Source of the DNA: an uncultured delta proteobacterium
GTDB lineage: Bacteria > Desulfobacterota > RBG-13-43-22
Length of the DNA: 64,000 bases
Direction: 5' to 3'
Assembly (NCBI GenBank): GCA_963843145.1
Contig: CAWJJC010000010.1
Span: 96,001 to 160,000 of the forward strand
Part shown: positions 1 to 64,000 of the stretch, piece by piece
Numbering within the stretch: the stretch's first letter is position 1
Layout: every line of letters starts with the position of its first letter
Program-made: the position numbers and the translations under genes
The notes under the pieces: model-generated
Told to the model about the DNA's origin: nothing
Seen by the model: only the letters and a program-made list of their open reading frames with translations
The model's database searches: none

Positions 1-1017
1 GTTGACCTGAGGCAGCGTGGGGTCCTTGGCCGCCAGCCGGCGACCCTGGGGCCGTTCCCGGGCGTATTGCAGCGAGGCATAGTAGGCCGCCGAGGCGATG
101 GCCGTAGCGCTCATCCCCACGTCGATCCGGGCTTCGTTCATCATCTGGAACATGTAGGCCAGGCCTTTGTGGGGTTCGCCTACCAGGTAGCCGCGGCAGT
201 CATTGTTCTCCCCCAGGCTCAACTGGCAGATGGGCGATCCCCGGTAGCCCAGCTTATGGAAGCTGCCGGCCACCTGGATGTCGTTGCGCGCCAAAGAGCC
301 GTCTGCTTCGGGGCGAAACTTAGGCACCACGAACAGGGAGATCCCCTTGACCCCCGGCGGGGCCCCCTTGATCCGGGCCAGCAACAGGTTGACGATATTG
401 TCCACCCCGTCATGGTCGCTGGCCGAAATGAAGATTTTCTGGCCCCGCAGCAGATAATAGTCCTGATCGGTGGGTTCGGCCAGGGTGCTGAGGTCGGACA
501 GGGAGCTGCCGGCCTGGGGTTCGGTCAGGGCCATGGTGCCCTGCCACTCGCCGGCGTACATCCGGGGAATGTAGGTTTCCTTAAGCGTCTGGGAACCGAA
601 GGACTCGATCAGATGGGCCGCCCCGGCGGTCAACAGGGGGTAGACGCTGGCCGAGTAATTGGCGGCCGAAAGAATAAAACGGACCACGGCCCCGATCAAG
701 AGGGGCAGTTGCTGGCCGCCGTATTCGTAGGGGGCCAGTGCGGAGATCCAGCCGCCCTCCCCGCAGGTCCGCATCCACTCCCGGACCATGGGATGGACTT
801 TGACCTCCCCGTCGATGAATCGGGGGGGATTTTGATCCATCTCCCGGAGCAGCGGCTGCAGGATGTCCCGTCCCAGTTTGAGGGCCGTATCCAGGACCAG
901 ATCGAAGATTTCCCGGCCGTGTTCGGCGTAGGTATCATATTGGGTCAAGGCTTCGGCATCGAAGACCTCGTAGAGCATGAACTTTACATTTCGTTCGCTG
1001 ATGAATTTCTCGGCCAC
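1..1017 (-). CDS. acyl-CoA dehydrogenase (long, ~600-aa type), runs off the window start
   Basis: Not in the ORF track because it is open at the edge. Manual translation from GTG at 1017, behind a GGAGGT RBS, gives [20 protein letters not shown]...[18 protein letters not shown]...ALTEPQAGS...KIFISAG...[10 protein letters not shown]. These are ACAD motifs, paralogous to 34731..36515. Confidence 0.9.
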
Positions 1018-1181
1018 TCCGAAGACCTCCCTATCGATACAAAGCCCCGGCGTTAAGCGATTCCACGTCCTTTTCCGATAAATTCTTGGGATTAGGGAAG
1101 AACAGCCGGGCTTGCCTCCTTCCGCCTTCTACCGGTCTGGGGAGATCCGACTTCGAGGTCCCGTCCGAATTTGTCAAAAGA

Positions 1182-2830
1182 TTAACCTCCAAGGGTCTTC
1201 CTAATCACTTTTTTATCCAGTTTCCCCACACTGGTTTTGGGAATGGTATCGATAAAAATATAACGATCCGGAACACCATACTTGGGCAATTTCCCTTCAT
1301 CGGCAAATCGCCTCATGAATTGTTTTAAATCTTCTGCAGAGACTTTGTCCCGATATTCCGGTTTAAGGGTGACGACCATCAAAGGCCTTTCACCCCATTT
1401 TGGATCCGGAACCCCAATGGCCGCCGATTCCAGGACGGCTTCATGCCCACTGAGCATGTTTTCCAAATCCAAGGAAGAAACCCATTCTCCGCCGGTCTTG
1501 ATTACATCTTTGATACGATCGGTAATCTGCAGATACCCGTCCGGATCAATAAAACCCACGTCACCGCTGTGCAGCCAGCCGCTTCGCCACAGATCTGCCG
1601 TCTTATCCGGGGCCTTAAAATAGCCTTGGGTCAGCCAGGGGGATCGCATCACCACTTCACCTTTGGATACACCATCATGGGGCAAGATTCGGTCGTCCGG
1701 ATCCACCACTTCAATCTCCGCCAAAGGAATGGGCCTACCGGTTTTGATGACCGTGTCTAACAAATCATCCTTAGAGCATTCCAACTGGTCTTCCGGCACA
1801 GAGGCTACGGTCATGACCGGGCAGGTTTCAGACATCCCATAACCAGCCTCAATCTCAATACCGCGCTCTTGGGCTTCTTTAGCCAGTCCTCGCGGTAATC
1901 GGGCCCCGCCGATAAGCACTTTCCAGTGCGACAAATCCACCTCGTTTATGGCCGGACTATTTAACAACATTTGCAGAATCGTGGGCACACAGTGGGAAAG
2001 GGTTACCTTTTCCCGTTGAATCAGCCGCAACAGCTTTTCCGGCTCATATGGACCCGGATAAACCTGCTTGGCCCCAAGCAAGGTGGCCACGTAAGGAAAA
2101 CCCCAAGCATGAACATGAAACATAGGGGTCAGGGGCATATAAACGTCATTGGATCTAAACCGGCCTAACGTATGATAACTTCCCTTTAATACCGCTACGG
2201 AAAAGGTATGCAGCACCAATTGTCGATGGGTAAAGTATACCCCTTTGGGATGGCCGGTTGTCCCGGTGGTATAGAACGTGGTGGCTTTGGTATTTTCATC
2301 CAGGTCGGCAAAAGGATAAAGGGCATCTTCCGCTTGAACCAACTGCTCATATTCTGCGTCGGCTTTCAATATTTCGTCTCGGTCCGGCTTTCATCCTCCA
2401 CAATAACCACCAAGGTCTTGACCGAGATAAGATCCTTCCATAATTTTTCCAGGATGGGTAGAAAGGCTGTATTGGTGATGATCATTTTGGCTTCGGCGTG
2501 ATTAAGCGTGTACAATATTTGCTCAACCGACAAACGCCAATTGACCGTTTGGAGCACCGCCCCCATCATAGGGACAGCAAAGAAACATTCCAGGTAGCGA
2601 GGACTGTCATAATCCAAAACCGCCACCGTATCACCCATCTTGATGCCCAGGCGGTTGAGTCCGTTGGCCAACCGGTGGATGCGATCATGGAGTGTTTTGT
2701 AGTTATATCGACTTTTATCGGCATAGACAATTTCTCGATCCGGAGAATAGATCAACGGGGTATTCAGCAGTTTTTTGATAATTAACGGATACTGATAATA
2801 TTCTCCGGGATGATAGTTCTTAGCGGTCAT
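1182..2830 (-). CDS. fatty-acid--CoA ligase (AlkK/DmdB-like), split by one frameshift near 2370-2385
   Basis: ORFs 2366..2860 (N-part) and 1182..2369 (C-part) join into one AMP-binding enzyme with YTTGTTGHPKG, GYGMSET, WLHSGD and PKTSVGK. Start taken at ATG 2830. Confidence 0.88.
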
Positions 2831-2844
2831 AAAAAACCCTCCCT

Positions 2845-3541
2845 TTATACTTCCAGCCATTCTTTTCGAATGGAAAGATCGTTTTTTAAATCTTCCGGCG
2901 TGCCTTCAAAAACAATCCGCCCATGGCCCATGATGTACAGGCGCTTGGAGATCTTCAAGGCGATACTCAACTTCTGCTCCACCAGGAGCACCGCGATTTC
3001 CCGCTGGGCAATTTGTTCGATCAATTGGCCCATGATTTCAACCAGCATGGGGGCTAAACCCTCGGTGGGCTCGTCGATCATGATAAAATCCGGATCTCCC
3101 ATCAGTGTCGCGGCAGATGGTCAGCATCTGCTTTTCGCCGCCGGAAATCAACCCGCCGGCCACGTTGTGGCGTTCACGGAGGTTGGGAAACATTTCAAAC
3201 ACCTGGTCAATGGTCCAGCGGCCTTTTTGTTTTCGGCTCTTCAAACCCAACTGAAGATTCTGCAGCACCGTCAGGTCGGGAAAAATCCAGCGGTCCTCGG
3301 GGACAAATCCGATTCCTTTGCGGGCGATGATGTGCGGCCTAAGCCCGATGATCTCCTGATCCTGGTAGAGGATCGATCCCTGGGCCGGAACGAGCCCCAT
3401 GATCGATTTGCAGGTGGTGGAACGCCCGACGCCGTTGCGGCCCAGCAAACCGACGATCTCCCCTTTTCCGACCTGCAGGCACACCCCTTGAAGTATGTGG
3501 CTGCGGCCGTAATAGGCGTGCAGGTCATTTATCTCCAGCAT
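2845..3541 (-). CDS. livF: LIV-type ABC transporter ATP-binding subunit, frameshifted near 3108
   Basis: Walker A GRNGVGRST and signature ISGGEKQML in 3038..3541; Walker B IMIDEP and LVEQ in 2845..3102. Confidence 0.88.
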
Positions 3542-4297
3542 TTAGGCCAGCTCCTTTCCCAGATAGGCTTCCTGAACCCGGGCGTTGCTGCGAATGTTAG
3601 CGGGGGTATCCGTGGCCATCAGCTCCCCATAGACCAGCACGGAAATGCGATCAGCCAGGTCAAAAACGACGCTCATGTCGTGCTCGACCATGATCAGTGT
3701 CTTGTCGTTCGTAACGCTGCGTATCAATTCGACGGCCCGTTCGGTCTCGCTTTTACTCATCCCGGCCGTCGGCTCGTCCAGCAGGATGACCTCGGCATCT
3801 CCGGCGATGGTGATCCCGATTTCCAGGGCCCGCTGTTCGGCATAGGCCAGCAGACCGGCCGGAATGTCCCTTCGGTCGGCCATGTTTATTTTCTCTAAAA
3901 GCTCCTCGGCTTTTTCATTTACCTTTTTAAGTCGTCCGCAGAGATGCCAGAAGGAATATCGATAGCCCATAGGCCACAGCAGGGCGCAGCGAATATTCTC
4001 GAAAACGCTCATACGGGGGAAAATGTTGGTCACCTGAAAACTTCGGGAAAGGCCGCAGCGATTGATCTGATGGGAGGGCAGGCCGGTGATGTCACGCCCT
4101 TTCAGTTCAATGCGGCCCGAATTGACGGGATAAAAGCCGCTGATCAGATTAAAGAGGGTGGATTTGCCGGCCCCGTTGGGCCCGATGATGGCGTGTCGTT
4201 CCCCACTGAGAACTTCCAGGGTGACTCTGTTGATGATTTTGCTGCTGCCGAAGCTTTTATTAATATCGATCAGTTTGAGGGCGGTGGCGGTCATCAC
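3542..4297 (-). CDS. livG: LIV-type ABC transporter ATP-binding subunit
   Basis: GPNGAGKST, LLDEPTAG, VEHDM and C-terminal VQEAYLG. Confidence 0.92.
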   Translation of the reverse strand: MMTATALKLIDINKSFGSSKIINRVTLEVLSGERHAIIGPNGAGKSTLFNLISGFYPVNSGRIELKGRDITGLPSHQINRCGLSRSFQVTNIFPRMSVFENIRCALLWPMGYRYSFWHLCGRLKKVNEKAEELLEKINMADRRDIPAGLLAYAEQRALEIGITIAGDAEVILLDEPTAGMSKSETERAVELIRSVTNDKTLIMVEHDMSVVFDLADRISVLVYGELMATDTPANIRSNARVQEAYLGKELA

Positions 4298-5574
4298 GAA
4301 GCCCCCTTCTTCATTTCAGAGGATACCTCTTGCCAGCACTGGCTGACCCTCCTAGCCGCCCGGCGAAAAAACAAAAAACCGATAAGGATCAGTCCGATCG
4401 CCACCGCCCAGGGGAGGGGGGACTGGGCACTGAAGCTGATTTTAAACAATTTCATGGGGGCGGTCGGATCGATACTCAGGGAAAGGTGGTAATTGATTTC
4501 AATCAGGATCATGGCCCCGAAGAACAACACCAGGCCCGGCAGGACGGCCCGGACATAAGCAGGAAGGAGCCGCCGCATCAGCCCGGCCTTCCAGACCGGC
4601 TCATGGATCATGATGATGCCGGCCAAACCGTTGGGAGCCCAAATCACCATCCCCATAAAGAGAAGACCGAAATAAAGCAGCCAGGCATGGGTGATATTGG
4701 CCAGAGAGAGCTGCATAAAGGTGACCAGCACGGCGCCCAGAATGGGTCCGAAAAAATGGCCTACCCCCCCGATATAGGTCATCATCAAAACATTGGCGGA
4801 AGGAATTTGTCCGACCGTCTCGGCGGTGACCAGCTCGTAGTTGATGGCATACAGTCCGCCGGCAATACCGGCAAAAAAGGAAGCCAGGGTATACTGCAGA
4901 GTCCGCACCCGATGGGGATCGTAACCGACGAAAGGGGCCCGCTCCGGGTTGTCCCGGACGGCGTTGGCCAAACGTCCCAGGGGTGTCTGGGTCAGCAGAT
5001 ACATGAGGATGGCGCTGGTCATGGTCCAGAAGGCAATCAGATAATAGACCGCGATTTGTCTTCCGAAGTGGATTCCCGTAATAGCCAGGATGGAGGTGCG
5101 GTTCCCGGAAATCCCCTGCTCCCCCCCGAAAAAACTGGGCAGCATCAGGGCGCTGGAGGCGATCAATTCCCCGATGCCCAGGGTAATCAGGGCAAAAGTT
5201 GTCCCGGCCCGCTTGGTGGCCAGCCAGCCGAAGATCAGACCGAAGACAACCGACCCCACTCCCCCGACCAGGGGCATCAGCTCCAGGGGTATGGGCAGAA
5301 CCCCTCCACTGACCAGGTTGAGGACATGGATCGAAATGAACCCGCCCAGCCCATAGAATACCGCATGTCCGAAAGACAACAATCCCCCTTCCCCGAGCAG
5401 CATGTTATAGGAGAGGGCGAAGATGATGGCGATGCCCATCTGGCTGAGCATGGACCGGGAGAAACTGGAGCGGAAGATCAACGGCAGAAGACAGGCCAGG
5501 ATGGCCGCCCCGATCCAAAATCCGTAGCGGCGCCAAAAATAAAGAAACTTCGATTTTTCTTCAATGGGGCTCAT
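4294..5574 (-). CDS. livM: LIV-type ABC transporter permease with C-terminal hydrophobic extension
   Basis: SYNMLLGEGGLLSFGHA, FALITL, AVRDNPERA and GPILGA motifs; polytopic hydrophobic pattern. Confidence 0.9.
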   Translation of the reverse strand: MSPIEEKSKFLYFWRRYGFWIGAAILACLLPLIFRSSFSRSMLSQMGIAIIFALSYNMLLGEGGLLSFGHAVFYGLGGFISIHVLNLVSGGVLPIPLELMPLVGGVGSVVFGLIFGWLATKRAGTTFALITLGIGELIASSALMLPSFFGGEQGISGNRTSILAITGIHFGRQIAVYYLIAFWTMTSAILMYLLTQTPLGRLANAVRDNPERAPFVGYDPHRVRTLQYTLASFFAGIAGGLYAINYELVTAETVGQIPSANVLMMTYIGGVGHFFGPILGAVLVTFMQLSLANITHAWLLYFGLLFMGMVIWAPNGLAGIIMIHEPVWKAGLMRRLLPAYVRAVLPGLVLFFGAMILIEINYHLSLSIDPTAPMKLFKISFSAQSPLPWAVAIGLILIGFLFFRRAARRVSQCWQEVSSEMKKGAS

Positions 5575-6521
5575 GATTCCCTTTTTCCCATCAAGCCTTT
5601 CGGACGGAATATGAGCATCAAGACCATAAACAGATAGGGCAGGATAGGACCGGTATGGGATATCTGGATTCGCAAGAAATCCTTTAACAGACCGTTGGAC
5701 ATAAGATGGATGCCGAAGAAGCCCAATACATCGTTCAACGAAACCTGGATTCCGACCGCGAAGGTTTGAATGGCGCCCAGGAGTAGAGAGGCGACAAAGG
5801 CCCCGGTCAGAGATCCCATACCGCCGACGACAATGACCACAAAAACGATAGGGCCAAGGTGGGTGGCCATGGAAGGTTCGGTGACCAGATAATTGCCACC
5901 GATCACCCCGGCCAGACCGGCCAGGGCCGAACCGCCGCCGAAGACCGCCATAAAGACCCCGGGCACGTTATGGCCCAGGGTGCTGACCCCGTCCGGATGG
6001 GTTAGGGCCGCCTGGATGATCAATCCGATGCGGGTGCGGGTCAGGACCAGAAAAAGGAGGACGAACATGCCCACGGAAATGACCAGCATAAAGGCCCGGT
6101 AGGCTGAAAAATCCGTTCCAAAAACGGTAACCAGGGGAAAATTCAGCCTGGGCGGGATTTGATAGGGCACCGCACTCCGCCCCCAGATGAGATTGACGAG
6201 CTCCTCGATGAGATAGGCCAATCCCACGGTAAACAACAGTTCGGCCGCATGGCCGTACTTGTGAACGGACCTCAGCCCATAGCGCTCCACCACCACCCCC
6301 AGCAGACCAACCAGCAGGGGCGCCACCACCAGCCCGGGCCAGAACCCGACGAAGGCGCTGATCTGAAAGGCAAAGTAGGCCCCCAACATGAAGAAGCTGG
6401 CGTGGGCGAAATTGAGGACCCCCATCATGCCGAAAATCAGAGTAAGCCCGCTGGAAAGCATGAACAACAGCAGTCCATAAAGAAGACTGTTTATGGAGGA
6501 AACGACGATATATTCAAGCAT
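5571..6521 (-). CDS. livH: LIV-type ABC transporter permease
   Basis: GLTLIFGMMGVLNFAH, VVGGMGS and FRPKGLMG motifs. Confidence 0.92.
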   Translation of the reverse strand: MLEYIVVSSINSLLYGLLLFMLSSGLTLIFGMMGVLNFAHASFFMLGAYFAFQISAFVGFWPGLVVAPLLVGLLGVVVERYGLRSVHKYGHAAELLFTVGLAYLIEELVNLIWGRSAVPYQIPPRLNFPLVTVFGTDFSAYRAFMLVISVGMFVLLFLVLTRTRIGLIIQAALTHPDGVSTLGHNVPGVFMAVFGGGSALAGLAGVIGGNYLVTEPSMATHLGPIVFVVIVVGGMGSLTGAFVASLLLGAIQTFAVGIQVSLNDVLGFFGIHLMSNGLLKDFLRIQISHTGPILPYLFMVLMLIFRPKGLMGKRES

Positions 6522-6616
6522 GAGTTTCTATTATCTATTAAAGGATTCCGGCAATCGCGGTTTATACTCTATTTCCTCCCGAAAAAGGCGGCCATGACTC
6601 GCCACGGAAGAGGTCA

Positions 6617-6679
6617 AGGATTCATGGGTCAATGGGGAAGGTGTTGATATCAACACCTTCCCCATGACCCATGAATCCT
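6617..6679. repeat. near-perfect 31-bp palindrome with no loop and one bulged A, downstream of the binding-protein gene
   Basis: aggattcatgggtc(a)atggggaaggtgttgat|atcaacaccttccccatgacccatgaatcct read directly from the sequence. Confidence 0.9.
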
Positions 6680-6701
6680 CGAATCCATATTTTCAAATTA
6701 C

Positions 6702-7976
6702 CTACTTGGCAGGTCTCTTCATTTTACAGGTCGTCGGCATGGCCGTAGCGGCCGCCTCAATACGGGCATCCGTCTTCCAGCCTTCCCCAGAATTTTCAAA
6801 ATCGTATTTGACACCATGGGTACCCACCTTGGTTAGTGTGGAGATGTACAGAGGCTGAATCAACTGATGGTCTTCAGCTCGCATGGTCACCATCCCGTCC
6901 GGGGTTTGATACTGCATCCCTTCCAGGGCAAAGGCCACGGCCTTGGCCTCGGTGCTCTTGGCCTTGTCAATGGCCCTGGCCAACATTTCCATCTCTGTCC
7001 GGATACGGCCATAAGCCCAAGGCATCTTGCCGCCATCGGAGTATTTCTTGTTATAGTCCAGGAAAAATTTGCAGTCCTCCGGTTTTTTCTCCTCCACACA
7101 GAGGTTATTATGCCACTCGGTTACCTGATTGACCAGTTCATCACCAGCGGCCCCAATGGCGGACACTGCCCCACCCAAACCGGCATAAAAAGTGAAGTAT
7201 TTGACATTGAGACCAGCCTCCTTGCTGGCCTTGACCAGAAGAGTCAAGTCATTCCCCCAGTTGCCGGTAATGACCGTATCGGCACCGGAGGCCTTGATCA
7301 TGGCTACGTAGGGGGCGAAATCCTTGACCTTTCCAAGAGGAATCAGGGTGCTGCCTACGATCTGGATGTCCGGACGCTTGGCCTTCAGCATTGCCAGGGA
7401 GGCGTCCCGCACCGAATGACCGAAGACATAGTCTTGGTTGATCAAATAGACTTTTTTGATGTTCTTCTGACTTTTAATATAATCGGTAATGGCAGCGATC
7501 TTCATGTCCACATGGGCATCGAAGCGGAAGTGCCAGAAGCTGCAGCCTTCGTTGGTGAAGGCCGGGGTGATCGCCGCGTAATTAAAGAAGACCACCTGCT
7601 TGTCCGGATTGCGTTCATTATGCTTGTTGATGGCATCGATCAAGGCCCCGGCCACACTGGAACCGTTGCCCTGGGTAATAAAGCGGATTCCCTGATCGAT
7701 GGCGCTATTCAGTTGAACCAGGCTGTCGTTGGCGCTTAATTTGCCATCGAAGCCTATGACCTCAAGTTTCTTTCCGCCCAGAACCCCTCCTCGGGCGTTG
7801 ATCTGTTCGGCCATGTATTTAAAATGTTTAAGTCCGGCATCGCCTATATTGGCAAAGGCCCCGGAAAGGGGGTCGATATAGGCGATTTTAATAGTCTCGG
7901 CCGCCATACCAGACCCGCAAACCATGATGATAAGTCCTAAACCAACCAAAACCGCAACCATTCTTTTTAGTCCCAT
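6702..7976 (-). CDS. LIV-family ABC transporter periplasmic substrate-binding protein
   Basis: Signal peptide, IKIAYIDPLSG, INARGGVLG, ITGNWGND and MRAEDHQLIQP; first gene of the livHMGF operon. Confidence 0.9.
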   Translation of the reverse strand: MGLKRMVAVLVGLGLIIMVCGSGMAAETIKIAYIDPLSGAFANIGDAGLKHFKYMAEQINARGGVLGGKKLEVIGFDGKLSANDSLVQLNSAIDQGIRFITQGNGSSVAGALIDAINKHNERNPDKQVVFFNYAAITPAFTNEGCSFWHFRFDAHVDMKIAAITDYIKSQKNIKKVYLINQDYVFGHSVRDASLAMLKAKRPDIQIVGSTLIPLGKVKDFAPYVAMIKASGADTVITGNWGNDLTLLVKASKEAGLNVKYFTFYAGLGGAVSAIGAAGDELVNQVTEWHNNLCVEEKKPEDCKFFLDYNKKYSDGGKMPWAYGRIRTEMEMLARAIDKAKSTEAKAVAFALEGMQYQTPDGMVTMRAEDHQLIQPLYISTLTKVGTHGVKYDFENSGEGWKTDARIEAAATAMPTTCKMKRPAK

Positions 7977-8068
7977 AATAATCTCCTTTCAGGGGTTAAG
8001 TATTTTCTATTTTTGATAGAATTTTCTCTTCGCTGGAAAAAGTATCATTTATCAAGCCGTCCTTGCCG

Positions 8069-8768
8069 TTAGAGGGGATGCTGGTTAAATTGAATCCTTT
8101 TACCCCGGGGGTTCTCCTTCCCCATGATCAGCAGGCTTTGGATACAACTCATCAGCAGATCAACCGCCTGATCCCTGGGGTAATTCTTCAAACTCCAGCG
8201 TCGCAGGGAAAGGAAGGATAATAAATAGACCACCAGGTTGGCAAAAAAGTACGTATCTTCGATCCGGGCTAAACCCTTCTTGTTGGCTTCATCCAATAAG
8301 TTCTTCAACATGATAATATAGCGGGTTTCCTGTTCCAGAATGGACTGCAACATTTCCTTGCTCAGGGAGCCGGACTCACGATAAAGCAGGGTGATTTCTT
8401 CTTGAAAATTATAGGTTTTCTCCAAGGCATTCCGGATGATAGCGGCTAATTCCCCGGAACGGATACTCGAATTCGTCTTCCTGGATGTCAAAAAGGGTGC
8501 GATACACCTGATGGATCATATCCTGATGCACCAGATAAATATCCTCCTTCGTCCGGATATAATCATACAGGTTTCCCATGCTGAAGGAGGTGGCTTTGGC
8601 AATATCGCGAATGCTGGTCTGGTGATAACCCTTCTCAATAAATATCTTGGTCGCCGCGCTGATTAGTTGCCGTCTTCGGCGTTCGACCAAGCCTGTATTC
8701 TTGATCTGGGTGGAAACCGTGACCGGCCCCCGCGTTGCTGCTCCAACAGTTTTCGCTTTTCCCTTCAT
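8069..8768 (-). CDS. TetR/AcrR family transcriptional regulator, frameshifted near 8465
   Basis: HTH FIEKGYHQTSIRDIAKATSFSMGNLYDYIRTKED in 8409..8807; TetR C-terminal helices (FLSLRRWSLK) in 8069..8491. Confidence 0.85.
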
Positions 8769-8908
8769 CGGGCCTTCCGAGATTTCCGAGCGAATGCTCG
8801 CTATCATACTAATTTAAGGAAATCTGTCAAGGATTTTTTAGCATCCTTTGAATCTCTTTCGGATTTCGATTGCGAAACCATCCACAGGCGAAGTGCATCG
8901 CTTGGAAG

Positions 8909-10510
8909 TTAGCTGGCCCGGCTGAAGTAATCGGGGGATATTCCCGGCCAGGGGTTGTCGACCTGCTCCATCTGAACCAAGTCAGGCTCGGCCAGCCGGG
9001 TGAAATCCGACAGGTCCTTGGCTGCCCAGATCAACCGCTGAAACCGCTGATGGTGGTGGTGAAATCGTTGGTTGGCGTATTCCTTGGCCTGGGTGGTAAA
9101 CAACAGGAAAGGCCAGTCGCTTCCCTCCATGAGAAGGAGTTCCCGGGCCAGTTGGCGCAATATCCGGTTTCCCCGTTCATCCATATCCCGGCCCGATAAA
9201 GTGACTTGTTCCAAAACTTTTTCCAGCTCGCGGCCGCAGCCGTTGATATAAGGCCAGATCCACCCGTGCTCCGGGTTCAGCCAGACGGTGAAGTCGCTGT
9301 TCATCCCCCAGGTGCTCACCCCCAAATTGATCCTGGAAAAGTCTTCCTTTCGTCGATCTACGAAGTCGCCCAGGCTACCCGTCTTTACCTCCTCTTCTCC
9401 GGCCAGGCGGCGGAAGACCCGGTCGATCCAATCCACCCCTTCATGCCACCAGTGGCCGAAGAGCTCGCCGTCATAAGGACTGACGATAAGCGGTCCCTGG
9501 TTGGAGGTTTCTCGCTCCAGCCGGAAGGCCTCCTCCCGGAGCAAGGAGACAAAATGATCGGCCTGGCTTTCCACCCGCTCCCGGGCCATCTCCGGATCAT
9601 AGCGGGCCTTCTCCGGGCCGCCTGTCACCCGGCAATAATGAAGACCGGATTCGGAATCCTTGGCATGAAATTCCAGGTACCAGGGATCGCCCGGGTAGCC
9701 TGTCTCCGCCGACCAGACCTGGCGGCCGGTGGCTTCATTGCGTCCGAAAACCGCCACCCCGGAGGGCAGCCGGTATCCCCGGCCGGTGCCGGGCCGGCTT
9801 TCCTCATACTTGTTTTCCAGGAAGCCGGCCCGGGTCAGCCCGACCCCCTCCACAAAGAAATAGGCCAGACCCTCGTCGGCCAGCCACTGGTCGATTCCCT
9901 TCCGTTCGCGCTTTTCCGCCTCCACCCACTGGGCCGGGCGGTAGGCGCACTCCGGCAGCCAGAAACCCCGCGGTTGCCGGCCAAAATATTTCCGGTACGT
10001 TTCCACCCCGAGGCGGATTTGAGAGAAGACGCTCGAGTCCCGTTCCAAGAGGGGCAGGAAGCCGTGAGTGGCCGCCGAAGTCAGGACCTCGATCACCCCT
10101 TCTTCCTGGAGCCATTTCAGGGTTCCCAAGATATCCCGGTAGAAGTCATGAACGTAGGCCTGAAAATGGCCTTGGAAGCGCTCCCGCCAGTATTCGGCAA
10201 TCCGCCGGTTCTCGGGATTGCCCTGGAATCTGCGGCAATCCTCCTCGGCCCGGCGGATCTTATCTTCCAGGTACTCGATGAACCTTTGGTTCATATAAGG
10301 ATCGGCCAGTTGCTCGGCCAGAATGGGAACCACGCCGATCATAATCCCCGGGCGGAGCCCATCCATCTGAAATCCGCGCAGTACCCGCAGTAGCGGGATA
10401 TAGGTTTCATTCATGGCCTCGAAGAGCCATTCCTCCCCTGCCGGCCAGACCCCGGACTTACGGCAATAGGGTATGTGGCAATGGAGCATTAGGGCAAAAA
10501 GTCCAGGCAT
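8909..10510 (-). CDS. GH57 family 1,4-alpha-glucan branching enzyme (DUF1957 domain)
   Basis: LHCHIPY, EEWLFEA, ATHGFLPL, catalytic GFWLPECAY, PYDGELFGHWW and GSDWPF. Confidence 0.92.
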   Translation of the reverse strand: MPGLFALMLHCHIPYCRKSGVWPAGEEWLFEAMNETYIPLLRVLRGFQMDGLRPGIMIGVVPILAEQLADPYMNQRFIEYLEDKIRRAEEDCRRFQGNPENRRIAEYWRERFQGHFQAYVHDFYRDILGTLKWLQEEGVIEVLTSAATHGFLPLLERDSSVFSQIRLGVETYRKYFGRQPRGFWLPECAYRPAQWVEAEKRERKGIDQWLADEGLAYFFVEGVGLTRAGFLENKYEESRPGTGRGYRLPSGVAVFGRNEATGRQVWSAETGYPGDPWYLEFHAKDSESGLHYCRVTGGPEKARYDPEMARERVESQADHFVSLLREEAFRLERETSNQGPLIVSPYDGELFGHWWHEGVDWIDRVFRRLAGEEEVKTGSLGDFVDRRKEDFSRINLGVSTWGMNSDFTVWLNPEHGWIWPYINGCGRELEKVLEQVTLSGRDMDERGNRILRQLARELLLMEGSDWPFLLFTTQAKEYANQRFHHHHQRFQRLIWAAKDLSDFTRLAEPDLVQMEQVDNPWPGISPDYFSRAS

Positions 10511-10534
10511 ACCTTTTTCCTAACCGATCACTTT

Positions 10535-10612
10535 ACGCATAGCGCAGAGCGTAAAGCGCCAAACGCGCCTTCCGTTTTTTCTTCCCTCTTCCTTCTTCCA
10601 TCTTCCCTCTAC
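10535..10612. repeat. degenerate 7-nt tandem repeats (AGCGCAG-like, then CTTCCHT-like)
   Basis: tacgcat agcgcag agcgtaa agcgcca ... cttccct cttcctt cttccat cttccct. The CTTCCHT unit recurs at about 11917-11945 and 16889-16917. Confidence 0.65.
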
Positions 10613-10616
10613 GCCT

Positions 10617-11795
10617 TTACCCCTCGTTCCGCACGATCAACGCCACTCCCTGCCCCCCTCCCAGACACATGGTGGCCAGGCCCAGTTCTTTCCCGGAACG
10701 GCGCAGCTCGTAGATGAGCTTGGTCAGGATGACCCCGCCGGTACCGCTGATGGGATGGCCCAGGGCAATGGCCCCGCCGTTGACGTTGACCCTTTCCGGG
10801 TCCAATCCTAATTCGCGGATACAGGCCAGCGCCTGAGAGGCAAAGGCCTCGTTCAGTTCCACCAGGTCGATCGCCGCCAGGGACAGGCCGGTCTTTTTCA
10901 GGACCAAGCGAGTGGCCTCAATCGGTCCAATGCCCATCAAGGAGGGTTCCACCCCGACCGAGGCATAACCGACGATGGACACCAGCGGTTTTAACCCCAG
11001 ATCGCGGGCCTTGTCCCGAGAGGCCACCACCAGGGCGGAGGCCCCATCGTTCATACCGCTGGAGTTGCCCGCCGTCACCGTACCCCCGGAGCGGAATACG
11101 GGCTTCAATTTGGCCAAATCCTCCAATGTGGTCTCCGGCCGCGGATGTTCGTCCTGTTTGAAAAGAAGGACCTTTCCCTTGGATTGCGGCACGGGGACAG
11201 GCACGATCTGCTCTTCAAACAGCCCCAGCTTCAAGGCCTGGGCCGCCTTCTTCTGGCTCTCCAGGGCAAAGGCATCCTGATCGGCCCGGTTGATCTGATA
11301 TTTTTCGGCCACATTTTCGGCCGTTTCCCCCATGGTGTTGCCGCTGATGGGATCGAACAGGACCAACTGGTCCATGAGCTGCCCATGCCCCAGCCGGTAT
11401 CCCCAACGGGCTTTGGTCAGGAGATAACCGGCGTTACTCATGTGTTCCAGCCCTCCGGCCACCAGGACCTGGGCGTCACCGGCCTTGATCGCCTGGGCCG
11501 CCAGAAAAACCGATTTCAGCGATCCGCCGCAGGCCTTGGCCACGGTAAAATTAGGCACCGGGATGGGGATCCCGGCGTCCACGGATATGGGCCGCGCCAT
11601 ATTGGGCGGCAGGTCCCCGGTCCGGTATTGCTGGGCAAAAACAACTTCCTCCACCTGGCCCGGCTCCAGGCCGGCCCTTTCCATGGCGGCTTTAATCACC
11701 AAAGCCCCCAGGGCCCGGTCGGTGACCCCTTTCAGGGTCCCGCCAAACCGTCCCACCGCCGTTCGCACGGCACTGACGATCACAGGTTCATTCAT
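10617..11795 (-). CDS. acetyl-CoA C-acyltransferase (thiolase)
   Basis: KACGGS active-site Cys, [13 protein letters not shown] and MCLGGGQG. Confidence 0.95.
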
Positions 11796-11980
11796 AGTAT
11801 TTTCCCTTATTTTAAAAAGTTTTATTAGACAGGATTAACAGGATATTCCCTCCGTTTTAGACCAAGGATAGATTGCGATCCCCATAAAGCCCGCCCTTGT
11901 TTTTTTTCTTTTTTGCTTCCTTCTTCCCTCTTCGATCTTCCCTCTCCACTCAAGGCGGACCATCCGCCTTGGCGCCTCAA

Positions 11981-12865
11981 TCAGGCCTTCGTCGGTCCCA
12001 ACCGGCTCCCGTCCGGGCCGTATTCGTACCAGCCGCGGCCGGTCTTGCGGCCCAGCCATCCGGCCTGGACCCTCCGCCGCAGCACGGCCGGCGGATACCA
12101 GCGGGGGTCTTTGGTCTCCTCGTAAATCGCCAGCAGGGCCCCGTGGGTCACGTCCAGGCCCACCAGGTCTCCGGTTTCAAAGATGCCCATCTTGCGTCCG
12201 GAAGCCAGCCGCAACCCCTTGTCCACATCCTCGATGCCGGCCACGCCCATCTCCACCAGGCGCATGGCTTCCAACGCTGCCGGAAAATTGATACGATTGA
12301 TCAGGAAGCCGGGTACGTCCTTGTGAACCAGGATCGGCTCTTTTTTGACCTGAAGGACAAACCGTCGTCCGGCCTCAAAGGCCTCGTCGCTGGTGAATTG
12401 ACCGCGGACGACCTCCACGGCTTCCATCATGGGGGCCGGGCTGAAGAAGTGCAGACCCAGGACCTTATCGGGTCGTCGGGTCCCGGCCGCCAGGGTACTG
12501 ATGCTGATGGCGCTGGTATTGGAGGCCAGCAGGGCCTCCGGCCGGGCCGCGGTGTCAAACCGGGCAAATATCTCCTGTTTGACTTCCAATTTTTCGAAGA
12601 CGGCCTCGAGACATAGATCGGCCTCCGCCGTCCGGGTGAAATCCGTGGTAGTGGCAATGCGGCCCATCACGGCCTCCAACGGCCCGACCGCCTTTCCTTT
12701 TTCAATCAGCTTCCCGGCGCTCCAGGCAATATTCTTAGTTGCCTTTTCCAGCACCTCCGGCCCGATATCGCCGAGGATTACTTCCAGCCCGGCCTGGGCG
12801 CAGACCTGCGCGATGCCCGACCCCATAAGCCCGGCACCGGCTATAAAGACTTTGTTAATTTCCAT
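11981..12865 (-). CDS. 3-hydroxyacyl-CoA (3-hydroxybutyryl-CoA) dehydrogenase
   Basis: GAGLMGSG Rossmann motif, SNTS, GLHFFSP, PGFLINRI and GRKTGRGWY. Confidence 0.93.
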   Translation of the reverse strand: MEINKVFIAGAGLMGSGIAQVCAQAGLEVILGDIGPEVLEKATKNIAWSAGKLIEKGKAVGPLEAVMGRIATTTDFTRTAEADLCLEAVFEKLEVKQEIFARFDTAARPEALLASNTSAISISTLAAGTRRPDKVLGLHFFSPAPMMEAVEVVRGQFTSDEAFEAGRRFVLQVKKEPILVHKDVPGFLINRINFPAALEAMRLVEMGVAGIEDVDKGLRLASGRKMGIFETGDLVGLDVTHGALLAIYEETKDPRWYPPAVLRRRVQAGWLGRKTGRGWYEYGPDGSRLGPTKA

Positions 12866-12910
12866 ATACTGTTTTCCTTTGCGTTCTTCGCGTCTTTGCG
12901 GTGATGAAAT

Positions 12911-14065
12911 TTATTTTGCTGTTACGCTTTCCGGCAGCCGTCGGGTGAGTATATCCACGGTTTCTTCGACCATCTCCTCCAGGACCTGACGGGCGGGTTT
13001 GATCTCCTTGATCAATCCGGAGATCTGGCCGGCGAGGCCCCCCACATATTCGTCCTGGTTGGCCTCCACAAAGGCCCCTAACAGCGCGGAAGAAATCAAC
13101 ACCTGGGAAGGAAACGGCAGGGGCTCCAGGCCGGATTGATCCCAGAGATCATGGTACCGGTTGTAACTGGCCCGCAAGGTCTTGCCCGAATAAGCCCGGC
13201 TAACCCGGGTATCCTCATCGGTGGATTCGATGATCCGACGCTTGTTCACATCCAGGGCCCCGCCCTCGTTGGTGGCCAGGAACCGGGTTCCCACCCAGAC
13301 CCCGATGCAGCCCATGGCCAGGGCCGCGGCCACACCCCGACCGTCGCCGATGCCGCCGGCGGCCAGCACGGGAACCGGGAAGGCGGCATCCATGGCCTGA
13401 GGTAGCAAGGCCATGGTCCCGATCCGACCGGTGTGTCCTCCGCCCTCGTGCCCCTGGGCCACCAGGAGGTCGATACCGGACTGAGCCATCCGCCTAGCAT
13501 TTTTGGCGTTTCCCGTAATGCCCAGCACTTTGATGCCCAGGGCATGGGCCTCCTCCACCATAAAGCCCGGGTTCCCCAATCCGGCGCAGAACAGGGGGAC
13601 TCTCTCTTCGAGGCAGACCTTCACCGCCTCCAGGGGGCGCATGGTAGTGGTATTCATGCGGACCATGATCTCCGCCTCAGGTAGGACCATCTCCCGCCGG
13701 ATTTTTTCGACCCAGTCCCGATGGGCCTGCGGAATGGACTGCAAGACCAGGCTGAGAGGTATCTTATCCGCCCCCGCCTGGCCGAGTCCGCCGCCCATAT
13801 CCAGCTTCTGCGGCAGAAGGAGGTCCACCCCAAAGGGTTTATCAGTCAGCGTCTTGATCTGCCGGATGGCCTCTCGCAATTCATCCACCGTGTAGCCGCT
13901 GCCGCCCAGGACTCCCAGGCCGCCGGCCTCCGAAACGGCCACCACCAGCTCCACGGGCGCGCCGGTCCGCTCGCCGATCAGCGTCGGCCCCATACCGGCG
14001 CTGAGAATAGGATATTCAATCCCAAGAAGATCACAAAGTTTTGTTCGAAGCACTCGTTTGGCCAT
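12911..14065 (-). CDS. nitronate monooxygenase / FabK-like FMN-dependent oxidoreductase
   Basis: VSEAGGLGVLG, PFGVDL, AQGHEGGGHTG, AAGGIGDGRG, GTRFLAT and AGQISGLI. Confidence 0.88.
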   Translation of the reverse strand: MAKRVLRTKLCDLLGIEYPILSAGMGPTLIGERTGAPVELVVAVSEAGGLGVLGGSGYTVDELREAIRQIKTLTDKPFGVDLLLPQKLDMGGGLGQAGADKIPLSLVLQSIPQAHRDWVEKIRREMVLPEAEIMVRMNTTTMRPLEAVKVCLEERVPLFCAGLGNPGFMVEEAHALGIKVLGITGNAKNARRMAQSGIDLLVAQGHEGGGHTGRIGTMALLPQAMDAAFPVPVLAAGGIGDGRGVAAALAMGCIGVWVGTRFLATNEGGALDVNKRRIIESTDEDTRVSRAYSGKTLRASYNRYHDLWDQSGLEPLPFPSQVLISSALLGAFVEANQDEYVGGLAGQISGLIKEIKPARQVLEEMVEETVDILTRRLPESVTAK

Positions 14066-14139
14066 AGTTCCTCCTAAATTTGCCTTTCTATTATTACGAA
14101 AATATAGTCGACCTTCTCTTTCAGGTCTTGGTTTTGGCC

Positions 14140-14227
14140 GTCATGCCGGACCCGATCCGGCATCCAGGGCATTTAAAGCCTAAACGGCGCTGGATTCCGG
14201 ATCTCGCTTCGCTCCCCCGGAATGACG
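14140..14227. repeat. GTCAT...ATGAC REP-like palindromic element
   Basis: gtcatgccggacccgatccggcatccag...ctggattccgg...ccggaatgac; a close relative lies at 33439-33520. Confidence 0.8.
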
Positions 14228-14297
14228 CCTCTTTCCCGCTATTCTTTTTTGTTCAGCCGCGTCGACTCTCTAGACTAATGACTGGCTCCAATCTTGG

Positions 14298-15362
14298 CTA
14301 ACCCGCCTGTTCGACTATCTGTTGCGCGGTTTTTTCCAGTACCCGGACGCCGTGGATCAAAGCGGCAAAGCGCTCATCTTTGGTCTGGCCATGAAAATAA
14401 CGGTAATAGATTTGCTGAGCGATTACTGCCAGCCGAAAAACGCCGAAGCAGTAATAAAAATCGAAACAGGCGGTGTCCCGCCCGGTTTTTTCGCCATACC
14501 GGCTGATCAGTTCCTTCCGGGTCAGGGCCCCGTCAATATGGGTGGGCATGTTCCGCAGCAGGTGGGCCTCAGGAGGATCGTCTTTCTCGACCCAGTAGGC
14601 CAGCGTGTTGCCCAGGTCCATGAGAGGGTCTCCGATGGTGGCCATCTCCCAGTCCAGGACCCCGATGATCCGGAAAGGGTCCCGGGCCTCGATCACCAGG
14701 TTGTCGAGCCGGTAATCGTTGTGGACCAGGGTCGGCCGATCGGTATCCGCCGGCATCTGCCCGGCAATCCAGGCCATGATCCCTTCAAAATCGGGGGCGT
14801 CGGGCGTTCGGGCCGCCCGGTATCTTTTGCTCCAGCCTTCCACCTGCCGTCGCACATAGCCTTCCGGCTTGCCGAAATTTTCCAGCCCGATTTTTCTATA
14901 GTCAATGGAGTGAAGTTCCACCAATACGTCCAGGAACCTTTCAAAAAGATTTCGGGCCTGTTCGGGGGTAATCACCAAACCCGGGGGAAGATCTTTTCGC
15001 AGGATCAGTCCATCGATCCGGGCCATGACATAGAACGGGCTGCCGATCACGGATTCATCTTCGGTATAGACTAGGGGTTCCGGACAATACGAATAGACCG
15101 ACCGCAGGGCCTTAAGTATCCGGTATTCCCGGCCCATATCATGGGCGGTTTTGGCCTTGGTCCCGAAAGGCGGCCGACGAAGAACCAGATCCCGGTTTTT
15201 AAAAGAAAGCAAATAGGTCAGATTGGAAAACCCTCGGGGAAACTGCCGAACGGACAAGGGTCCCTCCAACCCGGGGACCGAAGCCTGCAAAAAAGCTTCG
15301 ACCCGAGCCGGATCCAGTTCCTCTCCCACTCGAATCGCAGTGGCCTGGTCAGTGTAATTCAT
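14298..15362 (-). CDS. APH-family phosphotransferase (ACAD10/11 kinase domain- or LvaA-like)
   Basis: GFSNLTY, LVLRRPPFG, AHDMGREY, LVHNDYRLDN and VLDWEMATIGDPLMDLG. GGAGG RBS 6 nt before ATG 15362. Confidence 0.92.
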   Translation of the reverse strand: MNYTDQATAIRVGEELDPARVEAFLQASVPGLEGPLSVRQFPRGFSNLTYLLSFKNRDLVLRRPPFGTKAKTAHDMGREYRILKALRSVYSYCPEPLVYTEDESVIGSPFYVMARIDGLILRKDLPPGLVITPEQARNLFERFLDVLVELHSIDYRKIGLENFGKPEGYVRRQVEGWSKRYRAARTPDAPDFEGIMAWIAGQMPADTDRPTLVHNDYRLDNLVIEARDPFRIIGVLDWEMATIGDPLMDLGNTLAYWVEKDDPPEAHLLRNMPTHIDGALTRKELISRYGEKTGRDTACFDFYYCFGVFRLAVIAQQIYYRYFHGQTKDERFAALIHGVRVLEKTAQQIVEQAG

Positions 15363-15382
15363 TCCCAACCTCCCTAAAACTT

Positions 15383-15569
15383 AAATTCAAAATCCGAAAT
15401 CCGAAACAAATTCAAATGATCAAATTTCAAAATTTGAAACAAGGATTCTTTCTAAACCCGCCAGAGCTTTTGTTTTGATCATTTGGATTTTGGACCTTCG
15501 TTTGCTTGAGGATTTCGGCGTTCGGTCGACGCTCAGCCGAGTCGATTTCGTGCTTCGAATTTCGGATTT
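15383..15569. repeat. AAATCCG/TTCGGAT heptamer inverted-repeat element, copy 1
   Basis: The left arm aaatccgaaatccgaaacaaattcaaat matches copy 2 and resembles copy 3. The right arm gatttcgtgcttcgaatttcggattt resembles those of the copies at 22672, 39142 and 53073. Confidence 0.8.
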
Positions 15570-15602
15570 AAGGATCGCAACTGTAAACCTATAGTGTAAG
15601 GA

Positions 15603-16808
15603 TTACCGTATATTCTTCCCTTCATATTCCCGCAGAATCCGACGCGCCACGGTAACTTTGTGTACCTCGTCCACACCGTCATAGATTCGGGCGGCCCGTT
15701 CGTGACGGAAGTAGAAGGCAATGATGGTGTCGTCGGTCATGCCCAACCCGCCGTGCACCTGCAGGGCCCGGTCTATGACTTTTTGCATGACCCCGGCCAC
15801 ATAAAATTTTATCAGAGAAATTTCCTCCCGGGCCTCTTTTTGTCCCTGATGCTCCATCTTCCAGGCAGCGTGGAGGACCATCAGCCGGGCCGCCTGGATT
15901 TCTGCCGCGCACTCGGCAATCCAGGTCTGGATGATCTGACGGGTAGCCAGGGTCTTTCCGGGGGCGATCTCCCGCTTCAAAGCCCGGGCGCACATCAGGG
16001 AAAAGATGCGGTTGCAGATCCCGATCCAGCGCATGCAGTGGTGGATCCGCCCCGGTCCTAACCGCTCCTGGGCCATGACAAAGCCGGCCCCCTCGGGGCC
16101 GAGCAGGTTTTTTTGGGGAACCCGGCAGGACTGGTAAAGAATTTCGGCATGACTGGCCCAGCCGGAGCCCTCGTGCCCCATGACGGGGATATTTCGGATC
16201 CGGTTGAAACCGGGCGTATCGGTGGGTACGATGATCATGCTGGCCCGCAAGTAGGGAGAGGCCTCCGGGTTGGTTACCGCCATGACGATGGCAAAGGCCG
16301 CCCCATCGGCGCTGGAGGTATACCATTTGTGGCCGTTGATGACGTAATGGTCTCCGTCTTTTACGGCGGTGGTGTCGAGCATCACGGGGTTGGAACCCGC
16401 TAGTTCTACTTCGGTCATGGAAAAGCAGCTTCGAATCTTCCCTTCCACCAGGGGCTGGAGGTAGCGGGCTTTTTGATCCTCCGTGCCGTGCAGGTGCAGT
16501 ATTTCAATGTTACCGGCATCGGGGGCCTGGGCCCCGAAGACAAAATGCCCCAGGGGCGACCTTCCCAGGGCTTCCGACACCAGGCCGAACTCCACCAGAT
16601 CGAGCCCCAGGCCGCCGTATTCCTTGGGGTGCTGGGGGGCCCAGAGTTCCATCTGCTTCACCAGTCGCCGCTTTTCTTCCAACTCCGGCAGAAGCTCCAC
16701 AAAATTTTTCTTCAAATATTCCGGTTCCAGGGGAATGAGTTCCTTGTCCACGAACTCATTCATCATTTCGAGAATAGCCTGCATCTTTTCCGATATTTCA
16801 AAATCCAT
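15603..16808 (-). CDS. acyl-CoA dehydrogenase (ACAD10/11- or LvaC-like)
   Basis: QAPDAGNIEIL, SCFSMTE, AQERLGPGRIHHCMRWIG and RIYDGVDEVH, which are diagnostic of the ACAD10/11-type subfamily. Confidence 0.93.
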   Translation of the reverse strand: MDFEISEKMQAILEMMNEFVDKELIPLEPEYLKKNFVELLPELEEKRRLVKQMELWAPQHPKEYGGLGLDLVEFGLVSEALGRSPLGHFVFGAQAPDAGNIEILHLHGTEDQKARYLQPLVEGKIRSCFSMTEVELAGSNPVMLDTTAVKDGDHYVINGHKWYTSSADGAAFAIVMAVTNPEASPYLRASMIIVPTDTPGFNRIRNIPVMGHEGSGWASHAEILYQSCRVPQKNLLGPEGAGFVMAQERLGPGRIHHCMRWIGICNRIFSLMCARALKREIAPGKTLATRQIIQTWIAECAAEIQAARLMVLHAAWKMEHQGQKEAREEISLIKFYVAGVMQKVIDRALQVHGGLGMTDDTIIAFYFRHERAARIYDGVDEVHKVTVARRILREYEGKNIR

Positions 16809-16929
16809 TTATTACTCCCATTCCTATAGAGGTTGTTTTTCTCTCATCTGTCTGTCTTCTCTATTCTGTCCGCTGTCTTATGTTTTTTCTTCCATCTTCT
16901 ATCTTCCCTCTTCCATCAAAACCCACCGG

Positions 16930-17637
16930 CTACCTATACGTGAGTAGTTCCGGTTCCCGGTTTATCTCCAGGTGGGCCACGTTGTTGAAGGAAGACAAAG
17001 TCAAACGGTCGCGGTTATATTTGAAAGTGGAGACGGAGGCGTTTCGAACCTGCCAGGATAATTGAACCGTCTCTCGATCCGACAGAGACAAGGCCATTTT
17101 TAAGATGGCCGACAACGGCCCTCCCGAAGTGACCAGGGCCACGGTCTTTCCCGGGCCGCTTGCCGACAGGATGCGCATGATTCCTTCCCGGACTCGCCGG
17201 TTAAAGTCCAACCAGGATTCCAGATCCCCGGCTTCTGGCGATTCGGCCATCCAGCGGGAAAGAGACCGGTCCAGAATCCGCTGCAGGGCTCGACGATCGG
17301 TCTGGAGGCGAGGGAGATCCCGTTCCAGGGAGGGGTCCTCCCGGATCAGGTGCGGAAGCTGTGTCCGGATCACGGCCGAGGAATCGTACTCATTGAACTC
17401 CGGCAGGATGGACAATTCCGATTGAGGGACGTCAGGACCGAAGCAGGACCGAAGCGGTTCGGCCGTAGCCACCTGTCGTTTCAGGGAGCCGGAATAGATG
17501 GCCTCAAACCGCGTGCCGATCCGGTTAAAAAAAGCCTCGAGCAGGCGGGCCTGCCGGATCCCCAGTTCGGAGAGTTGATCATAGTCGTTCTGGCCGAAAG
17601 AGGCCTGGGCATGCCGGATAACGTAAAGATCTCCCAA
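16930..17637 (-). CDS. histidine phosphatase superfamily protein
   Basis: YVIRHAQASFG, LKRQVAT, FNEYD and TSGG; TTG start abuts the upstream stop. Confidence 0.9.
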   Translation of the reverse strand: MGDLYVIRHAQASFGQNDYDQLSELGIRQARLLEAFFNRIGTRFEAIYSGSLKRQVATAEPLRSCFGPDVPQSELSILPEFNEYDSSAVIRTQLPHLIREDPSLERDLPRLQTDRRALQRILDRSLSRWMAESPEAGDLESWLDFNRRVREGIMRILSASGPGKTVALVTSGGPLSAILKMALSLSDRETVQLSWQVRNASVSTFKYNRDRLTLSSFNNVAHLEINREPELLTYR

Positions 17638-18960
17638 TTAACTCACCGTGAAAAAAGCTTCCTCAAACTCCGGACGGCCGGCGTAACGCTTCAAGTAAAA
17701 ACCCGGGGCCAGATCGATATCCTCAAAGAATTTTTCATTGACCTCGATTCCGGACTGCTGCAGGGCCTGGACCAATTCATTCCTGGATGGAGGGCAGCCT
17801 TTAACCGGGATCATTTCCCGAATATCGGGATGGTCTTTATTGGCCTGAACCATGCATTTCCCCAGGAGGATAGTCTTCTTCATGCCGGGGGTGGGTTTCA
17901 TGGCCTTGCCGGTAAGGATTTCCACTTCATCCCAGGGGCTTCCCTTCCAGGCCTTGGCGATGGCCATGAGGATTACCCGGGTCAGCCCGGAACAATAAGT
18001 ACACATGGTCAAATCGTATTTTTTGTAGGACAGGCCCTGGATGCCCATTTCGGCCATGGGTCGGGGCAGGGTGCCGGCTTCGTTATAGGGAAAGAAATAT
18101 TCATGGCGGGCCGCCACCGCCTCAATATTTTCCCCGACCACCTCTATCCCGGACAGGTCCGGTTGCCGGCCCTGGATGCCGGCGGCGTGAACCAGATGGG
18201 GGACCTCGGCCGGTTCATACCCCAAGACCTTGGCGCCTACAAAATCGGCTGATAAGATATCCGCCGAGGCAATCAGGAGATTGCTGCGTCGAATCGTCCC
18301 ATCAAACCCGGGACCCCGCTCATTGGTGTAAATCCCGTCCAGCACGGTCAGACAGGGAGGAACGGCCTTAGCCAGGCGGCCGACCATATAATGCAGATCT
18401 TTTTGGGGATCGGCCCCATGACATTTTTTCCGGGAGTTGATATTGATCAGTCCCTTCAGGTTTTTGATCCCCAGGGAGACAACGGCCTGGGCATGGGTTT
18501 TCAGCACCGGCAGATCGACCAGGAAGTCGCTTTCCAGAAAATCGACGTTGAAGTGCAGGGCCACTCCGTCCCCGAGATCCACTTTTTTAAAAGGACGTTC
18601 CAGAACGTTGACCACCCGGACCCCATACCTTTTTTTCAGCCGGTTATAACCAAGCGTTTCAAAGGCATGAGCCGGGGTTTCAGGGTCCTTGACCGTACGG
18701 GTGACCATTCCTTCCCCGATGGTAATGTCCCCGATCCCTCTTTCTTGCAGCAGGTGGACCAGGTCTTCTACCACCCGGGAAGTGGTGATCACCCCCCATT
18801 TGGGAAAAGGGGTGAAGCGGGTCCAGAAAACAATATTCGGTTTGATAAACACACGGGCCTGGGAGGGGAGGTGATCCAAGCCGCGGCATTGCTCGACGGC
18901 CCGGCGCACCGATTCCAGGGGTTTTTCATAGCGGACGATGGAAACCAAGGAGGGATTCAT
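17638..18960 (-). CDS. DUF362 domain Fe-S protein, paralog 1
   Basis: FIKPN, IGEG, LPVLKTH, SLGIKNLKG and RKKCH; C-terminal CTYC...GKC...GCPP. Start at ATG 18960 behind a GAGG RBS. Confidence 0.85.
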   Translation of the reverse strand: MNPSLVSIVRYEKPLESVRRAVEQCRGLDHLPSQARVFIKPNIVFWTRFTPFPKWGVITTSRVVEDLVHLLQERGIGDITIGEGMVTRTVKDPETPAHAFETLGYNRLKKRYGVRVVNVLERPFKKVDLGDGVALHFNVDFLESDFLVDLPVLKTHAQAVVSLGIKNLKGLININSRKKCHGADPQKDLHYMVGRLAKAVPPCLTVLDGIYTNERGPGFDGTIRRSNLLIASADILSADFVGAKVLGYEPAEVPHLVHAAGIQGRQPDLSGIEVVGENIEAVAARHEYFFPYNEAGTLPRPMAEMGIQGLSYKKYDLTMCTYCSGLTRVILMAIAKAWKGSPWDEVEILTGKAMKPTPGMKKTILLGKCMVQANKDHPDIREMIPVKGCPPSRNELVQALQQSGIEVNEKFFEDIDLAPGFYLKRYAGRPEFEEAFFTVS

Positions 18961-18992
18961 AGGACCTCTATTTATCATTTCGAAATACAAAC

Positions 18993-19074
18993 CGCAGGAT
19001 AGGTAGAGGGAACGAAACCCAACAGTACAGCAGGCTCCCTACCCGTTGGATTTCGCCTTGTTTTCCCTAACCTA
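18993..19074. repeat. degenerate GTAG-type REP doublet
   Basis: ggtagagggaacgaaacccaac...gttggatttcgcc...ctaacctac, an inverted arrangement resembling RAYT-associated REPs. Confidence 0.55.
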
Positions 19075-19090
19075 CCAAATTCACAATTTT

Positions 19091-19139
19091 CAACAATCAA
19101 TTGTCAATTAACAATTAAGAATTGATTATTGATTATTAA
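19091..19139. repeat. AT-rich heptamer repeats (CAATTAA / TTATTGA) in inverted arrangement
   Basis: caacaat caattgt caattaa caattaa gaattga ttattga ttattaa. Confidence 0.65.
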
Positions 19140-19157
19140 GTTTTCCCCTGGTTTTTT

Positions 19158-20369
19158 TTACCAGTCATAGACTTCCTTCTCGATAACTGTCGCTACTCCC
19201 TGGCCGCCGCCTACGCAGGCATTGGCCAGGCCGTAGCGGCCGCCTTTGACGTTCAGGGTCCGGGCCAGGGTTCCCACCAAACGGATACCGGTGGCCCCCA
19301 GCGCGTGGCCGATAGCCGTACCGCCGCCCATGGCATTCACCTTTTCCGGGTCGAGGCCCAGTTCCTTGATACAGTTCAGGACCACGATACAGAAGGCTTC
19401 ATTGATTTCCCAAAAATCGATGTCCGAGGCCTTCAATCCCGCCTTTTCCAGGGCCATCTTGCTGGCCGGAACCGGTCCCGCCCCCATGATGGTCGGGTCC
19501 ACCCCGGCAATGCCCATGGACCGGATGGTCGCCAGGGGCTTGATCCCTTTCTTCTTGGCCGTATCTTTGGACATGAGCACCATACTGCTGGCGGCGGCGT
19601 TGAGGGGGGAGGAATTTCCCGGAGTGATGACCCCGTCTTTCTTGAAAGCCGGCCGCAGACCGGCCAGCCCTTCCAGGGTTGTGTCGCCCCGGACGGCCTG
19701 ATCCTTATCGACCGTCAGGATCGTTCCGTCGGCTTGTTCGGCCTCTACGGGCAGGATCTCCCCCGCCAGGAAGCCGTCGGCCTGGGACTGGGCCGCCCTT
19801 TGATGGGAGCGGACGCCCCATTGATCCAGATCTTCCTTGGTAAGGCCGGACTGAGCGAACAGCTTTTCCGCCGTCAGCCCCATGTTGGTGGACGTCATCA
19901 TGTCCCAGTGCAGGTAGGCCGGGTCCGTATAAAGCGCCATGTTCGGGACGATATGTCCCCGGTCGATGGTGGCCAGGCCCATGGGCACCCGGGTCATATT
20001 CTCATAGCCTCCGGTCAGGACGATATCGCAGAATCCCTGGGCGATCTCCATAAACCCGACATGAATGGCCGCCATGGAAGATCCGCACTGCTGGTCCACA
20101 AACTTGGCCGGTATCGTTTCCGGGAAATTGGCCAAAAAGATGGGGTTACGCCCACCATAGGCCCACTGCTCGCCCACGGCCGTGGCGCAGCCGACGACAA
20201 AGTCATCGATTTCTTTGGGGTCCAATCCGGTCCTTTTGACGACCTCGGGAAGGAGTTTGGCCAGGAGCTCGTCTCCCCGCATCTTGCAAAACACGTCCCG
20301 GGCCGGGTCATTGGGCCGGGATCGGGACTGGGCTGTTCTTAAATATCCGGCAATCACTACTTCTTTCAT
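19158..20369 (-). CDS. acetyl-CoA C-acyltransferase (thiolase), FadA-like
   Basis: QQCGSS, EINEAF, GHALGATG and ACVGGGQG; AGGAGG RBS before ATG 20369; directly downstream of the FadB-like gene. Confidence 0.95.
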   Translation of the reverse strand: MKEVVIAGYLRTAQSRSRPNDPARDVFCKMRGDELLAKLLPEVVKRTGLDPKEIDDFVVGCATAVGEQWAYGGRNPIFLANFPETIPAKFVDQQCGSSMAAIHVGFMEIAQGFCDIVLTGGYENMTRVPMGLATIDRGHIVPNMALYTDPAYLHWDMMTSTNMGLTAEKLFAQSGLTKEDLDQWGVRSHQRAAQSQADGFLAGEILPVEAEQADGTILTVDKDQAVRGDTTLEGLAGLRPAFKKDGVITPGNSSPLNAAASSMVLMSKDTAKKKGIKPLATIRSMGIAGVDPTIMGAGPVPASKMALEKAGLKASDIDFWEINEAFCIVVLNCIKELGLDPEKVNAMGGGTAIGHALGATGIRLVGTLARTLNVKGGRYGLANACVGGGQGVATVIEKEVYDW

Positions 20370-20388
20370 AATGTTCCTCCTGTTTTGA

Positions 20389-20495
20389 TTCACCGCAAAG
20401 ACGCCAAGAACGCAAAGGAATTCTTTTAGTCGCCGGCTGAGCCGGCAATAAAAAATATTTCTTTCTCTTTGCGCACTTTGCGTCTTTCCAGTGAA
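20389..20495. repeat. CGCAAAG/CTTTGCG 9-nt-period inverted-repeat element
   Basis: tcaccgcaaagacgccaagaacgcaaag...ctttgcgcactttgcgtctttccagtga. Relatives lie at 30711-30894 and, as a half copy, at 12877-12904. Confidence 0.75.
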
Positions 20496-20508
20496 TATTT
20501 TTGTGTTT

Positions 20509-22638
20509 TCAATCCTTATAAAAAGTCTTATTGGCCTCGGCCATTTCTTTCAAAAGCTTGGCCGGCCGGAAGCGAAAACCGTATTGCTTCTCCAGGGCCA
20601 GCAGCTTTTCATAGACGTTTTTGACACCCCATTTATCGGCATAACGCAGGATCCCGCCCCGATAGGGTGGAAATCCGGTGCCGTAGATCATGGCCAGATC
20701 CATATCCCAGGGCCGATCACAGATCCCTTCCTCGATCATCAGGGCTGCCTCGTTGATGGCCTGGGCCAGCATCGTGTCCACGACTTCCTGATAGCTTATC
20801 TTCTTAGGGGAGACCGCATTTTCCTTCCAATACTGTTGAACCACTTCGGCGATTTTCGGGTTAGGGGTTACGGTCTTGCCCTGGTAAATGAAATAACCCG
20901 ACCCGGTTTTACGGCCATAGCAGCCGGTCTGATAAATCCGCTCCGTGAGAGGGTGAATTTTGTAGCGTTCACCCAGCCGCTGCTCAAAAGTTTTGTTGAC
21001 GTGGTAGTTGATATCGATCCCGGTCAGGTCGGCCAGGGTGGCCGGGCCCATGGGCATACCGAAATCCATCATCGCCTCTTCGATGATCCGGCCCTCTACC
21101 CCGTCGGCCACCAGGAACACGGACCCGCCCATCAGGCCGCCGAGCTGCCGGGAGACATAGAAACCCGGCCCGTCGTTGACCACGATAGGTATTTTCTTGA
21201 TATTCCGGCCGAAGGCCACACTGCTGGCCAGGGTCTGGTCCGAGGTCTGCTGGGCGCAGATGATTTCCAGAAGCTGCATCCGGTGGGCCGGGTTGAAGAA
21301 ATGCAGGCCGATCATCCGGCCGGGGTCCTTGAGGACCGAGGCCATTTCAGTGATCGGCAGGGCGCTGGTATTCGTCCCGAAAATGACCTCCGGACGGCAG
21401 ATCCCTTCCAGTTTCAACCAGATGTCCTGCTTGACCTTCATGTTCTCCAACACCGCCTCGATCACCAGGTCCACGTCCTTCAAATCCTCCAGGGCGGTGG
21501 TGGTGGTCAGCCGGGCCTGAATCATTTTTTCCAGGTCGGCCGGGATCAGCTTCTTCTTCTTGATCGGGTAGTCGAAAGTTTTCCGGATAGCGGCCACCCC
21601 CTTCTCGAGAGCGCTGTCGTTGATATCCCAGAGGACCGCTTCGAAGCCGTTGGCCAGCAGGAGGTTGACGATTCCGGACCCCATGACCCCGCCGCCCAGC
21701 ATGGCCACTTTTTTGATTTTGGCCGGCTCCAGGCCCTTGATCCGGGGCAGCCGCCCGGCCGCCCGGGTGTTCAGGAAGATGCCGATCAGGTTCTTGCACA
21801 CATCGGTTAAGGCGCATTCGCTGAAGAGCTCCACTTCACGTTCGATATCCGCCTCGATGTCGAAGCCCAACCCCTTTTCCACGGCCTCGATGGCTTTGAA
21901 GGGCGCGATATATCCCTTGGCCTTGTTCATAGTCATCATTTTGACGTAATTCAGGAAGGGCTTTTTCTCCGCGGCGCTGGGCAACCGGTCGATCTTGTTC
22001 CGGGTCCGGCGCAGGTCCAGCCGGGGCCGCCCGGAGAGAAACCGTCCGGCCGCCTTTAAGGCGGCCTCGATCAGCTTTTCCGCAGGGACGACTTCATCCA
22101 CCAGACCCCGCTGCAGGGCCTTTTCGGCCTTGATCGGAGCGCCGGTGGTGATCATCTCGATGGCGTTGGGCAGGCCGATCAGTCGGGGCAGCCGCTGGGT
22201 ACCGCCGGCTCCCGGAATCAGGCCGATTTGGACCTCGGGCTGACCCAGGTTGACCCCCGGCGTGGCCACCCGGTAATGGCAGGCCATGGCCGTCTCCAAC
22301 CCTCCGCCCAGGCAGTTCCCGTTAATGGCGGCGATGACCGGCTTGGGGGCCATCTCGATCCAGTTCAGGAAGCGGGCCGCCTCCAGGGCCGGGCCAAAAA
22401 TATCTTCCCTCTTTTTAACCAGTTGCAGCCGGGTGATATCCGCTCCGGCAATGAAATTCTTTCCGGTGCCGGTCAGGACGATGGCCTTGACGTCCCCATC
22501 CTGCATGGCCTCACGGATGGCCGCCCCGAAGTCCTGCATCAATTGAGGCGACATCTGGTTCACCGGGGGGTTGTCTAGTGTTAGAATCGCCACCCCGTCT
22601 TGCAGTGTCACTTTTACAGTTTGGTAGTCTGTTTTCAT
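20509..22638 (-). CDS. fadB: multifunctional enoyl-CoA hydratase / 3-hydroxyacyl-CoA dehydrogenase (FadB/FadJ-like)
   Basis: Crotonase motifs FIAGAD, LGGGLE and PEVQIGLIPGAGGTQRLPRLIG, followed by GGGVMGSG, NTSAL, GLHFFNP and GTGFPPYRGG. Confidence 0.93.
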   Translation of the reverse strand: MKTDYQTVKVTLQDGVAILTLDNPPVNQMSPQLMQDFGAAIREAMQDGDVKAIVLTGTGKNFIAGADITRLQLVKKREDIFGPALEAARFLNWIEMAPKPVIAAINGNCLGGGLETAMACHYRVATPGVNLGQPEVQIGLIPGAGGTQRLPRLIGLPNAIEMITTGAPIKAEKALQRGLVDEVVPAEKLIEAALKAAGRFLSGRPRLDLRRTRNKIDRLPSAAEKKPFLNYVKMMTMNKAKGYIAPFKAIEAVEKGLGFDIEADIEREVELFSECALTDVCKNLIGIFLNTRAAGRLPRIKGLEPAKIKKVAMLGGGVMGSGIVNLLLANGFEAVLWDINDSALEKGVAAIRKTFDYPIKKKKLIPADLEKMIQARLTTTTALEDLKDVDLVIEAVLENMKVKQDIWLKLEGICRPEVIFGTNTSALPITEMASVLKDPGRMIGLHFFNPAHRMQLLEIICAQQTSDQTLASSVAFGRNIKKIPIVVNDGPGFYVSRQLGGLMGGSVFLVADGVEGRIIEEAMMDFGMPMGPATLADLTGIDINYHVNKTFEQRLGERYKIHPLTERIYQTGCYGRKTGSGYFIYQGKTVTPNPKIAEVVQQYWKENAVSPKKISYQEVVDTMLAQAINEAALMIEEGICDRPWDMDLAMIYGTGFPPYRGGILRYADKWGVKNVYEKLLALEKQYGFRFRPAKLLKEMAEANKTFYKD

Positions 22639-22671
22639 AAGCGATAACTCCAATGTGATTTGGTGGATGTT

Positions 22672-22911
22672 TAAATTCGAAATCCGAAATCCGAAATCCG
22701 AAACAAATTCAAATTTTCAAAATTCGAATGACCAAAAGATCTCCCCCTCCCTTGACGGGAGGGGGTTGGGGGGTGGGTGAGTTTCTGAACCACCGCCTTA
22801 TCCTTTTCGTTTCCTTGTCACCCCTACCCCGTCAGGGGAGAAAAAACGTTTCAAATTTTTTTATTCGGTCATTTGAATTTGTTTCGGATTTCGGATTTCG
22901 AGTTTCGGATT
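22672..22911. repeat. AAATCCG/TTCGGAT heptamer element, copy 2, with a nested GC-rich hairpin repeat
   Basis: Arms at 22672-22737 and about 22849-22911 enclose ccctcccttgacgggagggggttgggggtgggtga...cacccctaccccgtcaggggaga. Confidence 0.8.
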
Positions 22912-24576
22912 TATTTTTTTATTTTGGCTTCTTCTTCAGCCCGCAGGACCTTCCGCAGGATCTTCCCGACTGCCGATTTGGGCAGGCCCTCCCGGAATTC
23001 CACCTGTTTGGGCACCTTGTAGGCGGCCAAATGCTCTTTACAGAAACCGACGATCTCTTCGGGTGTGGCTGTTACTCCCTCCTTCAAGACCACATAGGCC
23101 TTGACTGTCTCCCCCCGGTACTGATCGGCCAAGCCTACACAAACGGCCTCCTGGATCTTGGGGTGCTGGAAGAGCACTTCATCGATCTCCCGGGGATAGA
23201 TATTGAAGCCCCCGGCGATGATCATGTCTTTCTTGCGGTCCACGATGTACAGGTAGTCATCCTCGTCCCAAACGGCGATGTCCCCCGTATGCAGCCAACC
23301 GTCCCGGAGCTGTCCCTGGGTTTCCTCCGGGTTGTTCCAGTAGCCCTGCATGACCAGAGGGCTTCGAATGAGGATTTCCCCCGGTTCTCCCCGGGGCACA
23401 TCCTCTCTTCCGTCGACCACGTCCACCAGCCTGACATCCGTATCCGGCCAGGGGATGCCGATACTGCCGGGTTTGCGTAGGCCAAACACCGGGTTGCTGA
23501 TGCCCAGGGAGGTGGTCTCGCTCATGCCCCAGCCCTCGGAATACGAAATGCCCAGGTCCTTGACCTGCTCGATCAATTCCAGGGGCATGGGGGCGGCCCC
23601 GGAGTTGAGCATCTTGATCTTTCGGTCCAGGTTCAGCTCCTCCGCCTTGGGATGCTTGAGCAGGGCGTTGATCAGGGTGGGCACAGCCGGAAAAAAAGTG
23701 ATTTCCTTGAACCCGGCCAAGCAGGCCCATAAATTCTTCGATTTCAAAGCGGGGGACCAGGTACTGGGTGGCGCCGTTGATGATGGCCCAACCCTGGCAG
23801 ACGATCGTCCCGTAGACATGGAAATAAGGCAACACGGCGAGGACCGACCGCCGCTCCGGCGGAACCAATCCGGTGGTCATTTTGCCCCAGACGGCCACCT
23901 GGACCGTGGCGGCCACGATATTCCCGTGGGTCAGGACAGCCCCCTTGGGAATGCCGGTCGTCCCGCCGGTGAATTGGATCAGGGCCGGATCTTCGGGCAG
24001 GATGGCTACCCGCGGCACCCGGGTTTGGGTGCAGTTTTCAATCAACTGCGAGAAATGGTGCCAGCCTGCCGGCAGGCCCAATTCGGCCGGCGTGCTCTGA
24101 GGCATCCCCTGGATATAGTCCGTGACCCGGGTCACGACCACCCGCGTAATAGGAACCGCCTCGGTGACCAAGACGATATTGGGCAGAACCATATCGAAGG
24201 TGAATAGCGTGGAAAGGCCCGTGTCAGTCACGATCCGCTTCAGTTCGTCCGGGGTATACATGGGGTTGAGATTGACGCCGACGGCCCCCAGGGAAAGCAC
24301 GGCATGATAGGCGATCACGTATTGCGGGCAAGTGGGCAGATGGAGCCCCACCCGGTCCCCTTTCCGGACGCCCAGTTCCCCCAGGGCATTAGCCAGTCGC
24401 AACACCTGCCGACGCAGGTCGTAGTAGGAAATCTCGCTGCCGTAGAAATGCGTGGCCGCCTTGTCCGGGAACCCGTTGGCCGTATAATGCAAAAAATCCT
24501 GGACCGGGATGCGGGGGTAACGCAGGGTAAGCGGGACTTCATAGTCGTAGTGGCGTTGCCAGGGTCTGGGTTCCAT
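22911..24576 (-). CDS. long-chain-fatty-acid--CoA ligase (FadD-like), frameshifted near 23720
   Basis: QFTGGTTGIPKGAVLTH in 23257..24576; EGWGMSET, WLHTGD and PKSAVGKILR in 22911..23819. Confidence 0.9.
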
Positions 24577-24593
24577 GAAAAGCCTTCCTCAAT

Positions 24594-25286
24594 TCAAATT
24601 GTTTTCTGGGATTTTTCGGAAGAAGGTCGTCTTCCGGTGGCCTTTTTCTTTTCCGCACCCAGGTTGACCTGAAACTGCCAGGCCTTTTCCTCCTCCGGGG
24701 CCTTGATCCCCCCGATGATCAGATCGGTTAAGGGATCCACCATGTCGATCAGGTTCTCCGGTTTTCCAAGAAGCACCTGCCTGATAACCAGATGTTCAAT
24801 GGCTCCCAGGATGGTCGACCGCACCAGATAGGGATTGATGTCGGACTTGAATTCACCCTTGGCTATTCCTTCTTTGATTATCCGAATCATAATCCGGGAA
24901 AGTTCCTGGACATCCTGATAAGCCTGCATCTCCAAAAATTTCCGGTTCTGTTTGAGAATCAGCATGGCCACGGAGGCATAATCCGGGTTATTCTGGTAAA
25001 AATATAGATGGTGATATACGAAGGCTCTGACCTTGTCCGCCGTCCCCCGGATAAACTGAAGGATGTACTCCAGATTTTCTCTTCCCCGGCGGGCTGTTTC
25101 CCCGGGGAGAGAAAAAAGAAGTTCCTCTTTGGAGGGGAAATATTCGTAGATAGTGGCGTCCGAGACCTTGGCCTCCCGGGCCACGTCCGAGATGGTAGCC
25201 TCCTGGTATCCTTTCTGCGCAAAGGTCCGCTCGGCCGCCAGCAAAATCTGCTCTTTTCGGGTCTGCATTTTTTTTTGAATAGCCAA
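24594..25286 (-). CDS. TetR/AcrR family regulator (FadR/YsiA-like)
   Basis: FAQKGYQEATISDVAREAKVSDATIYEYFPSKEELL and IKEGIAKGEF. Confidence 0.9.
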   Translation of the reverse strand: MAIQKKMQTRKEQILLAAERTFAQKGYQEATISDVAREAKVSDATIYEYFPSKEELLFSLPGETARRGRENLEYILQFIRGTADKVRAFVYHHLYFYQNNPDYASVAMLILKQNRKFLEMQAYQDVQELSRIMIRIIKEGIAKGEFKSDINPYLVRSTILGAIEHLVIRQVLLGKPENLIDMVDPLTDLIIGGIKAPEEEKAWQFQVNLGAEKKKATGRRPSSEKSQKTI

Positions 25287-25304
25287 GACTTTTCTCCTTT
25301 TCGG

Positions 25305-26633
25305 TCAACTGACCCGAAAAAAAGTTTCATCGAATTCGGGCCGCCCCTGATAACGCTGCAGGAAGAATCCCGGCAGTTGATCGAAGTTTTCAAAAAGCCC
25401 GGGATTGGCCTCGATACCCGCCTGATGGAGTGCCTTGACCAGGTCATCCATTTTGGGAGGACAGCCCTTGATGGCGATCATTTCTTGTATATTCGGGTCA
25501 TTTTTATTGGCCTCGTAAATGCACTGGCCGACCAAGATAGTTTTTTTCTTCCCCGGCGTGGGCTTCATCATCTTACCGGTCAAGACCTCCACCTCGTCCC
25601 AGGGTTGGCCTTTCCAGGCGTGACGGATAGCGGTCAACATCAGCCCGTTGATCCCGGAACAGTAGGTGCACATGGACAAGTCGTATTTATGGTACGTCAA
25701 GCCCTTGAGGCCCTCTTTGGCCAGGGGGACCGGTAGGGTCCCGCTTTCATTCGACACGTAAGCAAAATCGTATTCGTGGCGGGAGGCGACCCCTTCCAGG
25801 GGCTCCCCGACCAAATCAATGTCCGAGAGATCCAGGGGCCGGCCCTGGTTTCGGGCGGCGTGGACCAGATGGGGAACCTCGGCCGGTTCGTATCCCAAAA
25901 CCCTGGCCCCCACCAGATCGGCGGTCAGCAGATCGGCCGAGGCGACCAGGATATTGCTGCGGCGAATCTTGCCGTCGAAACTGGGTCCCCGCTCGTTGGT
26001 ATAGATCCCGTCCAACAGAGCAAAGACCGGGGGGAGCTTCTCCGGAAGCCGGGCGATCATATAATTGAGATCTTTTTCCGGATCGGCGCTGTGGCACTTC
26101 TTCCGGGAAGGAATATTGAGAACTCCCTTCAAATTCTTGATGCCCAGGCTGACCACGGCCTGATTGTGGGTCTTGAGCACAGGCACATCCACGATAAAAT
26201 CGCTGTCCAGGAAATCGGCGCTGAATTGCAGCACGATCCCTTCCCCCAGATCGACTTTCTTAAAGTGCCCCTCGAAGACATTGAGGCACTTCACCCCGTA
26301 GCGTTTTTCCAGCGCCCGATAGCCCAGGGTCTCGAAGGCGTGGGCCGGGGTTTCCGTGTCTTTGGGGTTCATGGTAACCGTGCCTTCGCCAATGGTGATG
26401 TCGTCAATCCCCCTTTCCTTGAGCAGGATCACCAGATCCTCCACCACCCTTGAAGTGGTAATGACCCCCCACTTGGGGAAAGGCACCACTCGGGTCCAGA
26501 AGACAATATTAGGTTTGATAAAGACCCTGGCCCGAGCGGGAAGCCGGTCCAGTCCCCGGGAAAGAGCAACGGCCCTTCTCACCGATTCTCCGGGAGTTTC
26601 ATATCGGACAATAGCAGCGGTAAAGCGATTCAT
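25305..26633 (-). CDS. DUF362 domain Fe-S protein, paralog 2
   Basis: Highly similar along its length to 17638..18960 (FIKPNIVFWTR, KTHNQAVVSLGIKNLKG, MCTYCSG, GQC, KGCPP). Confidence 0.85.
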   Translation of the reverse strand: MNRFTAAIVRYETPGESVRRAVALSRGLDRLPARARVFIKPNIVFWTRVVPFPKWGVITTSRVVEDLVILLKERGIDDITIGEGTVTMNPKDTETPAHAFETLGYRALEKRYGVKCLNVFEGHFKKVDLGEGIVLQFSADFLDSDFIVDVPVLKTHNQAVVSLGIKNLKGVLNIPSRKKCHSADPEKDLNYMIARLPEKLPPVFALLDGIYTNERGPSFDGKIRRSNILVASADLLTADLVGARVLGYEPAEVPHLVHAARNQGRPLDLSDIDLVGEPLEGVASRHEYDFAYVSNESGTLPVPLAKEGLKGLTYHKYDLSMCTYCSGINGLMLTAIRHAWKGQPWDEVEVLTGKMMKPTPGKKKTILVGQCIYEANKNDPNIQEMIAIKGCPPKMDDLVKALHQAGIEANPGLFENFDQLPGFFLQRYQGRPEFDETFFRVS

Positions 26634-26759
26634 GGTTTTTCTCCCCCCTTTTTGATGGTCCACTCTGGCTCATGCCCCGGAGGATCCGGGGTTGAGGAAA
26701 GGCCAGCGTTGAATCGGTTTTGCTCTCCGGGAACAGATCCGATTAGTAGAGACTCAGTT

Positions 26760-26950
26760 TGATTTAGTTCTATTTTTTTTAGAAGAGGCTTTTTATTTTT
26801 CTATTTTTGAAAAAGTGTATAGAAAAAGTCAAGAAAAAAAATAGTTACTATAAAGTAAATTGATAAATAATACTTGACTTTTAAAAAAGGGGTTGATAAA
26901 TAATTCAGGATTGATGAATATCATTCGCATCCTGTAATGTAATAAAATGC
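26760..26950. promoter_or_regulatory. AT-rich divergent promoter region with TTGATAAATAAT direct repeats
   Basis: Lies between divergent operons. TTGACT on + (26874) and on - (26827-26832); TTGATAAATAAT at 26860 and 26893, with the variant TTGATGAATATC at 26911. Confidence 0.6.
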
Positions 26951-27160
26951 CTTTTTCGTTCCAGACCATCTTGAATCAGTTGTTATCGCTCCCGACATGG
27001 GAGTTAAAAGGAAATATCTTTTCAACCTTAACTAACTGGCTTTAAGCATGACCATGGGTAAAGGTGTCCCCCCAACCGCATTTCATTTCCTCAGGTTGTT
27101 TTGGTGTATTCCCTGCCATTTCTGTCCCATAATCCCAATCATCAAAAGGAGGAGGAACGT

Positions 27161-28480
27161 ATGATGAAGAAACGAACAGTTGGATGGACTTTTTTTCTGG
27201 TCGTCAGTTTGGTCGTACTGGCGCTATCCTTCACGGTGGAGGCCAGGACCATTAAGATCGGGGTCATCGGCCCGATGAATTTCGTCCAGGGCAAGGGCCA
27301 CTGGAACGGGGCCCTCATGGCGGCCGATGAGATCAATGCCAAGGGCGGCGTGCAGGTAGGCAAGGAGAAGATGAAAATCGAACTGGTCAAGGCCGATTCC
27401 AACGAATTCTTGAATGTGACCGATGCCACCAATGCCATGGAGCGCTTGCTCACCAGCGACAAGGTGGATTTCGTGGTCGGTGGTTTCCGGACTGAAGCCG
27501 TGCTGGCCATGCAGGATATTGTCGCCGATTATAAAAAAATATTCATCGGCTGCGGCGCCGCCCACCCGGAACTCTGCACCCGGGTAGCCAAGGACTATAA
27601 AAGGTATAAATATTTCTTCCGGGGCACGCCCTTCAATTCCTCTTTTCTGGGACGGACCTGTTTTATCCAGATGGCCACGGTCGGGGCTATCCTGAAAAAA
27701 ACCCTGAACTTGCCCAAGATCAAGGTCGCCGTGGTGGCGGAAAAAGCCGTCTGGGTGGACCCCATGGTGGAAGCCGCCAAAGCCCAGATCCCCAAGATGG
27801 GCATGGAGCTGGTCGGCGTCTGGCAGCCCTCGCAGACGGCCACCGACGTAACGGCCGAACTCACGGCCATTCAGAAATCCGGTGCGCAATTGATCTTCAC
27901 CGCTTTTTCGGCTTCGGTGGGCATCACCTTTGCCCGACAGGCCGGCGAGTTGAAAATACCGGCCGTCCAGGTGGGCATCAATGTGGAAGCCCAGAAAGAC
28001 GGATTCTGGGAAGCCACCAAGGGCATGGGAAATTATGTCACCACCCTGGACACCTATATAATGAGCGTGGAATATAACGAGCTGACCCGGCCTTTTTTGG
28101 ATACCTATCATAAGAAATTTAATGAGGTGCCCACCTACACGGCCGACACCTATGCGGCCATCGTCCATGGGCTGGTCCCGTCCATCGAAGCCGTGGGATC
28201 TCTGGATACAGACAAAATCATCGCCAGTCTGGAGAACCGGGAGTACCTGGTACCCGCTGGGAAAGTGAAGTACATGAAAGACGCTGAGGGTAAACCGCTC
28301 CACGACTTGACCTGGGGACCGGGGTACCTGACCAGTCTGGGGGTCCAGTGGCAGGACGGCAAACAGGCCGGAATCTGGCCCAATAAGTGGAAGGCGGCCG
28401 AAGGCGCCCCGGAAGTTACCTACAAGGGTATCGTAGCTTACAAGATTCCACCCTGGATGATTCAGAAGTATAAAAAATAA
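27161..28480 (+). CDS. LIV-family ABC transporter periplasmic substrate-binding protein
   Basis: AGGAGG RBS, signal peptide, IKIGVIGP, ADEINAKGG and DFVVGGFRTE. Confidence 0.9.
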   Translation: MMKKRTVGWTFFLVVSLVVLALSFTVEARTIKIGVIGPMNFVQGKGHWNGALMAADEINAKGGVQVGKEKMKIELVKADSNEFLNVTDATNAMERLLTSDKVDFVVGGFRTEAVLAMQDIVADYKKIFIGCGAAHPELCTRVAKDYKRYKYFFRGTPFNSSFLGRTCFIQMATVGAILKKTLNLPKIKVAVVAEKAVWVDPMVEAAKAQIPKMGMELVGVWQPSQTATDVTAELTAIQKSGAQLIFTAFSASVGITFARQAGELKIPAVQVGINVEAQKDGFWEATKGMGNYVTTLDTYIMSVEYNELTRPFLDTYHKKFNEVPTYTADTYAAIVHGLVPSIEAVGSLDTDKIIASLENREYLVPAGKVKYMKDAEGKPLHDLTWGPGYLTSLGVQWQDGKQAGIWPNKWKAAEGAPEVTYKGIVAYKIPPWMIQKYKK

Positions 28481-28628
28481 ATTTATCATTAGCCTCACGC
28501 TCCCTCGCCCTTGATCCCGCCTACGGCGGGAGAGGGGCTGGGGGGGGTGATGCCGTTTGGGATGATGATCGAGAATTCACCCATATCAAAATATGAATGG
28601 CCTCAACATAAGTACCAACATCGTAGAG

Positions 28629-28712
28629 CGTCATTCCCGCAGCGCTTCTGAGCGGGAAGCTAGGTTTTTCTCAGGAAACTCTGGATCCCCGATAAAGACA
28701 TTCGGGGATGAC
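28629..28712. repeat. GTCAT...ATGAC REP-like element
   Basis: cgtcattcccgcagcgcttctgagcgggaa...ccccgataaagacattcggggatgac; a diverged inverted copy lies at 61194-61258. Confidence 0.8.
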
Positions 28713-28800
28713 AAGAAATTAGATGTAAAAAGAACAAAGAGACAATTATTGAAGCAACCATACGCCCTTAACTGACCGGGTCTCCTAAGGAGAATATTTT

Positions 28801-29664
28801 TTGGACATCATCATCAGCGGCCTCATCAGCGGCAGCATGTACGCCCTGCTGGCTATCGGCTTTTCCCTGATCTTCGGGGTAGCCCGCATCGTCAACATCG
28901 CCCACACCGCCTTCTACATGGTGGCCTCCTACTGCATTTACTTCGTGGGACGCAAATTCGGCCTCAACCCCGTATTGTCCATGCTGACGGGAATACTGGT
29001 GGTTACCCTCTTCGGTCTGATCGCCTACAAACTGTTCATCGACCCCATTCGGGAACACGAGGCCGCCGTCTTGATCGCCACCATAGCCCTGGCCATCATT
29101 TTTCAGGAAGTCATGCTCCTGATATTCACCGGAGACTTCCTGAGTGTTTCGGCCCTGATCGGGGGATTCGTTAAAATTTTCGGCATCAAGGTTTTTTACC
29201 AACAGATCCTTACCTTTGTCGCCGTCATCGTGATGATGGCCGTCCTCTGGTTCCTGCTGATGAAGACCAAGCTGGGATTGGCCATCCGCTCCACCGCCGA
29301 AGACCGCGAAGTAGCCAACTTGATGGGCATGAATGAGAGCCGCCTGGCCTTGATCACGTTATGCATCTCAGTCGGATTGGCAGGGTTTACCGGGGCGGTG
29401 ATCGTCCCCTTGACGATTTTGAACCCCTATATGTGGATGGAGCCTTTAATCATGATGATGGCCGTGGTGGTCCTGGGCGGACTGGGCAGCATCAAAGGGA
29501 GCGTAGTGGCGGCCTATATCCTCGGGTTTGCAGAAGCTCTGGTGGTCTTCCTGATACCCAAAGGGGCCTTTCTGAAGGGTTCGGTCGCCCTATCCATTAT
29601 GATCCTGGTGCTGCTGATCCGGCCGGAAGGTCTGTTCGGGGTCGCCTTTGAGGAAGAGCGTTAA
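28801..29664 (+). CDS. livH: LIV-type ABC transporter permease
   Basis: GFSLIFGVARIVNIAH, GLAIRS, VLGGLGS and IRPEGLFG; TTG start with AAGGAG RBS. Confidence 0.92.
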   Translation: MDIIISGLISGSMYALLAIGFSLIFGVARIVNIAHTAFYMVASYCIYFVGRKFGLNPVLSMLTGILVVTLFGLIAYKLFIDPIREHEAAVLIATIALAIIFQEVMLLIFTGDFLSVSALIGGFVKIFGIKVFYQQILTFVAVIVMMAVLWFLLMKTKLGLAIRSTAEDREVANLMGMNESRLALITLCISVGLAGFTGAVIVPLTILNPYMWMEPLIMMMAVVVLGGLGSIKGSVVAAYILGFAEALVVFLIPKGAFLKGSVALSIMILVLLIRPEGLFGVAFEEER

Positions 29665-29666
29665 CC

Positions 29667-30707
29667 ATGGGTTCCCTGGCCTATTATCTAAAAAAACCGC
29701 TGACCATTGTCCGGACGGAAGTACTGGTGCTGCCCAGTCGGGTGGTGGTGGTCCTTTTCTTTCTGACCCTGCTGAGCCTGCCACTGCTCACCCATGATCC
29801 CTACCTGCTGCGCATCCTGATCTTGACCAGCATCTTTGCCATCCTGGCCTCAAGTTGGGACCTTCTTTCCGGCTTCACCGGCCAGATGAATTTCGGCCAT
29901 GCCCTGTTCTTCGGCGTGGGCGCCTACACCACCGCCCTCTTGAATATGCAGGCCCACATCCCCCCCTGGGGCAGCATTCCCCTGGGTGCGATAGCGGCCG
30001 TTCTGGCCGGGTTGGTCATTGGCATTCCCTGCCTCCGCTTAAGAGGAACCTACCTGGCTCTGACCACCCTGGCCTTTCCGATCATTTTGCTGGGCATCGT
30101 CACCGCCATCCCCAGCGTGACGGGGGGCGAATTGGGAATTTCCGGTATTTCGCGTCTCTCCGGCTCCCGGCTCAGCGACTACTACATTACGGTGGTACTC
30201 ATGCTCGGGTTATGCACCATCATGTGGAAGATCACCGATTCCAATACCGGTATTATTTTTCACGCCATCCGGGAGGATGAACTGGCTGTCCGGGCTTCGG
30301 GGATCAACACCACCCGCTATAAATTATTGGCCTTTTCGCTGAGTGGTTTTTTTGCCGGCATTTCCGGAGGGCTTTATGCCCACTTCATGCGCATCGCCGG
30401 CCCCTCCACCCTGGAGGTCTCCTTGTCGTTTACGGTGGTCATCTGGGCGGTTTTCGGAGGAATCGCCACCATCTACGGGCCCGTCGCGTCGGTTTTCATC
30501 TTGTTTCCCCTGCTGGAATTTTTTCGCTTCTGGCCCGAGTACCGGACCTTAATGTTCGCCATTATTATCCTTTTGATCCTGCTCTTCATGCCGGAGGGTC
30601 TGATCCACTGGGTCCGGGATAAAATTGAAAAGGAGTGCCCGCGGTGCAAGTTACGAAACGTGGCGACGCGCAAAACCTGCCGCGTCTGCACTGCACAATT
30701 AGATTGA
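29667..30707 (+). CDS. livM: LIV-type ABC transporter permease with C-terminal CxxC-x10-CxxC zinc ribbon
   Basis: SWDLLSGFTGQMNFGHA, RLRGTYLALTTL, AIREDELA and MPEGL, then the tail ECPRCKLRNVATRKTCRVC. Confidence 0.9.
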   Translation: MGSLAYYLKKPLTIVRTEVLVLPSRVVVVLFFLTLLSLPLLTHDPYLLRILILTSIFAILASSWDLLSGFTGQMNFGHALFFGVGAYTTALLNMQAHIPPWGSIPLGAIAAVLAGLVIGIPCLRLRGTYLALTTLAFPIILLGIVTAIPSVTGGELGISGISRLSGSRLSDYYITVVLMLGLCTIMWKITDSNTGIIFHAIREDELAVRASGINTTRYKLLAFSLSGFFAGISGGLYAHFMRIAGPSTLEVSLSFTVVIWAVFGGIATIYGPVASVFILFPLLEFFRFWPEYRTLMFAIIILLILLFMPEGLIHWVRDKIEKECPRCKLRNVATRKTCRVCTAQLD

Positions 30708-30710
30708 AGG

Positions 30711-30894
30711 TTTCACCGCCAAGGCGCAAAGGGCGCAAAGGTATATATTTTAATTCGATCAATAACCGATCGAATTAAATTGAAATCAGAGTCTTAGAAA
30801 CGTATTAGCCGCAGGCCAAAGGCTTTTAAATTGGCCGCCCTCACGGCGGCCAATTTAAAAAATCTTTGCGGCCTTGGCGCCTTGGCGGCGAAAA
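30711..30894. repeat. CGCAAAG/CTTTGCG inverted-repeat element with two internal hairpins
   Basis: tttcaccgccaaggcgcaaagggcgcaaag...ctttgcggccttggcgccttggcggcgaaa. Inner hairpins are tttaattcgatc..gatcgaattaaa and ttttaaattggccgcc..ggcggccaatttaaaa. Confidence 0.8.
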
Positions 30895-30915
30895 TTTTAC
30901 TCTAAGGAATTGGAT

Positions 30916-32626
30916 ATGGACCCTAAAGACGTATATCTTTCCAGACCCTGGCTGAAATTCTACCCCGAAGGGGTGCCGGCCGAACCCGTTGTTCCCGACA
31001 TTTCCGTCCCGGAGCTGTTCGACCGGATTGCCGACAAATATGCCTCCAAAACGGCCCTGGTCTTTTATGGCAAAAAAATAAGCTACGCCGAACTCAAGGA
31101 ACTGGCCAACCGCTTCGCCGTGGGCCTGGCCGGCCTGGGGGTCCAAAAGGGCGACACCGTGGCCCTGTATTTGCTGAACAGCCCCCAGTACGTCATCGCC
31201 TATTTTGCCGTCCTCAAGTTGGGGGCCAAGGTAACCCCGATCAGTCCGGTGTATACCAGCATCGAAGTGAAACATCAACTCACGGACAGCGAGGCCCGGA
31301 CCGTAATCTGCCAAGACCTGTTGTACGACAACCTGGAAAAGGCCGGGATGACCCCGGACCGAGTGATCCTGACCAGCATTGCCGAATACTTGCCGGCCAT
31401 GAAGAAATGGTTCGGCAAAAGCGCCCTGGCCAAGGCCTACGGCGGGATGGAACTGCCCTCGGCCGACAAAATCAAGAGGTTGGGGATTCGCCTGTTTCAA
31501 GAACCTGATCAAGGGGAACGCTCCCCAGCCCCCGATGGTCTCCATCGATCCGCATCAGGACCTGGCCGCCCTGCCCTACACCGGCGGTACCACCGGCCTG
31601 CCCAAGGCGGCCATGTTGACCCACTATAACATGGTTTCCCTCCAGGCCCAGATCTTGAGTTTCTGGCCCATCTTCGAGGAAGGGAAGGAAACGGTCATGG
31701 CCTTCCTGCCCTTTTTTCATATCTACGGCCAGGTGGTGGTCATGCTCGGCGGACTGGCCATGGGCGCCACCCTGGTGCTGTTTACCACCCCGGATATCGA
31801 AGAAATCCTCTCGGCCATGGAACGCTACCAGGCGTCAGGATTTTACGGGGTGCCGACCCTCTTTGAATACCTGAAGGAATATGAAAAAACCGACCGGGTC
31901 AATTGGAAAAAACTCAAAATGATCGCCTGCGGCGCCGACACTTTGCACGAGTCCACCATCGAAGGTTGGGAACGGCGGACCGGCTCCCGAATCTTCGAAG
32001 GCTACGGGATGACGGAGACCACGGCGGTCAGCCACAGCACCCCCATCCACCGTCCGAAAAAGGGCTCCTTCGGGGTCCCGATACCAGGCGTCCAGGCCGC
32101 CATCGTCGACCATGAAACCGCTGACTTCATGCCGGTCGGCGAAGTGGGCGAACTGATCCTCAAAGGCCCCAACATCATGCAAGGCTACTGGAAAAGGCCG
32201 GAGAGCAACCAGGAGACCTTCCTGGAGATCGACGGACAGCGCTGGATGCGAACCGGCGATCTGGTCAGCATGGACGAGGAGGGTTACTTCCATTTCTTCG
32301 ACCGCAAGCGAGACCTGATCAAGTACAAGGGTTACTCGGTCTTCGCCCGCCATGTGGAGGAGGTCTTGTACCAGCACCCCCAGATCAAGGCCGCCGGGGT
32401 GGTCGGCGTTCCCGACCCCAAGGTGGGAAATCTGATCAAGGCCTACGTGGTCCTGGAAAGCGAGGCCCGGGGGAAAGTTTCGGAAGAGGAAATCATCGAA
32501 TTCTGCAAAGAAAAGCTGGCCCACTACAAGGTGCCCAAAATCGTCGAATTCCGAGGGGAATTGCCTAAGACCGACGTGGGCAAAGTTTCCAGAAGAGAAT
32601 TGCGGGAGGAGGCCGAGGAGGCCTGA
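30916..32626 (+). CDS. long-chain-fatty-acid--CoA ligase (FadD-like) inside the ABC operon, frameshifted near 31502
   Basis: N-part 30874..31629 (RPWLKFYP, KGDTVAL) and C-part 31535..32626 (YTGGTTGLPK, EGYGMTET, MRTGD, PKTDVGK). Confidence 0.9.
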
Positions 32627-32627
32627 T

Positions 32628-33395
32628 ATGTCCGAACCGTATCTGGAAGTCGAATCCCTGACCAAGAGTTTCGGGGGCCTCCTGGCGATCAACGATGTCT
32701 CCTTCCGCATGGAGCAGAAGGAAATCATCGGCCTCATCGGACCGAACGGGGCGGGCAAGACCACCCTGCTTCGGTTGATCAACGGCATCCTGAAACCGGA
32801 TTCGGGAAAGGTTCATTTCAAAGGGAAATCCATCGTGGGCATGAAGACCTGGGACATCGTCAACCTGGGTATCGCCTGCACCTTTCAGAACATGCGGCCC
32901 TTCCGAAGACTACCCATCATCGCCAATGTCATGGTTTCTTGCCTGTCTCCCCGGTCCATGAAACGGGGGGAGTGGGTCAAGAAGGTCGAAGCCAAGGCCA
33001 TGGATGCCCTGGAATTCGCTGGAATCTCCGACATGGCGCTGGAAAAGGCCTCCACCCTGTCCCAGGGAGATCTCAAGCGGCTGGAGGTGGCCCGGGCCAT
33101 CGCCACCGAACCTGAACTGCTGCTTTTAGATGAACCTTTCGGCGGTTTGAGCCCGGCCGAAACGGACCTGATGGCCAAGTCCATCCGAAGGCTTCACAAA
33201 GGGGGGCGCTTTGGCCGCCTGCACAGTGAAGGTCCGGCCATGATCATCGTGGAGCACAAATTACAACAGTTGATGAAGATTGTGGATCGGATTGTGGTCC
33301 TCAATTTCGGAACGCTCCTGGCGGAGGGTCCCCCGGAAGAAGTGGTAAACAATTCCCAGGTTATCGAAGCCTACTTGGGACAGGGAAACGTTTAG
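32628..33395 (+). CDS. livG: LIV-type ABC transporter ATP-binding subunit
   Basis: GPNGAGKTT, LLLDEP, VEH and VIEAYLG. Confidence 0.92.
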   Translation: MSEPYLEVESLTKSFGGLLAINDVSFRMEQKEIIGLIGPNGAGKTTLLRLINGILKPDSGKVHFKGKSIVGMKTWDIVNLGIACTFQNMRPFRRLPIIANVMVSCLSPRSMKRGEWVKKVEAKAMDALEFAGISDMALEKASTLSQGDLKRLEVARAIATEPELLLLDEPFGGLSPAETDLMAKSIRRLHKGGRFGRLHSEGPAMIIVEHKLQQLMKIVDRIVVLNFGTLLAEGPPEEVVNNSQVIEAYLGQGNV

Positions 33396-33438
33396 TCTGC
33401 CCAATAGTTTCAAACCTATTTTTTAGGTTAGTTTTTCA

Positions 33439-33520
33439 CCGTCATACCGGACCTGATCCGGTATCCAGGTTTTTTGAACCTTAAACGCCCCTGGATCCTG
33501 GTTTCAGCCAGGATGACGGG
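33439..33520. repeat. GTCAT...ATGAC REP-like element
   Basis: ccgtcataccggacctgatccggtatccag...ctggatcctggtttcagccaggatgacgg. Confidence 0.8.
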
Positions 33521-33541
33521 TAATTTAAATCGGATTAAAAA

Positions 33542-34291
33542 ATGTTGCTGCAAGTCGAACATTTGAATGTGCGTTACGAAAAGGCCGTACTCATCAATGA
33601 CCTGAACCTGTCCGTGGACGCGGGGGAACTGGTCAGCCTGGTGGGCCCCAACGGGGCCGGCAAATCCACCACCCTGCGGGCCATCACCGGTCTGGTGGCC
33701 TGGGAAAGAGAGATCAAGCGTCGCTCCACGGCCGGGGACATCTTCCTGGAGGGTACGGTGACCTTCAATGGGGAGCGGATCGACCAAGTCCCGGCCCATG
33801 AAATCGTCCGGCGGGGACTCGTGCTTTGCCCGGAACGGCGAAGACCTTTCCGGGAAATGAGCGTCCTGGATAACCTGCTGGCCGGGGCCTACCTGCAAAA
33901 GGATAAAAAGAAAACCCAGGAAGGTCTGGAAAAAATCTATGATATGTTTCCGGTTTTGAAGAGCCGCTCCGGCCAGGTTTCCGGGACCCTCTCCGGGGGG
34001 GAGCAGCAGATGCTGGCCATCGGACGGGCCCTCATGTCCGAACCCAAGCTGCTGTGCATCGACGAACCCTCCACCGGTCTGGCTCCCCTGATGCGCAAGG
34101 AGGTTTTCGATAAAATTTCGGAGATCAACCGCCTGGGCATCACCGTGCTCCTGGTGGAGCAGGAAGTGAGTACCGTCTTCCAAATGGCCATCCGCAATTA
34201 CGTGCTTTCCTCGGGTAAGATCATCGCCGAGGGCACCGGGCAGCAACTCCTCCAAGACGAGGTCCTCCGCAAGACTTATCTGGGATTTTAA
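33542..34291 (+). CDS. livF: LIV-type ABC transporter ATP-binding subunit
   Basis: GPNGAGKST, LSGGEQQMLAIGRALM, IDEPSTGLAP and LVEQ. Confidence 0.93.
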   Translation: MLLQVEHLNVRYEKAVLINDLNLSVDAGELVSLVGPNGAGKSTTLRAITGLVAWEREIKRRSTAGDIFLEGTVTFNGERIDQVPAHEIVRRGLVLCPERRRPFREMSVLDNLLAGAYLQKDKKKTQEGLEKIYDMFPVLKSRSGQVSGTLSGGEQQMLAIGRALMSEPKLLCIDEPSTGLAPLMRKEVFDKISEINRLGITVLLVEQEVSTVFQMAIRNYVLSSGKIIAEGTGQQLLQDEVLRKTYLGF

Positions 34292-34350
34292 GTCCGTCTT
34301 TCCCCCCGCCGGAGAACCCCGATCATTATTTTATTCCATCTTGGATTCCA

Positions 34351-34386
34351 GGGAAGGACGCGCTTTGAAAGGTTGTTCGTCCTTTT
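34351..34386 (+). terminator. possible intrinsic terminator of the ABC operon
   Basis: Stem ggaaggacg...cgtcctttt with a short T run, 60 nt after the livF stop. Confidence 0.4.
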
Positions 34387-34672
34387 AGGTGGGTGGCCAC
34401 AACATCTGGCCGATTAACCTAGGATTGGGTCTCTGTAGCCGTTGGGCCGCGGAAAAAGGGTTTTCTCCCTCAGGCGGGACTTTTTAGGTTCAAACCCGGC
34501 CCCTGTGTTTTTAAATCTCCTCAGAGGCAGGGCCAGCCGGGGAAGCATCAAAAGACTCAGTGTTTGGGCCTGCTTTAAATAAAATTGGCAAGTTAGGCCC
34601 GGATTCGGAGTCCGGAGTACCTTCGGAAACCCCTTTTTCCGAGGCCCAACGGCCCCGTAGCAGATCTGGGGA
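34386..34672 (+). ncRNA. candidate structured RNA or 5' leader of unknown family
   Basis: An approximately 26-bp long-range stem (34438-34464 with 34628-34653) encloses further hairpins. G-U pairs favour the + strand. No family recognised. Confidence 0.35.
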
Positions 34673-34730
34673 ATACCAACCCAAAAAGACGAAGTGTAAC
34701 TAAAAAAACCAAAAAGCGAAGGATCAAGCC

Positions 34731-36515
34731 ATGTCCCATTTTAGAGTGAACGAAAAGGATCTTTTTTTTATTTTGAAAAGCCAGTTGAATTACGGCAGTC
34801 TGTGCCGCTTGGACCGTTACCGGGAGCTGGATGAAGACACCTTGGACCTGCTGGTCAAGGAGGCTCTGAAATATGCCCGGACTGAAATTGCCCCACTCCA
34901 GGAGATCGGGGAAAACTGGGGGGTGGTCTTCGACCAGGGGGCGGTTCGCTGTGCTCCCGAGTTCAAACAGGCTTTCCGGCAATACGGTGAAAACGGCTGG
35001 ATTGCCGCGGCCCGGGCCCCGGAATACGGTGGCCAAGGATTTCCCCACATGACGCGCATCGTCATTAACGACCTGATGTATGGGGCTTGCCAGGCCTTTA
35101 ACATGGCCCCCAGCCTGACCCATGGGGCTGCTCACCTGATCGAAAACTTCGGGAGCCGGGAACTAAAGGAACGCTTTGTGCCGTCCATGTTCAGCGGGCA
35201 ATGGGCCGGGACCATGGCCCTCACCGAACCACAAGCCGGCTCCAACCTGGCCGCCATCCGGACCACCGCCATGCCCGAAGGCGAGCACTACCGGATCAAG
35301 GGCTCCAAGATCTTCATCTCCTGGGGAGACCACGACCTGACGGAAAACATCATTCACCTGGTCCTGGCCCGCATCGAAGGGGCGCCCGAAGGCGTCAAGG
35401 GCATTTCGCTGTTCGTCGTTCCCAAGGTCCGGATCAACCCGGACGGTTCCCTCGGGCAACCAAATGACGTGGTCTGCGGCGGCGTCGAAAAAAAACTGGG
35501 TCTCCACGCCTCGCCTACCTGTCAGTTGCTTTTCGGGGAACAAGACGGGTGTATCGGCTATCTGTGCGGCGAAGAAAACAACGGCCTGGCCCACATGTTC
35601 CAGATGATGAACGCCGCCCGTATCAATACCGGCGTGAGCGGAATGACCCTGGCCGGCAGCGCCTATCTCAACGCCCTGGCCTATGCTCGGGAGCGGATCC
35701 AGGGCTCGGATCTGGCCGGTCGCAAACCGGGCTTTGTCCCGATCATCGACCACCCCGACGTGCGGCGCATGCTGCTTTGGATGAAGGCTTCGGTGGATGG
35801 AATGCGTTCCATGATATACACCGGGGCCTACTGGTCGGACCTGGCTCTGGAGCTGCCCGAAGGGGAAGAGAAGAAACATTACCAGGCCCTGGTGGATTTT
35901 CTAACCCCGATCATCAAGGCCTACTGCTCGGATATGGGCTTTCGGGTCTGTGAAACCGCTATCCAGTGCCTGGGCGGCTATGGATTTTGCCGCGAGTACC
36001 CCCTGGAACAATACTTAAGAGATTCAAAGATCATGTCCCTTTACGAGGGTACCAACGGCATTCAGTCCGTCGACCTGCTGGGAAGAAAGATGCGGTTGAA
36101 TGGCGGGGCGCTGTTCAAGGCCTTCCTGTCCGAGATTCAGGAGTTCTGTAGGAAACATTCCTCCCAGCCCGTCCTTGGGTCGGAAATCCAGGCCCTGGCC
36201 AAGGCCGTGGAGCGATTGGCCGAAACCGCCCGTACACTGGCTGAAAAGATGAAAACCGATCCGCTCCAGTGGGCCTCCTATACCTACCCGGCCCTGCTGT
36301 GCTTTGGCGATATTACCATGGTCTGGCGACTCCTCGACCTGGCGGTCATCGCCCAGGAACAGATAGACTCCGGCAAGGGCACTGATTTTCTCTCCGGAAA
36401 AGTGGCTCAAGCCACCTACTTCACCGGGACGACCTTGCCGCTGACCCTGGCCCGGCTGGAGACCTGTCTGCGGTCCGGGCGGGAGGTAGTGGATATGCCG
36501 GAAGGGGCTTTCTAA
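34731..36515 (+). CDS. acyl-CoA dehydrogenase (long type, DmdC/FadE5-like)
   Basis: [45 protein letters not shown] and YEGTNGIQ. Confidence 0.93.
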   Translation: MSHFRVNEKDLFFILKSQLNYGSLCRLDRYRELDEDTLDLLVKEALKYARTEIAPLQEIGENWGVVFDQGAVRCAPEFKQAFRQYGENGWIAAARAPEYGGQGFPHMTRIVINDLMYGACQAFNMAPSLTHGAAHLIENFGSRELKERFVPSMFSGQWAGTMALTEPQAGSNLAAIRTTAMPEGEHYRIKGSKIFISWGDHDLTENIIHLVLARIEGAPEGVKGISLFVVPKVRINPDGSLGQPNDVVCGGVEKKLGLHASPTCQLLFGEQDGCIGYLCGEENNGLAHMFQMMNAARINTGVSGMTLAGSAYLNALAYARERIQGSDLAGRKPGFVPIIDHPDVRRMLLWMKASVDGMRSMIYTGAYWSDLALELPEGEEKKHYQALVDFLTPIIKAYCSDMGFRVCETAIQCLGGYGFCREYPLEQYLRDSKIMSLYEGTNGIQSVDLLGRKMRLNGGALFKAFLSEIQEFCRKHSSQPVLGSEIQALAKAVERLAETARTLAEKMKTDPLQWASYTYPALLCFGDITMVWRLLDLAVIAQEQIDSGKGTDFLSGKVAQATYFTGTTLPLTLARLETCLRSGREVVDMPEGAF

Positions 36516-36545
36516 TACGAAAATTGAGACGAAACGGAAAAATAA

Positions 36546-37994
36546 ATGGCCTTAAAAACAGGGGCGGAATACCTCGATTCCATCGAATCTTATGGGCTAG
36601 CGGCCCACATCCTGGGAAAAGAAACCAGCGACCTGACCGAACACGGCCTGGTCCAACCCTCCCGGCAGGCGGTGGCCTTTACCTATGATGCCGCCCACCA
36701 ATCGGAAACCCGGGATCTGTTCTGCGTCGAGTCACCGCTGTGTCAGGATACCGTGAACCGCTTCACCCATATTCACCAAAGCACGGAAGACCTGATCAAC
36801 AAAGTCAAGATGCAGCGCTACTGCGGCGTTCAGACCGCCTGCTGTTTTCAACGCTGCGTTGGACTGGACGCGGCCAACGCCATCTTCAGCACCACCTTTG
36901 ACTGCGACCGGAAGCACGGGACTTCCTATCACCAACGTTTCAGGGACTACTGGAAATCGATCCAGCAACAGGATCTGTTGGTGGACGGGGCCATGACCGA
37001 TCCCAAAGGGGACCGGGGGAAGCGCCCCAAGGACCAGCAGGACCCGGACCTGTACCTGCGGATCAAGGAACGCCGGTCGGGGGGCGTGGTGATCAGCGGG
37101 GCCAAACTCCATCAAACCGGCATGCTCAATTCCCACGAGATACTGGTCATGCCCACCCTGACGATGCGGGCGGGGGAAGAGGACTGGGCGGTCTGCTGCG
37201 CGGTTCCCACCAATGCCGAGGGCGTCCGGCACATCTACGGACGGCAGACCAGCGATACCCGGAAACTGGAAGCCTTTCCACTGGACAAGGGCAATCCCAC
37301 CTATGGCGGCCAGGAAGTGATGACCGTTTTTGAGGATGTATTTATCCCCGACGAACGCCTTTTCCTTAACGGGGAAGTCGATTTCTCCGGAATCCTGGTC
37401 GAGCGGTTCGCCTCCTATCACCGGCAGAGCTACGGGGGCTGCAAAGTCGGGGTAGGCGACGTCCTCATCGGAGCTGCGGCCTTGATCGCCCGGATGAACG
37501 GCGTATCGGAGGCCAGCCACATTAAGGATAAAATCGTGGAAATGATCCAGCTCAATGAAACGATCTATGCCTGCGGACTGGCCTGTTCCGCCACCGGTGA
37601 AAAGACCCCGGCCGGAAATTACCAGGTTAACCTGCTCCTGGCCAACGTCTGCAAGCTGAATGTCACCCGCTTCCCTTTCGAACTGGCCCGGCTGGCTACG
37701 GACATCGCCGGCGGCCTCCTGGGGACCATGCCTTCGGCCGCGGATCTGGATGACCCGGTGACCGGTCCCTATATCCAGAAATACCTGGCCGCCTCTCCGG
37801 GCAGTCGGGTGGTCGACCGCATGAAGGTGCTGCGCCTGATCGAAAACCTGGTGGCCGGCGCCGGAGCCGTGGGCTATCTCATCGAGTCCATGCACGGGGC
37901 CGGGCCCCCCATGGCCCAGCGGATCATGATCGGCCGTCAGGCCGACCTCGAGGGCAAGATCAGCCGGGTCGAGAAACTGCTGGGTTTGGTATGA
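36546..37994 (+). CDS. abfD: 4-hydroxybutyryl-CoA dehydratase / vinylacetyl-CoA isomerase-like FAD/[4Fe-4S] enzyme
   Basis: Cluster ligands in CFQRC and HRQSYGGC; GAMTDPKGDR, GAKLHQTG and ESMHGAG. Confidence 0.85.
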   Translation: MALKTGAEYLDSIESYGLAAHILGKETSDLTEHGLVQPSRQAVAFTYDAAHQSETRDLFCVESPLCQDTVNRFTHIHQSTEDLINKVKMQRYCGVQTACCFQRCVGLDAANAIFSTTFDCDRKHGTSYHQRFRDYWKSIQQQDLLVDGAMTDPKGDRGKRPKDQQDPDLYLRIKERRSGGVVISGAKLHQTGMLNSHEILVMPTLTMRAGEEDWAVCCAVPTNAEGVRHIYGRQTSDTRKLEAFPLDKGNPTYGGQEVMTVFEDVFIPDERLFLNGEVDFSGILVERFASYHRQSYGGCKVGVGDVLIGAAALIARMNGVSEASHIKDKIVEMIQLNETIYACGLACSATGEKTPAGNYQVNLLLANVCKLNVTRFPFELARLATDIAGGLLGTMPSAADLDDPVTGPYIQKYLAASPGSRVVDRMKVLRLIENLVAGAGAVGYLIESMHGAGPPMAQRIMIGRQADLEGKISRVEKLLGLV

Positions 37995-39109
37995 GCATGC
38001 TCTTCCAACCTTTTCCCCTAAAAAATTTAACCTTGCCTAACCGGTTTGTCCGGTCCGCCACTTATGACGGAATGTCTGGAAAAAACGGCCGGGTTACCTC
38101 CGAACAAATCCAAATGGTGGAGGATCTGGCCAAGGGCGGAGTAGGCCTGATCATTTTGGGCATTGCCTATGTGCAGGCCTCCGGTCAAATTTCAGTCTTC
38201 CAAAATTCTCTGGCCGACGACGATTGTATCCCGGGCTTCCGGAATTTGGCTGAAACCGCTCACGAACACGGCGCTAAAATTGCCGTCCAGTTGTTTCATG
38301 CCGGCAGGGAAACGGCCAAGGCCTTTAAACCCCATCGCAAGCAGGCCCTGGCCCCAGCCATCATCACCGATGACCCTTACTTCCAAGGGGCCTACCGGGC
38401 CATGACTGAGGAAGAAATCCTGGAGGTCATCGGGGCTTTCGGCGAGGCCGCCGGCCGAGCCCAAGAAGCCGGGCTGGATGCGGTTCAGGTCCACGGGGCC
38501 CATGCCTATCTGCTGAGCCAGTTCCTGTCCCCTTTCACCAACCGGCGGACCGATGCCTGGGGCGGGGACCTGGAAAACCGCCTGCGCCTTCACCGCGAAA
38601 TCCTGGGGGCCATCAGGTCCCGGGTAGGTGAAGCCTATCCAGTCCTGCTCAAGATCGGGGTCCAGGACGGGTTTCCCGGCGGACTGGAATTCCCTGAAGG
38701 GAAACAGGCCGCGCTTCGCCTGGCCCAGTGGGGCTACGACTCTTTGGAAATCAGCTCCGGACTGAGGGGCCAGGGGTATGATAACGCCGAATTCAAGACC
38801 CGCATCACCCGGCTGGACCGCGAAGCGTATTTCAGATCCTGGACCCGGGAAATAAAATCGGAAGTACCGGTCCCGGTCATGATGGTCGGAGGGATGCGGA
38901 CGCCGGCACTCATGGAAGAAGTGATTCAAAACGGCGAGGCCGACCTGATCTCCCTCAGCCGGCCACTCATCAAAGAACCGGCGATTATCAAAGACTGGCA
39001 AAACGGCGACCTCCACCGAGCCACCTGCATCTCCTGCAACAAATGCTTCGAGGCCCTGCTGAAGGGGGAGGCCCTGCGCTGTGTCTTTCACGAGGAAACC
39101 GGTCGGTAG
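37991..39109 (+). CDS. NADH:flavin oxidoreductase (old yellow enzyme family)
   Basis: NRFVRSAT, QLFHAG, HGAHAYLLSQFLSP, NRRTDAWGG and C-terminal CISCNKC. Confidence 0.92.
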   Translation: MSMLFQPFPLKNLTLPNRFVRSATYDGMSGKNGRVTSEQIQMVEDLAKGGVGLIILGIAYVQASGQISVFQNSLADDDCIPGFRNLAETAHEHGAKIAVQLFHAGRETAKAFKPHRKQALAPAIITDDPYFQGAYRAMTEEEILEVIGAFGEAAGRAQEAGLDAVQVHGAHAYLLSQFLSPFTNRRTDAWGGDLENRLRLHREILGAIRSRVGEAYPVLLKIGVQDGFPGGLEFPEGKQAALRLAQWGYDSLEISSGLRGQGYDNAEFKTRITRLDREAYFRSWTREIKSEVPVPVMMVGGMRTPALMEEVIQNGEADLISLSRPLIKEPAIIKDWQNGDLHRATCISCNKCFEALLKGEALRCVFHEETGR

Positions 39110-39141
39110 ATTCGTAGCACCCTGATACTGGCGTGCTCTTT

Positions 39142-39280
39142 AAATTCGAAATCCGAAGCACGAAATCCGAAATAAGCACGAAGGTCCAAAAATCCAAAAG
39201 ATCAAAACAAAGACGTTTCGAATTTTGAAATTTGGTCATTTGAATTTGTTTCGGATTTCGATATTCGGATTTCGGATTTG
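39142..39280. repeat. AAATCCG/TTCGGAT heptamer element, copy 3
   Basis: aaattcgaaatccgaagcacgaaatccgaaa...ggtcatttgaatttgtttcggatttcgatattcggatttcggattt. Confidence 0.8.
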
Positions 39281-39298
39281 AACTAAAAGGAGATTGAC

Positions 39299-40882
39299 AT
39301 GGGTAGTGGAAAGCACGATTTAGATCAAGGCTGGTTGTCGGAGGTCGAGGAACTTCGCCTTCGGGAACGTCTGGCGACCCAGATGGGCGGGGAGGAAAAC
39401 CTGGCCCGCCATCGGGCGGCCGGTCGTTTGAACGTCCGGGAGCGGATCGATCGTTTGCTGGATAAAGGCAGCTTCCACGAAACCGGCGCCATCACCGGGG
39501 TTCCCACCTGGAAGGAAGACCGCTTGGTCAAATTATTTCCCTCCAATTTTGTCCTGGGGACCGGGCGGATCGATCGGCGCCGGGTAGTGGTGGGGGCCGA
39601 CGACTTTACCATTCGCGGCGGAGCGGCCGATGCCGCCATCGGACACAAGGCGGCCTACGCCGAACGGATGGCCCTGGATCTTCGCCTGCCCATGATCCGC
39701 CTGGTGGACGGTACCGGAGGTGGAGGAAGCGTTAAATTTCTGGAGCAGATGGATCGCACCTACGTGCCTTACAACCCGGGCATGGACACCATGGCCGAGT
39801 TGCTTTCCACCGTGCCGGTAGTCAGCGCCGCCCTGGGATCGGTGGCCGGTCTGGGCGCGGCCCGGGTGGTCTTTTCCCATTTCTCGGTCATGCCCCGCAA
39901 AACGGCCCAGCTCTTTGTAGCCGGACCACCGGTGGTGGAACCGGCGCTGGGCCGGAAAGTGGGTAAGGAGGAACTCGGCGGGTCCCAAATCCAGACCGGC
40001 GGCTTCGGCGCCGTGGACAACGAGGTGGCCACCGAAGAAGAAGCCTTTGATCAGGTCCGCCGTTTTCTTTCCTACCTGCCGGATTCGGTCTATGAACTTC
40101 CTCCGGTTCAGGCGTCTTCCGATCCGGTCGACCGCCGCGAGGAGGAACTGATCCGCATCATCCCTAAAAACAAACGCCGACCCTACCCGGTGCGCCGCAT
40201 CCTGACGCTGGTGCTGGACCAGGGATCGTTTTTCGAGATCGGGGCCAAACATGGCCGTTCGGTGGTCACCGGCCTGGGTAGGCTGTCCGGCCGGCCGGTG
40301 GGGGTTTTCGCCCACGATTCCAACTTTTTCGGCGGCGCCATCACCGCCCAAGGGGCCGACAAGCTGGTTCGCTTCATCGATCTTTGCGACACCTTCCACC
40401 TGCCGGTGGTCAATTTTGTGGACAACCCGGGCTTCATGATCGGGGTGGAGGCGGAGAAACAGGGCACCATCCGCTTCGGGGCCCGCTACATCTTTGCCGT
40501 CTACCAGGCTACGGTCCCCTGGTGTTCCATCATCCTCCGGCGGGTCTACGGAGTCGCCGGAGCGGCCCATGGCAACCATTCCCGTCTCAACCTGCGTTAC
40601 GCCTGGCCTTCGGGCGAATGGGGCTCCCTGCCCATCGAGGGGGGCGTGCAGGCGGCCTACCGCCGACAGATCGAAGCCTCCGAAGATCCTCAGGCCCTGC
40701 GCCAGGAAATCGAGCAGCGTCTGTCGAAGTTCACCTCCCCCTTCCTGACCGCCGAGAAGTTCGGCATTGAGGAGATCATCGACCCTCGCGACACCCGGCC
40801 GCTGCTCTGCGAATGGGTTGAAAATGCCTACCGCCTGCTGCCCAGCCAGTTGGGGCCGAAAAAACGGGGTATGCGTCCTTAA
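39299..40882 (+). CDS. acyl-CoA carboxylase/decarboxylase carboxyltransferase subunit
   Basis: RERIDRLLDKGSF, DDFTIRGG, LFVAGPPVV, FVDNPGFMIG and IIDPRDTR. Confidence 0.92.
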   Translation: MGSGKHDLDQGWLSEVEELRLRERLATQMGGEENLARHRAAGRLNVRERIDRLLDKGSFHETGAITGVPTWKEDRLVKLFPSNFVLGTGRIDRRRVVVGADDFTIRGGAADAAIGHKAAYAERMALDLRLPMIRLVDGTGGGGSVKFLEQMDRTYVPYNPGMDTMAELLSTVPVVSAALGSVAGLGAARVVFSHFSVMPRKTAQLFVAGPPVVEPALGRKVGKEELGGSQIQTGGFGAVDNEVATEEEAFDQVRRFLSYLPDSVYELPPVQASSDPVDRREEELIRIIPKNKRRPYPVRRILTLVLDQGSFFEIGAKHGRSVVTGLGRLSGRPVGVFAHDSNFFGGAITAQGADKLVRFIDLCDTFHLPVVNFVDNPGFMIGVEAEKQGTIRFGARYIFAVYQATVPWCSIILRRVYGVAGAAHGNHSRLNLRYAWPSGEWGSLPIEGGVQAAYRRQIEASEDPQALRQEIEQRLSKFTSPFLTAEKFGIEEIIDPRDTRPLLCEWVENAYRLLPSQLGPKKRGMRP

Positions 40883-41086
40883 CCCAAAGTTTTTTTCTGC
40901 AGGTCGGAGGTTTGCCGGTCAAAAAGTGGTTTGTGCTAGAAGTCAGGAAGAAATCTCTCGCCCGCTGCGTTCTCTGTGGTCTCTGTGAGAGATTGCCCTT
41001 GTCTTTTTCCGCGGATTTCGAATTTCGTTGCGGCTATGCTGCTCTGAGTGGGTCCGTGGCAAGAAATTATAGAAAAGGAGTTCATT

Positions 41087-42241
41087 ATGGACTATGAGAT
41101 CCCGGAAAGCCTGCGCCTGATGCGGGAGACGATCCGCCGCTTCGTGAATCAGGACCTGGAGCCCCTTTCCCAACAAGTGGAGGACGAGGATCATATCCCG
41201 GAGGAGATCGTCCAAAAAATGCGGGAATTGGGGCTGTTCGGCCTTTCCATCCCGGAGGAATACGGGGGATTGGATCTGGGGACCTTCGGCGAATGTCTGG
41301 TCTATGAAGAATTGACCAAAACCAATGCGGCCTTCCGTTCCCGTATCGGCACCAGCAACGGGATCGGCTCCATGGGGATCCTCCTGGACGGCACCGAGGA
41401 GCAGAAACAGAAATACCTTCCCCGGATTGCCAGTGGGGAATGGACCGCCTGTTTGGCCCTGTCGGAACCGGAAGCGGGGTCGGATGCCGGGAACATCCAG
41501 ACCACAGCCGAGCGACAGGGAGAGACCTTTGTGATCAACGGCCTCAAGCACTTCATCACCAACGGCGACGTAGCCGACGTCGCCACTGTCCTGGCCGTGA
41601 CCGACAAGCAAAAACGAACCCGCGGCGGGATCACGGCTTTCGTGATTGAAAAGGGGACTCCGGGCTTTTCGGTAGGAACTATCGAACGGAAGATGGGGCT
41701 CCGGGGCAGCCACACCTGCGAACTGATCTTTGATGATTGCCGCGTCCCGGTCGAGCAGGTGATCGGTGGGGAAGCGATGATCGGCCAGGGGTTTAAGACC
41801 GCCATGCGGGTGCTCGACAAAGGCCGCCTGACCATGGGGGCCTGCGCCCTCGGCGGGGCCCAGAAGCTCCTGGATTTATCCGTGGCCTATGCCCGGCAGC
41901 GGGTTCAATTCGGCAAACCCATCGCCCAATTCCAGTCCGTTCAGAACATGCTGGCCGATATGGCCACCGAGATCTATGCCGCCCGGCAGATGCTCTACCA
42001 CGCCGCTTCCCTGCGGGACCAGGGCCGGACGGTGATCAAGGAAGCCTCCATGGTCAAACTCTTTTGCACGGAGATGGCCTGCCGGGTGGCCGATCGGGCC
42101 GTCCAGATTTTCGGCGGCATGGGCTACATGAAGGATTTCCCGGTAGAGCGGTTTTACCGGGACCTCCGCCTGTACCGGATTTACGAAGGGACCAGCGAGA
42201 TCCAGCGGATGGTCATCGCCCGGGAGCTGACCAAAGAATAG
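41087..42241 (+). CDS. acyl-CoA dehydrogenase (short/branched-chain type)
   Basis: IPEEYGG, LSEPEAGSDA, KHFITNG, RVQFGKPI, FGGMGY and IYEGTSEIQR; AAGGAG RBS before ATG 41087. Confidence 0.95.
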   Translation: MDYEIPESLRLMRETIRRFVNQDLEPLSQQVEDEDHIPEEIVQKMRELGLFGLSIPEEYGGLDLGTFGECLVYEELTKTNAAFRSRIGTSNGIGSMGILLDGTEEQKQKYLPRIASGEWTACLALSEPEAGSDAGNIQTTAERQGETFVINGLKHFITNGDVADVATVLAVTDKQKRTRGGITAFVIEKGTPGFSVGTIERKMGLRGSHTCELIFDDCRVPVEQVIGGEAMIGQGFKTAMRVLDKGRLTMGACALGGAQKLLDLSVAYARQRVQFGKPIAQFQSVQNMLADMATEIYAARQMLYHAASLRDQGRTVIKEASMVKLFCTEMACRVADRAVQIFGGMGYMKDFPVERFYRDLRLYRIYEGTSEIQRMVIARELTKE

Positions 42242-42412
42242 CGGGCTTCCCCATTTTATTTACCAAGCGCCAGGAGGTTCGGACAAGATATCCCAACCAT
42301 CAAAAGGCTTTCTTCTTGACCCTTTTGCAGACCCTATTTATGATGGCAGTCTCTGAACCAGACCAACCTGGAAAAACTAAAAAAGCCTGAAAATGGGCGG
42401 GGGAGAATATTT

Positions 42413-42670
42413 ATGGCGGATAAAACGGCTCCGGCCGGTTCCCAGGGAAAGGGTACAGACCAACAATTTTTGGTTTTCCAACCCTATCCCCTGCTGGTCG
42501 GACAAAAGATATTTATTGAAAGCGGCCCCCGCCGGGGGGACTGGGAAGTGATAGGCCTGAGTGACCGCAAGGTCAGGCTGCGCTGTCCTTTTTCCGGCCG
42601 GGAGATAGAATGGGAACGTTTTTGTTATCTGGTCGAGGAGCGCCAAGGCCTTTGGCCCCATCCGGATTAA
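42413..42670 (+). CDS. small hypothetical protein (85 aa)
   Basis: Clean ORF with a GGGGAG RBS and beta-rich protein-like composition (GQKIFIESGPRRGDWEVIG...LRCP...FCY). Confidence 0.65.
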   Translation: MADKTAPAGSQGKGTDQQFLVFQPYPLLVGQKIFIESGPRRGDWEVIGLSDRKVRLRCPFSGREIEWERFCYLVEERQGLWPHPD

Positions 42671-42865
42671 CCAGGATTTTTAATCTTCCGGAGGGGAATT
42701 TCGACATCAGACGGCTACTTGTGCTTCCGCCACAAAAGCCTCCAGGAGTTGATTCAATTTCGAAGCTCCAATGCTATGAGTTTGCTTTTGGCATAAATAA
42801 ATTCGAGGGCATCCCTTGCCTTCCCATCGATTATTTGACTATACTTTTACCTGTTCCATTATCCA

Positions 42866-43267
42866 TCAAACACCCGCATTACCTTGTACCTTCAAGGAAG
42901 GTACTGAATCCCACGTCTTTCCCTGCAAGAGACGGCCATTATGTTTTTTTGCCCGCTTCTTACCGTCAGCTCCCCAGCCTCCCCACTGTTTGAAGAAAAA
43001 GGCGGACCGTTGCCCGTCGCATTGGCGCTTGACGTTCAGCACCCACTCCTGGCGCATCGGCCGGGCCTTGGGTCCGGACTCACCGCCGACGATGACCCAG
43101 TGGATTCCGTGCAGGTTCAGGACGCCCAGGTCCTCTAGTAACGGCTCAACCGAGGTAAAGCGGATATGGGCCGGCACCCGGCGAAGACAGTCAAGCCGGG
43201 GGAGCCCGTATTTGCGATCCTCCACGGTTACCCCCAGCCAGGCGTTGCGTACGGTATGGGGTCGCAT
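42866..43267 (-). pseudogene. 5'-truncated DUF5131 (phage Gp37/Gp68-like) gene
   Basis: Has C-terminal motifs WLGVTVE, RFTSVEPLL, WVIVGGESG and FFFKQWGG. The N-terminal half with the Cys motif is absent. Confidence 0.8.
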
Positions 43268-43399
43268 CTTTATCTTTTACGATTAAGTACTATCAGACCA
43301 CCACCAACTGATTTGATGCTGCCTTGGAATTTATCCGACTTTGGGCCTGGACGCGATGAATAACCCAGCGGAGAATTTTTCCTAAAGGCTATAACAAAC

Positions 43400-43582
43400 T
43401 CAAGCGACCCTATCACGTTTTCCAGGATAAATCGGTTTTGGTGGCCGGCTGACCAGTCGACCGGAGCAGCCATCCTGAATTTTTATTAAACGTTGAAAAT
43501 AGGAATCGGGAGCATCTTGAGATTCCTTGTCCATCCGCCTTCGGATTTCGCGCACCTTTTTGACAATCGGGTCTTTTTTCAT
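43400..43582 (-). CDS. small hypothetical protein, possibly toxin-antitoxin associated
   Basis: MKKDPIVKKVREIRRR resembles the short 'DPIVEEVRxxR' proteins often found beside PIN toxins; this is recollection, not a search. Confidence 0.55.
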   Translation of the reverse strand: MKKDPIVKKVREIRRRMDKESQDAPDSYFQRLIKIQDGCSGRLVSRPPKPIYPGKRDRVA

Positions 43583-43606
43583 TTATGCGCTTTACAACGG
43601 TGATTT

Positions 43607-43831
43607 TCAGGATGCCTTTTTCAGACGTTCAGCCACCCACAGTTTAATGATGGATTGTCGGGGCACTCCCAGGCGTTTCGCTTCCTTATCCAATTGTCTG
43701 ATCATCCAAGCCGGAAAATCAACATTAACCCTCTTCTGTTCCAGTGTCGATCTCCGAGCCCTGGACAAATCAAGGTACTTAGAGATGTCATCTCCTTCGT
43801 CAAACTTTCTGTCGAACTCCTTAGCTTTCAT
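43607..43831 (-). CDS. CopG/BrnA-like antitoxin
   Basis: MKAKEFDRKFDEGDDISKYLDLS...KRVNVDFPAWMI..LDKEAKRLGVPRQSIIKLWVAERL, a ribbon-helix-helix pattern. Confidence 0.88.
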   Translation of the reverse strand: MKAKEFDRKFDEGDDISKYLDLSRARRSTLEQKRVNVDFPAWMIRQLDKEAKRLGVPRQSIIKLWVAERLKKAS

Positions 43832-43933
43832 AGATATCAATCTCTGCCATGGAGTAAAATCAAATTCCCTCTCCCATCCGGATTAAAAAGTTTTTGGACT
43901 TACAGTACAACTTCCTTAATGAAACGTTAATTT

Positions 43934-44293
43934 TTAGGATACGGGCTTATTGTTTTGCAGAGCTTCAAAAAACTTTTGGCAGACCGCCTCTAATGGATCG
44001 AGTTTATTCTGGACCACATCCCAAACGATGGGTAAATTGATCCCAAAATATTCATGAACCAGAATATTCCGCATTCCGGTAATTTTACGCCAATCTATCT
44101 TGCAAGTCGTTTCTTTAAAACTATCCGGTAGGCTTTTCGCTGCCTCGCCAATAATCTCCAGGTTCCGGGCTACGGCATCCTGGGTTTTTCTATCGTTGGC
44201 AAACGATTTTTCGTCTTGGCCTTCGACATAGGACCTGATTTGCTTTATCGCCTCAAGAATGTCATCGAGGTAAAGGCGATAGTCCCTAGACAT
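43934..44293 (-). CDS. HepT-like HEPN ribonuclease toxin (DUF86)
   Basis: LEIIGEAA and the Rx4HxY motif RNILVHEY; overlaps the MNT stop. Confidence 0.92.
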   Translation of the reverse strand: MSRDYRLYLDDILEAIKQIRSYVEGQDEKSFANDRKTQDAVARNLEIIGEAAKSLPDSFKETTCKIDWRKITGMRNILVHEYFGINLPIVWDVVQNKLDPLEAVCQKFFEALQNNKPVS

Positions 44294-44573
44294 AGACCGC
44301 CTCACCGGCGATGATCGGCCGAAGACGGGGTTTCAATGAGTCAGCCAAAACCAGGTCCACAGACCTTCTAAGTTGGTCCTCCAGAAAAAATTTCAAATCC
44401 ATATAATGATCCAAAGTCGGTTGGGCCAACTCTACTAAAATATCTATATCGCTCTGGTCGTCGGCGGAACCATGCAGAAAAGAGCCAAACAATCCGATAC
44501 GCTTAACGGTGAACCGCCTCTCGATCTCACTTTTGTTTTTTTTTAAAAAATCGACAATCTTTTCACTATCCAT
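44286..44573 (-). CDS. MntA-like minimal nucleotidyltransferase antitoxin
   Basis: GSx10DxD motif (GSFLHGSADDQSDID) and VDLV. Confidence 0.92.
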   Translation of the reverse strand: MDSEKIVDFLKKNKSEIERRFTVKRIGLFGSFLHGSADDQSDIDILVELAQPTLDHYMDLKFFLEDQLRRSVDLVLADSLKPRLRPIIAGEAVYV

Positions 44574-44786
44574 TTTAATAATCCACCTCCCTGTCTCCTA
44601 AAAATTACCGCCCCAATCTATCCTAGAGGATAAAAAGGCCCTTCCTCTGAGAATGAGAAAAGGGCCTTAGGATTCCATTAAGTCCTCCCCGGTAAAGTTG
44701 GGCGAATAAATAGAAAAAAAAATTAATTAGATAACTTCTAATAGCACGACTTACCCTGACTGTCAATCATGGGCCTTCAAATCTGG

Positions 44787-47639
44787 TCAATCATACATCT
44801 CCTGCAGCAACTCCAGAATTTTCCGCCGGCTGGGGGTGGTGGGATCGGTGGCCATATTCACCGCGTCGCGCGAGGTGTAAAAGGCGATCTTCTCCAGGTC
44901 CCCTTGGGGAATTCCCTCGGCCTTCAGGCTGATGCGGATATCGAGCTTCTCGTAGAAGGCCAGCAGGCTTTCCAGGAGGTCGTTGGAGCGGTTCAACATC
45001 TGGGCCAGATCGGTAAAGGGGTCCTTACAGGTGTCCCGGTTGGCCCGGACAAAGCCGAGGAGGCCGTAGATGGCCGCCCGACCGTGGGGCAGATGGTAGT
45101 GGGCGCCCAGCACATGGGTAATGGCATGGCCGATCCCCAGGCCTTTCAGAAAGGCCAGGCCGCCGCAGAGGGCCGCCATGCACAGGTCGGTCCGGGCGGC
45201 GATATCCTCCCCGTCCCGATAGGCCCGGGGGAGGCTGCGCCCGATCAGTTTAACCCCGTAAACCGCCATGGACTCGAAGTAGGGGTGGTAGGGGGTGGCC
45301 AGGGAAACATAGCCCTCGACGCAGTGGGCCAGGGCGTCGATACCGGAGGCGATGGTCAGTCCGGGCGGCATAGTCCGGCAGAACAGGGGATCGATGACCG
45401 CCACCCGCGGGATCAGGTGATTGCTCATCAAAACCAGTTTCAGGTCCCGTTCCTTATCGGTAATCACCGCGCAGGGGTTGACCTCGCTTCCCGTCCCGGA
45501 AGTAGTCGGCAGGCAGAGGATCGGCGGTAGAATCGGCTTGATTTTGCCGCCTCCGCCCACAATCCCTTCAAATTCCCTCAGGTCCCCGGAGTGGGTGACC
45601 TGCAACCCGAGGGCCTTGGCCGTATCCATCGAACTGCCGCCGCCCAGGCCGAGAATGCCGTCACAGCCTGATTCGATATACAGCCGCCCGGCTCGTTCGA
45701 TGAGTTCGATGGGAGGATCGGGCTCCACCTCCGAAAAAACAACCGTTTCGATACCCCGAGGCTCAACGATCCGGCGGATCTCGTCCGCCCGCCCCAGGGA
45801 ATACATGACCGGATCGGTAACGATAAACAGTTTCCTGACCTGAAGACGCTTCAGGACTTCCCCCATTTTTCCCGCCACCCCGGCGCCGAACAGCGTTTCC
45901 GGCAGGGGCGGGATGCGGATTTCCCAGATCTTTTCTTTTTCCTGAAAGGAGTCCAGCCCGGCCCAGAAATGCGTGATCTCGGCCTCCTCCACATCGAAAA
46001 CCTGGTGGGTCGGGGCAACCGCCTCCTCGCGAATAAAGGCGGCCTCCCGGGTGTCCCCCCGGCTGAATTCGGCCTTTCCATTGAAAGCGAGCTGATCCCT
46101 AAGCGTCTGTTTGCCGATCTCCAGGACATCCGCGGGCGTCCACCGGCCCCCGTAGCGGGCGTTCAACAGATCGGCCAGGAAGGGATAGAGGGAAACCCGT
46201 CCGCCGGGAACGGCATTCAGGCAGTAGCCGAAAGCGTCACAGACGGCGGCCTGGACCTGGGCCTTGAGCGAATTCTCCGCTTGTTTCGTTCGGCTGAGGG
46301 GAATCCGGTAGGTCAGCCCGGCCGTGTGATCCGCGCCCATGGGGCTGGTGTAATAGGTGACCCCGGTTCCCTTGGTCGATCGGGGATCATGGCCGGGCAG
46401 GGCCTGCCCTTTATAGGCGGGCACCCGGCTGACGCCCAGGTATTGGGCGGTGGCCACCACCCCGTTTCCCAGGGCCCGGCCCAACGGCGTTTCCCGTTCC
46501 ATTTCTTCCAGCAGCCGCGCGGCCGAGGACCAATCGCCGAAGGTCATTTTCCCGGCCTCCGCCGCCAGGCCCAAAGCGCTGCCGGTTTCGATGGCATCGA
46601 CCCCCAGATCGTCGCAAAGGAATTTGAGCCGGGCAATGGCATCCGGATCGGTGATGCCCAGATTGCTTCCCAGCAGGGCGATAGTTTCATATTCATACGC
46701 CGAGCAGATCCGTTTCCCTTCCTGATCGGGATAGATGATGGAACAGCGGACCACGCAGCCGGGCATACAGCCGTGCATCCGGCCGCCCCGCTCAAAAAGG
46801 ATTTTCTGGATGCTGTTGCCGCTTACGGCGATAAAATCTTCGGGCCGGCCCGAACGGTAATTCAGGGTCGGCAAGGTCCCCTGGCTGGCGGAATTGGAAA
46901 CGGCGAAAGGCGTGCCGAAGCGGGAATAAAGGCTGCAACTCACATCGTGTTTGAGGGTGTTGACCCAGGATTTCACCCGCCGGCGAAAGGCCTCCGGATC
47001 GGCCGTCGCCACCGGACCGGTCTTTGCGGGATCGATGATAATGGCCTTGAGCCCCTTGGACCCCATCACGGCCCCGAGCCCTCCCCGGGCGGCATTCCGC
47101 GAGGGATCCCCGAACAGATCGGTCAAGGAGACCGAGGCCCCCCGGTATTTCCGCTCTCCCGCCGGGCCGGTAGAGATGATCGCCGTCTTTTCCCCGTGCT
47201 TTTCCCTCAGTCGCCCGGCCAGTTCGTAATTTTTAAGGCCCCGGTATTCCTCGGCCGGGATCAAGGCCGCCCGATCCCCGGAGATCGATAAGACGGTTAA
47301 GCGGCCATCCGGCGGAGCGCCGTGAACAACGATGGCGCGAATCCCCAGCCGGTCGAGGAATTGTCCGGCCGGGCCTCCGGCATTGGCCTCTTTGATCCCC
47401 AGCGTCAGGGGACTCTTGGCCCCGACGGAGATGCGCCCAAGCTGGGGCGCCCCGGTGCCGGCCAGGGGGCCGACGGCCACAATAAAGGCATTCTCGGGAC
47501 CCAGGGGATCCACCGCCGGCGGGACCTCCCGGTTCATGATCCGGGCCAACAATGCGCTGCCGCCGATGGGCAGCCAGTCCTCCCGGAGGCCCTCAAATTC
47601 AATCGTTCCCGTTTCCATGTTTAATCGCAGCAGCTTCAT
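44787..47639 (-). CDS. fusion protein: aldehyde:ferredoxin oxidoreductase (W/Mo-pterin) plus iron-containing alcohol dehydrogenase
   Basis: The first ~560 aa have KSPLT, EANAGG, RGGLGAVMGSKGLKA, CMPGCVVRC, EYET, CDDLGVD, GADHT and DAFGYC. The last ~380 aa have GGGSSMD, PTTSGTGSE, DALAHCVE and HAITH...HG. Confidence 0.92.
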   Translation of the reverse strand: MKLLRLNMETGTIEFEGLREDWLPIGGSALLARIMNREVPPAVDPLGPENAFIVAVGPLAGTGAPQLGRISVGAKSPLTLGIKEANAGGPAGQFLDRLGIRAIVVHGAPPDGRLTVLSISGDRAALIPAEEYRGLKNYELAGRLREKHGEKTAIISTGPAGERKYRGASVSLTDLFGDPSRNAARGGLGAVMGSKGLKAIIIDPAKTGPVATADPEAFRRRVKSWVNTLKHDVSCSLYSRFGTPFAVSNSASQGTLPTLNYRSGRPEDFIAVSGNSIQKILFERGGRMHGCMPGCVVRCSIIYPDQEGKRICSAYEYETIALLGSNLGITDPDAIARLKFLCDDLGVDAIETGSALGLAAEAGKMTFGDWSSAARLLEEMERETPLGRALGNGVVATAQYLGVSRVPAYKGQALPGHDPRSTKGTGVTYYTSPMGADHTAGLTYRIPLSRTKQAENSLKAQVQAAVCDAFGYCLNAVPGGRVSLYPFLADLLNARYGGRWTPADVLEIGKQTLRDQLAFNGKAEFSRGDTREAAFIREEAVAPTHQVFDVEEAEITHFWAGLDSFQEKEKIWEIRIPPLPETLFGAGVAGKMGEVLKRLQVRKLFIVTDPVMYSLGRADEIRRIVEPRGIETVVFSEVEPDPPIELIERAGRLYIESGCDGILGLGGGSSMDTAKALGLQVTHSGDLREFEGIVGGGGKIKPILPPILCLPTTSGTGSEVNPCAVITDKERDLKLVLMSNHLIPRVAVIDPLFCRTMPPGLTIASGIDALAHCVEGYVSLATPYHPYFESMAVYGVKLIGRSLPRAYRDGEDIAARTDLCMAALCGGLAFLKGLGIGHAITHVLGAHYHLPHGRAAIYGLLGFVRANRDTCKDPFTDLAQMLNRSNDLLESLLAFYEKLDIRISLKAEGIPQGDLEKIAFYTSRDAVNMATDPTTPSRRKILELLQEMYD

Positions 47640-47818
47640 ATCGGCACTTCCTTTGAATAATCAAGATTTAAGGGCGCTATCCTATCATAATGCCCACCGC
47701 AAGTCCAAAGGGATGCGGCAGCAGAGGTCATAAAATTCTTAAGTTTTAGTCCTCGGCTCCGATAATCAGCTAGGGCCGTCGGCCATACTATTTAACATTT
47801 TTTGCAAGGGGGAAAATA

Positions 47819-48262
47819 ATGAAACGATTTTTCGTGGTTTTTTTGGTGTTGGGGTTGTTTGTGGGAACGGTCTATGCTGCCTCGGAAAAAGACCTGGCCG
47901 TCTCCTTAGTGGAAAAGGCGGCGGCCTTCGCTCAGGCCCAGGGCAAAGAGAAGGCCCTGGCTGAAATCAGCACGGCCAAGGGACAATTCGACAAGGGGGA
48001 AGTCTACGTGTTTGCCTATGATCTGCAGGGAGTGATCGTAGCCCACCCCAAGAATCCCAAGTTGATCGGCAAGAACCTTTTAGAGGTCCCCGACCCGGAC
48101 GGAAAATTCTTCCGTAAAGAGATCCAGGAAGTGGCCAAGACGAAGGGGACGGGCTGGGTGGATTACAAATACACCAATCCTGTAAATAAAAAAGTAGAAC
48201 ATAAGACCACCTATCTGAAGAAGGCAGGCGATCTTATTATTTGCTGCGGAGTATATCTATAG
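47819..48262 (+). CDS. stand-alone secreted single-Cache domain protein
   Basis: Signal peptide, YVFAYD, AHPKNPKLIGKNL, DPDGK, GWVDY and K-T-Y motifs of sCache_2. Confidence 0.88.
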   Translation: MKRFFVVFLVLGLFVGTVYAASEKDLAVSLVEKAAAFAQAQGKEKALAEISTAKGQFDKGEVYVFAYDLQGVIVAHPKNPKLIGKNLLEVPDPDGKFFRKEIQEVAKTKGTGWVDYKYTNPVNKKVEHKTTYLKKAGDLIICCGVYL

Positions 48263-48416
48263 ATGACCTCGCAAAAAGTCCAAAAACGACTTTCTGCTCG
48301 GCGGGGAAGGGCTTCCCCTCCCCCGCCATTTGAAGTGAATTCAAATGGTCCCACCCTCACCCCAGCCCGGCGCTTAATCGCGCTCGGGCTGCTGCTGGAC
48401 TTTTTGCAAGTCCATC
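48262..48416. mobile_element. MITE-like element with GATG..GCAAAAAGTC terminal inverted repeats, copy 1
   Basis: gatgacctcgcaaaaagtcca ... tggactttttgcaagtccatc (21 bp, 3 mismatches); the same ends occur at 60974-61132. Confidence 0.65.
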
Positions 48417-48681
48417 ACTATAACCTCTTAAATAACCTCGCAATAAGAAACAACTTGCGCCTGGGGGGGGGTCTGGATAAGCTTCCTGGCTTTTTCCCGC
48501 CCCTCCTTGTTTTCCAAGGTTCCAAAACGGCCAACCGCTGGACCTCCTGATCGGCCCGCTGAACGGGTATGTCCGCCGGTTTTTTCCAGCTTCTCGGCAA
48601 TCACTTATCGGTTGCAAGTTGCTCCCCCGACATGTTAATTTTTTTTATTGACACAAATCATTTGAATGGAGGGGCAGTCCC

Positions 48682-50397
48682 GTGAATTTTTTTATTCAAC
48701 CGAAGCGATACATCACTCTAATGGCCGATGAGGGCTCGCGGCTCCTTATGGAGAAAACCATTGCCTTCTTTGAAAACATGGGCAAAAGCCGGCTGCTTGA
48801 AGACTACAACCGAAAAATCTGGTACCGGGAATTTGTCGATTTCATCGGCCGGGAGCGGATTTTCGCCAAGCTGCTTACGCCCAAGGTATATGCCGATGAC
48901 GACCCGGACTGCCGCTGGGACACGGCGCGCAATAACGAGTTCAGCGAATTATTGGCTTTTTACGGCTTGGGCTATTGGTATTGCTTCCAGGTCACCATTC
49001 TGGGGCTGGGCCCCATCTGGATGAGCCCCAACGAAAAGGCCAAACAGAAAGCGGCCCGACTCCTTCGGGAAGGCGCCATCTTCGCCTTCGGCCTGTCCGA
49101 ACGGGCACATGGGGCGGATATTTACGCCACCGAAACCACCCTGACCCCCCGGGGCGACGGCACCTGGTCGGCCAACGGCGAGAAGTATTACATCGGCAAC
49201 GGCAACGAGGCGGAGATGGTTTCCACCCTCGGCAAGGTCAAAGACGGGACGGACGATTTTGTCTTCTTTGTCACCAACTACCGCCATAAGGCCTATGAGC
49301 TGAAAAAGAACGTCATCTCCCACCAGGAGTACGTCTCCAACTTCGCCCTGCACGACTATCCCGTCACCGAGGACGATATCCTTTCCCGGGGTCCCCTGGC
49401 CTGGGATTCGGCGCTGAATACGGTAAACATCGGCAAGTTTAATATCGGCCCGGCCTCCATCGGAATGGCCGAACACTGTTTCTACGAGGCCATTACCCAT
49501 GCCGCCCACCGCGTCCTTTACGGGGTTCGGGTCAGCGATATGCCTCATGTGCGTCGAAACTTCATGGACGCCTGGCTGCGGCTGACGGCCATGAAAAGCT
49601 ATCATCGCCGGGCCACCGACTACTTCCGGCAGGCCGGGGAATATGACCGGCGCTATCTGCTCTACAACCCCACCAGCAAGATGAAGGTGACCCTGCAATC
49701 CGAAGAGGTGATCAACCTGCTCTGGGAGGTGATTGCCGCCAAGGGTTTTGAAAAGGACACCTACTTCCACATGGCCGCCGCCGACGTCCGGGGCCCGTCC
49801 AAGCTCGAAGGCACCGTCCACGTAAATGTCCAGCTCATCCGCAAATTCATGAAGAACTATTTTTTCAGCCCCGCGGAATATGCCCCGGTGGGTCCCGATT
49901 TTTCCCTGAAAGACGACCTGTTCTTGTTCAATCAGGGACCGACCAAGGGTTTGGGCGCGGTCCGGTTTCATGACTACCGGCCGATATTCGAAGCCTTCCG
50001 GGATCTCCCCAACGTCGGCCGCTTCATCCGCCAGACCGAGATCTTCAGGGAGCTGCTCGAAAAGGCCGGACCGGACAAGATCCAGGATCTGGACCCCGTT
50101 TTCTCGCTCCCCCTCGGCGAGATGTTCTCCATCGTGGTCTACGGCCAGCTCATTTTGGAGCAGGCGCAGCTTGAGCACCTGGACTCGGATGTTCTCAACC
50201 AGATCTTCGATTTTATGGTGCGGGACTTCGCGCGGTTCGCTTTGCAGATCTACGGTCTGCCCGCCACCCGAGAGGAACAACGGGCCTTCTGTCAGGAGGT
50301 CATGCTGGTCCGGCCTGCCGGAGATGAGGCCCAATACCGGCGGGTCTGGGAGGGGTATGTCCTTCCCCTGAATGGAGAGTACGCCATGAATGAGTGA
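48682..50397 (+). CDS. acyl-CoA dehydrogenase family protein (divergent)
   Basis: FGLSERAHGAD, GEKYYIGNG, LNTVNIGKFN, IAAKGFE and KLEGTVHVN; GGAGG RBS before GTG. Confidence 0.88.
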   Translation: MNFFIQPKRYITLMADEGSRLLMEKTIAFFENMGKSRLLEDYNRKIWYREFVDFIGRERIFAKLLTPKVYADDDPDCRWDTARNNEFSELLAFYGLGYWYCFQVTILGLGPIWMSPNEKAKQKAARLLREGAIFAFGLSERAHGADIYATETTLTPRGDGTWSANGEKYYIGNGNEAEMVSTLGKVKDGTDDFVFFVTNYRHKAYELKKNVISHQEYVSNFALHDYPVTEDDILSRGPLAWDSALNTVNIGKFNIGPASIGMAEHCFYEAITHAAHRVLYGVRVSDMPHVRRNFMDAWLRLTAMKSYHRRATDYFRQAGEYDRRYLLYNPTSKMKVTLQSEEVINLLWEVIAAKGFEKDTYFHMAAADVRGPSKLEGTVHVNVQLIRKFMKNYFFSPAEYAPVGPDFSLKDDLFLFNQGPTKGLGAVRFHDYRPIFEAFRDLPNVGRFIRQTEIFRELLEKAGPDKIQDLDPVFSLPLGEMFSIVVYGQLILEQAQLEHLDSDVLNQIFDFMVRDFARFALQIYGLPATREEQRAFCQEVMLVRPAGDEAQYRRVWEGYVLPLNGEYAMNE

Positions 50398-50402
50398 CCT
50401 TC

Positions 50403-51176
50403 CTAAATCGTCTGCCCGCCGTCTACGCGGATAATCTCTCCGGTGACAAAGGAACCCGCCTCGGAGGCCAGGAAGAGGGCCAGTCCGGCGATCTCCTCGG
50501 GTTCTCCGAAGCGCCGCAGAACGATCTCTCGGAGGCGCACCGCTTTCCGGTCCGGATCGGTCCAGTTGACCCGGCTGAACTCGGTCTTGATGGAGCCCGG
50601 GGCGATGGCGTTGACCAGGATGTGGTGCGGAGCCAGCTCCCGGGCCAGGACCTGGGTCATCATGTTCAGCGCCGCTTTGCTGATACAGTAAGCCCCGGTC
50701 CCGTCGGCCCGGGCCCGTAGACCGCTGATCGAGCTGATATTGATGATCCGCCCCCCGCCTTGATCGATCATCCGGCGGGCCACGGCCTGACTCATGAGCC
50801 AGGCCCCCTTCAGATTAATCTCCAACACCTTATCCAAGCTCCGCTCCTCGAGATCCAATAGGGAACTCAGCACCGGATTCATACCGGCGTTGTTGACCAA
50901 CACATCAATTTTCCCAAATCGCTCCAGGGTTTTTTGGACCAGATTCTCCACCTCCGTCTTCTTCCCCACATGGGCCGCGATCGCCAGCCCGTTGCCCCCC
51001 AAAGCGCGGATCGCTTCGGCGGCCTGTTCCAACTCCGGCGGCTTGCGGTTGCGGCTGGAGACCACGACCTCGGCCCCCGCTTCCGCGAAAGCCAGGGCAA
51101 TGGACCGTCCGATGCCCCGGCTTCCTCCGGTCACCAGGGCCACCTTGTTCTTTAAAGAAAATAGCTTTTCAATCAT
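50403..51176 (-). CDS. SDR family NAD(P)-dependent oxidoreductase (DHRS4-like)
   Basis: TGGSRGIG, NNAG, YCISK, NAIAPG and VDGG. Confidence 0.93.
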   Translation of the reverse strand: MIEKLFSLKNKVALVTGGSRGIGRSIALAFAEAGAEVVVSSRNRKPPELEQAAEAIRALGGNGLAIAAHVGKKTEVENLVQKTLERFGKIDVLVNNAGMNPVLSSLLDLEERSLDKVLEINLKGAWLMSQAVARRMIDQGGGRIINISSISGLRARADGTGAYCISKAALNMMTQVLARELAPHHILVNAIAPGSIKTEFSRVNWTDPDRKAVRLREIVLRRFGEPEEIAGLALFLASEAGSFVTGEIIRVDGGQTI

Positions 51177-51338
51177 CTCCACCTCCTCCTTTTATTTTTA
51201 ACCTATCCGGGATACTATAATGCCCATCGCCCCCACCCGGTTAATTGGCTCTTTGCACCTCCTTTGCCGAATCCTTTTCACCGCCAAGGGGGATATTAGG
51301 CGATAACGGAGGTGGCCTCACCATAGTCTATGAATTTG

Positions 51339-51563
51339 TTAGAGGCAGTTGTTGAGCCGTTCCACGCTGTTCACGCCTACTGAAATCAGTTCGTGGCCCA
51401 GTTCCCGGAATACGACGGCGCCGAAGGGGCCGCCTGTTTCCCGGATCACATTCTCCCGGGCCAGGAAGATGGCCAGGCGCATCTTCTCCTCATCGCTTCG
51501 GCAGGGCGGGATATTTTTCATGAAATGATCCACCCAGGCCGGGAGGGTCCGCTTAATTTCCAT
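51339..51563 (-). pseudogene. 3'-truncated nucleoside/guanine deaminase family gene
   Basis: MRLAIFLARENV..TGGPFGAVVF...SVGVN is followed by a stop just before the expected HAE zinc motif. No PCxxC is seen downstream. Confidence 0.75.
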
Positions 51564-51840
51564 TGGACCAAAGGGCGCGACTGTTTCCATTTCGACGATT
51601 ATAAACCGAGGTCGATATAAACCTAAAGGCAAATTCGCCAGGTATTGAACGCTGGAGGAAGGGAAAATGAGAATGCCGGACTGATTCGGGGCCGAAAATA
51701 TCTCGAAGAGGCGATTTTTTTCTTGAAATTCAAACCTGTTTTGTAACAAATTGGACTAGTGTCATCCGGGAACGGCTATTTGGGTTTTTCAGTAAGGCCG
51801 ATCCCATCCTGTTAGGCAAATCCCCATGAGGGAGGGCGGA

Positions 51841-53058
51841 ATGAAAGTGGTGATCATTGGTCTGAGTGCCGCCGGTCTTTCGGCCTTGGAAACACTCCTG
51901 CGGTTTGCCCCCGAGGCCGAGATCACGGCGATCTCCGAGGAAAAACGGCAACCCTACTGCCGCTGCCTGCTCACTCAGTACCTCGGTCGTGAAGTCCAAC
52001 AGGATTTTCTGACGATTCGGGAGACAGCCCATTACCCAAAAAACGTGACCTGGCTTCTCGGGGAGCGAGTCTCGCAGATCGACCCGGGGAAGAAATCGAT
52101 CGCCTGTTCCTCCGGCCGCACCCTGAACTACGATAAATTATTGATCGCTGCCGGAGCCGGCGCCGTCCAGCCAGAATATTGCCGGGACGAAAACCGGACC
52201 CATACCTTGCGGTTTTTGGAAGACGCCCTGCAGATCGAAAACCTGGCCGTCGGGAGAGGGATCGTTGCCGGAGGCGGTTTTGTGGGCCTCAAGACGGCCT
52301 ATGGGTTGAAGGAAAGGGGCCTGGAGGTGGAAATGGTCGTCTCCTCCCCGCATCTGCTGTCCATGGTCATGAACGAACGGGCAGCGGTCTGGGTGGAAAA
52401 GGATCTTAAGTCCCTGGGCGTGGTCCTGAACCGAAATGACGATATTGCCCAAATCAGCGTCAAGGATCACCAGGTCCGGGCCGCGTTGAAATCAGGGAAA
52501 GAAATCCGGAGTGATGTCCTGGTAGTGGGCAAAGGGGTCGTTCCCCGGCTGGAGCTGGCCCGAAGCGCCGGTTTGACCGTCGAGGCCGGTATCCTGGTCA
52601 ATGAATTTTTGGAAACCTCTGCGCCGGATATTTTTGCCGCCGGGGACTGCTGCCAGGCCCTGGATGTAACCCGGGGACGACCCTGGATCAACGCCGTCTG
52701 GCCGGTGGCGGTGGAGCAGGGGTATTTTGCCGGCCAGAACCTGGCCGGGGTCCCGGCGGTCTATCCGGGGAGTATCGGGTTGAATAGTCTGAAAACACCC
52801 CGTTTCCATCTCATCAATGCCGGACTTTTGAACACCGCTGACGGAGTCACCTTTCACGAGCGACAGACTCCCGGCAAAGATCAGTTCCGCATGCTGGCTC
52901 TGCGGGAAGATATCCCGGTGGGTATGAGTTTTTATAATGCCCCCGAAGGCGCCGGGCCGGTGGTGAACCTTATCCGGCGGGGCCTGCCCCTGGCTCACGG
53001 CCTCCCGGAAGCCATCGTCAGCGGGGAGGCCTCCCTGTACGATTTGCTCAAAAACTGA
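51841..53058 (+). CDS. FAD-dependent pyridine nucleotide-disulfide oxidoreductase (CODH-associated FNOR)
   Basis: IIGLSAAG, PYCRC, YDKLLIAAG, GGGFVG, FAAGD and WPVAVEQG. Confidence 0.9.
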   Translation: MKVVIIGLSAAGLSALETLLRFAPEAEITAISEEKRQPYCRCLLTQYLGREVQQDFLTIRETAHYPKNVTWLLGERVSQIDPGKKSIACSSGRTLNYDKLLIAAGAGAVQPEYCRDENRTHTLRFLEDALQIENLAVGRGIVAGGGFVGLKTAYGLKERGLEVEMVVSSPHLLSMVMNERAAVWVEKDLKSLGVVLNRNDDIAQISVKDHQVRAALKSGKEIRSDVLVVGKGVVPRLELARSAGLTVEAGILVNEFLETSAPDIFAAGDCCQALDVTRGRPWINAVWPVAVEQGYFAGQNLAGVPAVYPGSIGLNSLKTPRFHLINAGLLNTADGVTFHERQTPGKDQFRMLALREDIPVGMSFYNAPEGAGPVVNLIRRGLPLAHGLPEAIVSGEASLYDLLKN

Positions 53059-53072
53059 CTTTTAAATAAAAC

Positions 53073-53115
53073 CATTTGAATTTGTTTCGGATTTCGGATT
53101 TCGTGCTTCGAATTT
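53073..53115. repeat. right arm only of the heptamer element, copy 4
   Basis: catttgaatttgtttcggatttcggatttcgtgcttcgaatttt. Confidence 0.75.
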
Positions 53116-53134
53116 TCCCTAAAAGGAGGTCCTT

Positions 53135-53728
53135 ATGAAAACGGTGGTAGTCAGGCCCGAGCGTTGTGTCGGCTGCCTGCAGTGCCGTGTGGCCTGCGCG
53201 GTGGCCCACTCGCTGAGCCAGTCCCTCTACGCGGCGCCCTATGAGTCGGTGCTATCCAAGCCCCGCATCCACATCGGGCTTTCCAAAGAAAAGGAGCCCT
53301 TTCCCAACAAGTGCCGGCACTGCGACCCGGCGCCCTGCGAGATGGCCTGTCTGACCAAGGCCATTTTCCGCGAAGATAAAGCCCGGGCCATGATGATCAA
53401 TCCCGATCGCTGCATCAATTGCGGCATGTGCGCCATGGCCTGTCCCTTCGGCGTGATCCGCTATCATACCTATCCCAGTCATAAAGAAGCGGCCCACAAG
53501 TGCGATCAGTGCGCGGCCCGCCAGCGAGAAGGAAAAGGGCCGGCCTGCGTGGAGGTCTGCAAATCCGGCGCCCTGCTTTTTGAGGAACCCAACCGGGTCC
53601 TGGATCGGGAGACGGACGAAATGGCTTCCCTGGTCTATCTGGGCATTCGGGAAAAAGCCTCGGCCGATAATCCCTTTGCTGCCTTAACCCGTTATCGCCA
53701 TTCGCTGGAACAATTAAGGAGGAGATAA
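53135..53728 (+). CDS. cooF: CooF-like 4x[4Fe-4S] electron-transfer protein
   Basis: CVGCLQCRVAC, CRHCDPAPCEMAC, CINCGMCAMACP and KCDQC...PACVEVC; immediately upstream of cooS. Confidence 0.88.
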   Translation: MKTVVVRPERCVGCLQCRVACAVAHSLSQSLYAAPYESVLSKPRIHIGLSKEKEPFPNKCRHCDPAPCEMACLTKAIFREDKARAMMINPDRCINCGMCAMACPFGVIRYHTYPSHKEAAHKCDQCAARQREGKGPACVEVCKSGALLFEEPNRVLDRETDEMASLVYLGIREKASADNPFAALTRYRHSLEQLRRR

Positions 53729-53731
53729 GCC

Positions 53732-55607
53732 ATGCGTGACGTTCAAGATCTTTCCATCTGTAAAGATGCCCAGCTTATGCTGAAGAAGGCGGCCGAAGAC
53801 GGCGTCGAGACCGTCTGGGACCGGTATCTAAAACAGCAGCCCCCCTGTGGCTATTGTGAACTGGGGCTCTCCTGCCGCAACTGCGTCATGGGGCCTTGCC
53901 GGATCGATCCCTTCGGGGAAGGGCCGCAACGAGGCGTTTGCGGCGCCGATGCCGATATCATCGTCGCCCGCAACCTGGCCCGGATGATCGCGGCCGGGGC
54001 GGCTTCCCATTCCGACCACGGGCGTGACCTGGTGGAGGTTTTGCATAAAATCGGCCAAGGTCAGGCCCCGGGCTATGCCATCAAGGACCCGGAAAAAATG
54101 AGACGCCTGGCGCTGGAGTACGGGGTCCCGACCGATAACCGCGAAACCCAGGCCATCGCCCTGGACTTGGCGGAAGCGATGATGGAAGACTACGGGATGA
54201 AGAAATCCCAGATTACCCTGGTCAACCGGGCACCAAAGCAGCGCCTGGATCTCTGGAAAAAATTTCGGGTCCTGCCCCGGGGCATTGACCGGGAGACCTC
54301 GGAGATGATGCACCGGACCCATATGGGCGTGGACAACGACTGGGTCTCCCTGCTCTTGCAGGCGGTCCGCAACAGTCTCTCCGATGGTTATGGCGGGTCC
54401 TTGATCGGCACCGAAGTGTCGGACATCATCTTCGGCACGCCTCAGCCGGGGATGTCCGAGGTAAATCTGGGGGTGCTCAAGGAAGATCGGGTCAACATCG
54501 TGGTCCACGGCCACAGCCCCGTCGTATCCGAGATGATCTGCCTGGCGGCCGAGGACCCGGAGATGATCGCCCTGGCCCAATCCAAAGGCGCCCGGGGGAT
54601 AAACCTGGTCGGGCTCTGCTGCACGGGCAACGAACTGACGATGCGCCGCAAGATCCCCATGGTCGGCAACCACCTGATGACCGAACTGACCCTGGTCACC
54701 GGGGCGGTGGAAGCCATGATCGTCGACTACCAATGCATTATGCCCTCCCTCGGGACAGGTGGCTCAGTGTTACCATACTCGAATGTATTCGACCTCGGAC
54801 AAGGCGAAATTCCCCTTCATGGAACACGTGGAATTCAATCCCGGCAACGCTAAAGAACAGGCCTACCGGATCGTCCGGGAGTCCATTGAAAATTTTACCC
54901 GCCGGGTCCCAGGGAAGGTCAACATCCCGGTCGAACCGGTCAGGACCATGACGGGTTTTTCGGTGGAGGCTATCGTCGGGGCCCTCGGCGGGACACTTAC
55001 GCCGCTGATTGAGGCCATCAAGGCCGGCAAGATCAAGGGCGCCGTGGGGGTGGTCGGCTGCAACAATCCCAAGGTCAAGCAGGACTACGGCCATGTGGAG
55101 TTGATCAAACGTCTGATCGCCAACGACATATTGGTTCTGACCACCGGCTGCGTCAACGTGGCCGCCGGCAAGGCCGGGCTGCAGGCCCCCGAGGCTAAAG
55201 ACCTGGCCGGTCCGGGCCTAAAGGAAATATGCGGCGCCTTGGGGATTCCGCCTTCCCTCCACCTGGGATCCTGCGTGGACAATTCGCGGATCCTGGTCAT
55301 TGCCTGCGCCCTGGCCAACGCCCTGGGAGTGGACATCAGCCAACTGCCCCTGGCCGGTTCGGCGCCGGAATGGTATTCCGAAAAGGCGGCGACAATCGCC
55401 TTCTACGTCATGGCCAGCGGGATCTTTACCCATCTCGGGGTCATGCCCCCTATTTTGGGGAGCAAGAAGGTCACCGAACTGGCCACCCAGGGACTGAACG
55501 ACGTCTTCGGGGCCTGCTTCGCCGTGGAACCGGACCCCATCAAGGCCGCCGAGTTGATTACTAATCACATCCTGGAAAAGCGAAAAGCTTTAGGTCTCAG
55601 CGTTTAG
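53732..55607 (+). CDS. cooS: anaerobic Ni,Fe carbon monoxide dehydrogenase catalytic subunit, frameshifted near 54754
   Basis: CGYC..SCRNCVMGPC, HSDH, HGH, CCTGNE and DYQC in 53732..54853; GCNN, TGC, GSCVDN and SEKA in 54759..55607. Confidence 0.93.
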
Positions 55608-55621
55608 TCGATAGTAGCTAG

Positions 55622-55664
55622 ATGCAAAGAGGGTCCAGACTTAGGGTCTGGGCCCTCTTTGCAT
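55622..55664. terminator. 19-bp stem-loop after cooS
   Basis: atgcaaagagggtccagac-ttagg-gtctgggccctctttgcat between convergent genes. Confidence 0.65.
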
Positions 55665-55810
55665 AAGCACTCCCTTCTTCCCATTTTTCATGCCGGAGTT
55701 CTGGTTTCAAATCCTGGCGCCTTCCCATCAGATGCATGTTTTAACTTTTTGACTCAATTCTACAAGAGGAAAGCCGTCTTCAATAGCGCGAGGGACGTAA
55801 GGGGATTCAC

Positions 55811-55901
55811 TCATAGAGTAAGGTCCGAAGGCCTGGCGACGTTCAGTTCGCTTACTTTTTGAAAGGCGGCATCAGCCTTTGGAAATATCGTCGAGGTTCA
55901 T
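55811..55901 (-). pseudogene. internally deleted PIN/VapC-like toxin remnant
   Basis: ATGA overlap with the antitoxin stop. MNLDDISKG joins out of frame to ADAAFQKVSELNVARPSDLTL*, which resemble the two ends of PIN proteins. Confidence 0.6.
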
Positions 55902-56140
55902 GAATCCCAGCTATCTTCTTTCAGGACTTTCCTGAACTGTTCATGACTGAGGCGCATAGGACGTTCACAAAAAAGTTGGTAGGCGCTCTCCCGCTTTTGG
56001 GGATCGGGCAATCGGTTACTCAGGTAAGTGACCAGAGCGTCCTGAATCAGGTCGCTCAAAGGCCGGCCCTCTTCAAGGGCCCGATGTTTGGCCAGTTTGA
56101 TAACCTCTTCTTCAATCAAAGTGCCGACTTTTCTTTTCAT
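55898..56140 (-). CDS. ribbon-helix-helix (VapB-like) antitoxin, 80 aa
   Basis: MKRKVGTLIEEEVIKLAKHRALEEGRPLSDLIQDAL is an RHH pattern. The 196-aa ORF-track version is over-extended. Confidence 0.75.
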   Translation of the reverse strand: MKRKVGTLIEEEVIKLAKHRALEEGRPLSDLIQDALVTYLSNRLPDPQKRESAYQLFCERPMRLSHEQFRKVLKEDSWDS

Positions 56141-56452
56141 ATTAAGGGTCTCACAATAGTCTGTACATACACTGACCGTAATCCCCGAGGGGAAGTAATT
56201 CCCCCCATGGGTACTGGCTGACCAACGGAGATTGCTTCGTCGCTTCGCTTCTCGCTGGCCCTTGGCTTCGTTTGATCCCTCCGTTTTTTTGATTTTTCTC
56301 CCTTCCCCTCTCTTTTTTCCATTGTATCCCCTTTCCGGACTAAAGCAAATTCTTATCCATGTAGTCCGGACTTGCGTTTTACATGGCGGCCAGCGGCCCG
56401 AATATGTTAATTTGTAAAAATTGAAATTTTTGCCGGGTATTGTATTGTGAGC

Positions 56453-59400
56453 ATGAATGACCAAAGGGATCCCCTCTCCCCATTCCATCCCCTGATCCGC
56501 AAGTGGTTTACGGAAAGGCTGGGTGCGCCAACCAATATACAGTCACGTCGCCTGGCCGGAAATTGCCCTCGGAAGACACGTTCTGGTGACGGCGCCTACG
56601 GGCAGCGGCAAGACGCTGACGGCCTTCCTCTGGGCCATCAACCAACTGGTCACCGGCGCCTGGGTCACCGGCCGGACGCGCGTCCTCTATGTCTCGCCCT
56701 TAAAAGCGCTGAATAATGATATCCGGCGCAACCTGGCCAATCCCCTGGGGGAACTTCGCTCGTACTTCACGAAGGCCGGCGAGGAGTTTCCGCCTATCGG
56801 CCTGCTGACGCGCAGCGGCGATACGCCGGCGGAAGAACGGCGGCGGATGCGGCGCCGGCCGCCGGAAATCCTGATCACCACGCCGGAAAGCCTGAATCTC
56901 CTTTTGAGTTCCCGGAGCGGCCGGGAGATGCTGACCGGGATTGCCACGGTGATCCTGGATGAGATCCACGCCGTGATCGGCACCAAACGGGGGACCCATC
57001 TGATTACGGCCGTCGATCGCCTGGTCCGCCTTTCCGGCGAATTCCAGCGACTGGCCCTGTCGGCCACGGTGAAGCCCCTGGCCATCGTAGCCGAGTTTAT
57101 CGGCGGGTCCATGCTAAAGGGCGAAGGGCCCTCCGGGTATTATGAAAAACGGAACGTTTCGATTATTAAATCGAAGGACACCAAGCGCTATGGGATCGAG
57201 GTCCTTTTCCCTCCGGACGTCCGGGAACAGCCGGCCGACGCCTCCCGGTGGCCGGTCCTGGCTGCCGCCTTCCGGGAAGTCATTCGGGCCCACCGCTCCG
57301 TCCTGCTCTTTGCCAACAGCCGCCGCCTGGCGGAAAAGGTCACCCGCCTGATCAACGAAGGTCTAGCGGAAGAGCTGGCCTACTCCCACCACGGCTCCCT
57401 CTCCCGGGAGATCCGCCTGGCAGTGGAACAGCGTTTGAAAAATGGCGAACTGCGGGCCATCGTCGCCACCAGTTCCCTGGAGCTCGGCATCGATATCGGC
57501 GAACTGGATCTCGTCGTGCTTATCCAGACGCCGCCCTCCATATCCGCGGCCATCCAGCGGATCGGGCGTTCCGGCCACCGCGTCGGAGGGGTGAGCCGCG
57601 GCCTGCTCTATCCCACCCACGGGATTGATTTTCTGACCGCCGCCGTTATCGCCAAGAGCATCACGGATCAGGATATCGAAGCCGTCCGGCCCATCGAAGG
57701 TCCGCTGGACGTATTGGCCCAGGTGATCCTTTCCCTGACCGGTTTGGAACAATGGGATATGGATGAACTGTTCTCCTTCATAAAAACCAGCTACCCCTAC
57801 CGGCGCCTCCCCCGCCGGCAATTCGACCTGGTCCTGGAAATGCTGGCCGGGGGATACGCGGAAACGAGGCTCCGGGAACTTAAACCGCGCCTCTCCCTGG
57901 ATAAACTCGATAGCACCGTCCACGGCCGGGAGGGGGTGCTGCGTTTGCTCTATCTCTCGGGCGGAACCATCCCGGACCGCGGCTATTATGATTTGCGGCT
58001 GGCGGATTCCAAGGCCAAGATAGGCGAACTGGACGAAGAATTTGTCTGGGAACGGAGCCTCGGCGACACCTTCACCCTGGGCGCCCAGGTTTGGCGGATT
58101 CAGAAGGTGACCCACAACGAGGTAGAGGTGCTGCCGGCGGAGGTCAAACCTGGCATCTTCCCCTTCTGGAAGGCCGAGGACTTGAATCGGGATTTTCACT
58201 TTTCGGAAAAGATCCTGCTGTTCCTGGAACGATTCCAGACTCGGCCTGAAGTTTCCGTTTGGAAAGAGGAACTGCGGCGGGAATATTTCATGGAGAGAGG
58301 CGGCGGCGGACGAACTCCTCGGGTTTCTAAAAAGACAACAGGAAGCGACCCGGTCCGAGCTCCCTCACCGGCATCATCTGCTGATCGAGCACTTCCAGGA
58401 TCCCCTGAACCCCGCGGACGGCCGGCAAGTTATTCTACATACGCTCTGGGGCGGAAAAATCAACCGGCCTTTAAGCCTGGCCCTGCAGGCGGCTTGGGAA
58501 GAGAAGACTCGACACTCGTCTGGAAATCTTCCAGAATAACGACGGCCTCTTATTCCTGCTGCCGGACGACGTTTCCGCCGCGGAGGTCCTGACCCTGGTG
58601 ACGCCGGAAAACCTGGAACGGCTGCTCCGGCGGACGCTGGAGCAGAGCGGGTTTTTCGGGGCGAAATTCCGGGAAAACGCCGGCCGGGCACTGTTGCTCC
58701 CCCGCGGGGATTTTAAAAAACGCCTGCCCCTCTGGCTGAACCGGCTCCGGTCCAAGACGCTGTTGGAGGCCGTTCGGGTCTATCCGGATTTTCCCATTTT
58801 GCTGGAGACCTGGCGCACCTGCCTGCAGGATGAGTTCGACCTGGACCATCTAAAGCAACTGCTCGACGAAATCCGTGGCGGTCGGATAAAGATCACCGAG
58901 GCCGTCACTACCGCGGCCTCTCCCTTCGCCGACGGCCTGGTCTACCGGCAGACCAATGCCTATATGTATGCGGACGACACGCCCCGGTCGGAGAAAGCCT
59001 CTGCCTTGAGCCAGGAACTGCTGAAAGAAGTACTGTTTTCCCAGCGCCTCCGGCCGCGCCTTTCCCCGGACCTCAGCGCCGCGCTGGAGGAAAAGCTGAA
59101 GCGAACGACCCCGGGCTACGCCCCCCGATCGGCGGCCGACCTCCTGGACTGGGTCAAAGAGCGGCTCCTGATCCCGGCGCCGGAGTGGCAGGAGCTTAAA
59201 GAGGCCATGGGTCGTGATCGCGGGAGTTCGCCGGACGACCGAATCACAACCATCAGAGAAAAGATCGTCTCCCTGCGGCTGCCCGGGGCCTCGCTGGACC
59301 TGATTGGCGCCATAGAAAATCTGGGCCGGATCACCAAGGCCTTTCAAATCCAACCCGGGAAGTTGACGGTTCGGGATGTATTTTCCGGTGCCCCCTTGTC

Positions 59401-60961
59401 CGGCCGGGCCGCCTATTGGGTCGACACCGTATTAAAAAAATCCCCTTCAAAAAAAGCCGATCAGGAGGAGAACCCGCTGCCGGATCTCTTCCAGCAGTGG
59501 CTTTCCTTCTACGGACCGATCCGGAAATCCTCTCTGAAAGAGGTGCTGGGTCTCGAGGGTGTCCGACTGGATGACCTGTTGGCCGGCTTGGCGGAAGCCC
59601 AGGAGGTGGTGCTCGACCTGTTGACGGAACAGGCCGAAGAGCTGGAAATCTGTGACCGGGAAAACCTGGAGATCCTGCTCCGGATGGCCCGCAGGTCCCG
59701 GCAGCCTTCCTTCCAGGCCCTCGACTTGGACCGGCTGCCGCTGTTTCTGGCCGACTGGCAGGGCCTCACCCGGCCGGGCCACTCGCCCGATGACCTCCAG
59801 CGCATCCTGGATCAGCTCTTTGGATTCCCGGCCGCCGCCGACGCCTGGGAGAAACAGTTTCTGCCGGCCCGCTTATCGCCCTATTACGGTGCCTGGCTGG
59901 ACGGTCTGATCCACTCCGGTCCTCTTCTCTGGTTCGGCTGCGGCCTTCGTAAATTGAGCCTAGCCTTCTCCGACGACCTGGAACTCTTCCTCGATCCCGG
60001 CAGTGCCGGATCCGGATCGAAAACAGCGGAGACGAAGACCGGGGAGGAGGAACTGGTCCGTCTGCTGCCCCGGGAAATCGGACGTTACGGCCTGCTGGAT
60101 ATTATCCGCCATTCAAAAATGGACAGCCGGACCGTAACCGGAAAACTCTGGGACCTGGCCTGGCAGGGGCGGATCACCAATGACGCCTTCACCGCCCTGC
60201 GCCAGGGGATCGTGACGGATTTTGCTCCGTTTCCTTTAAATGAGGCCGGCCCCCGGCCTTCCCGATCGGCCTTTAACCGCTGGGCCGCTACACGCCCGCT
60301 GTCCGGAAACTGGTACGCTATCGACCGCGATAAGATGGATAAAGATCCCATCGCGGAAGCGGAATTGGTCAAGGACCGGGTCCGTCAGCTCCTCCGGCGC
60401 TATGGTCTACTCTTCCGGGAACTGGTAGCGGGCGAGCTGCCGCTGCTTCGCTGGTCCAGGGTATTCAAGGCCCTACGGCTCATGGAGCTTTCCGGCGAGA
60501 TCCTCTCCGGGCATTTTTTTCAAGGTATCCCCGGCCTGCAATTCATCTCCCCCGAGGCCTTCCGCTTCTTAAACGAACCCCAGACGGAGGACCCCGTTTA
60601 CTGGCTGAATGCCGCCGACCCGGCCTCGCTTTGCGGGATTAAACTGGAGGCCTGGAAGGGCCTCCTCCCCAGCCGCCGACCTTCGACGCATCTGGTCTAC
60701 CGCGGATCTCGATTGGTCATCATTTCCCGCCGGAACGGCGGGTCCCTGGAAATGCGGATCCCTCCCGAAGACCCGCGTCTCCCCGACTACCTGGCCTTTT
60801 TTAAGGTGCTGTTAACTCGCGAATTCAGTCCCGAAAAAATCATACTGGTGGAAACGATCAACGGGAAGCCTGCCCTGGAAAGCGAATACGCCGGTCCTTT
60901 GAAGGCCTTCGGTTTTTACAGAGGCTATAAAGGATTAGAGTTGGTGAAGAAATATGATTGA
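56453..60961 (+). CDS. lhr: Lhr-family large ATP-dependent helicase, three frameshifts (about 56549, 58295, 58510)
   Basis: FHPLIRKWF, APTGSGKT, SPLKAL, TTPESL, DEIH, SAT, HHGSLS, SLELGID, QRIGRSGH and GGTIPDRG; long C-terminal region with LLRRYG and AADPA. Confidence 0.9.
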
Positions 60962-60973
60962 TTTGAGTGGGGC

Positions 60974-61132
60974 TCAAATTTGATGAACTCGCAAAAAGTC
61001 CCCCAGTCTGTCATTGCGAGGAGTGAAGCGACGAAGCAATCCCCAAGAATCAGCTAATTGCCGAGGTGGGGATTGCTTTTCTTCGCTCGCAATGACGGTT
61101 TTTTCGACTTTTTGCGAAACCATCAAATTTGA
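60974..61132. mobile_element. MITE-like element, copy 2, carrying a nested GTCAT..ATGAC repeat
   Basis: tcaaatttgatgaactcgcaaaaagtc ... gactttttgcgaaaccatcaaatttga (27 bp, 3 mismatches). The inner gtcattgcgag...ctcgcaatgac spans 61010-61096; part of it recurs inverted at about 56228-56256. Confidence 0.7.
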
Positions 61133-61193
61133 CAGGCCCGGATTCCAGCTAAGCTAAATAAAGGGGATGACCGTCAGGTTAACTCAGAAATTC

Positions 61194-61258
61194 CGTCCTC
61201 CCCGAATGCTTTTATCGCGTATCCAGGGTTCCCGCTCAGAAACGCTGCGAGAATAACG
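61194..61258. repeat. diverged inverted copy of the 28629 REP-like element
   Basis: ttcccgctcagaaacgctgcgagaataacg versus the reverse complement of 28629-28658, ttcccgctcagaagcgctgcgggaatgacg. Confidence 0.75.
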
Positions 61259-61313
61259 TTTTATGATGTTATTACTATTTTGAGACCATTCATGATATCC
61301 CGGCCGAGCCTCA

Positions 61314-62153
61314 TCATCCATTCCTTCCTTTATGGTTCAAGCCGGCCTGCCGCTCATACTCCTTCTTGACCGCCTCCGACCCGTATTTGCGTTCCAGCCG
61401 CCGAATAGTAAAGTGGCCTCTGGCCATGGCCTGAAAATGGGAGACAAACAACAGGTTGATCAATGCGCCGCCCAAAGCGCCGATCAGGGGAATCATTTCG
61501 GCCAGGGTTTTTTCCGAAACCACCACTCCGAAACGCGACGTGACCACTGTCATCAGTCGAATCAAAAGGGGGGCTCCCTCCTGGACCGCCCCCCGGCCGC
61601 CCAGGAACTCCGCCGCTTCGGATACCAGCCTGGCCAACGAGGCCCGCACCGCGTAATACCCGGTTTCCGCGGCATCATCTTCCGACCGGGTTCCTCCCAG
61701 GGTAAACACCTCCAGGCAGGCCCATCGAGCCTCCAGGGCGTCCAGGTCCTCGCCCTCCGATTGGGCCACTGCCACGATGGCCCGCAGCATCAAAACGGTT
61801 GAAACCGGCAGTTCAACGAGCAGACCCGGCAGGCCCCAAAAGCCGCCCAAGGCTCCGCTGAGCATGACCAGGCCACGGTGGGTTCCCAGCGAAGGCTCCG
61901 GCGCCGCCCTTTTCCCCAGGGTAGCGATCGCCAGCCCCAGGGACTTACCCAAAGCCCTTTCCGTCAACCAGCGGATCATCAGAGACAGCGGTTTGGGCAA
62001 GACCCGGATCAGGGCCTCGATTGGGGCACCCAGGAAATTGATCAGGCGAATGGCCCAGCCGGGATGTTCCAGTCCTTGAACGGCAGATTTCAGGTCTTGG
62101 AGATCTTTGGTTTCCCACACGGAAGGTACCGGATATAATTGATGCCGATTCAC
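61314..62153 (-). CDS. EcsC family protein
   Basis: GGFWGLPGLLVELPVSTVLMLRAI, SEGEDL, CLEVF and RGHFTIRRLERKYG. Confidence 0.85.
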   Translation of the reverse strand: MNRHQLYPVPSVWETKDLQDLKSAVQGLEHPGWAIRLINFLGAPIEALIRVLPKPLSLMIRWLTERALGKSLGLAIATLGKRAAPEPSLGTHRGLVMLSGALGGFWGLPGLLVELPVSTVLMLRAIVAVAQSEGEDLDALEARWACLEVFTLGGTRSEDDAAETGYYAVRASLARLVSEAAEFLGGRGAVQEGAPLLIRLMTVVTSRFGVVVSEKTLAEMIPLIGALGGALINLLFVSHFQAMARGHFTIRRLERKYGSEAVKKEYERQAGLNHKGRNG

Positions 62154-62290
62154 AAGGCTTTAAAGACCTTGGCCAGGGATTCCCCATAGACCGACAGATC
62201 CCATTCGCAGTCTAATTCTGGAACCTGCTCCAGAGTCTTTTCAAAAGTGCGGAACCGAAACCGTTTGGTCTGAAACATCAACAACTTCAC
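62150..62290 (-). pseudogene. internally deleted free-standing threonyl-tRNA synthetase editing-domain gene (46 aa)
   Basis: GTG start with RBS. (M)KLLMFQTKRFRFRTFEKTLEQVPELD-CEWDLSVYGESLAKVFKAL* resembles the two termini of that family. Its stop overlaps the EcsC start. Confidence 0.55.
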
Positions 62291-62571
62291 CGGGAAATCC
62301 CCCTTTTTCTTTATCGTACCATGGATGCTTTTCCGGATAAACTTAAATCCATCGACCGATCATTGAGATCCTACCGGTTTTTCTTTATAAGGTCGTTCGC
62401 CCTTTTGGTTGGGCGGCCTCAAGATTTTGATTTAGGTCAATGTCCAAATTATTCAATCAAAAATATTCTAATGATATTGGTGGACCTTTTGATATAATCT
62501 ATCTCACCATTGCCTAAGAAACGGGCGGCGATTATTCATTAGGGAGTACCGGTACCGACCCGGGCCGACAG

Positions 62572-62766
62572 TATCTCACCAAAACGCTGCACCTGCCGGG
62601 AGGTGCCACGGCGCTTATCGCGGTCATCGGCGGTGACAAAATTCACCACTTCGGTTTTTTCTACGCTTTGGTGCCCGTAGCCCTCGGGGCCGCCGGGATG
62701 CTGGTGGTGGCCCTGCTGGTCAACAATATCCCCAGGGACCGGAAATATCCGGAGTTCTGGCTCTAA
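62572..62766 (+). pseudogene. 5'-truncated HPP family membrane protein
   Basis: YLTKTLHLPGGATALIAVIG...LVVALLVNNIPRDRKYPEFWL* has no start codon, and the HPP motif reads HLP. Confidence 0.75.
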
Positions 62767-62780
62767 CAAAAGGTGTCTTC

Positions 62781-63311
62781 TTGCCCCCTAATCCTTTACT
62801 GAAAACCTTCGCCTCCCTGCTAAAGGGAAAAGAGCTTTCAGGCCCGGTACTGGATCTGGCCTGCGGTGAGGGAGAAAATGGTCTTTTCCTGGCCGGCCTG
62901 GGTCTTCCGGTGATCCTGGCCGACCGATCCTCCGAGGCGTTGGCCAAAGCCGAAAAGGCGGCGGTGGGAAAAGGCCTCGAAATAGGTTTCTGGAAAATCG
63001 ATCTGGAAACCGGCGTAAACCCCCTGGAAGAAGAACACTACCGAGGCATCCTGGTCTTTCGCTACCTCCATCGCCCGCTGATCCCTTGCCTGAAAAAGGG
63101 GATGAGGAAAGGAGGAATCCTTATTTATGAAACCTTTACCGTCGAACAATCCCAATACGGCCATCCTCACAATCCTGATTTTCTGCTCCAGCCCGGCGAG
63201 TTGTCCGGCTGGTTTTCGGATTGGCAATTGATCCATTATTTTGAGGGCCTAATGGAAGACCCCCCCAGGGCCGTGGCCCAGATCGTTTGTCGCAAACCCT
63301 TTCTGAAATAA
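62781..63311 (+). CDS. class I SAM-dependent methyltransferase (TehB-like)
   Basis: VLDLACGEGEN, FRYLHRPL, GGILIYETF and FLLQPGEL. Confidence 0.88.
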   Translation: MPPNPLLKTFASLLKGKELSGPVLDLACGEGENGLFLAGLGLPVILADRSSEALAKAEKAAVGKGLEIGFWKIDLETGVNPLEEEHYRGILVFRYLHRPLIPCLKKGMRKGGILIYETFTVEQSQYGHPHNPDFLLQPGELSGWFSDWQLIHYFEGLMEDPPRAVAQIVCRKPFLK

Positions 63312-63352
63312 AGGCACTTGACATCCCGGCGGTGTTTTGGTAATTGAGATCT

Positions 63353-63503
63353 TTCGGTTCGAGGGTTAACGGAACACGGTGCGACTCCGTGGCGGACCCG
63401 CCGCTGTAACCGGTGACAAAACCCGAATGACCACTGCCCGTTCCAAGACGGGTGGGAAGGTCGGGTGGCGGAAGATCCGGGAAGCCAGAAGACGAACGCT
63501 CGA
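63353..63503 (+). ncRNA. cobalamin riboswitch
   Basis: Elements in the expected order: aacggaa, cggtgcgactccg T-loop arm, cccgccgctgtaa, ccactg, gggaagg and the B12 box aagccagaagac. TTGACA at 63318 upstream. Confidence 0.9.
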
Positions 63504-63531
63504 ACCGGGGGCACGCGGATGGTAAACGGTA

Positions 63532-63570
63532 CCCCTGATCCCTTATTTTTAGGGATCAGGGGTTTTTTTT
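63532..63570 (+). terminator. intrinsic terminator, expression platform of the riboswitch
   Basis: cccctgatccct-tattttt-agggatcagggg followed by T8. Confidence 0.9.
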
Positions 63571-63643
63571 CGCCGCTCGCCCCGGAAAGCGGCGGGCAAC
63601 GGCCCCGGGCCGTCTATTTCATTCGACAAGGAGAATCGAGGGT

Positions 63644-64000
63644 ATGTCAAAAAGCGTTTTGGAAGCAGGGGTAATGAATCGGAGCCTATTTTTCATGAAT
63701 ACCAAATCGCTGGTGGGGGCGGTGCTGCTGGGATTGGTTTTCGTACTGGTGCAACAAATCGCCCACCGAATCGATGCCTTGATTAATCCGGCCTGCGTCA
63801 TCATCGGCGGGGTGACCTGGGCCACCTTCACCGGACTGGTGGTGCTCCTGTACCGCCAACCGGCCGGAATCATCACCGCTGAAGTGGCCGCCTTCACCGG
63901 ACTGGCAACCGGCCTTTCGGTCCTGGCGCCTTTCTTTATTCTGGCCAATGGAGCCGGATCCATCGTCTATTCGCTGGTGTCCTGGAAATTGCCCATGAGG
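63644..64000 (+). CDS. B12-regulated polytopic membrane protein (ECF S-component-like), runs off the window end
   Basis: AAGGAG RBS; open frame MSKSVLEAGVMNRSLFFMNTKSLVGAVLLGLVFVLVQQ...; several hydrophobic helices. Not in the ORF track. Confidence 0.75.
   Translation, partial: MSKSVLEAGVMNRSLFFMNTKSLVGAVLLGLVFVLVQQIAHRIDALINPACVIIGGVTWATFTGLVVLLYRQPAGIITAEVAAFTGLATGLSVLAPFFILANGAGSIVYSLVSWKLPMR

Follow-up and report, generated by a model that had tools for sequence, protein, structure and literature searches.

A natural fusion of a short-type aldehyde:ferredoxin oxidoreductase with an iron-containing alcohol dehydrogenase, proposed to interconvert alcohols and acids without CoA

Within a 64,000-nucleotide stretch of DNA (the window), we identified a gene that joins an aldehyde:ferredoxin oxidoreductase (AOR) to an iron-containing alcohol dehydrogenase (Fe-ADH) in one polypeptide. 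Judging from sequence comparison, this fusion is conserved in many anaerobic bacteria, and it is probably a genuine bifunctional enzyme in which a short-type AOR and an NAD(H)-type Fe-ADH would interconvert alcohols and acids reversibly and without CoA. The ORF listing of the window places an uninterrupted 950-residue reading frame with an ATG start at 44787..47639 on the minus strand, and its product carries four Pfam domains, in agreement with the single AOR and Fe-ADH frame of this length claimed in an earlier note on this DNA. The gene is laid out as follows:

44787..47639, minus strand: whole AOR-Fe-ADH fusion gene, 950 codons plus stop, four Pfam domains
47647..47653, minus strand: Shine-Dalgarno-like AAGGAAG, with the ATG 7 nt further on (sequence inspection)
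47031..47636, minus strand: AFOR_N (PF02730), pterin-binding N-terminal AOR domain, residues 2–203 (Pfam E 2e-56; aligns with 1aor)
46041..46952, minus strand: AFOR_C (PF01314), AOR domains 2 and 3, residues 230–533 (Pfam E 8e-49; alignment to 1aor and 1b25)
46743..46769, minus strand: [4Fe-4S] motif C291-x3-C295-x3-C299, CMPGCVVRC (Cys conservation)
45900..46019, minus strand: junction, residues 541–580 (homologue alignment limits, codon comparison and pLDDT)
45387..45899, minus strand: Fe-ADH (PF00465), NAD-binding N-terminal domain, residues 581–751 (Pfam E 6e-46; alignments to 8zrl, 8zwd, 4fr2, 3zdr and 3bfj)
44793..45356, minus strand: ADH_Fe_C (PF25137), C-terminal helical Fe-ADH domain, residues 762–949 (Pfam E 2e-35)
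44639..44663, minus strand: terminator-like hairpin and T-run, 124 nt past the fusion-gene stop (consensus scan; weak call)

All four domains scored above their Pfam gathering cut-offs (AFOR_N, 191.3 bits versus 29.8; AFOR_C, 167.2 versus 27; Fe-ADH, 156.6 versus 31.3; ADH_Fe_C, 122.5 versus 27), and the AFOR_C match covers profile positions 11–337 of 385. The motifs that had been quoted for this protein were all located, namely CMPGCVVRC (residues 291–299), GYC (471–473), GGGS (666–669), DALAH (768–772), HAITH (838–842) and PHG (851–853); DDLGVD occupies residues 343–348. Terminator-like sites near the gene are no commoner than in shuffled sequence, so the hairpin is suggestive at most.

The AOR half is approximately 29% identical to Pyrococcus furiosus AOR and matches just residues 8–559 of that 605-residue protein. 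In a structure-sequence alignment, E318, H438, T243 and C473 correspond to Glu313, His448, Thr243 and Cys494 of the P. furiosus enzyme, whose numbering and roles we take as the basis of this assignment. Two pterin motifs (D343-G346-D348 and D468-G471-C473) contain D343/D348 and D468, and these motifs, the AFOR domain scores and the active-site Glu, His and Thr place this half in the AOR/WOR family. Conservation was counted over 74 full-length copies of the fusion, and C291, C295, C299, C473, E316, E318, H438, D343, G346, D348, D468 and G471 are invariant in all 74; T243 is invariant in a 36-row alignment. The four invariant cysteines are spaced C-x3-C-x3-C with the distant C473, versus the canonical C-x2-C-x3-C, and the alignment with formaldehyde ferredoxin oxidoreductase (FOR; 1b25) shows a one-residue gap at this point, i.e., a one-residue insertion. 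Of 82 stand-alone short AORs, 75 share this spacing. Because the nearest stand-alone relatives are equally short (mostly 557–594 residues), the AOR half is complete for its own subfamily. By sequence it is a member of a short (~570 residues), unstudied AOR subfamily with the C-x3-C-x3-C cluster motif, which has no close relative among solved structures, the best match being 1aor. The earlier description of a complete AOR thus stands as regards completeness within the short subfamily and the intact residues; it needs amending in that the enzyme is of the short type, with variant cysteine spacing and without a close solved relative.

The Fe-ADH half contains the nucleotide-binding motifs GGGS (residues 666–669) and TTSGTGSE (712–719) and the metal ligands D768, H772, H838 and H852, plus H842. 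Its domain scores, nucleotide motifs and Asp/His/His/His ligands are those of group III Fe-ADH enzymes. Residues G666–S669, T712, T713, G715–S718, D768, H772, H838, H842 and H852 are invariant in the 74 full-length fusions; taken as whole motifs, GGGS, T712–E719 and the metal ligands are conserved in 73–74 of 74, and the same motifs align in 8zrl, 8zwd, 4fr2 and 3bfj. D609 follows strand 2 and is present in 73 of 74 copies. Under the rule, which we assume to apply here, that an Asp in this position marks NAD-type enzymes, it suggests a preference for NAD over NADP. The top solved-structure matches of this half are methanol and 1,3-propanediol dehydrogenases. It lies under the curated cut-off of every NCBIfam equivalog, the best match being ErcA (NF041833, regulatory ADH-like; 256.2 bits versus a cut-off of 550) and the second 4-hydroxybutyrate dehydrogenase (NF058672; 238.4 bits versus 500). 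The latter score lowers the case for membership of that family, not for action on 4-hydroxybutyrate.

We modelled the whole chain with AF2, as the earlier note had proposed, and obtained a mean pLDDT of 87.3 and a pTM of 0.87. In Foldseek comparisons, the AOR half reached a TMt of 0.79–0.80 to 1aor and 9g7j, and the ADH half 0.89–0.92 to FucO, DhaT, ADH2 and methanol dehydrogenases. The predicted AOR-ADH docking scored 0.80, the best control 0.00; 58 of 80 solved complexes and 2 of 110 mismatched pairs score as high, rates that are approximate here because our own alignment was used. The docking runs have at least 92% of contacts in common, with a partner pLDDT of at least 90. The two halves are thus predicted to form a defined interface, for which Foldseek found no like complex in the PDB. 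On the AOR side the predicted interface comprises residues 230–253, 270–282 and Y444, which enclose T243 of the active site and are close to H438. This arrangement is compatible with the ADH being positioned over the AOR substrate entrance. The interface residues are not conserved above the protein average (0.80 versus 0.78 and 0.79 versus 0.77), and 33–34% of random residue sets score as high. Residues 411–416 and 426–442, near the pterin site, have pLDDT below 50; low values beside cofactor sites would be expected of a model built without cofactors.

For the fusion we infer the following with regard to its activity, its metal and cofactors, its substrate, the direction in which it works and channelling. 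The N-terminal module would be a short-type, W- or Mo-pterin and [4Fe-4S] aldehyde:ferredoxin oxidoreductase, on which the C-terminal NAD(H)-type Fe-ADH would be packed nearly without linker. At the Fe site, alcohol and NAD+ would be converted reversibly to aldehyde and NADH; at the pterin site, aldehyde, water and two oxidised ferredoxins would yield, again reversibly, the acid and two reduced ferredoxins. Overall, this would be a reversible four-electron conversion between a primary alcohol and the matching carboxylic acid, using neither CoA nor ATP. Whichever way the reaction runs, it would begin with an uphill step and end with a downhill one, so that free aldehyde would have to stay very low, and the fused sites may allow its direct hand-over by an AdhE-like logic.

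The same overall chemistry is known from separate enzymes. In the AOR-ADH pathway, as outlined in two papers (PMC10816221, PMC12096430), acid and aldehyde are interconverted with ferredoxin at a W-pterin AOR, and aldehyde and alcohol with NAD(P)H at an ADH, without CoA or ATP. The two enzyme families are those of the pathway in Thermoanaerobacter sp. X514, acetogens and engineered P. furiosus, whereas the fusion presents them as one polypeptide with a predicted fixed interface. It further differs in its short C-x3-C-x3-C AOR, as distant from P. furiosus AOR as noted above, and in its hosts, for the most part Thermodesulfobacteriota of the syntroph type and not fermenters or acetogens. To our knowledge, AOR plus ADH is the one biological means of turning free carboxylic acids into alcohols without ATP or CoA, and it is sought after for alcohol production from acids and syngas. 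A natural single-chain AOR-ADH from many genomes is a ready-made candidate catalyst.

The analogy with AdhE drawn in the earlier note is valid to the extent that both combine two redox steps, with an aldehyde in between, in a single chain. Both proteins join an Fe-ADH to an aldehyde-forming or aldehyde-consuming domain, and the ADH half aligns to the ADH domains of AdhE (3zdr, 6tqh and others). In AdhE, which forms filaments (spirosomes), the partner is an NAD-dependent CoA-acylating aldehyde dehydrogenase (ALDH) acting on acyl-CoA, whereas the partner here is a metallopterin/[4Fe-4S] AOR with free acid and ferredoxin as predicted substrates. Identity with AdhE was rejected: Pfam found no ALDH domain in the fusion protein, so that the N-terminal CoA-acylating domain is missing, and the NCBIfam AdhE model matches the ADH part only (197 bits versus a cut-off of 951). 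The fusion would serve as a test case for aldehyde channelling beyond AdhE. Aromatoleum AorABC (8c0z) and the electron-bifurcating tungstopterin aldehyde oxidoreductase (9mqx) likewise couple an AOR physically to a pyridine-nucleotide site. In those complexes the AOR itself exchanges electrons with NAD(H), by way of Fe-S and FAD subunits, whereas the NAD site of the fusion belongs to a second catalytic centre for aldehyde and alcohol; Pfam found no flavin or additional Fe-S domain in it.

In the window the fusion gene stands alone, with a toxin-antitoxin pair on one side and a Cache-domain gene on the other, and from this layout it is monocistronic; no ferredoxin gene adjoins it. Genes for beta-oxidation and for acyl-CoA ligases are numerous in the window. 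The earlier proposal of a functional tie to its CoA-ligase genes was not borne out: these lie at least 12 kb away and are split, and the neighbours that recur across genomes are 4-hydroxybutyryl-CoA dehydratase (AbfD), a long acyl-CoA dehydrogenase (ACAD) and thiolase. The first two have counterparts in the window:

36546..37994, plus strand: AbfD, 4-hydroxybutyryl-CoA dehydratase / vinylacetyl-CoA isomerase (E 7e-179 to 1u8v)
34731..36515, plus strand: long acyl-CoA dehydrogenase, 594 residues, with an Acyl-CoA_dh_C extension (Pfam)

The window AbfD gene, a bona fide one, is convergent with the fusion gene, 6.8 kb away, and its product conserves the residues aligned to Cys99, Cys103, His292 and Cys299 of 1u8v, the cluster ligands. 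The 594-residue ACAD belongs to the same BLAST family as a 611-residue gene directly 3' of the fusion in 15 loci. Among the 80 loci kept from our genome scan, the AbfD family is present anywhere in 19, and in 14 of these it immediately precedes the fusion on the same strand; it was not seen in the other 61 within the DNA fetched. The AbfD-linked loci often come from related Smithellaceae, which means that the 14 cannot be counted as independent events. A recurrent Smithellaceae/Syntrophaceae operon comprises thiolase, AbfD, fusion, long ACAD, thiolase, a TPP enzyme and a quinone-oxidoreductase-like gene. In a second operon type, the fusion lies between succinyl-CoA ligase, glutaryl-CoA dehydrogenase or glutaconyl-CoA-decarboxylase-like genes and succinate dehydrogenase, and further contexts include an SDR/dienelactone hydrolase/SnoaL set, Liv-type ABC transporters or nothing recognisable.

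Because the fusion directly follows AbfD in 14 of 80 loci, we tentatively favour omega-hydroxy acids, semialdehydes and dicarboxylates as substrates. The main candidate would be the series 4-hydroxybutyrate, succinate semialdehyde and succinate, with 5-hydroxyvalerate, glutarate semialdehyde and glutarate as a possible C5 analogue; such substrates would tie the metabolism of succinate or glutarate to crotonyl-CoA and to beta-oxidation. The second operon type, the AbfD gene of the window and the 4-hydroxybutyrate dehydrogenase model as second NCBIfam match of the ADH half point the same way. Clostridium aminobutyricum has its abfD in a cluster with a 4-hydroxybutyrate dehydrogenase of the Fe-ADH type, and C4–C6 semialdehydes are the preferred substrates of P. 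furiosus FOR. The succinate/4-hydroxybutyrate route of Clostridium kluyveri and C. aminobutyricum employs SucD, 4-hydroxybutyrate dehydrogenase, a CoA-transferase and AbfD, and the feature common to both systems is an AbfD gene adjoining an Fe-ADH-type dehydrogenase. There, a CoA-dependent dehydrogenase yields succinate semialdehyde from succinyl-CoA, whereas the AOR of the fusion would use free succinate and ferredoxin. It differs also in the score of its ADH half against the 4-hydroxybutyrate dehydrogenase model (238 versus 500), and no 4-hydroxybutyrate CoA-transferase was seen beside the fusion in the loci examined, where a divergent AMP-forming ligase alone occurs in 6. There is a slim chance that the fusion and AbfD together form a CoA-independent, ferredoxin/NAD-linked shunt that connects crotonyl-CoA with free succinate (or glutarate) in syntrophic Thermodesulfobacteriota. 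With such a shunt, a tungsten-type AOR would become an enzyme of central carbon metabolism, and these energy-limited bacteria would gain a reversible route, near equilibrium, that does without succinyl-CoA reductase; it could circumvent the costly conversion of succinate to fumarate or serve to build acetyl-CoA into C4 units. If it were true, the occurrence of at least four fusion clades in both domain orders would mean that direct aldehyde hand-over is near-obligatory for AOR-ADH chemistry at low aldehyde.

A bifunctional enzyme of broad range, acting on ordinary aliphatic and aromatic alcohols and aldehydes, is possible though doubtful. Adjacency to AbfD would then reflect one lineage-specific recruitment, and roles could include fatty or short-chain alcohol oxidation into beta-oxidation, or aldehyde detoxification. 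According to a review (PMC12096430), characterised AORs have a broad range. The varied neighbourhoods (SDR/hydrolase sets, Liv transporters, beta-oxidation genes), the beta-oxidation and ligase genes abounding in the window, the closeness of the ADH half to methanol and 1,3-propanediol dehydrogenase structures, and paralogous fusion pairs suggestive of diversified specificity all agree with it. The commonest immediate neighbours, however, are AbfD (14 loci) and the long ACAD (15 loci) rather than fatty-alcohol or ligase genes, and the AbfD-fusion pair is retained in a Dehalococcoidales MAG (L065).

We consider it unlikely that the protein works mainly as a reductive electron sink, converting acid, reduced ferredoxin and NADH to alcohol as an AOR-ADH pathway within one protein. 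That pathway is established with separate enzymes in Thermoanaerobacter and acetogens, according to PMC10816221. The overall reaction would be near equilibrium, so that its direction would be set by metabolite pools, and sequence cannot reveal it. The hosts in our genome scan, however, are mostly MAGs of Syntrophales, Smithellaceae and Desulfobacterales, groups better known for syntrophic acid oxidation than for alcohol production, and the operon partners are catabolic beta-oxidation genes.

It is very improbable that one half is non-catalytic, either through an ErcA-like regulatory or scaffolding role of the ADH module or through loss of the AOR cluster or pterin with the odd cysteine spacing. 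ErcA is the top NCBIfam match of the ADH half, the C-x3-C-x3-C motif deviates from the canonical one, and residues 411–442 near the pterin site are modelled with low confidence. Yet the ErcA score is less than half of its cut-off (256 versus 550), the metal, NAD, cluster, pterin and catalytic residues checked are present in 74 of 74 copies (D609 in 73), and the variant spacing is the norm among short AORs (75/82).

At the junction the end of the AOR fold runs straight into the first ADH strand, without a long linker, stop or start; stand-alone AOR relatives end near query residue 556–565, ADH alignments begin at 569–582, and the junction pLDDT is 68–85. The junction sequence quoted previously is present without a stop, and the first Met beyond it falls within the ADH fold. 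In five relatives the junction is gap-free and in frame, with synonymous changes (residues 541–585: 9 synonymous and 3 nonsynonymous codon changes versus locus L001; 8 and 5 versus L002). Out of 1281 hits, the best 120 protein clusters listed are all 936–966 residues long with the same domains. A relative is encoded in 138 species genomes of the scan, and in 72 of the 80 retained loci the alignment runs from residue 1 to residue 940 or beyond. The earlier note had argued for a natural fusion and proposed a search for this architecture in other genomes; both the full-length matches and the junction codons support it. Other genes of the window are broken as if frameshifted (two AMP-binding genes, a prismane-family gene and Lhr), which means that the assembly contains indel errors or pseudogenes, but the joining of two neighbouring genes by such an error can be practically dismissed, and by sequence is refuted for the family, given the same ~950-residue frame in all 120 clusters listed (four sources) and in 72 of 80 loci of independent assemblies, the collinear junctions with synonymous substitutions and the whole-chain pTM of 0.87.

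In the literature searched, such a fusion protein is described nowhere, and Foldseek returned no solved structure of an AOR-ADH protein of this kind, consistent with the earlier remark that no characterised example was known. The fusion marks both the unstudied short-AOR subfamily and the uncharacterised recurrent Smithellaceae/Syntrophaceae operon. Some of the carbon metabolism of these bacteria still lacks assigned enzymes; for propionate dismutation, none of the enzymes has yet been identified according to PMC13685792.

AOR/Fe-ADH fusions fall by sequence into at least four separate clades, one of them in reversed order. On the AOR tree, the AOR-ADH label takes 3 changes, and a further clade is made up of the ADH-AOR fusions (SH-aLRT 100). 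Because these reversed fusions have the canonical C-x2-C-x3-C motif, they come from a different AOR subfamily. That AOR and Fe-ADH have been fused repeatedly, and in either order, provides a strong argument of the "Rosetta stone" type for a paired function of the two in many anaerobes. Two fusion paralogues occur in some genomes, in tandem in L028, L034 and L036, and one locus (L066) encodes ADH and AOR as an adjacent, unfused gene pair.

The fusion is encoded by one open reading frame. ORF calling and four Pfam domains confirmed the earlier note's description of a single 950-aa protein that combines AOR with Fe-ADH, and all the cofactor and metal motifs named there are present.

44787..47639, reverse strand: AOR-Fe-ADH fusion ORF, 950 codons, ATG start, no interruption
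7 nt 5' of the fusion ATG, reverse strand: AAGGAAG box, read from the sequence
Fusion residues 2-203: AFOR_N (Pfam)
Fusion residues 230-533: AFOR_C (Pfam)
Fusion residues 581-751: Fe-ADH (Pfam)
Fusion residues 762-949: ADH_Fe_C (Pfam)

Promoter and terminator scans returned site counts no higher than those of shuffled sequences. In the AOR half, residues 3-539 align to residues 8-559 of the 605 in Pyrococcus furiosus AOR (1aor). Residues T243, E318 and H438 align on Thr243, Glu313 and His448 of that enzyme, and the motifs D343-x-x-G-x-D348 and D468-x-x-G-x-C473 on its two pterin motifs and Cys494; these are active-site and ligand positions. The cluster motif of the fusion, C291-x3-C295-x3-C299, exceeds the canonical C-x2-C-x3-C by one residue, and its alignment with FOR (1b25) needs a single gap. 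Over its full length the ADH half matches NAD-dependent methanol dehydrogenases (8zrl, 213 bits) and also 1,3-propanediol dehydrogenases, FucO and the ADH domains of AdhE; GGGS, TTSGTGSE, D-x3-H and H-x3-H...PHG are all matched between it and the solved structures. By its domains and residues the protein belongs to both the AOR and the Fe-ADH family, apart from the variant cysteine spacing (C-x3-C-x3-C) of its putative cluster motif.

These residues are nearly invariant among 74 full-length copies (the window copy and 73 from the loci). The four cysteines, E316, E318, H438 and both pterin motifs are present in every copy, as are GGGS, T712-S718, D768, H772, H838, H842 and H852. An aspartate at the position of D609 is the usual marker of NAD preference, and it is found in 73 of the 74. 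Mean column conservation is 0.77-0.81 across the modules and 0.72 in the junction.

The possibility that two genes had been merged by error was ruled out by full-length homologues, by the genomic loci and by in-frame synonymous changes at the junction. Among 5.8 billion proteins, searched by word index, there were 1281 matches; the best 120 of these, from four sources, are all 936-966 aa long with the same Pfam set, 99-100% query coverage and 75-93% identity. When one genome was scanned for each species, 138 encoded a relative. Of the 80 loci kept, 72 match fusion residues 1 to at least 940. Seven of the remaining loci end at contig ends, and L059 holds an internally shortened copy. ORF calling in these loci plus the window, with BLAST clustering and annotation of the recurrent families, recovered a fusion ORF from 80 of the 81 sequences; the exception, L070, carries an intact copy of 951 aa that the clustering overlooked. 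In five relatives the junction aligns collinearly and without gaps, and over residues 541-585 the ratio of synonymous to nonsynonymous in-frame changes is 9:3 against L001, 8:5 against L002 and 5:8 against L066. Among shorter proteins, the candidates for a stand-alone orthologue of the ADH half are mainly fragments from short contigs, with a few of 400-517 aa from long contigs, and they speak neither for nor against a split form.

This conservation matters because the window contains genes that are split as if by frameshift, and the fusion is none of these artefacts. Genes that look split or truncated lie at 1182-2860 (reverse), 30874-32626 (forward), 23257-24576 (reverse), 53732-55607 (forward) and 56523-60961 (forward). 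Two AMP-binding (acyl-CoA ligase) genes are each spread over a pair of overlapping ORFs, and another such gene is cut short. A prismane/hybrid-cluster-family gene occupies two frames (profile positions 2-289 and 292-512), and an Lhr helicase gene is divided between two ORFs. These genes are either assembly indel errors or pseudogenes.

When 1.84 billion representatives were searched exhaustively with HMMER, the 950-aa family appeared as one 50% cluster. Among the best 150 representatives, 85 are AOR-only proteins that cover most of the AOR half and are mostly 557-594 aa long. The nearest stand-alone AORs share 35-46% identity and align from fusion residue 1 to about 556-565. Given these lengths and alignments, a truncated AOR half was ruled out and the half is complete for a short subfamily. 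The C-x3-C-x3-C motif is common to 75 of 82 stand-alone short AORs, and the best solved-structure match of the AOR half is only about 29% identical. A 2025 tungsten-enzyme review shows unlabelled branches of hypothetical AORs and, in the sections available to us, does not mention fusions (PMC12096430).

Beyond this family, Pfam domains show the AOR-ADH order in P0126, P0130 and the fragment P0160, all more divergent, and the reversed order, ADH-AOR, in three proteins of 1004-1029 aa (P0202, P0222 and P0239). A tree of 99 AOR domains (IQ-TREE quick search, LG+G4) requires three changes of the AOR-ADH label, which can also be read as one gain and two losses, and it places the ADH-AOR proteins in one further clade (SH-aLRT 100). 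The reversed fusions carry the canonical C-x2-C-x3-C and therefore descend from another AOR lineage. With 82 stand-alone rows interleaved in the tree, our reading is that fusion of AOR and Fe-ADH was probably repeated in evolution. In the ESM Atlas, an ADH/AFOR cluster of 1038 aa has 198 members; few of these have a record, and Spirochaetota is the phylum most often named there. In L066, adjacent unfused genes for Fe-ADH (383 aa) and AOR (584 aa) at 4939-8137 lie about 1.9 kb upstream of the fusion and are only about 29-33% identical to its halves.

AlphaFold2, run with a 36-row alignment, modelled the whole fusion with a mean pLDDT of 87.3 and a pTM of 0.87. The junction scored 68-85, and pLDDT fell below 50 only at residues 411-416 and 426-442, beside the pterin site. 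Residues 411-442 (about 46314-46409) form a highly conserved loop leading to H438 at this site, and the loop probably needs cofactor to fold. Foldseek found no PDB chain that spans the two halves; the query TM is at most 0.52, and TMt is 0.79-0.80 for AOR and 0.89-0.92 for Fe-ADH. Folded as separate chains, the halves gave a docking score of 0.80 against 0.00 for the best control. Among solved complexes 58 of 80 reach this mark, as do 2 of 110 mismatched pairs; both counts are rough because our own alignment was used. The docking runs had at least 92% of contacts in common and a partner pLDDT of at least 90. This modelling supports binding of the two halves to each other. AOR and Fe-ADH enzymes alike are dimer-forming families. 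The predicted interface comprises residues 230-253, 270-282, 444 and 543 on the AOR side and 686-694, 728-733, 780-781 and 917-935 on the ADH side. The segments on the AOR side bracket the catalytic T243 and are close to H438, which fits an arrangement in which ADH would be docked beside the AOR substrate entrance. Conservation of the interface residues was not higher than the protein average and gave no signal favouring docking.

Because the sites are intact, the direct junction is conserved, docking is predicted and fusion appears repeated, we consider it likely that the protein is bifunctional and would interconvert alcohol, aldehyde and acid with NAD(H) and ferredoxin, the aldehyde being handed between docked sites. 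The same chemistry is described for the AOR-ADH pathway of separate enzymes (PMC10816221). The design logic is that of AdhE, but the fusion lacks the ALDH domain of that enzyme and is therefore not a member of its family. In line with the earlier note's statement that no characterised example was known, we found no description of such a fusion in the open full-text literature, nor in the available portions of PMC12096430, PMC10816221, PMC13685792 and PMC8892533. The fusion is thus an uncharacterised, widespread and experimentally tractable protein for a pathway chemistry that is itself already known.

The window fusion stands alone, flanked by a HepT/MNT pair and a Cache-domain gene, with a cluster convergent to it 2.5-10 kb away:

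43934-44573, reverse strand: toxin-antitoxin pair (HepT-like RNase, MNT nucleotidyltransferase), immediately downstream of the fusion
34731-42241, forward strand: long acyl-CoA dehydrogenase (ACAD, 594 aa), 4-hydroxybutyryl-CoA dehydratase (AbfD), OYE-family flavin reductase, 527-aa carboxyltransferase and ACAD (397 aa)

The closest relative, L001, has AbfD, long-ACAD and carboxyltransferase family members downstream of the fusion and no ORFs of HepT/MNT size at the corresponding position, so the pair looks inserted between the fusion and the AbfD cluster. By its alignment with 1u8v (E 7e-179, aligned cluster ligands conserved), the window AbfD is bona fide.

Across the loci, an AbfD-family gene lies directly upstream of the fusion on the same strand in 14, a 611-aa ACAD directly downstream in 15 and a thiolase two genes upstream in 12. 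One operon type, mainly from Smithellaceae, has the order thiolase, AbfD, fusion, long ACAD, thiolase, PRK07586-like TPP enzyme and PIG3-type oxidoreductase. The second begins with thiolase, a glutaryl-CoA dehydrogenase-like gene, succinyl-CoA ligase beta and alpha, carboxyltransferase and Na+-decarboxylase beta subunit, and continues with the fusion, long ACAD, enoyl-CoA hydratase and succinate dehydrogenase/fumarate reductase. Elsewhere the fusion is accompanied by DctP, HAMP, dienelactone hydrolase, SnoaL and SDR genes, by Liv-type ABC transporters, or by no recurrent gene.

Neighbourhoods of the AbfD, succinyl-CoA ligase, succinate dehydrogenase and glutaryl-CoA types, together with known precedents, tentatively point to omega-hydroxy acids, semialdehydes and dicarboxylates as substrates, above all 4-hydroxybutyrate, succinate semialdehyde and succinate, an assignment we regard as doubtful. 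Against it, AbfD occurs anywhere in the DNA fetched for only 19 of 80 loci, and the AbfD-linked loci are phylogenetically clustered; the ADH half also falls below the cut-off of every equivalog model, with ErcA, a regulatory ADH-like protein, as top match. No CoA-transferase gene adjoins the fusion in the loci examined. A role in propionate dismutation via reductive carboxylation to succinate was considered and dropped on two grounds. A 13C study of Smithella propionica, by de Bok in 2001, reportedly excluded CO2 incorporation. The second ground is that PMC13685792 reports no orthogroup of methylmalonyl-CoA mutase.

In 8-9 loci (L020, at 16132-18709, and eight others) the fusion operon is followed by a TPP enzyme resembling the PRK07586 'acetolactate synthase large subunit' (633 bits), with a weaker match to benzoylformate decarboxylase, and by a PIG3-type quinone oxidoreductase. 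Since a 2-oxoacid decarboxylase would yield an aldehyde, the TPP enzyme may supply the fusion with one. Two paralogues of the fusion occur together in some genomes of Smithellaceae and Syntrophaceae (L028 6929-12850, L034, L036 and L075 12069-14369), in tandem in the first three and each 61-71% identical to the window halves, which suggests duplication and diversified specificity. Full-length copies also occur in MAGs titled Dehalococcoidales or Chloroflexota (L065, L074 and L076); the L065 copy keeps AbfD directly upstream and groups with a Desulfobacteraceae copy on the AOR tree. Possible explanations are mis-binning and lateral transfer of both genes together. Finally, the beta-oxidation genes of the window are interspersed with two DUF362 paralogues, each about 450 aa long, at 17638-18990 and 25305-26663, both on the reverse strand.
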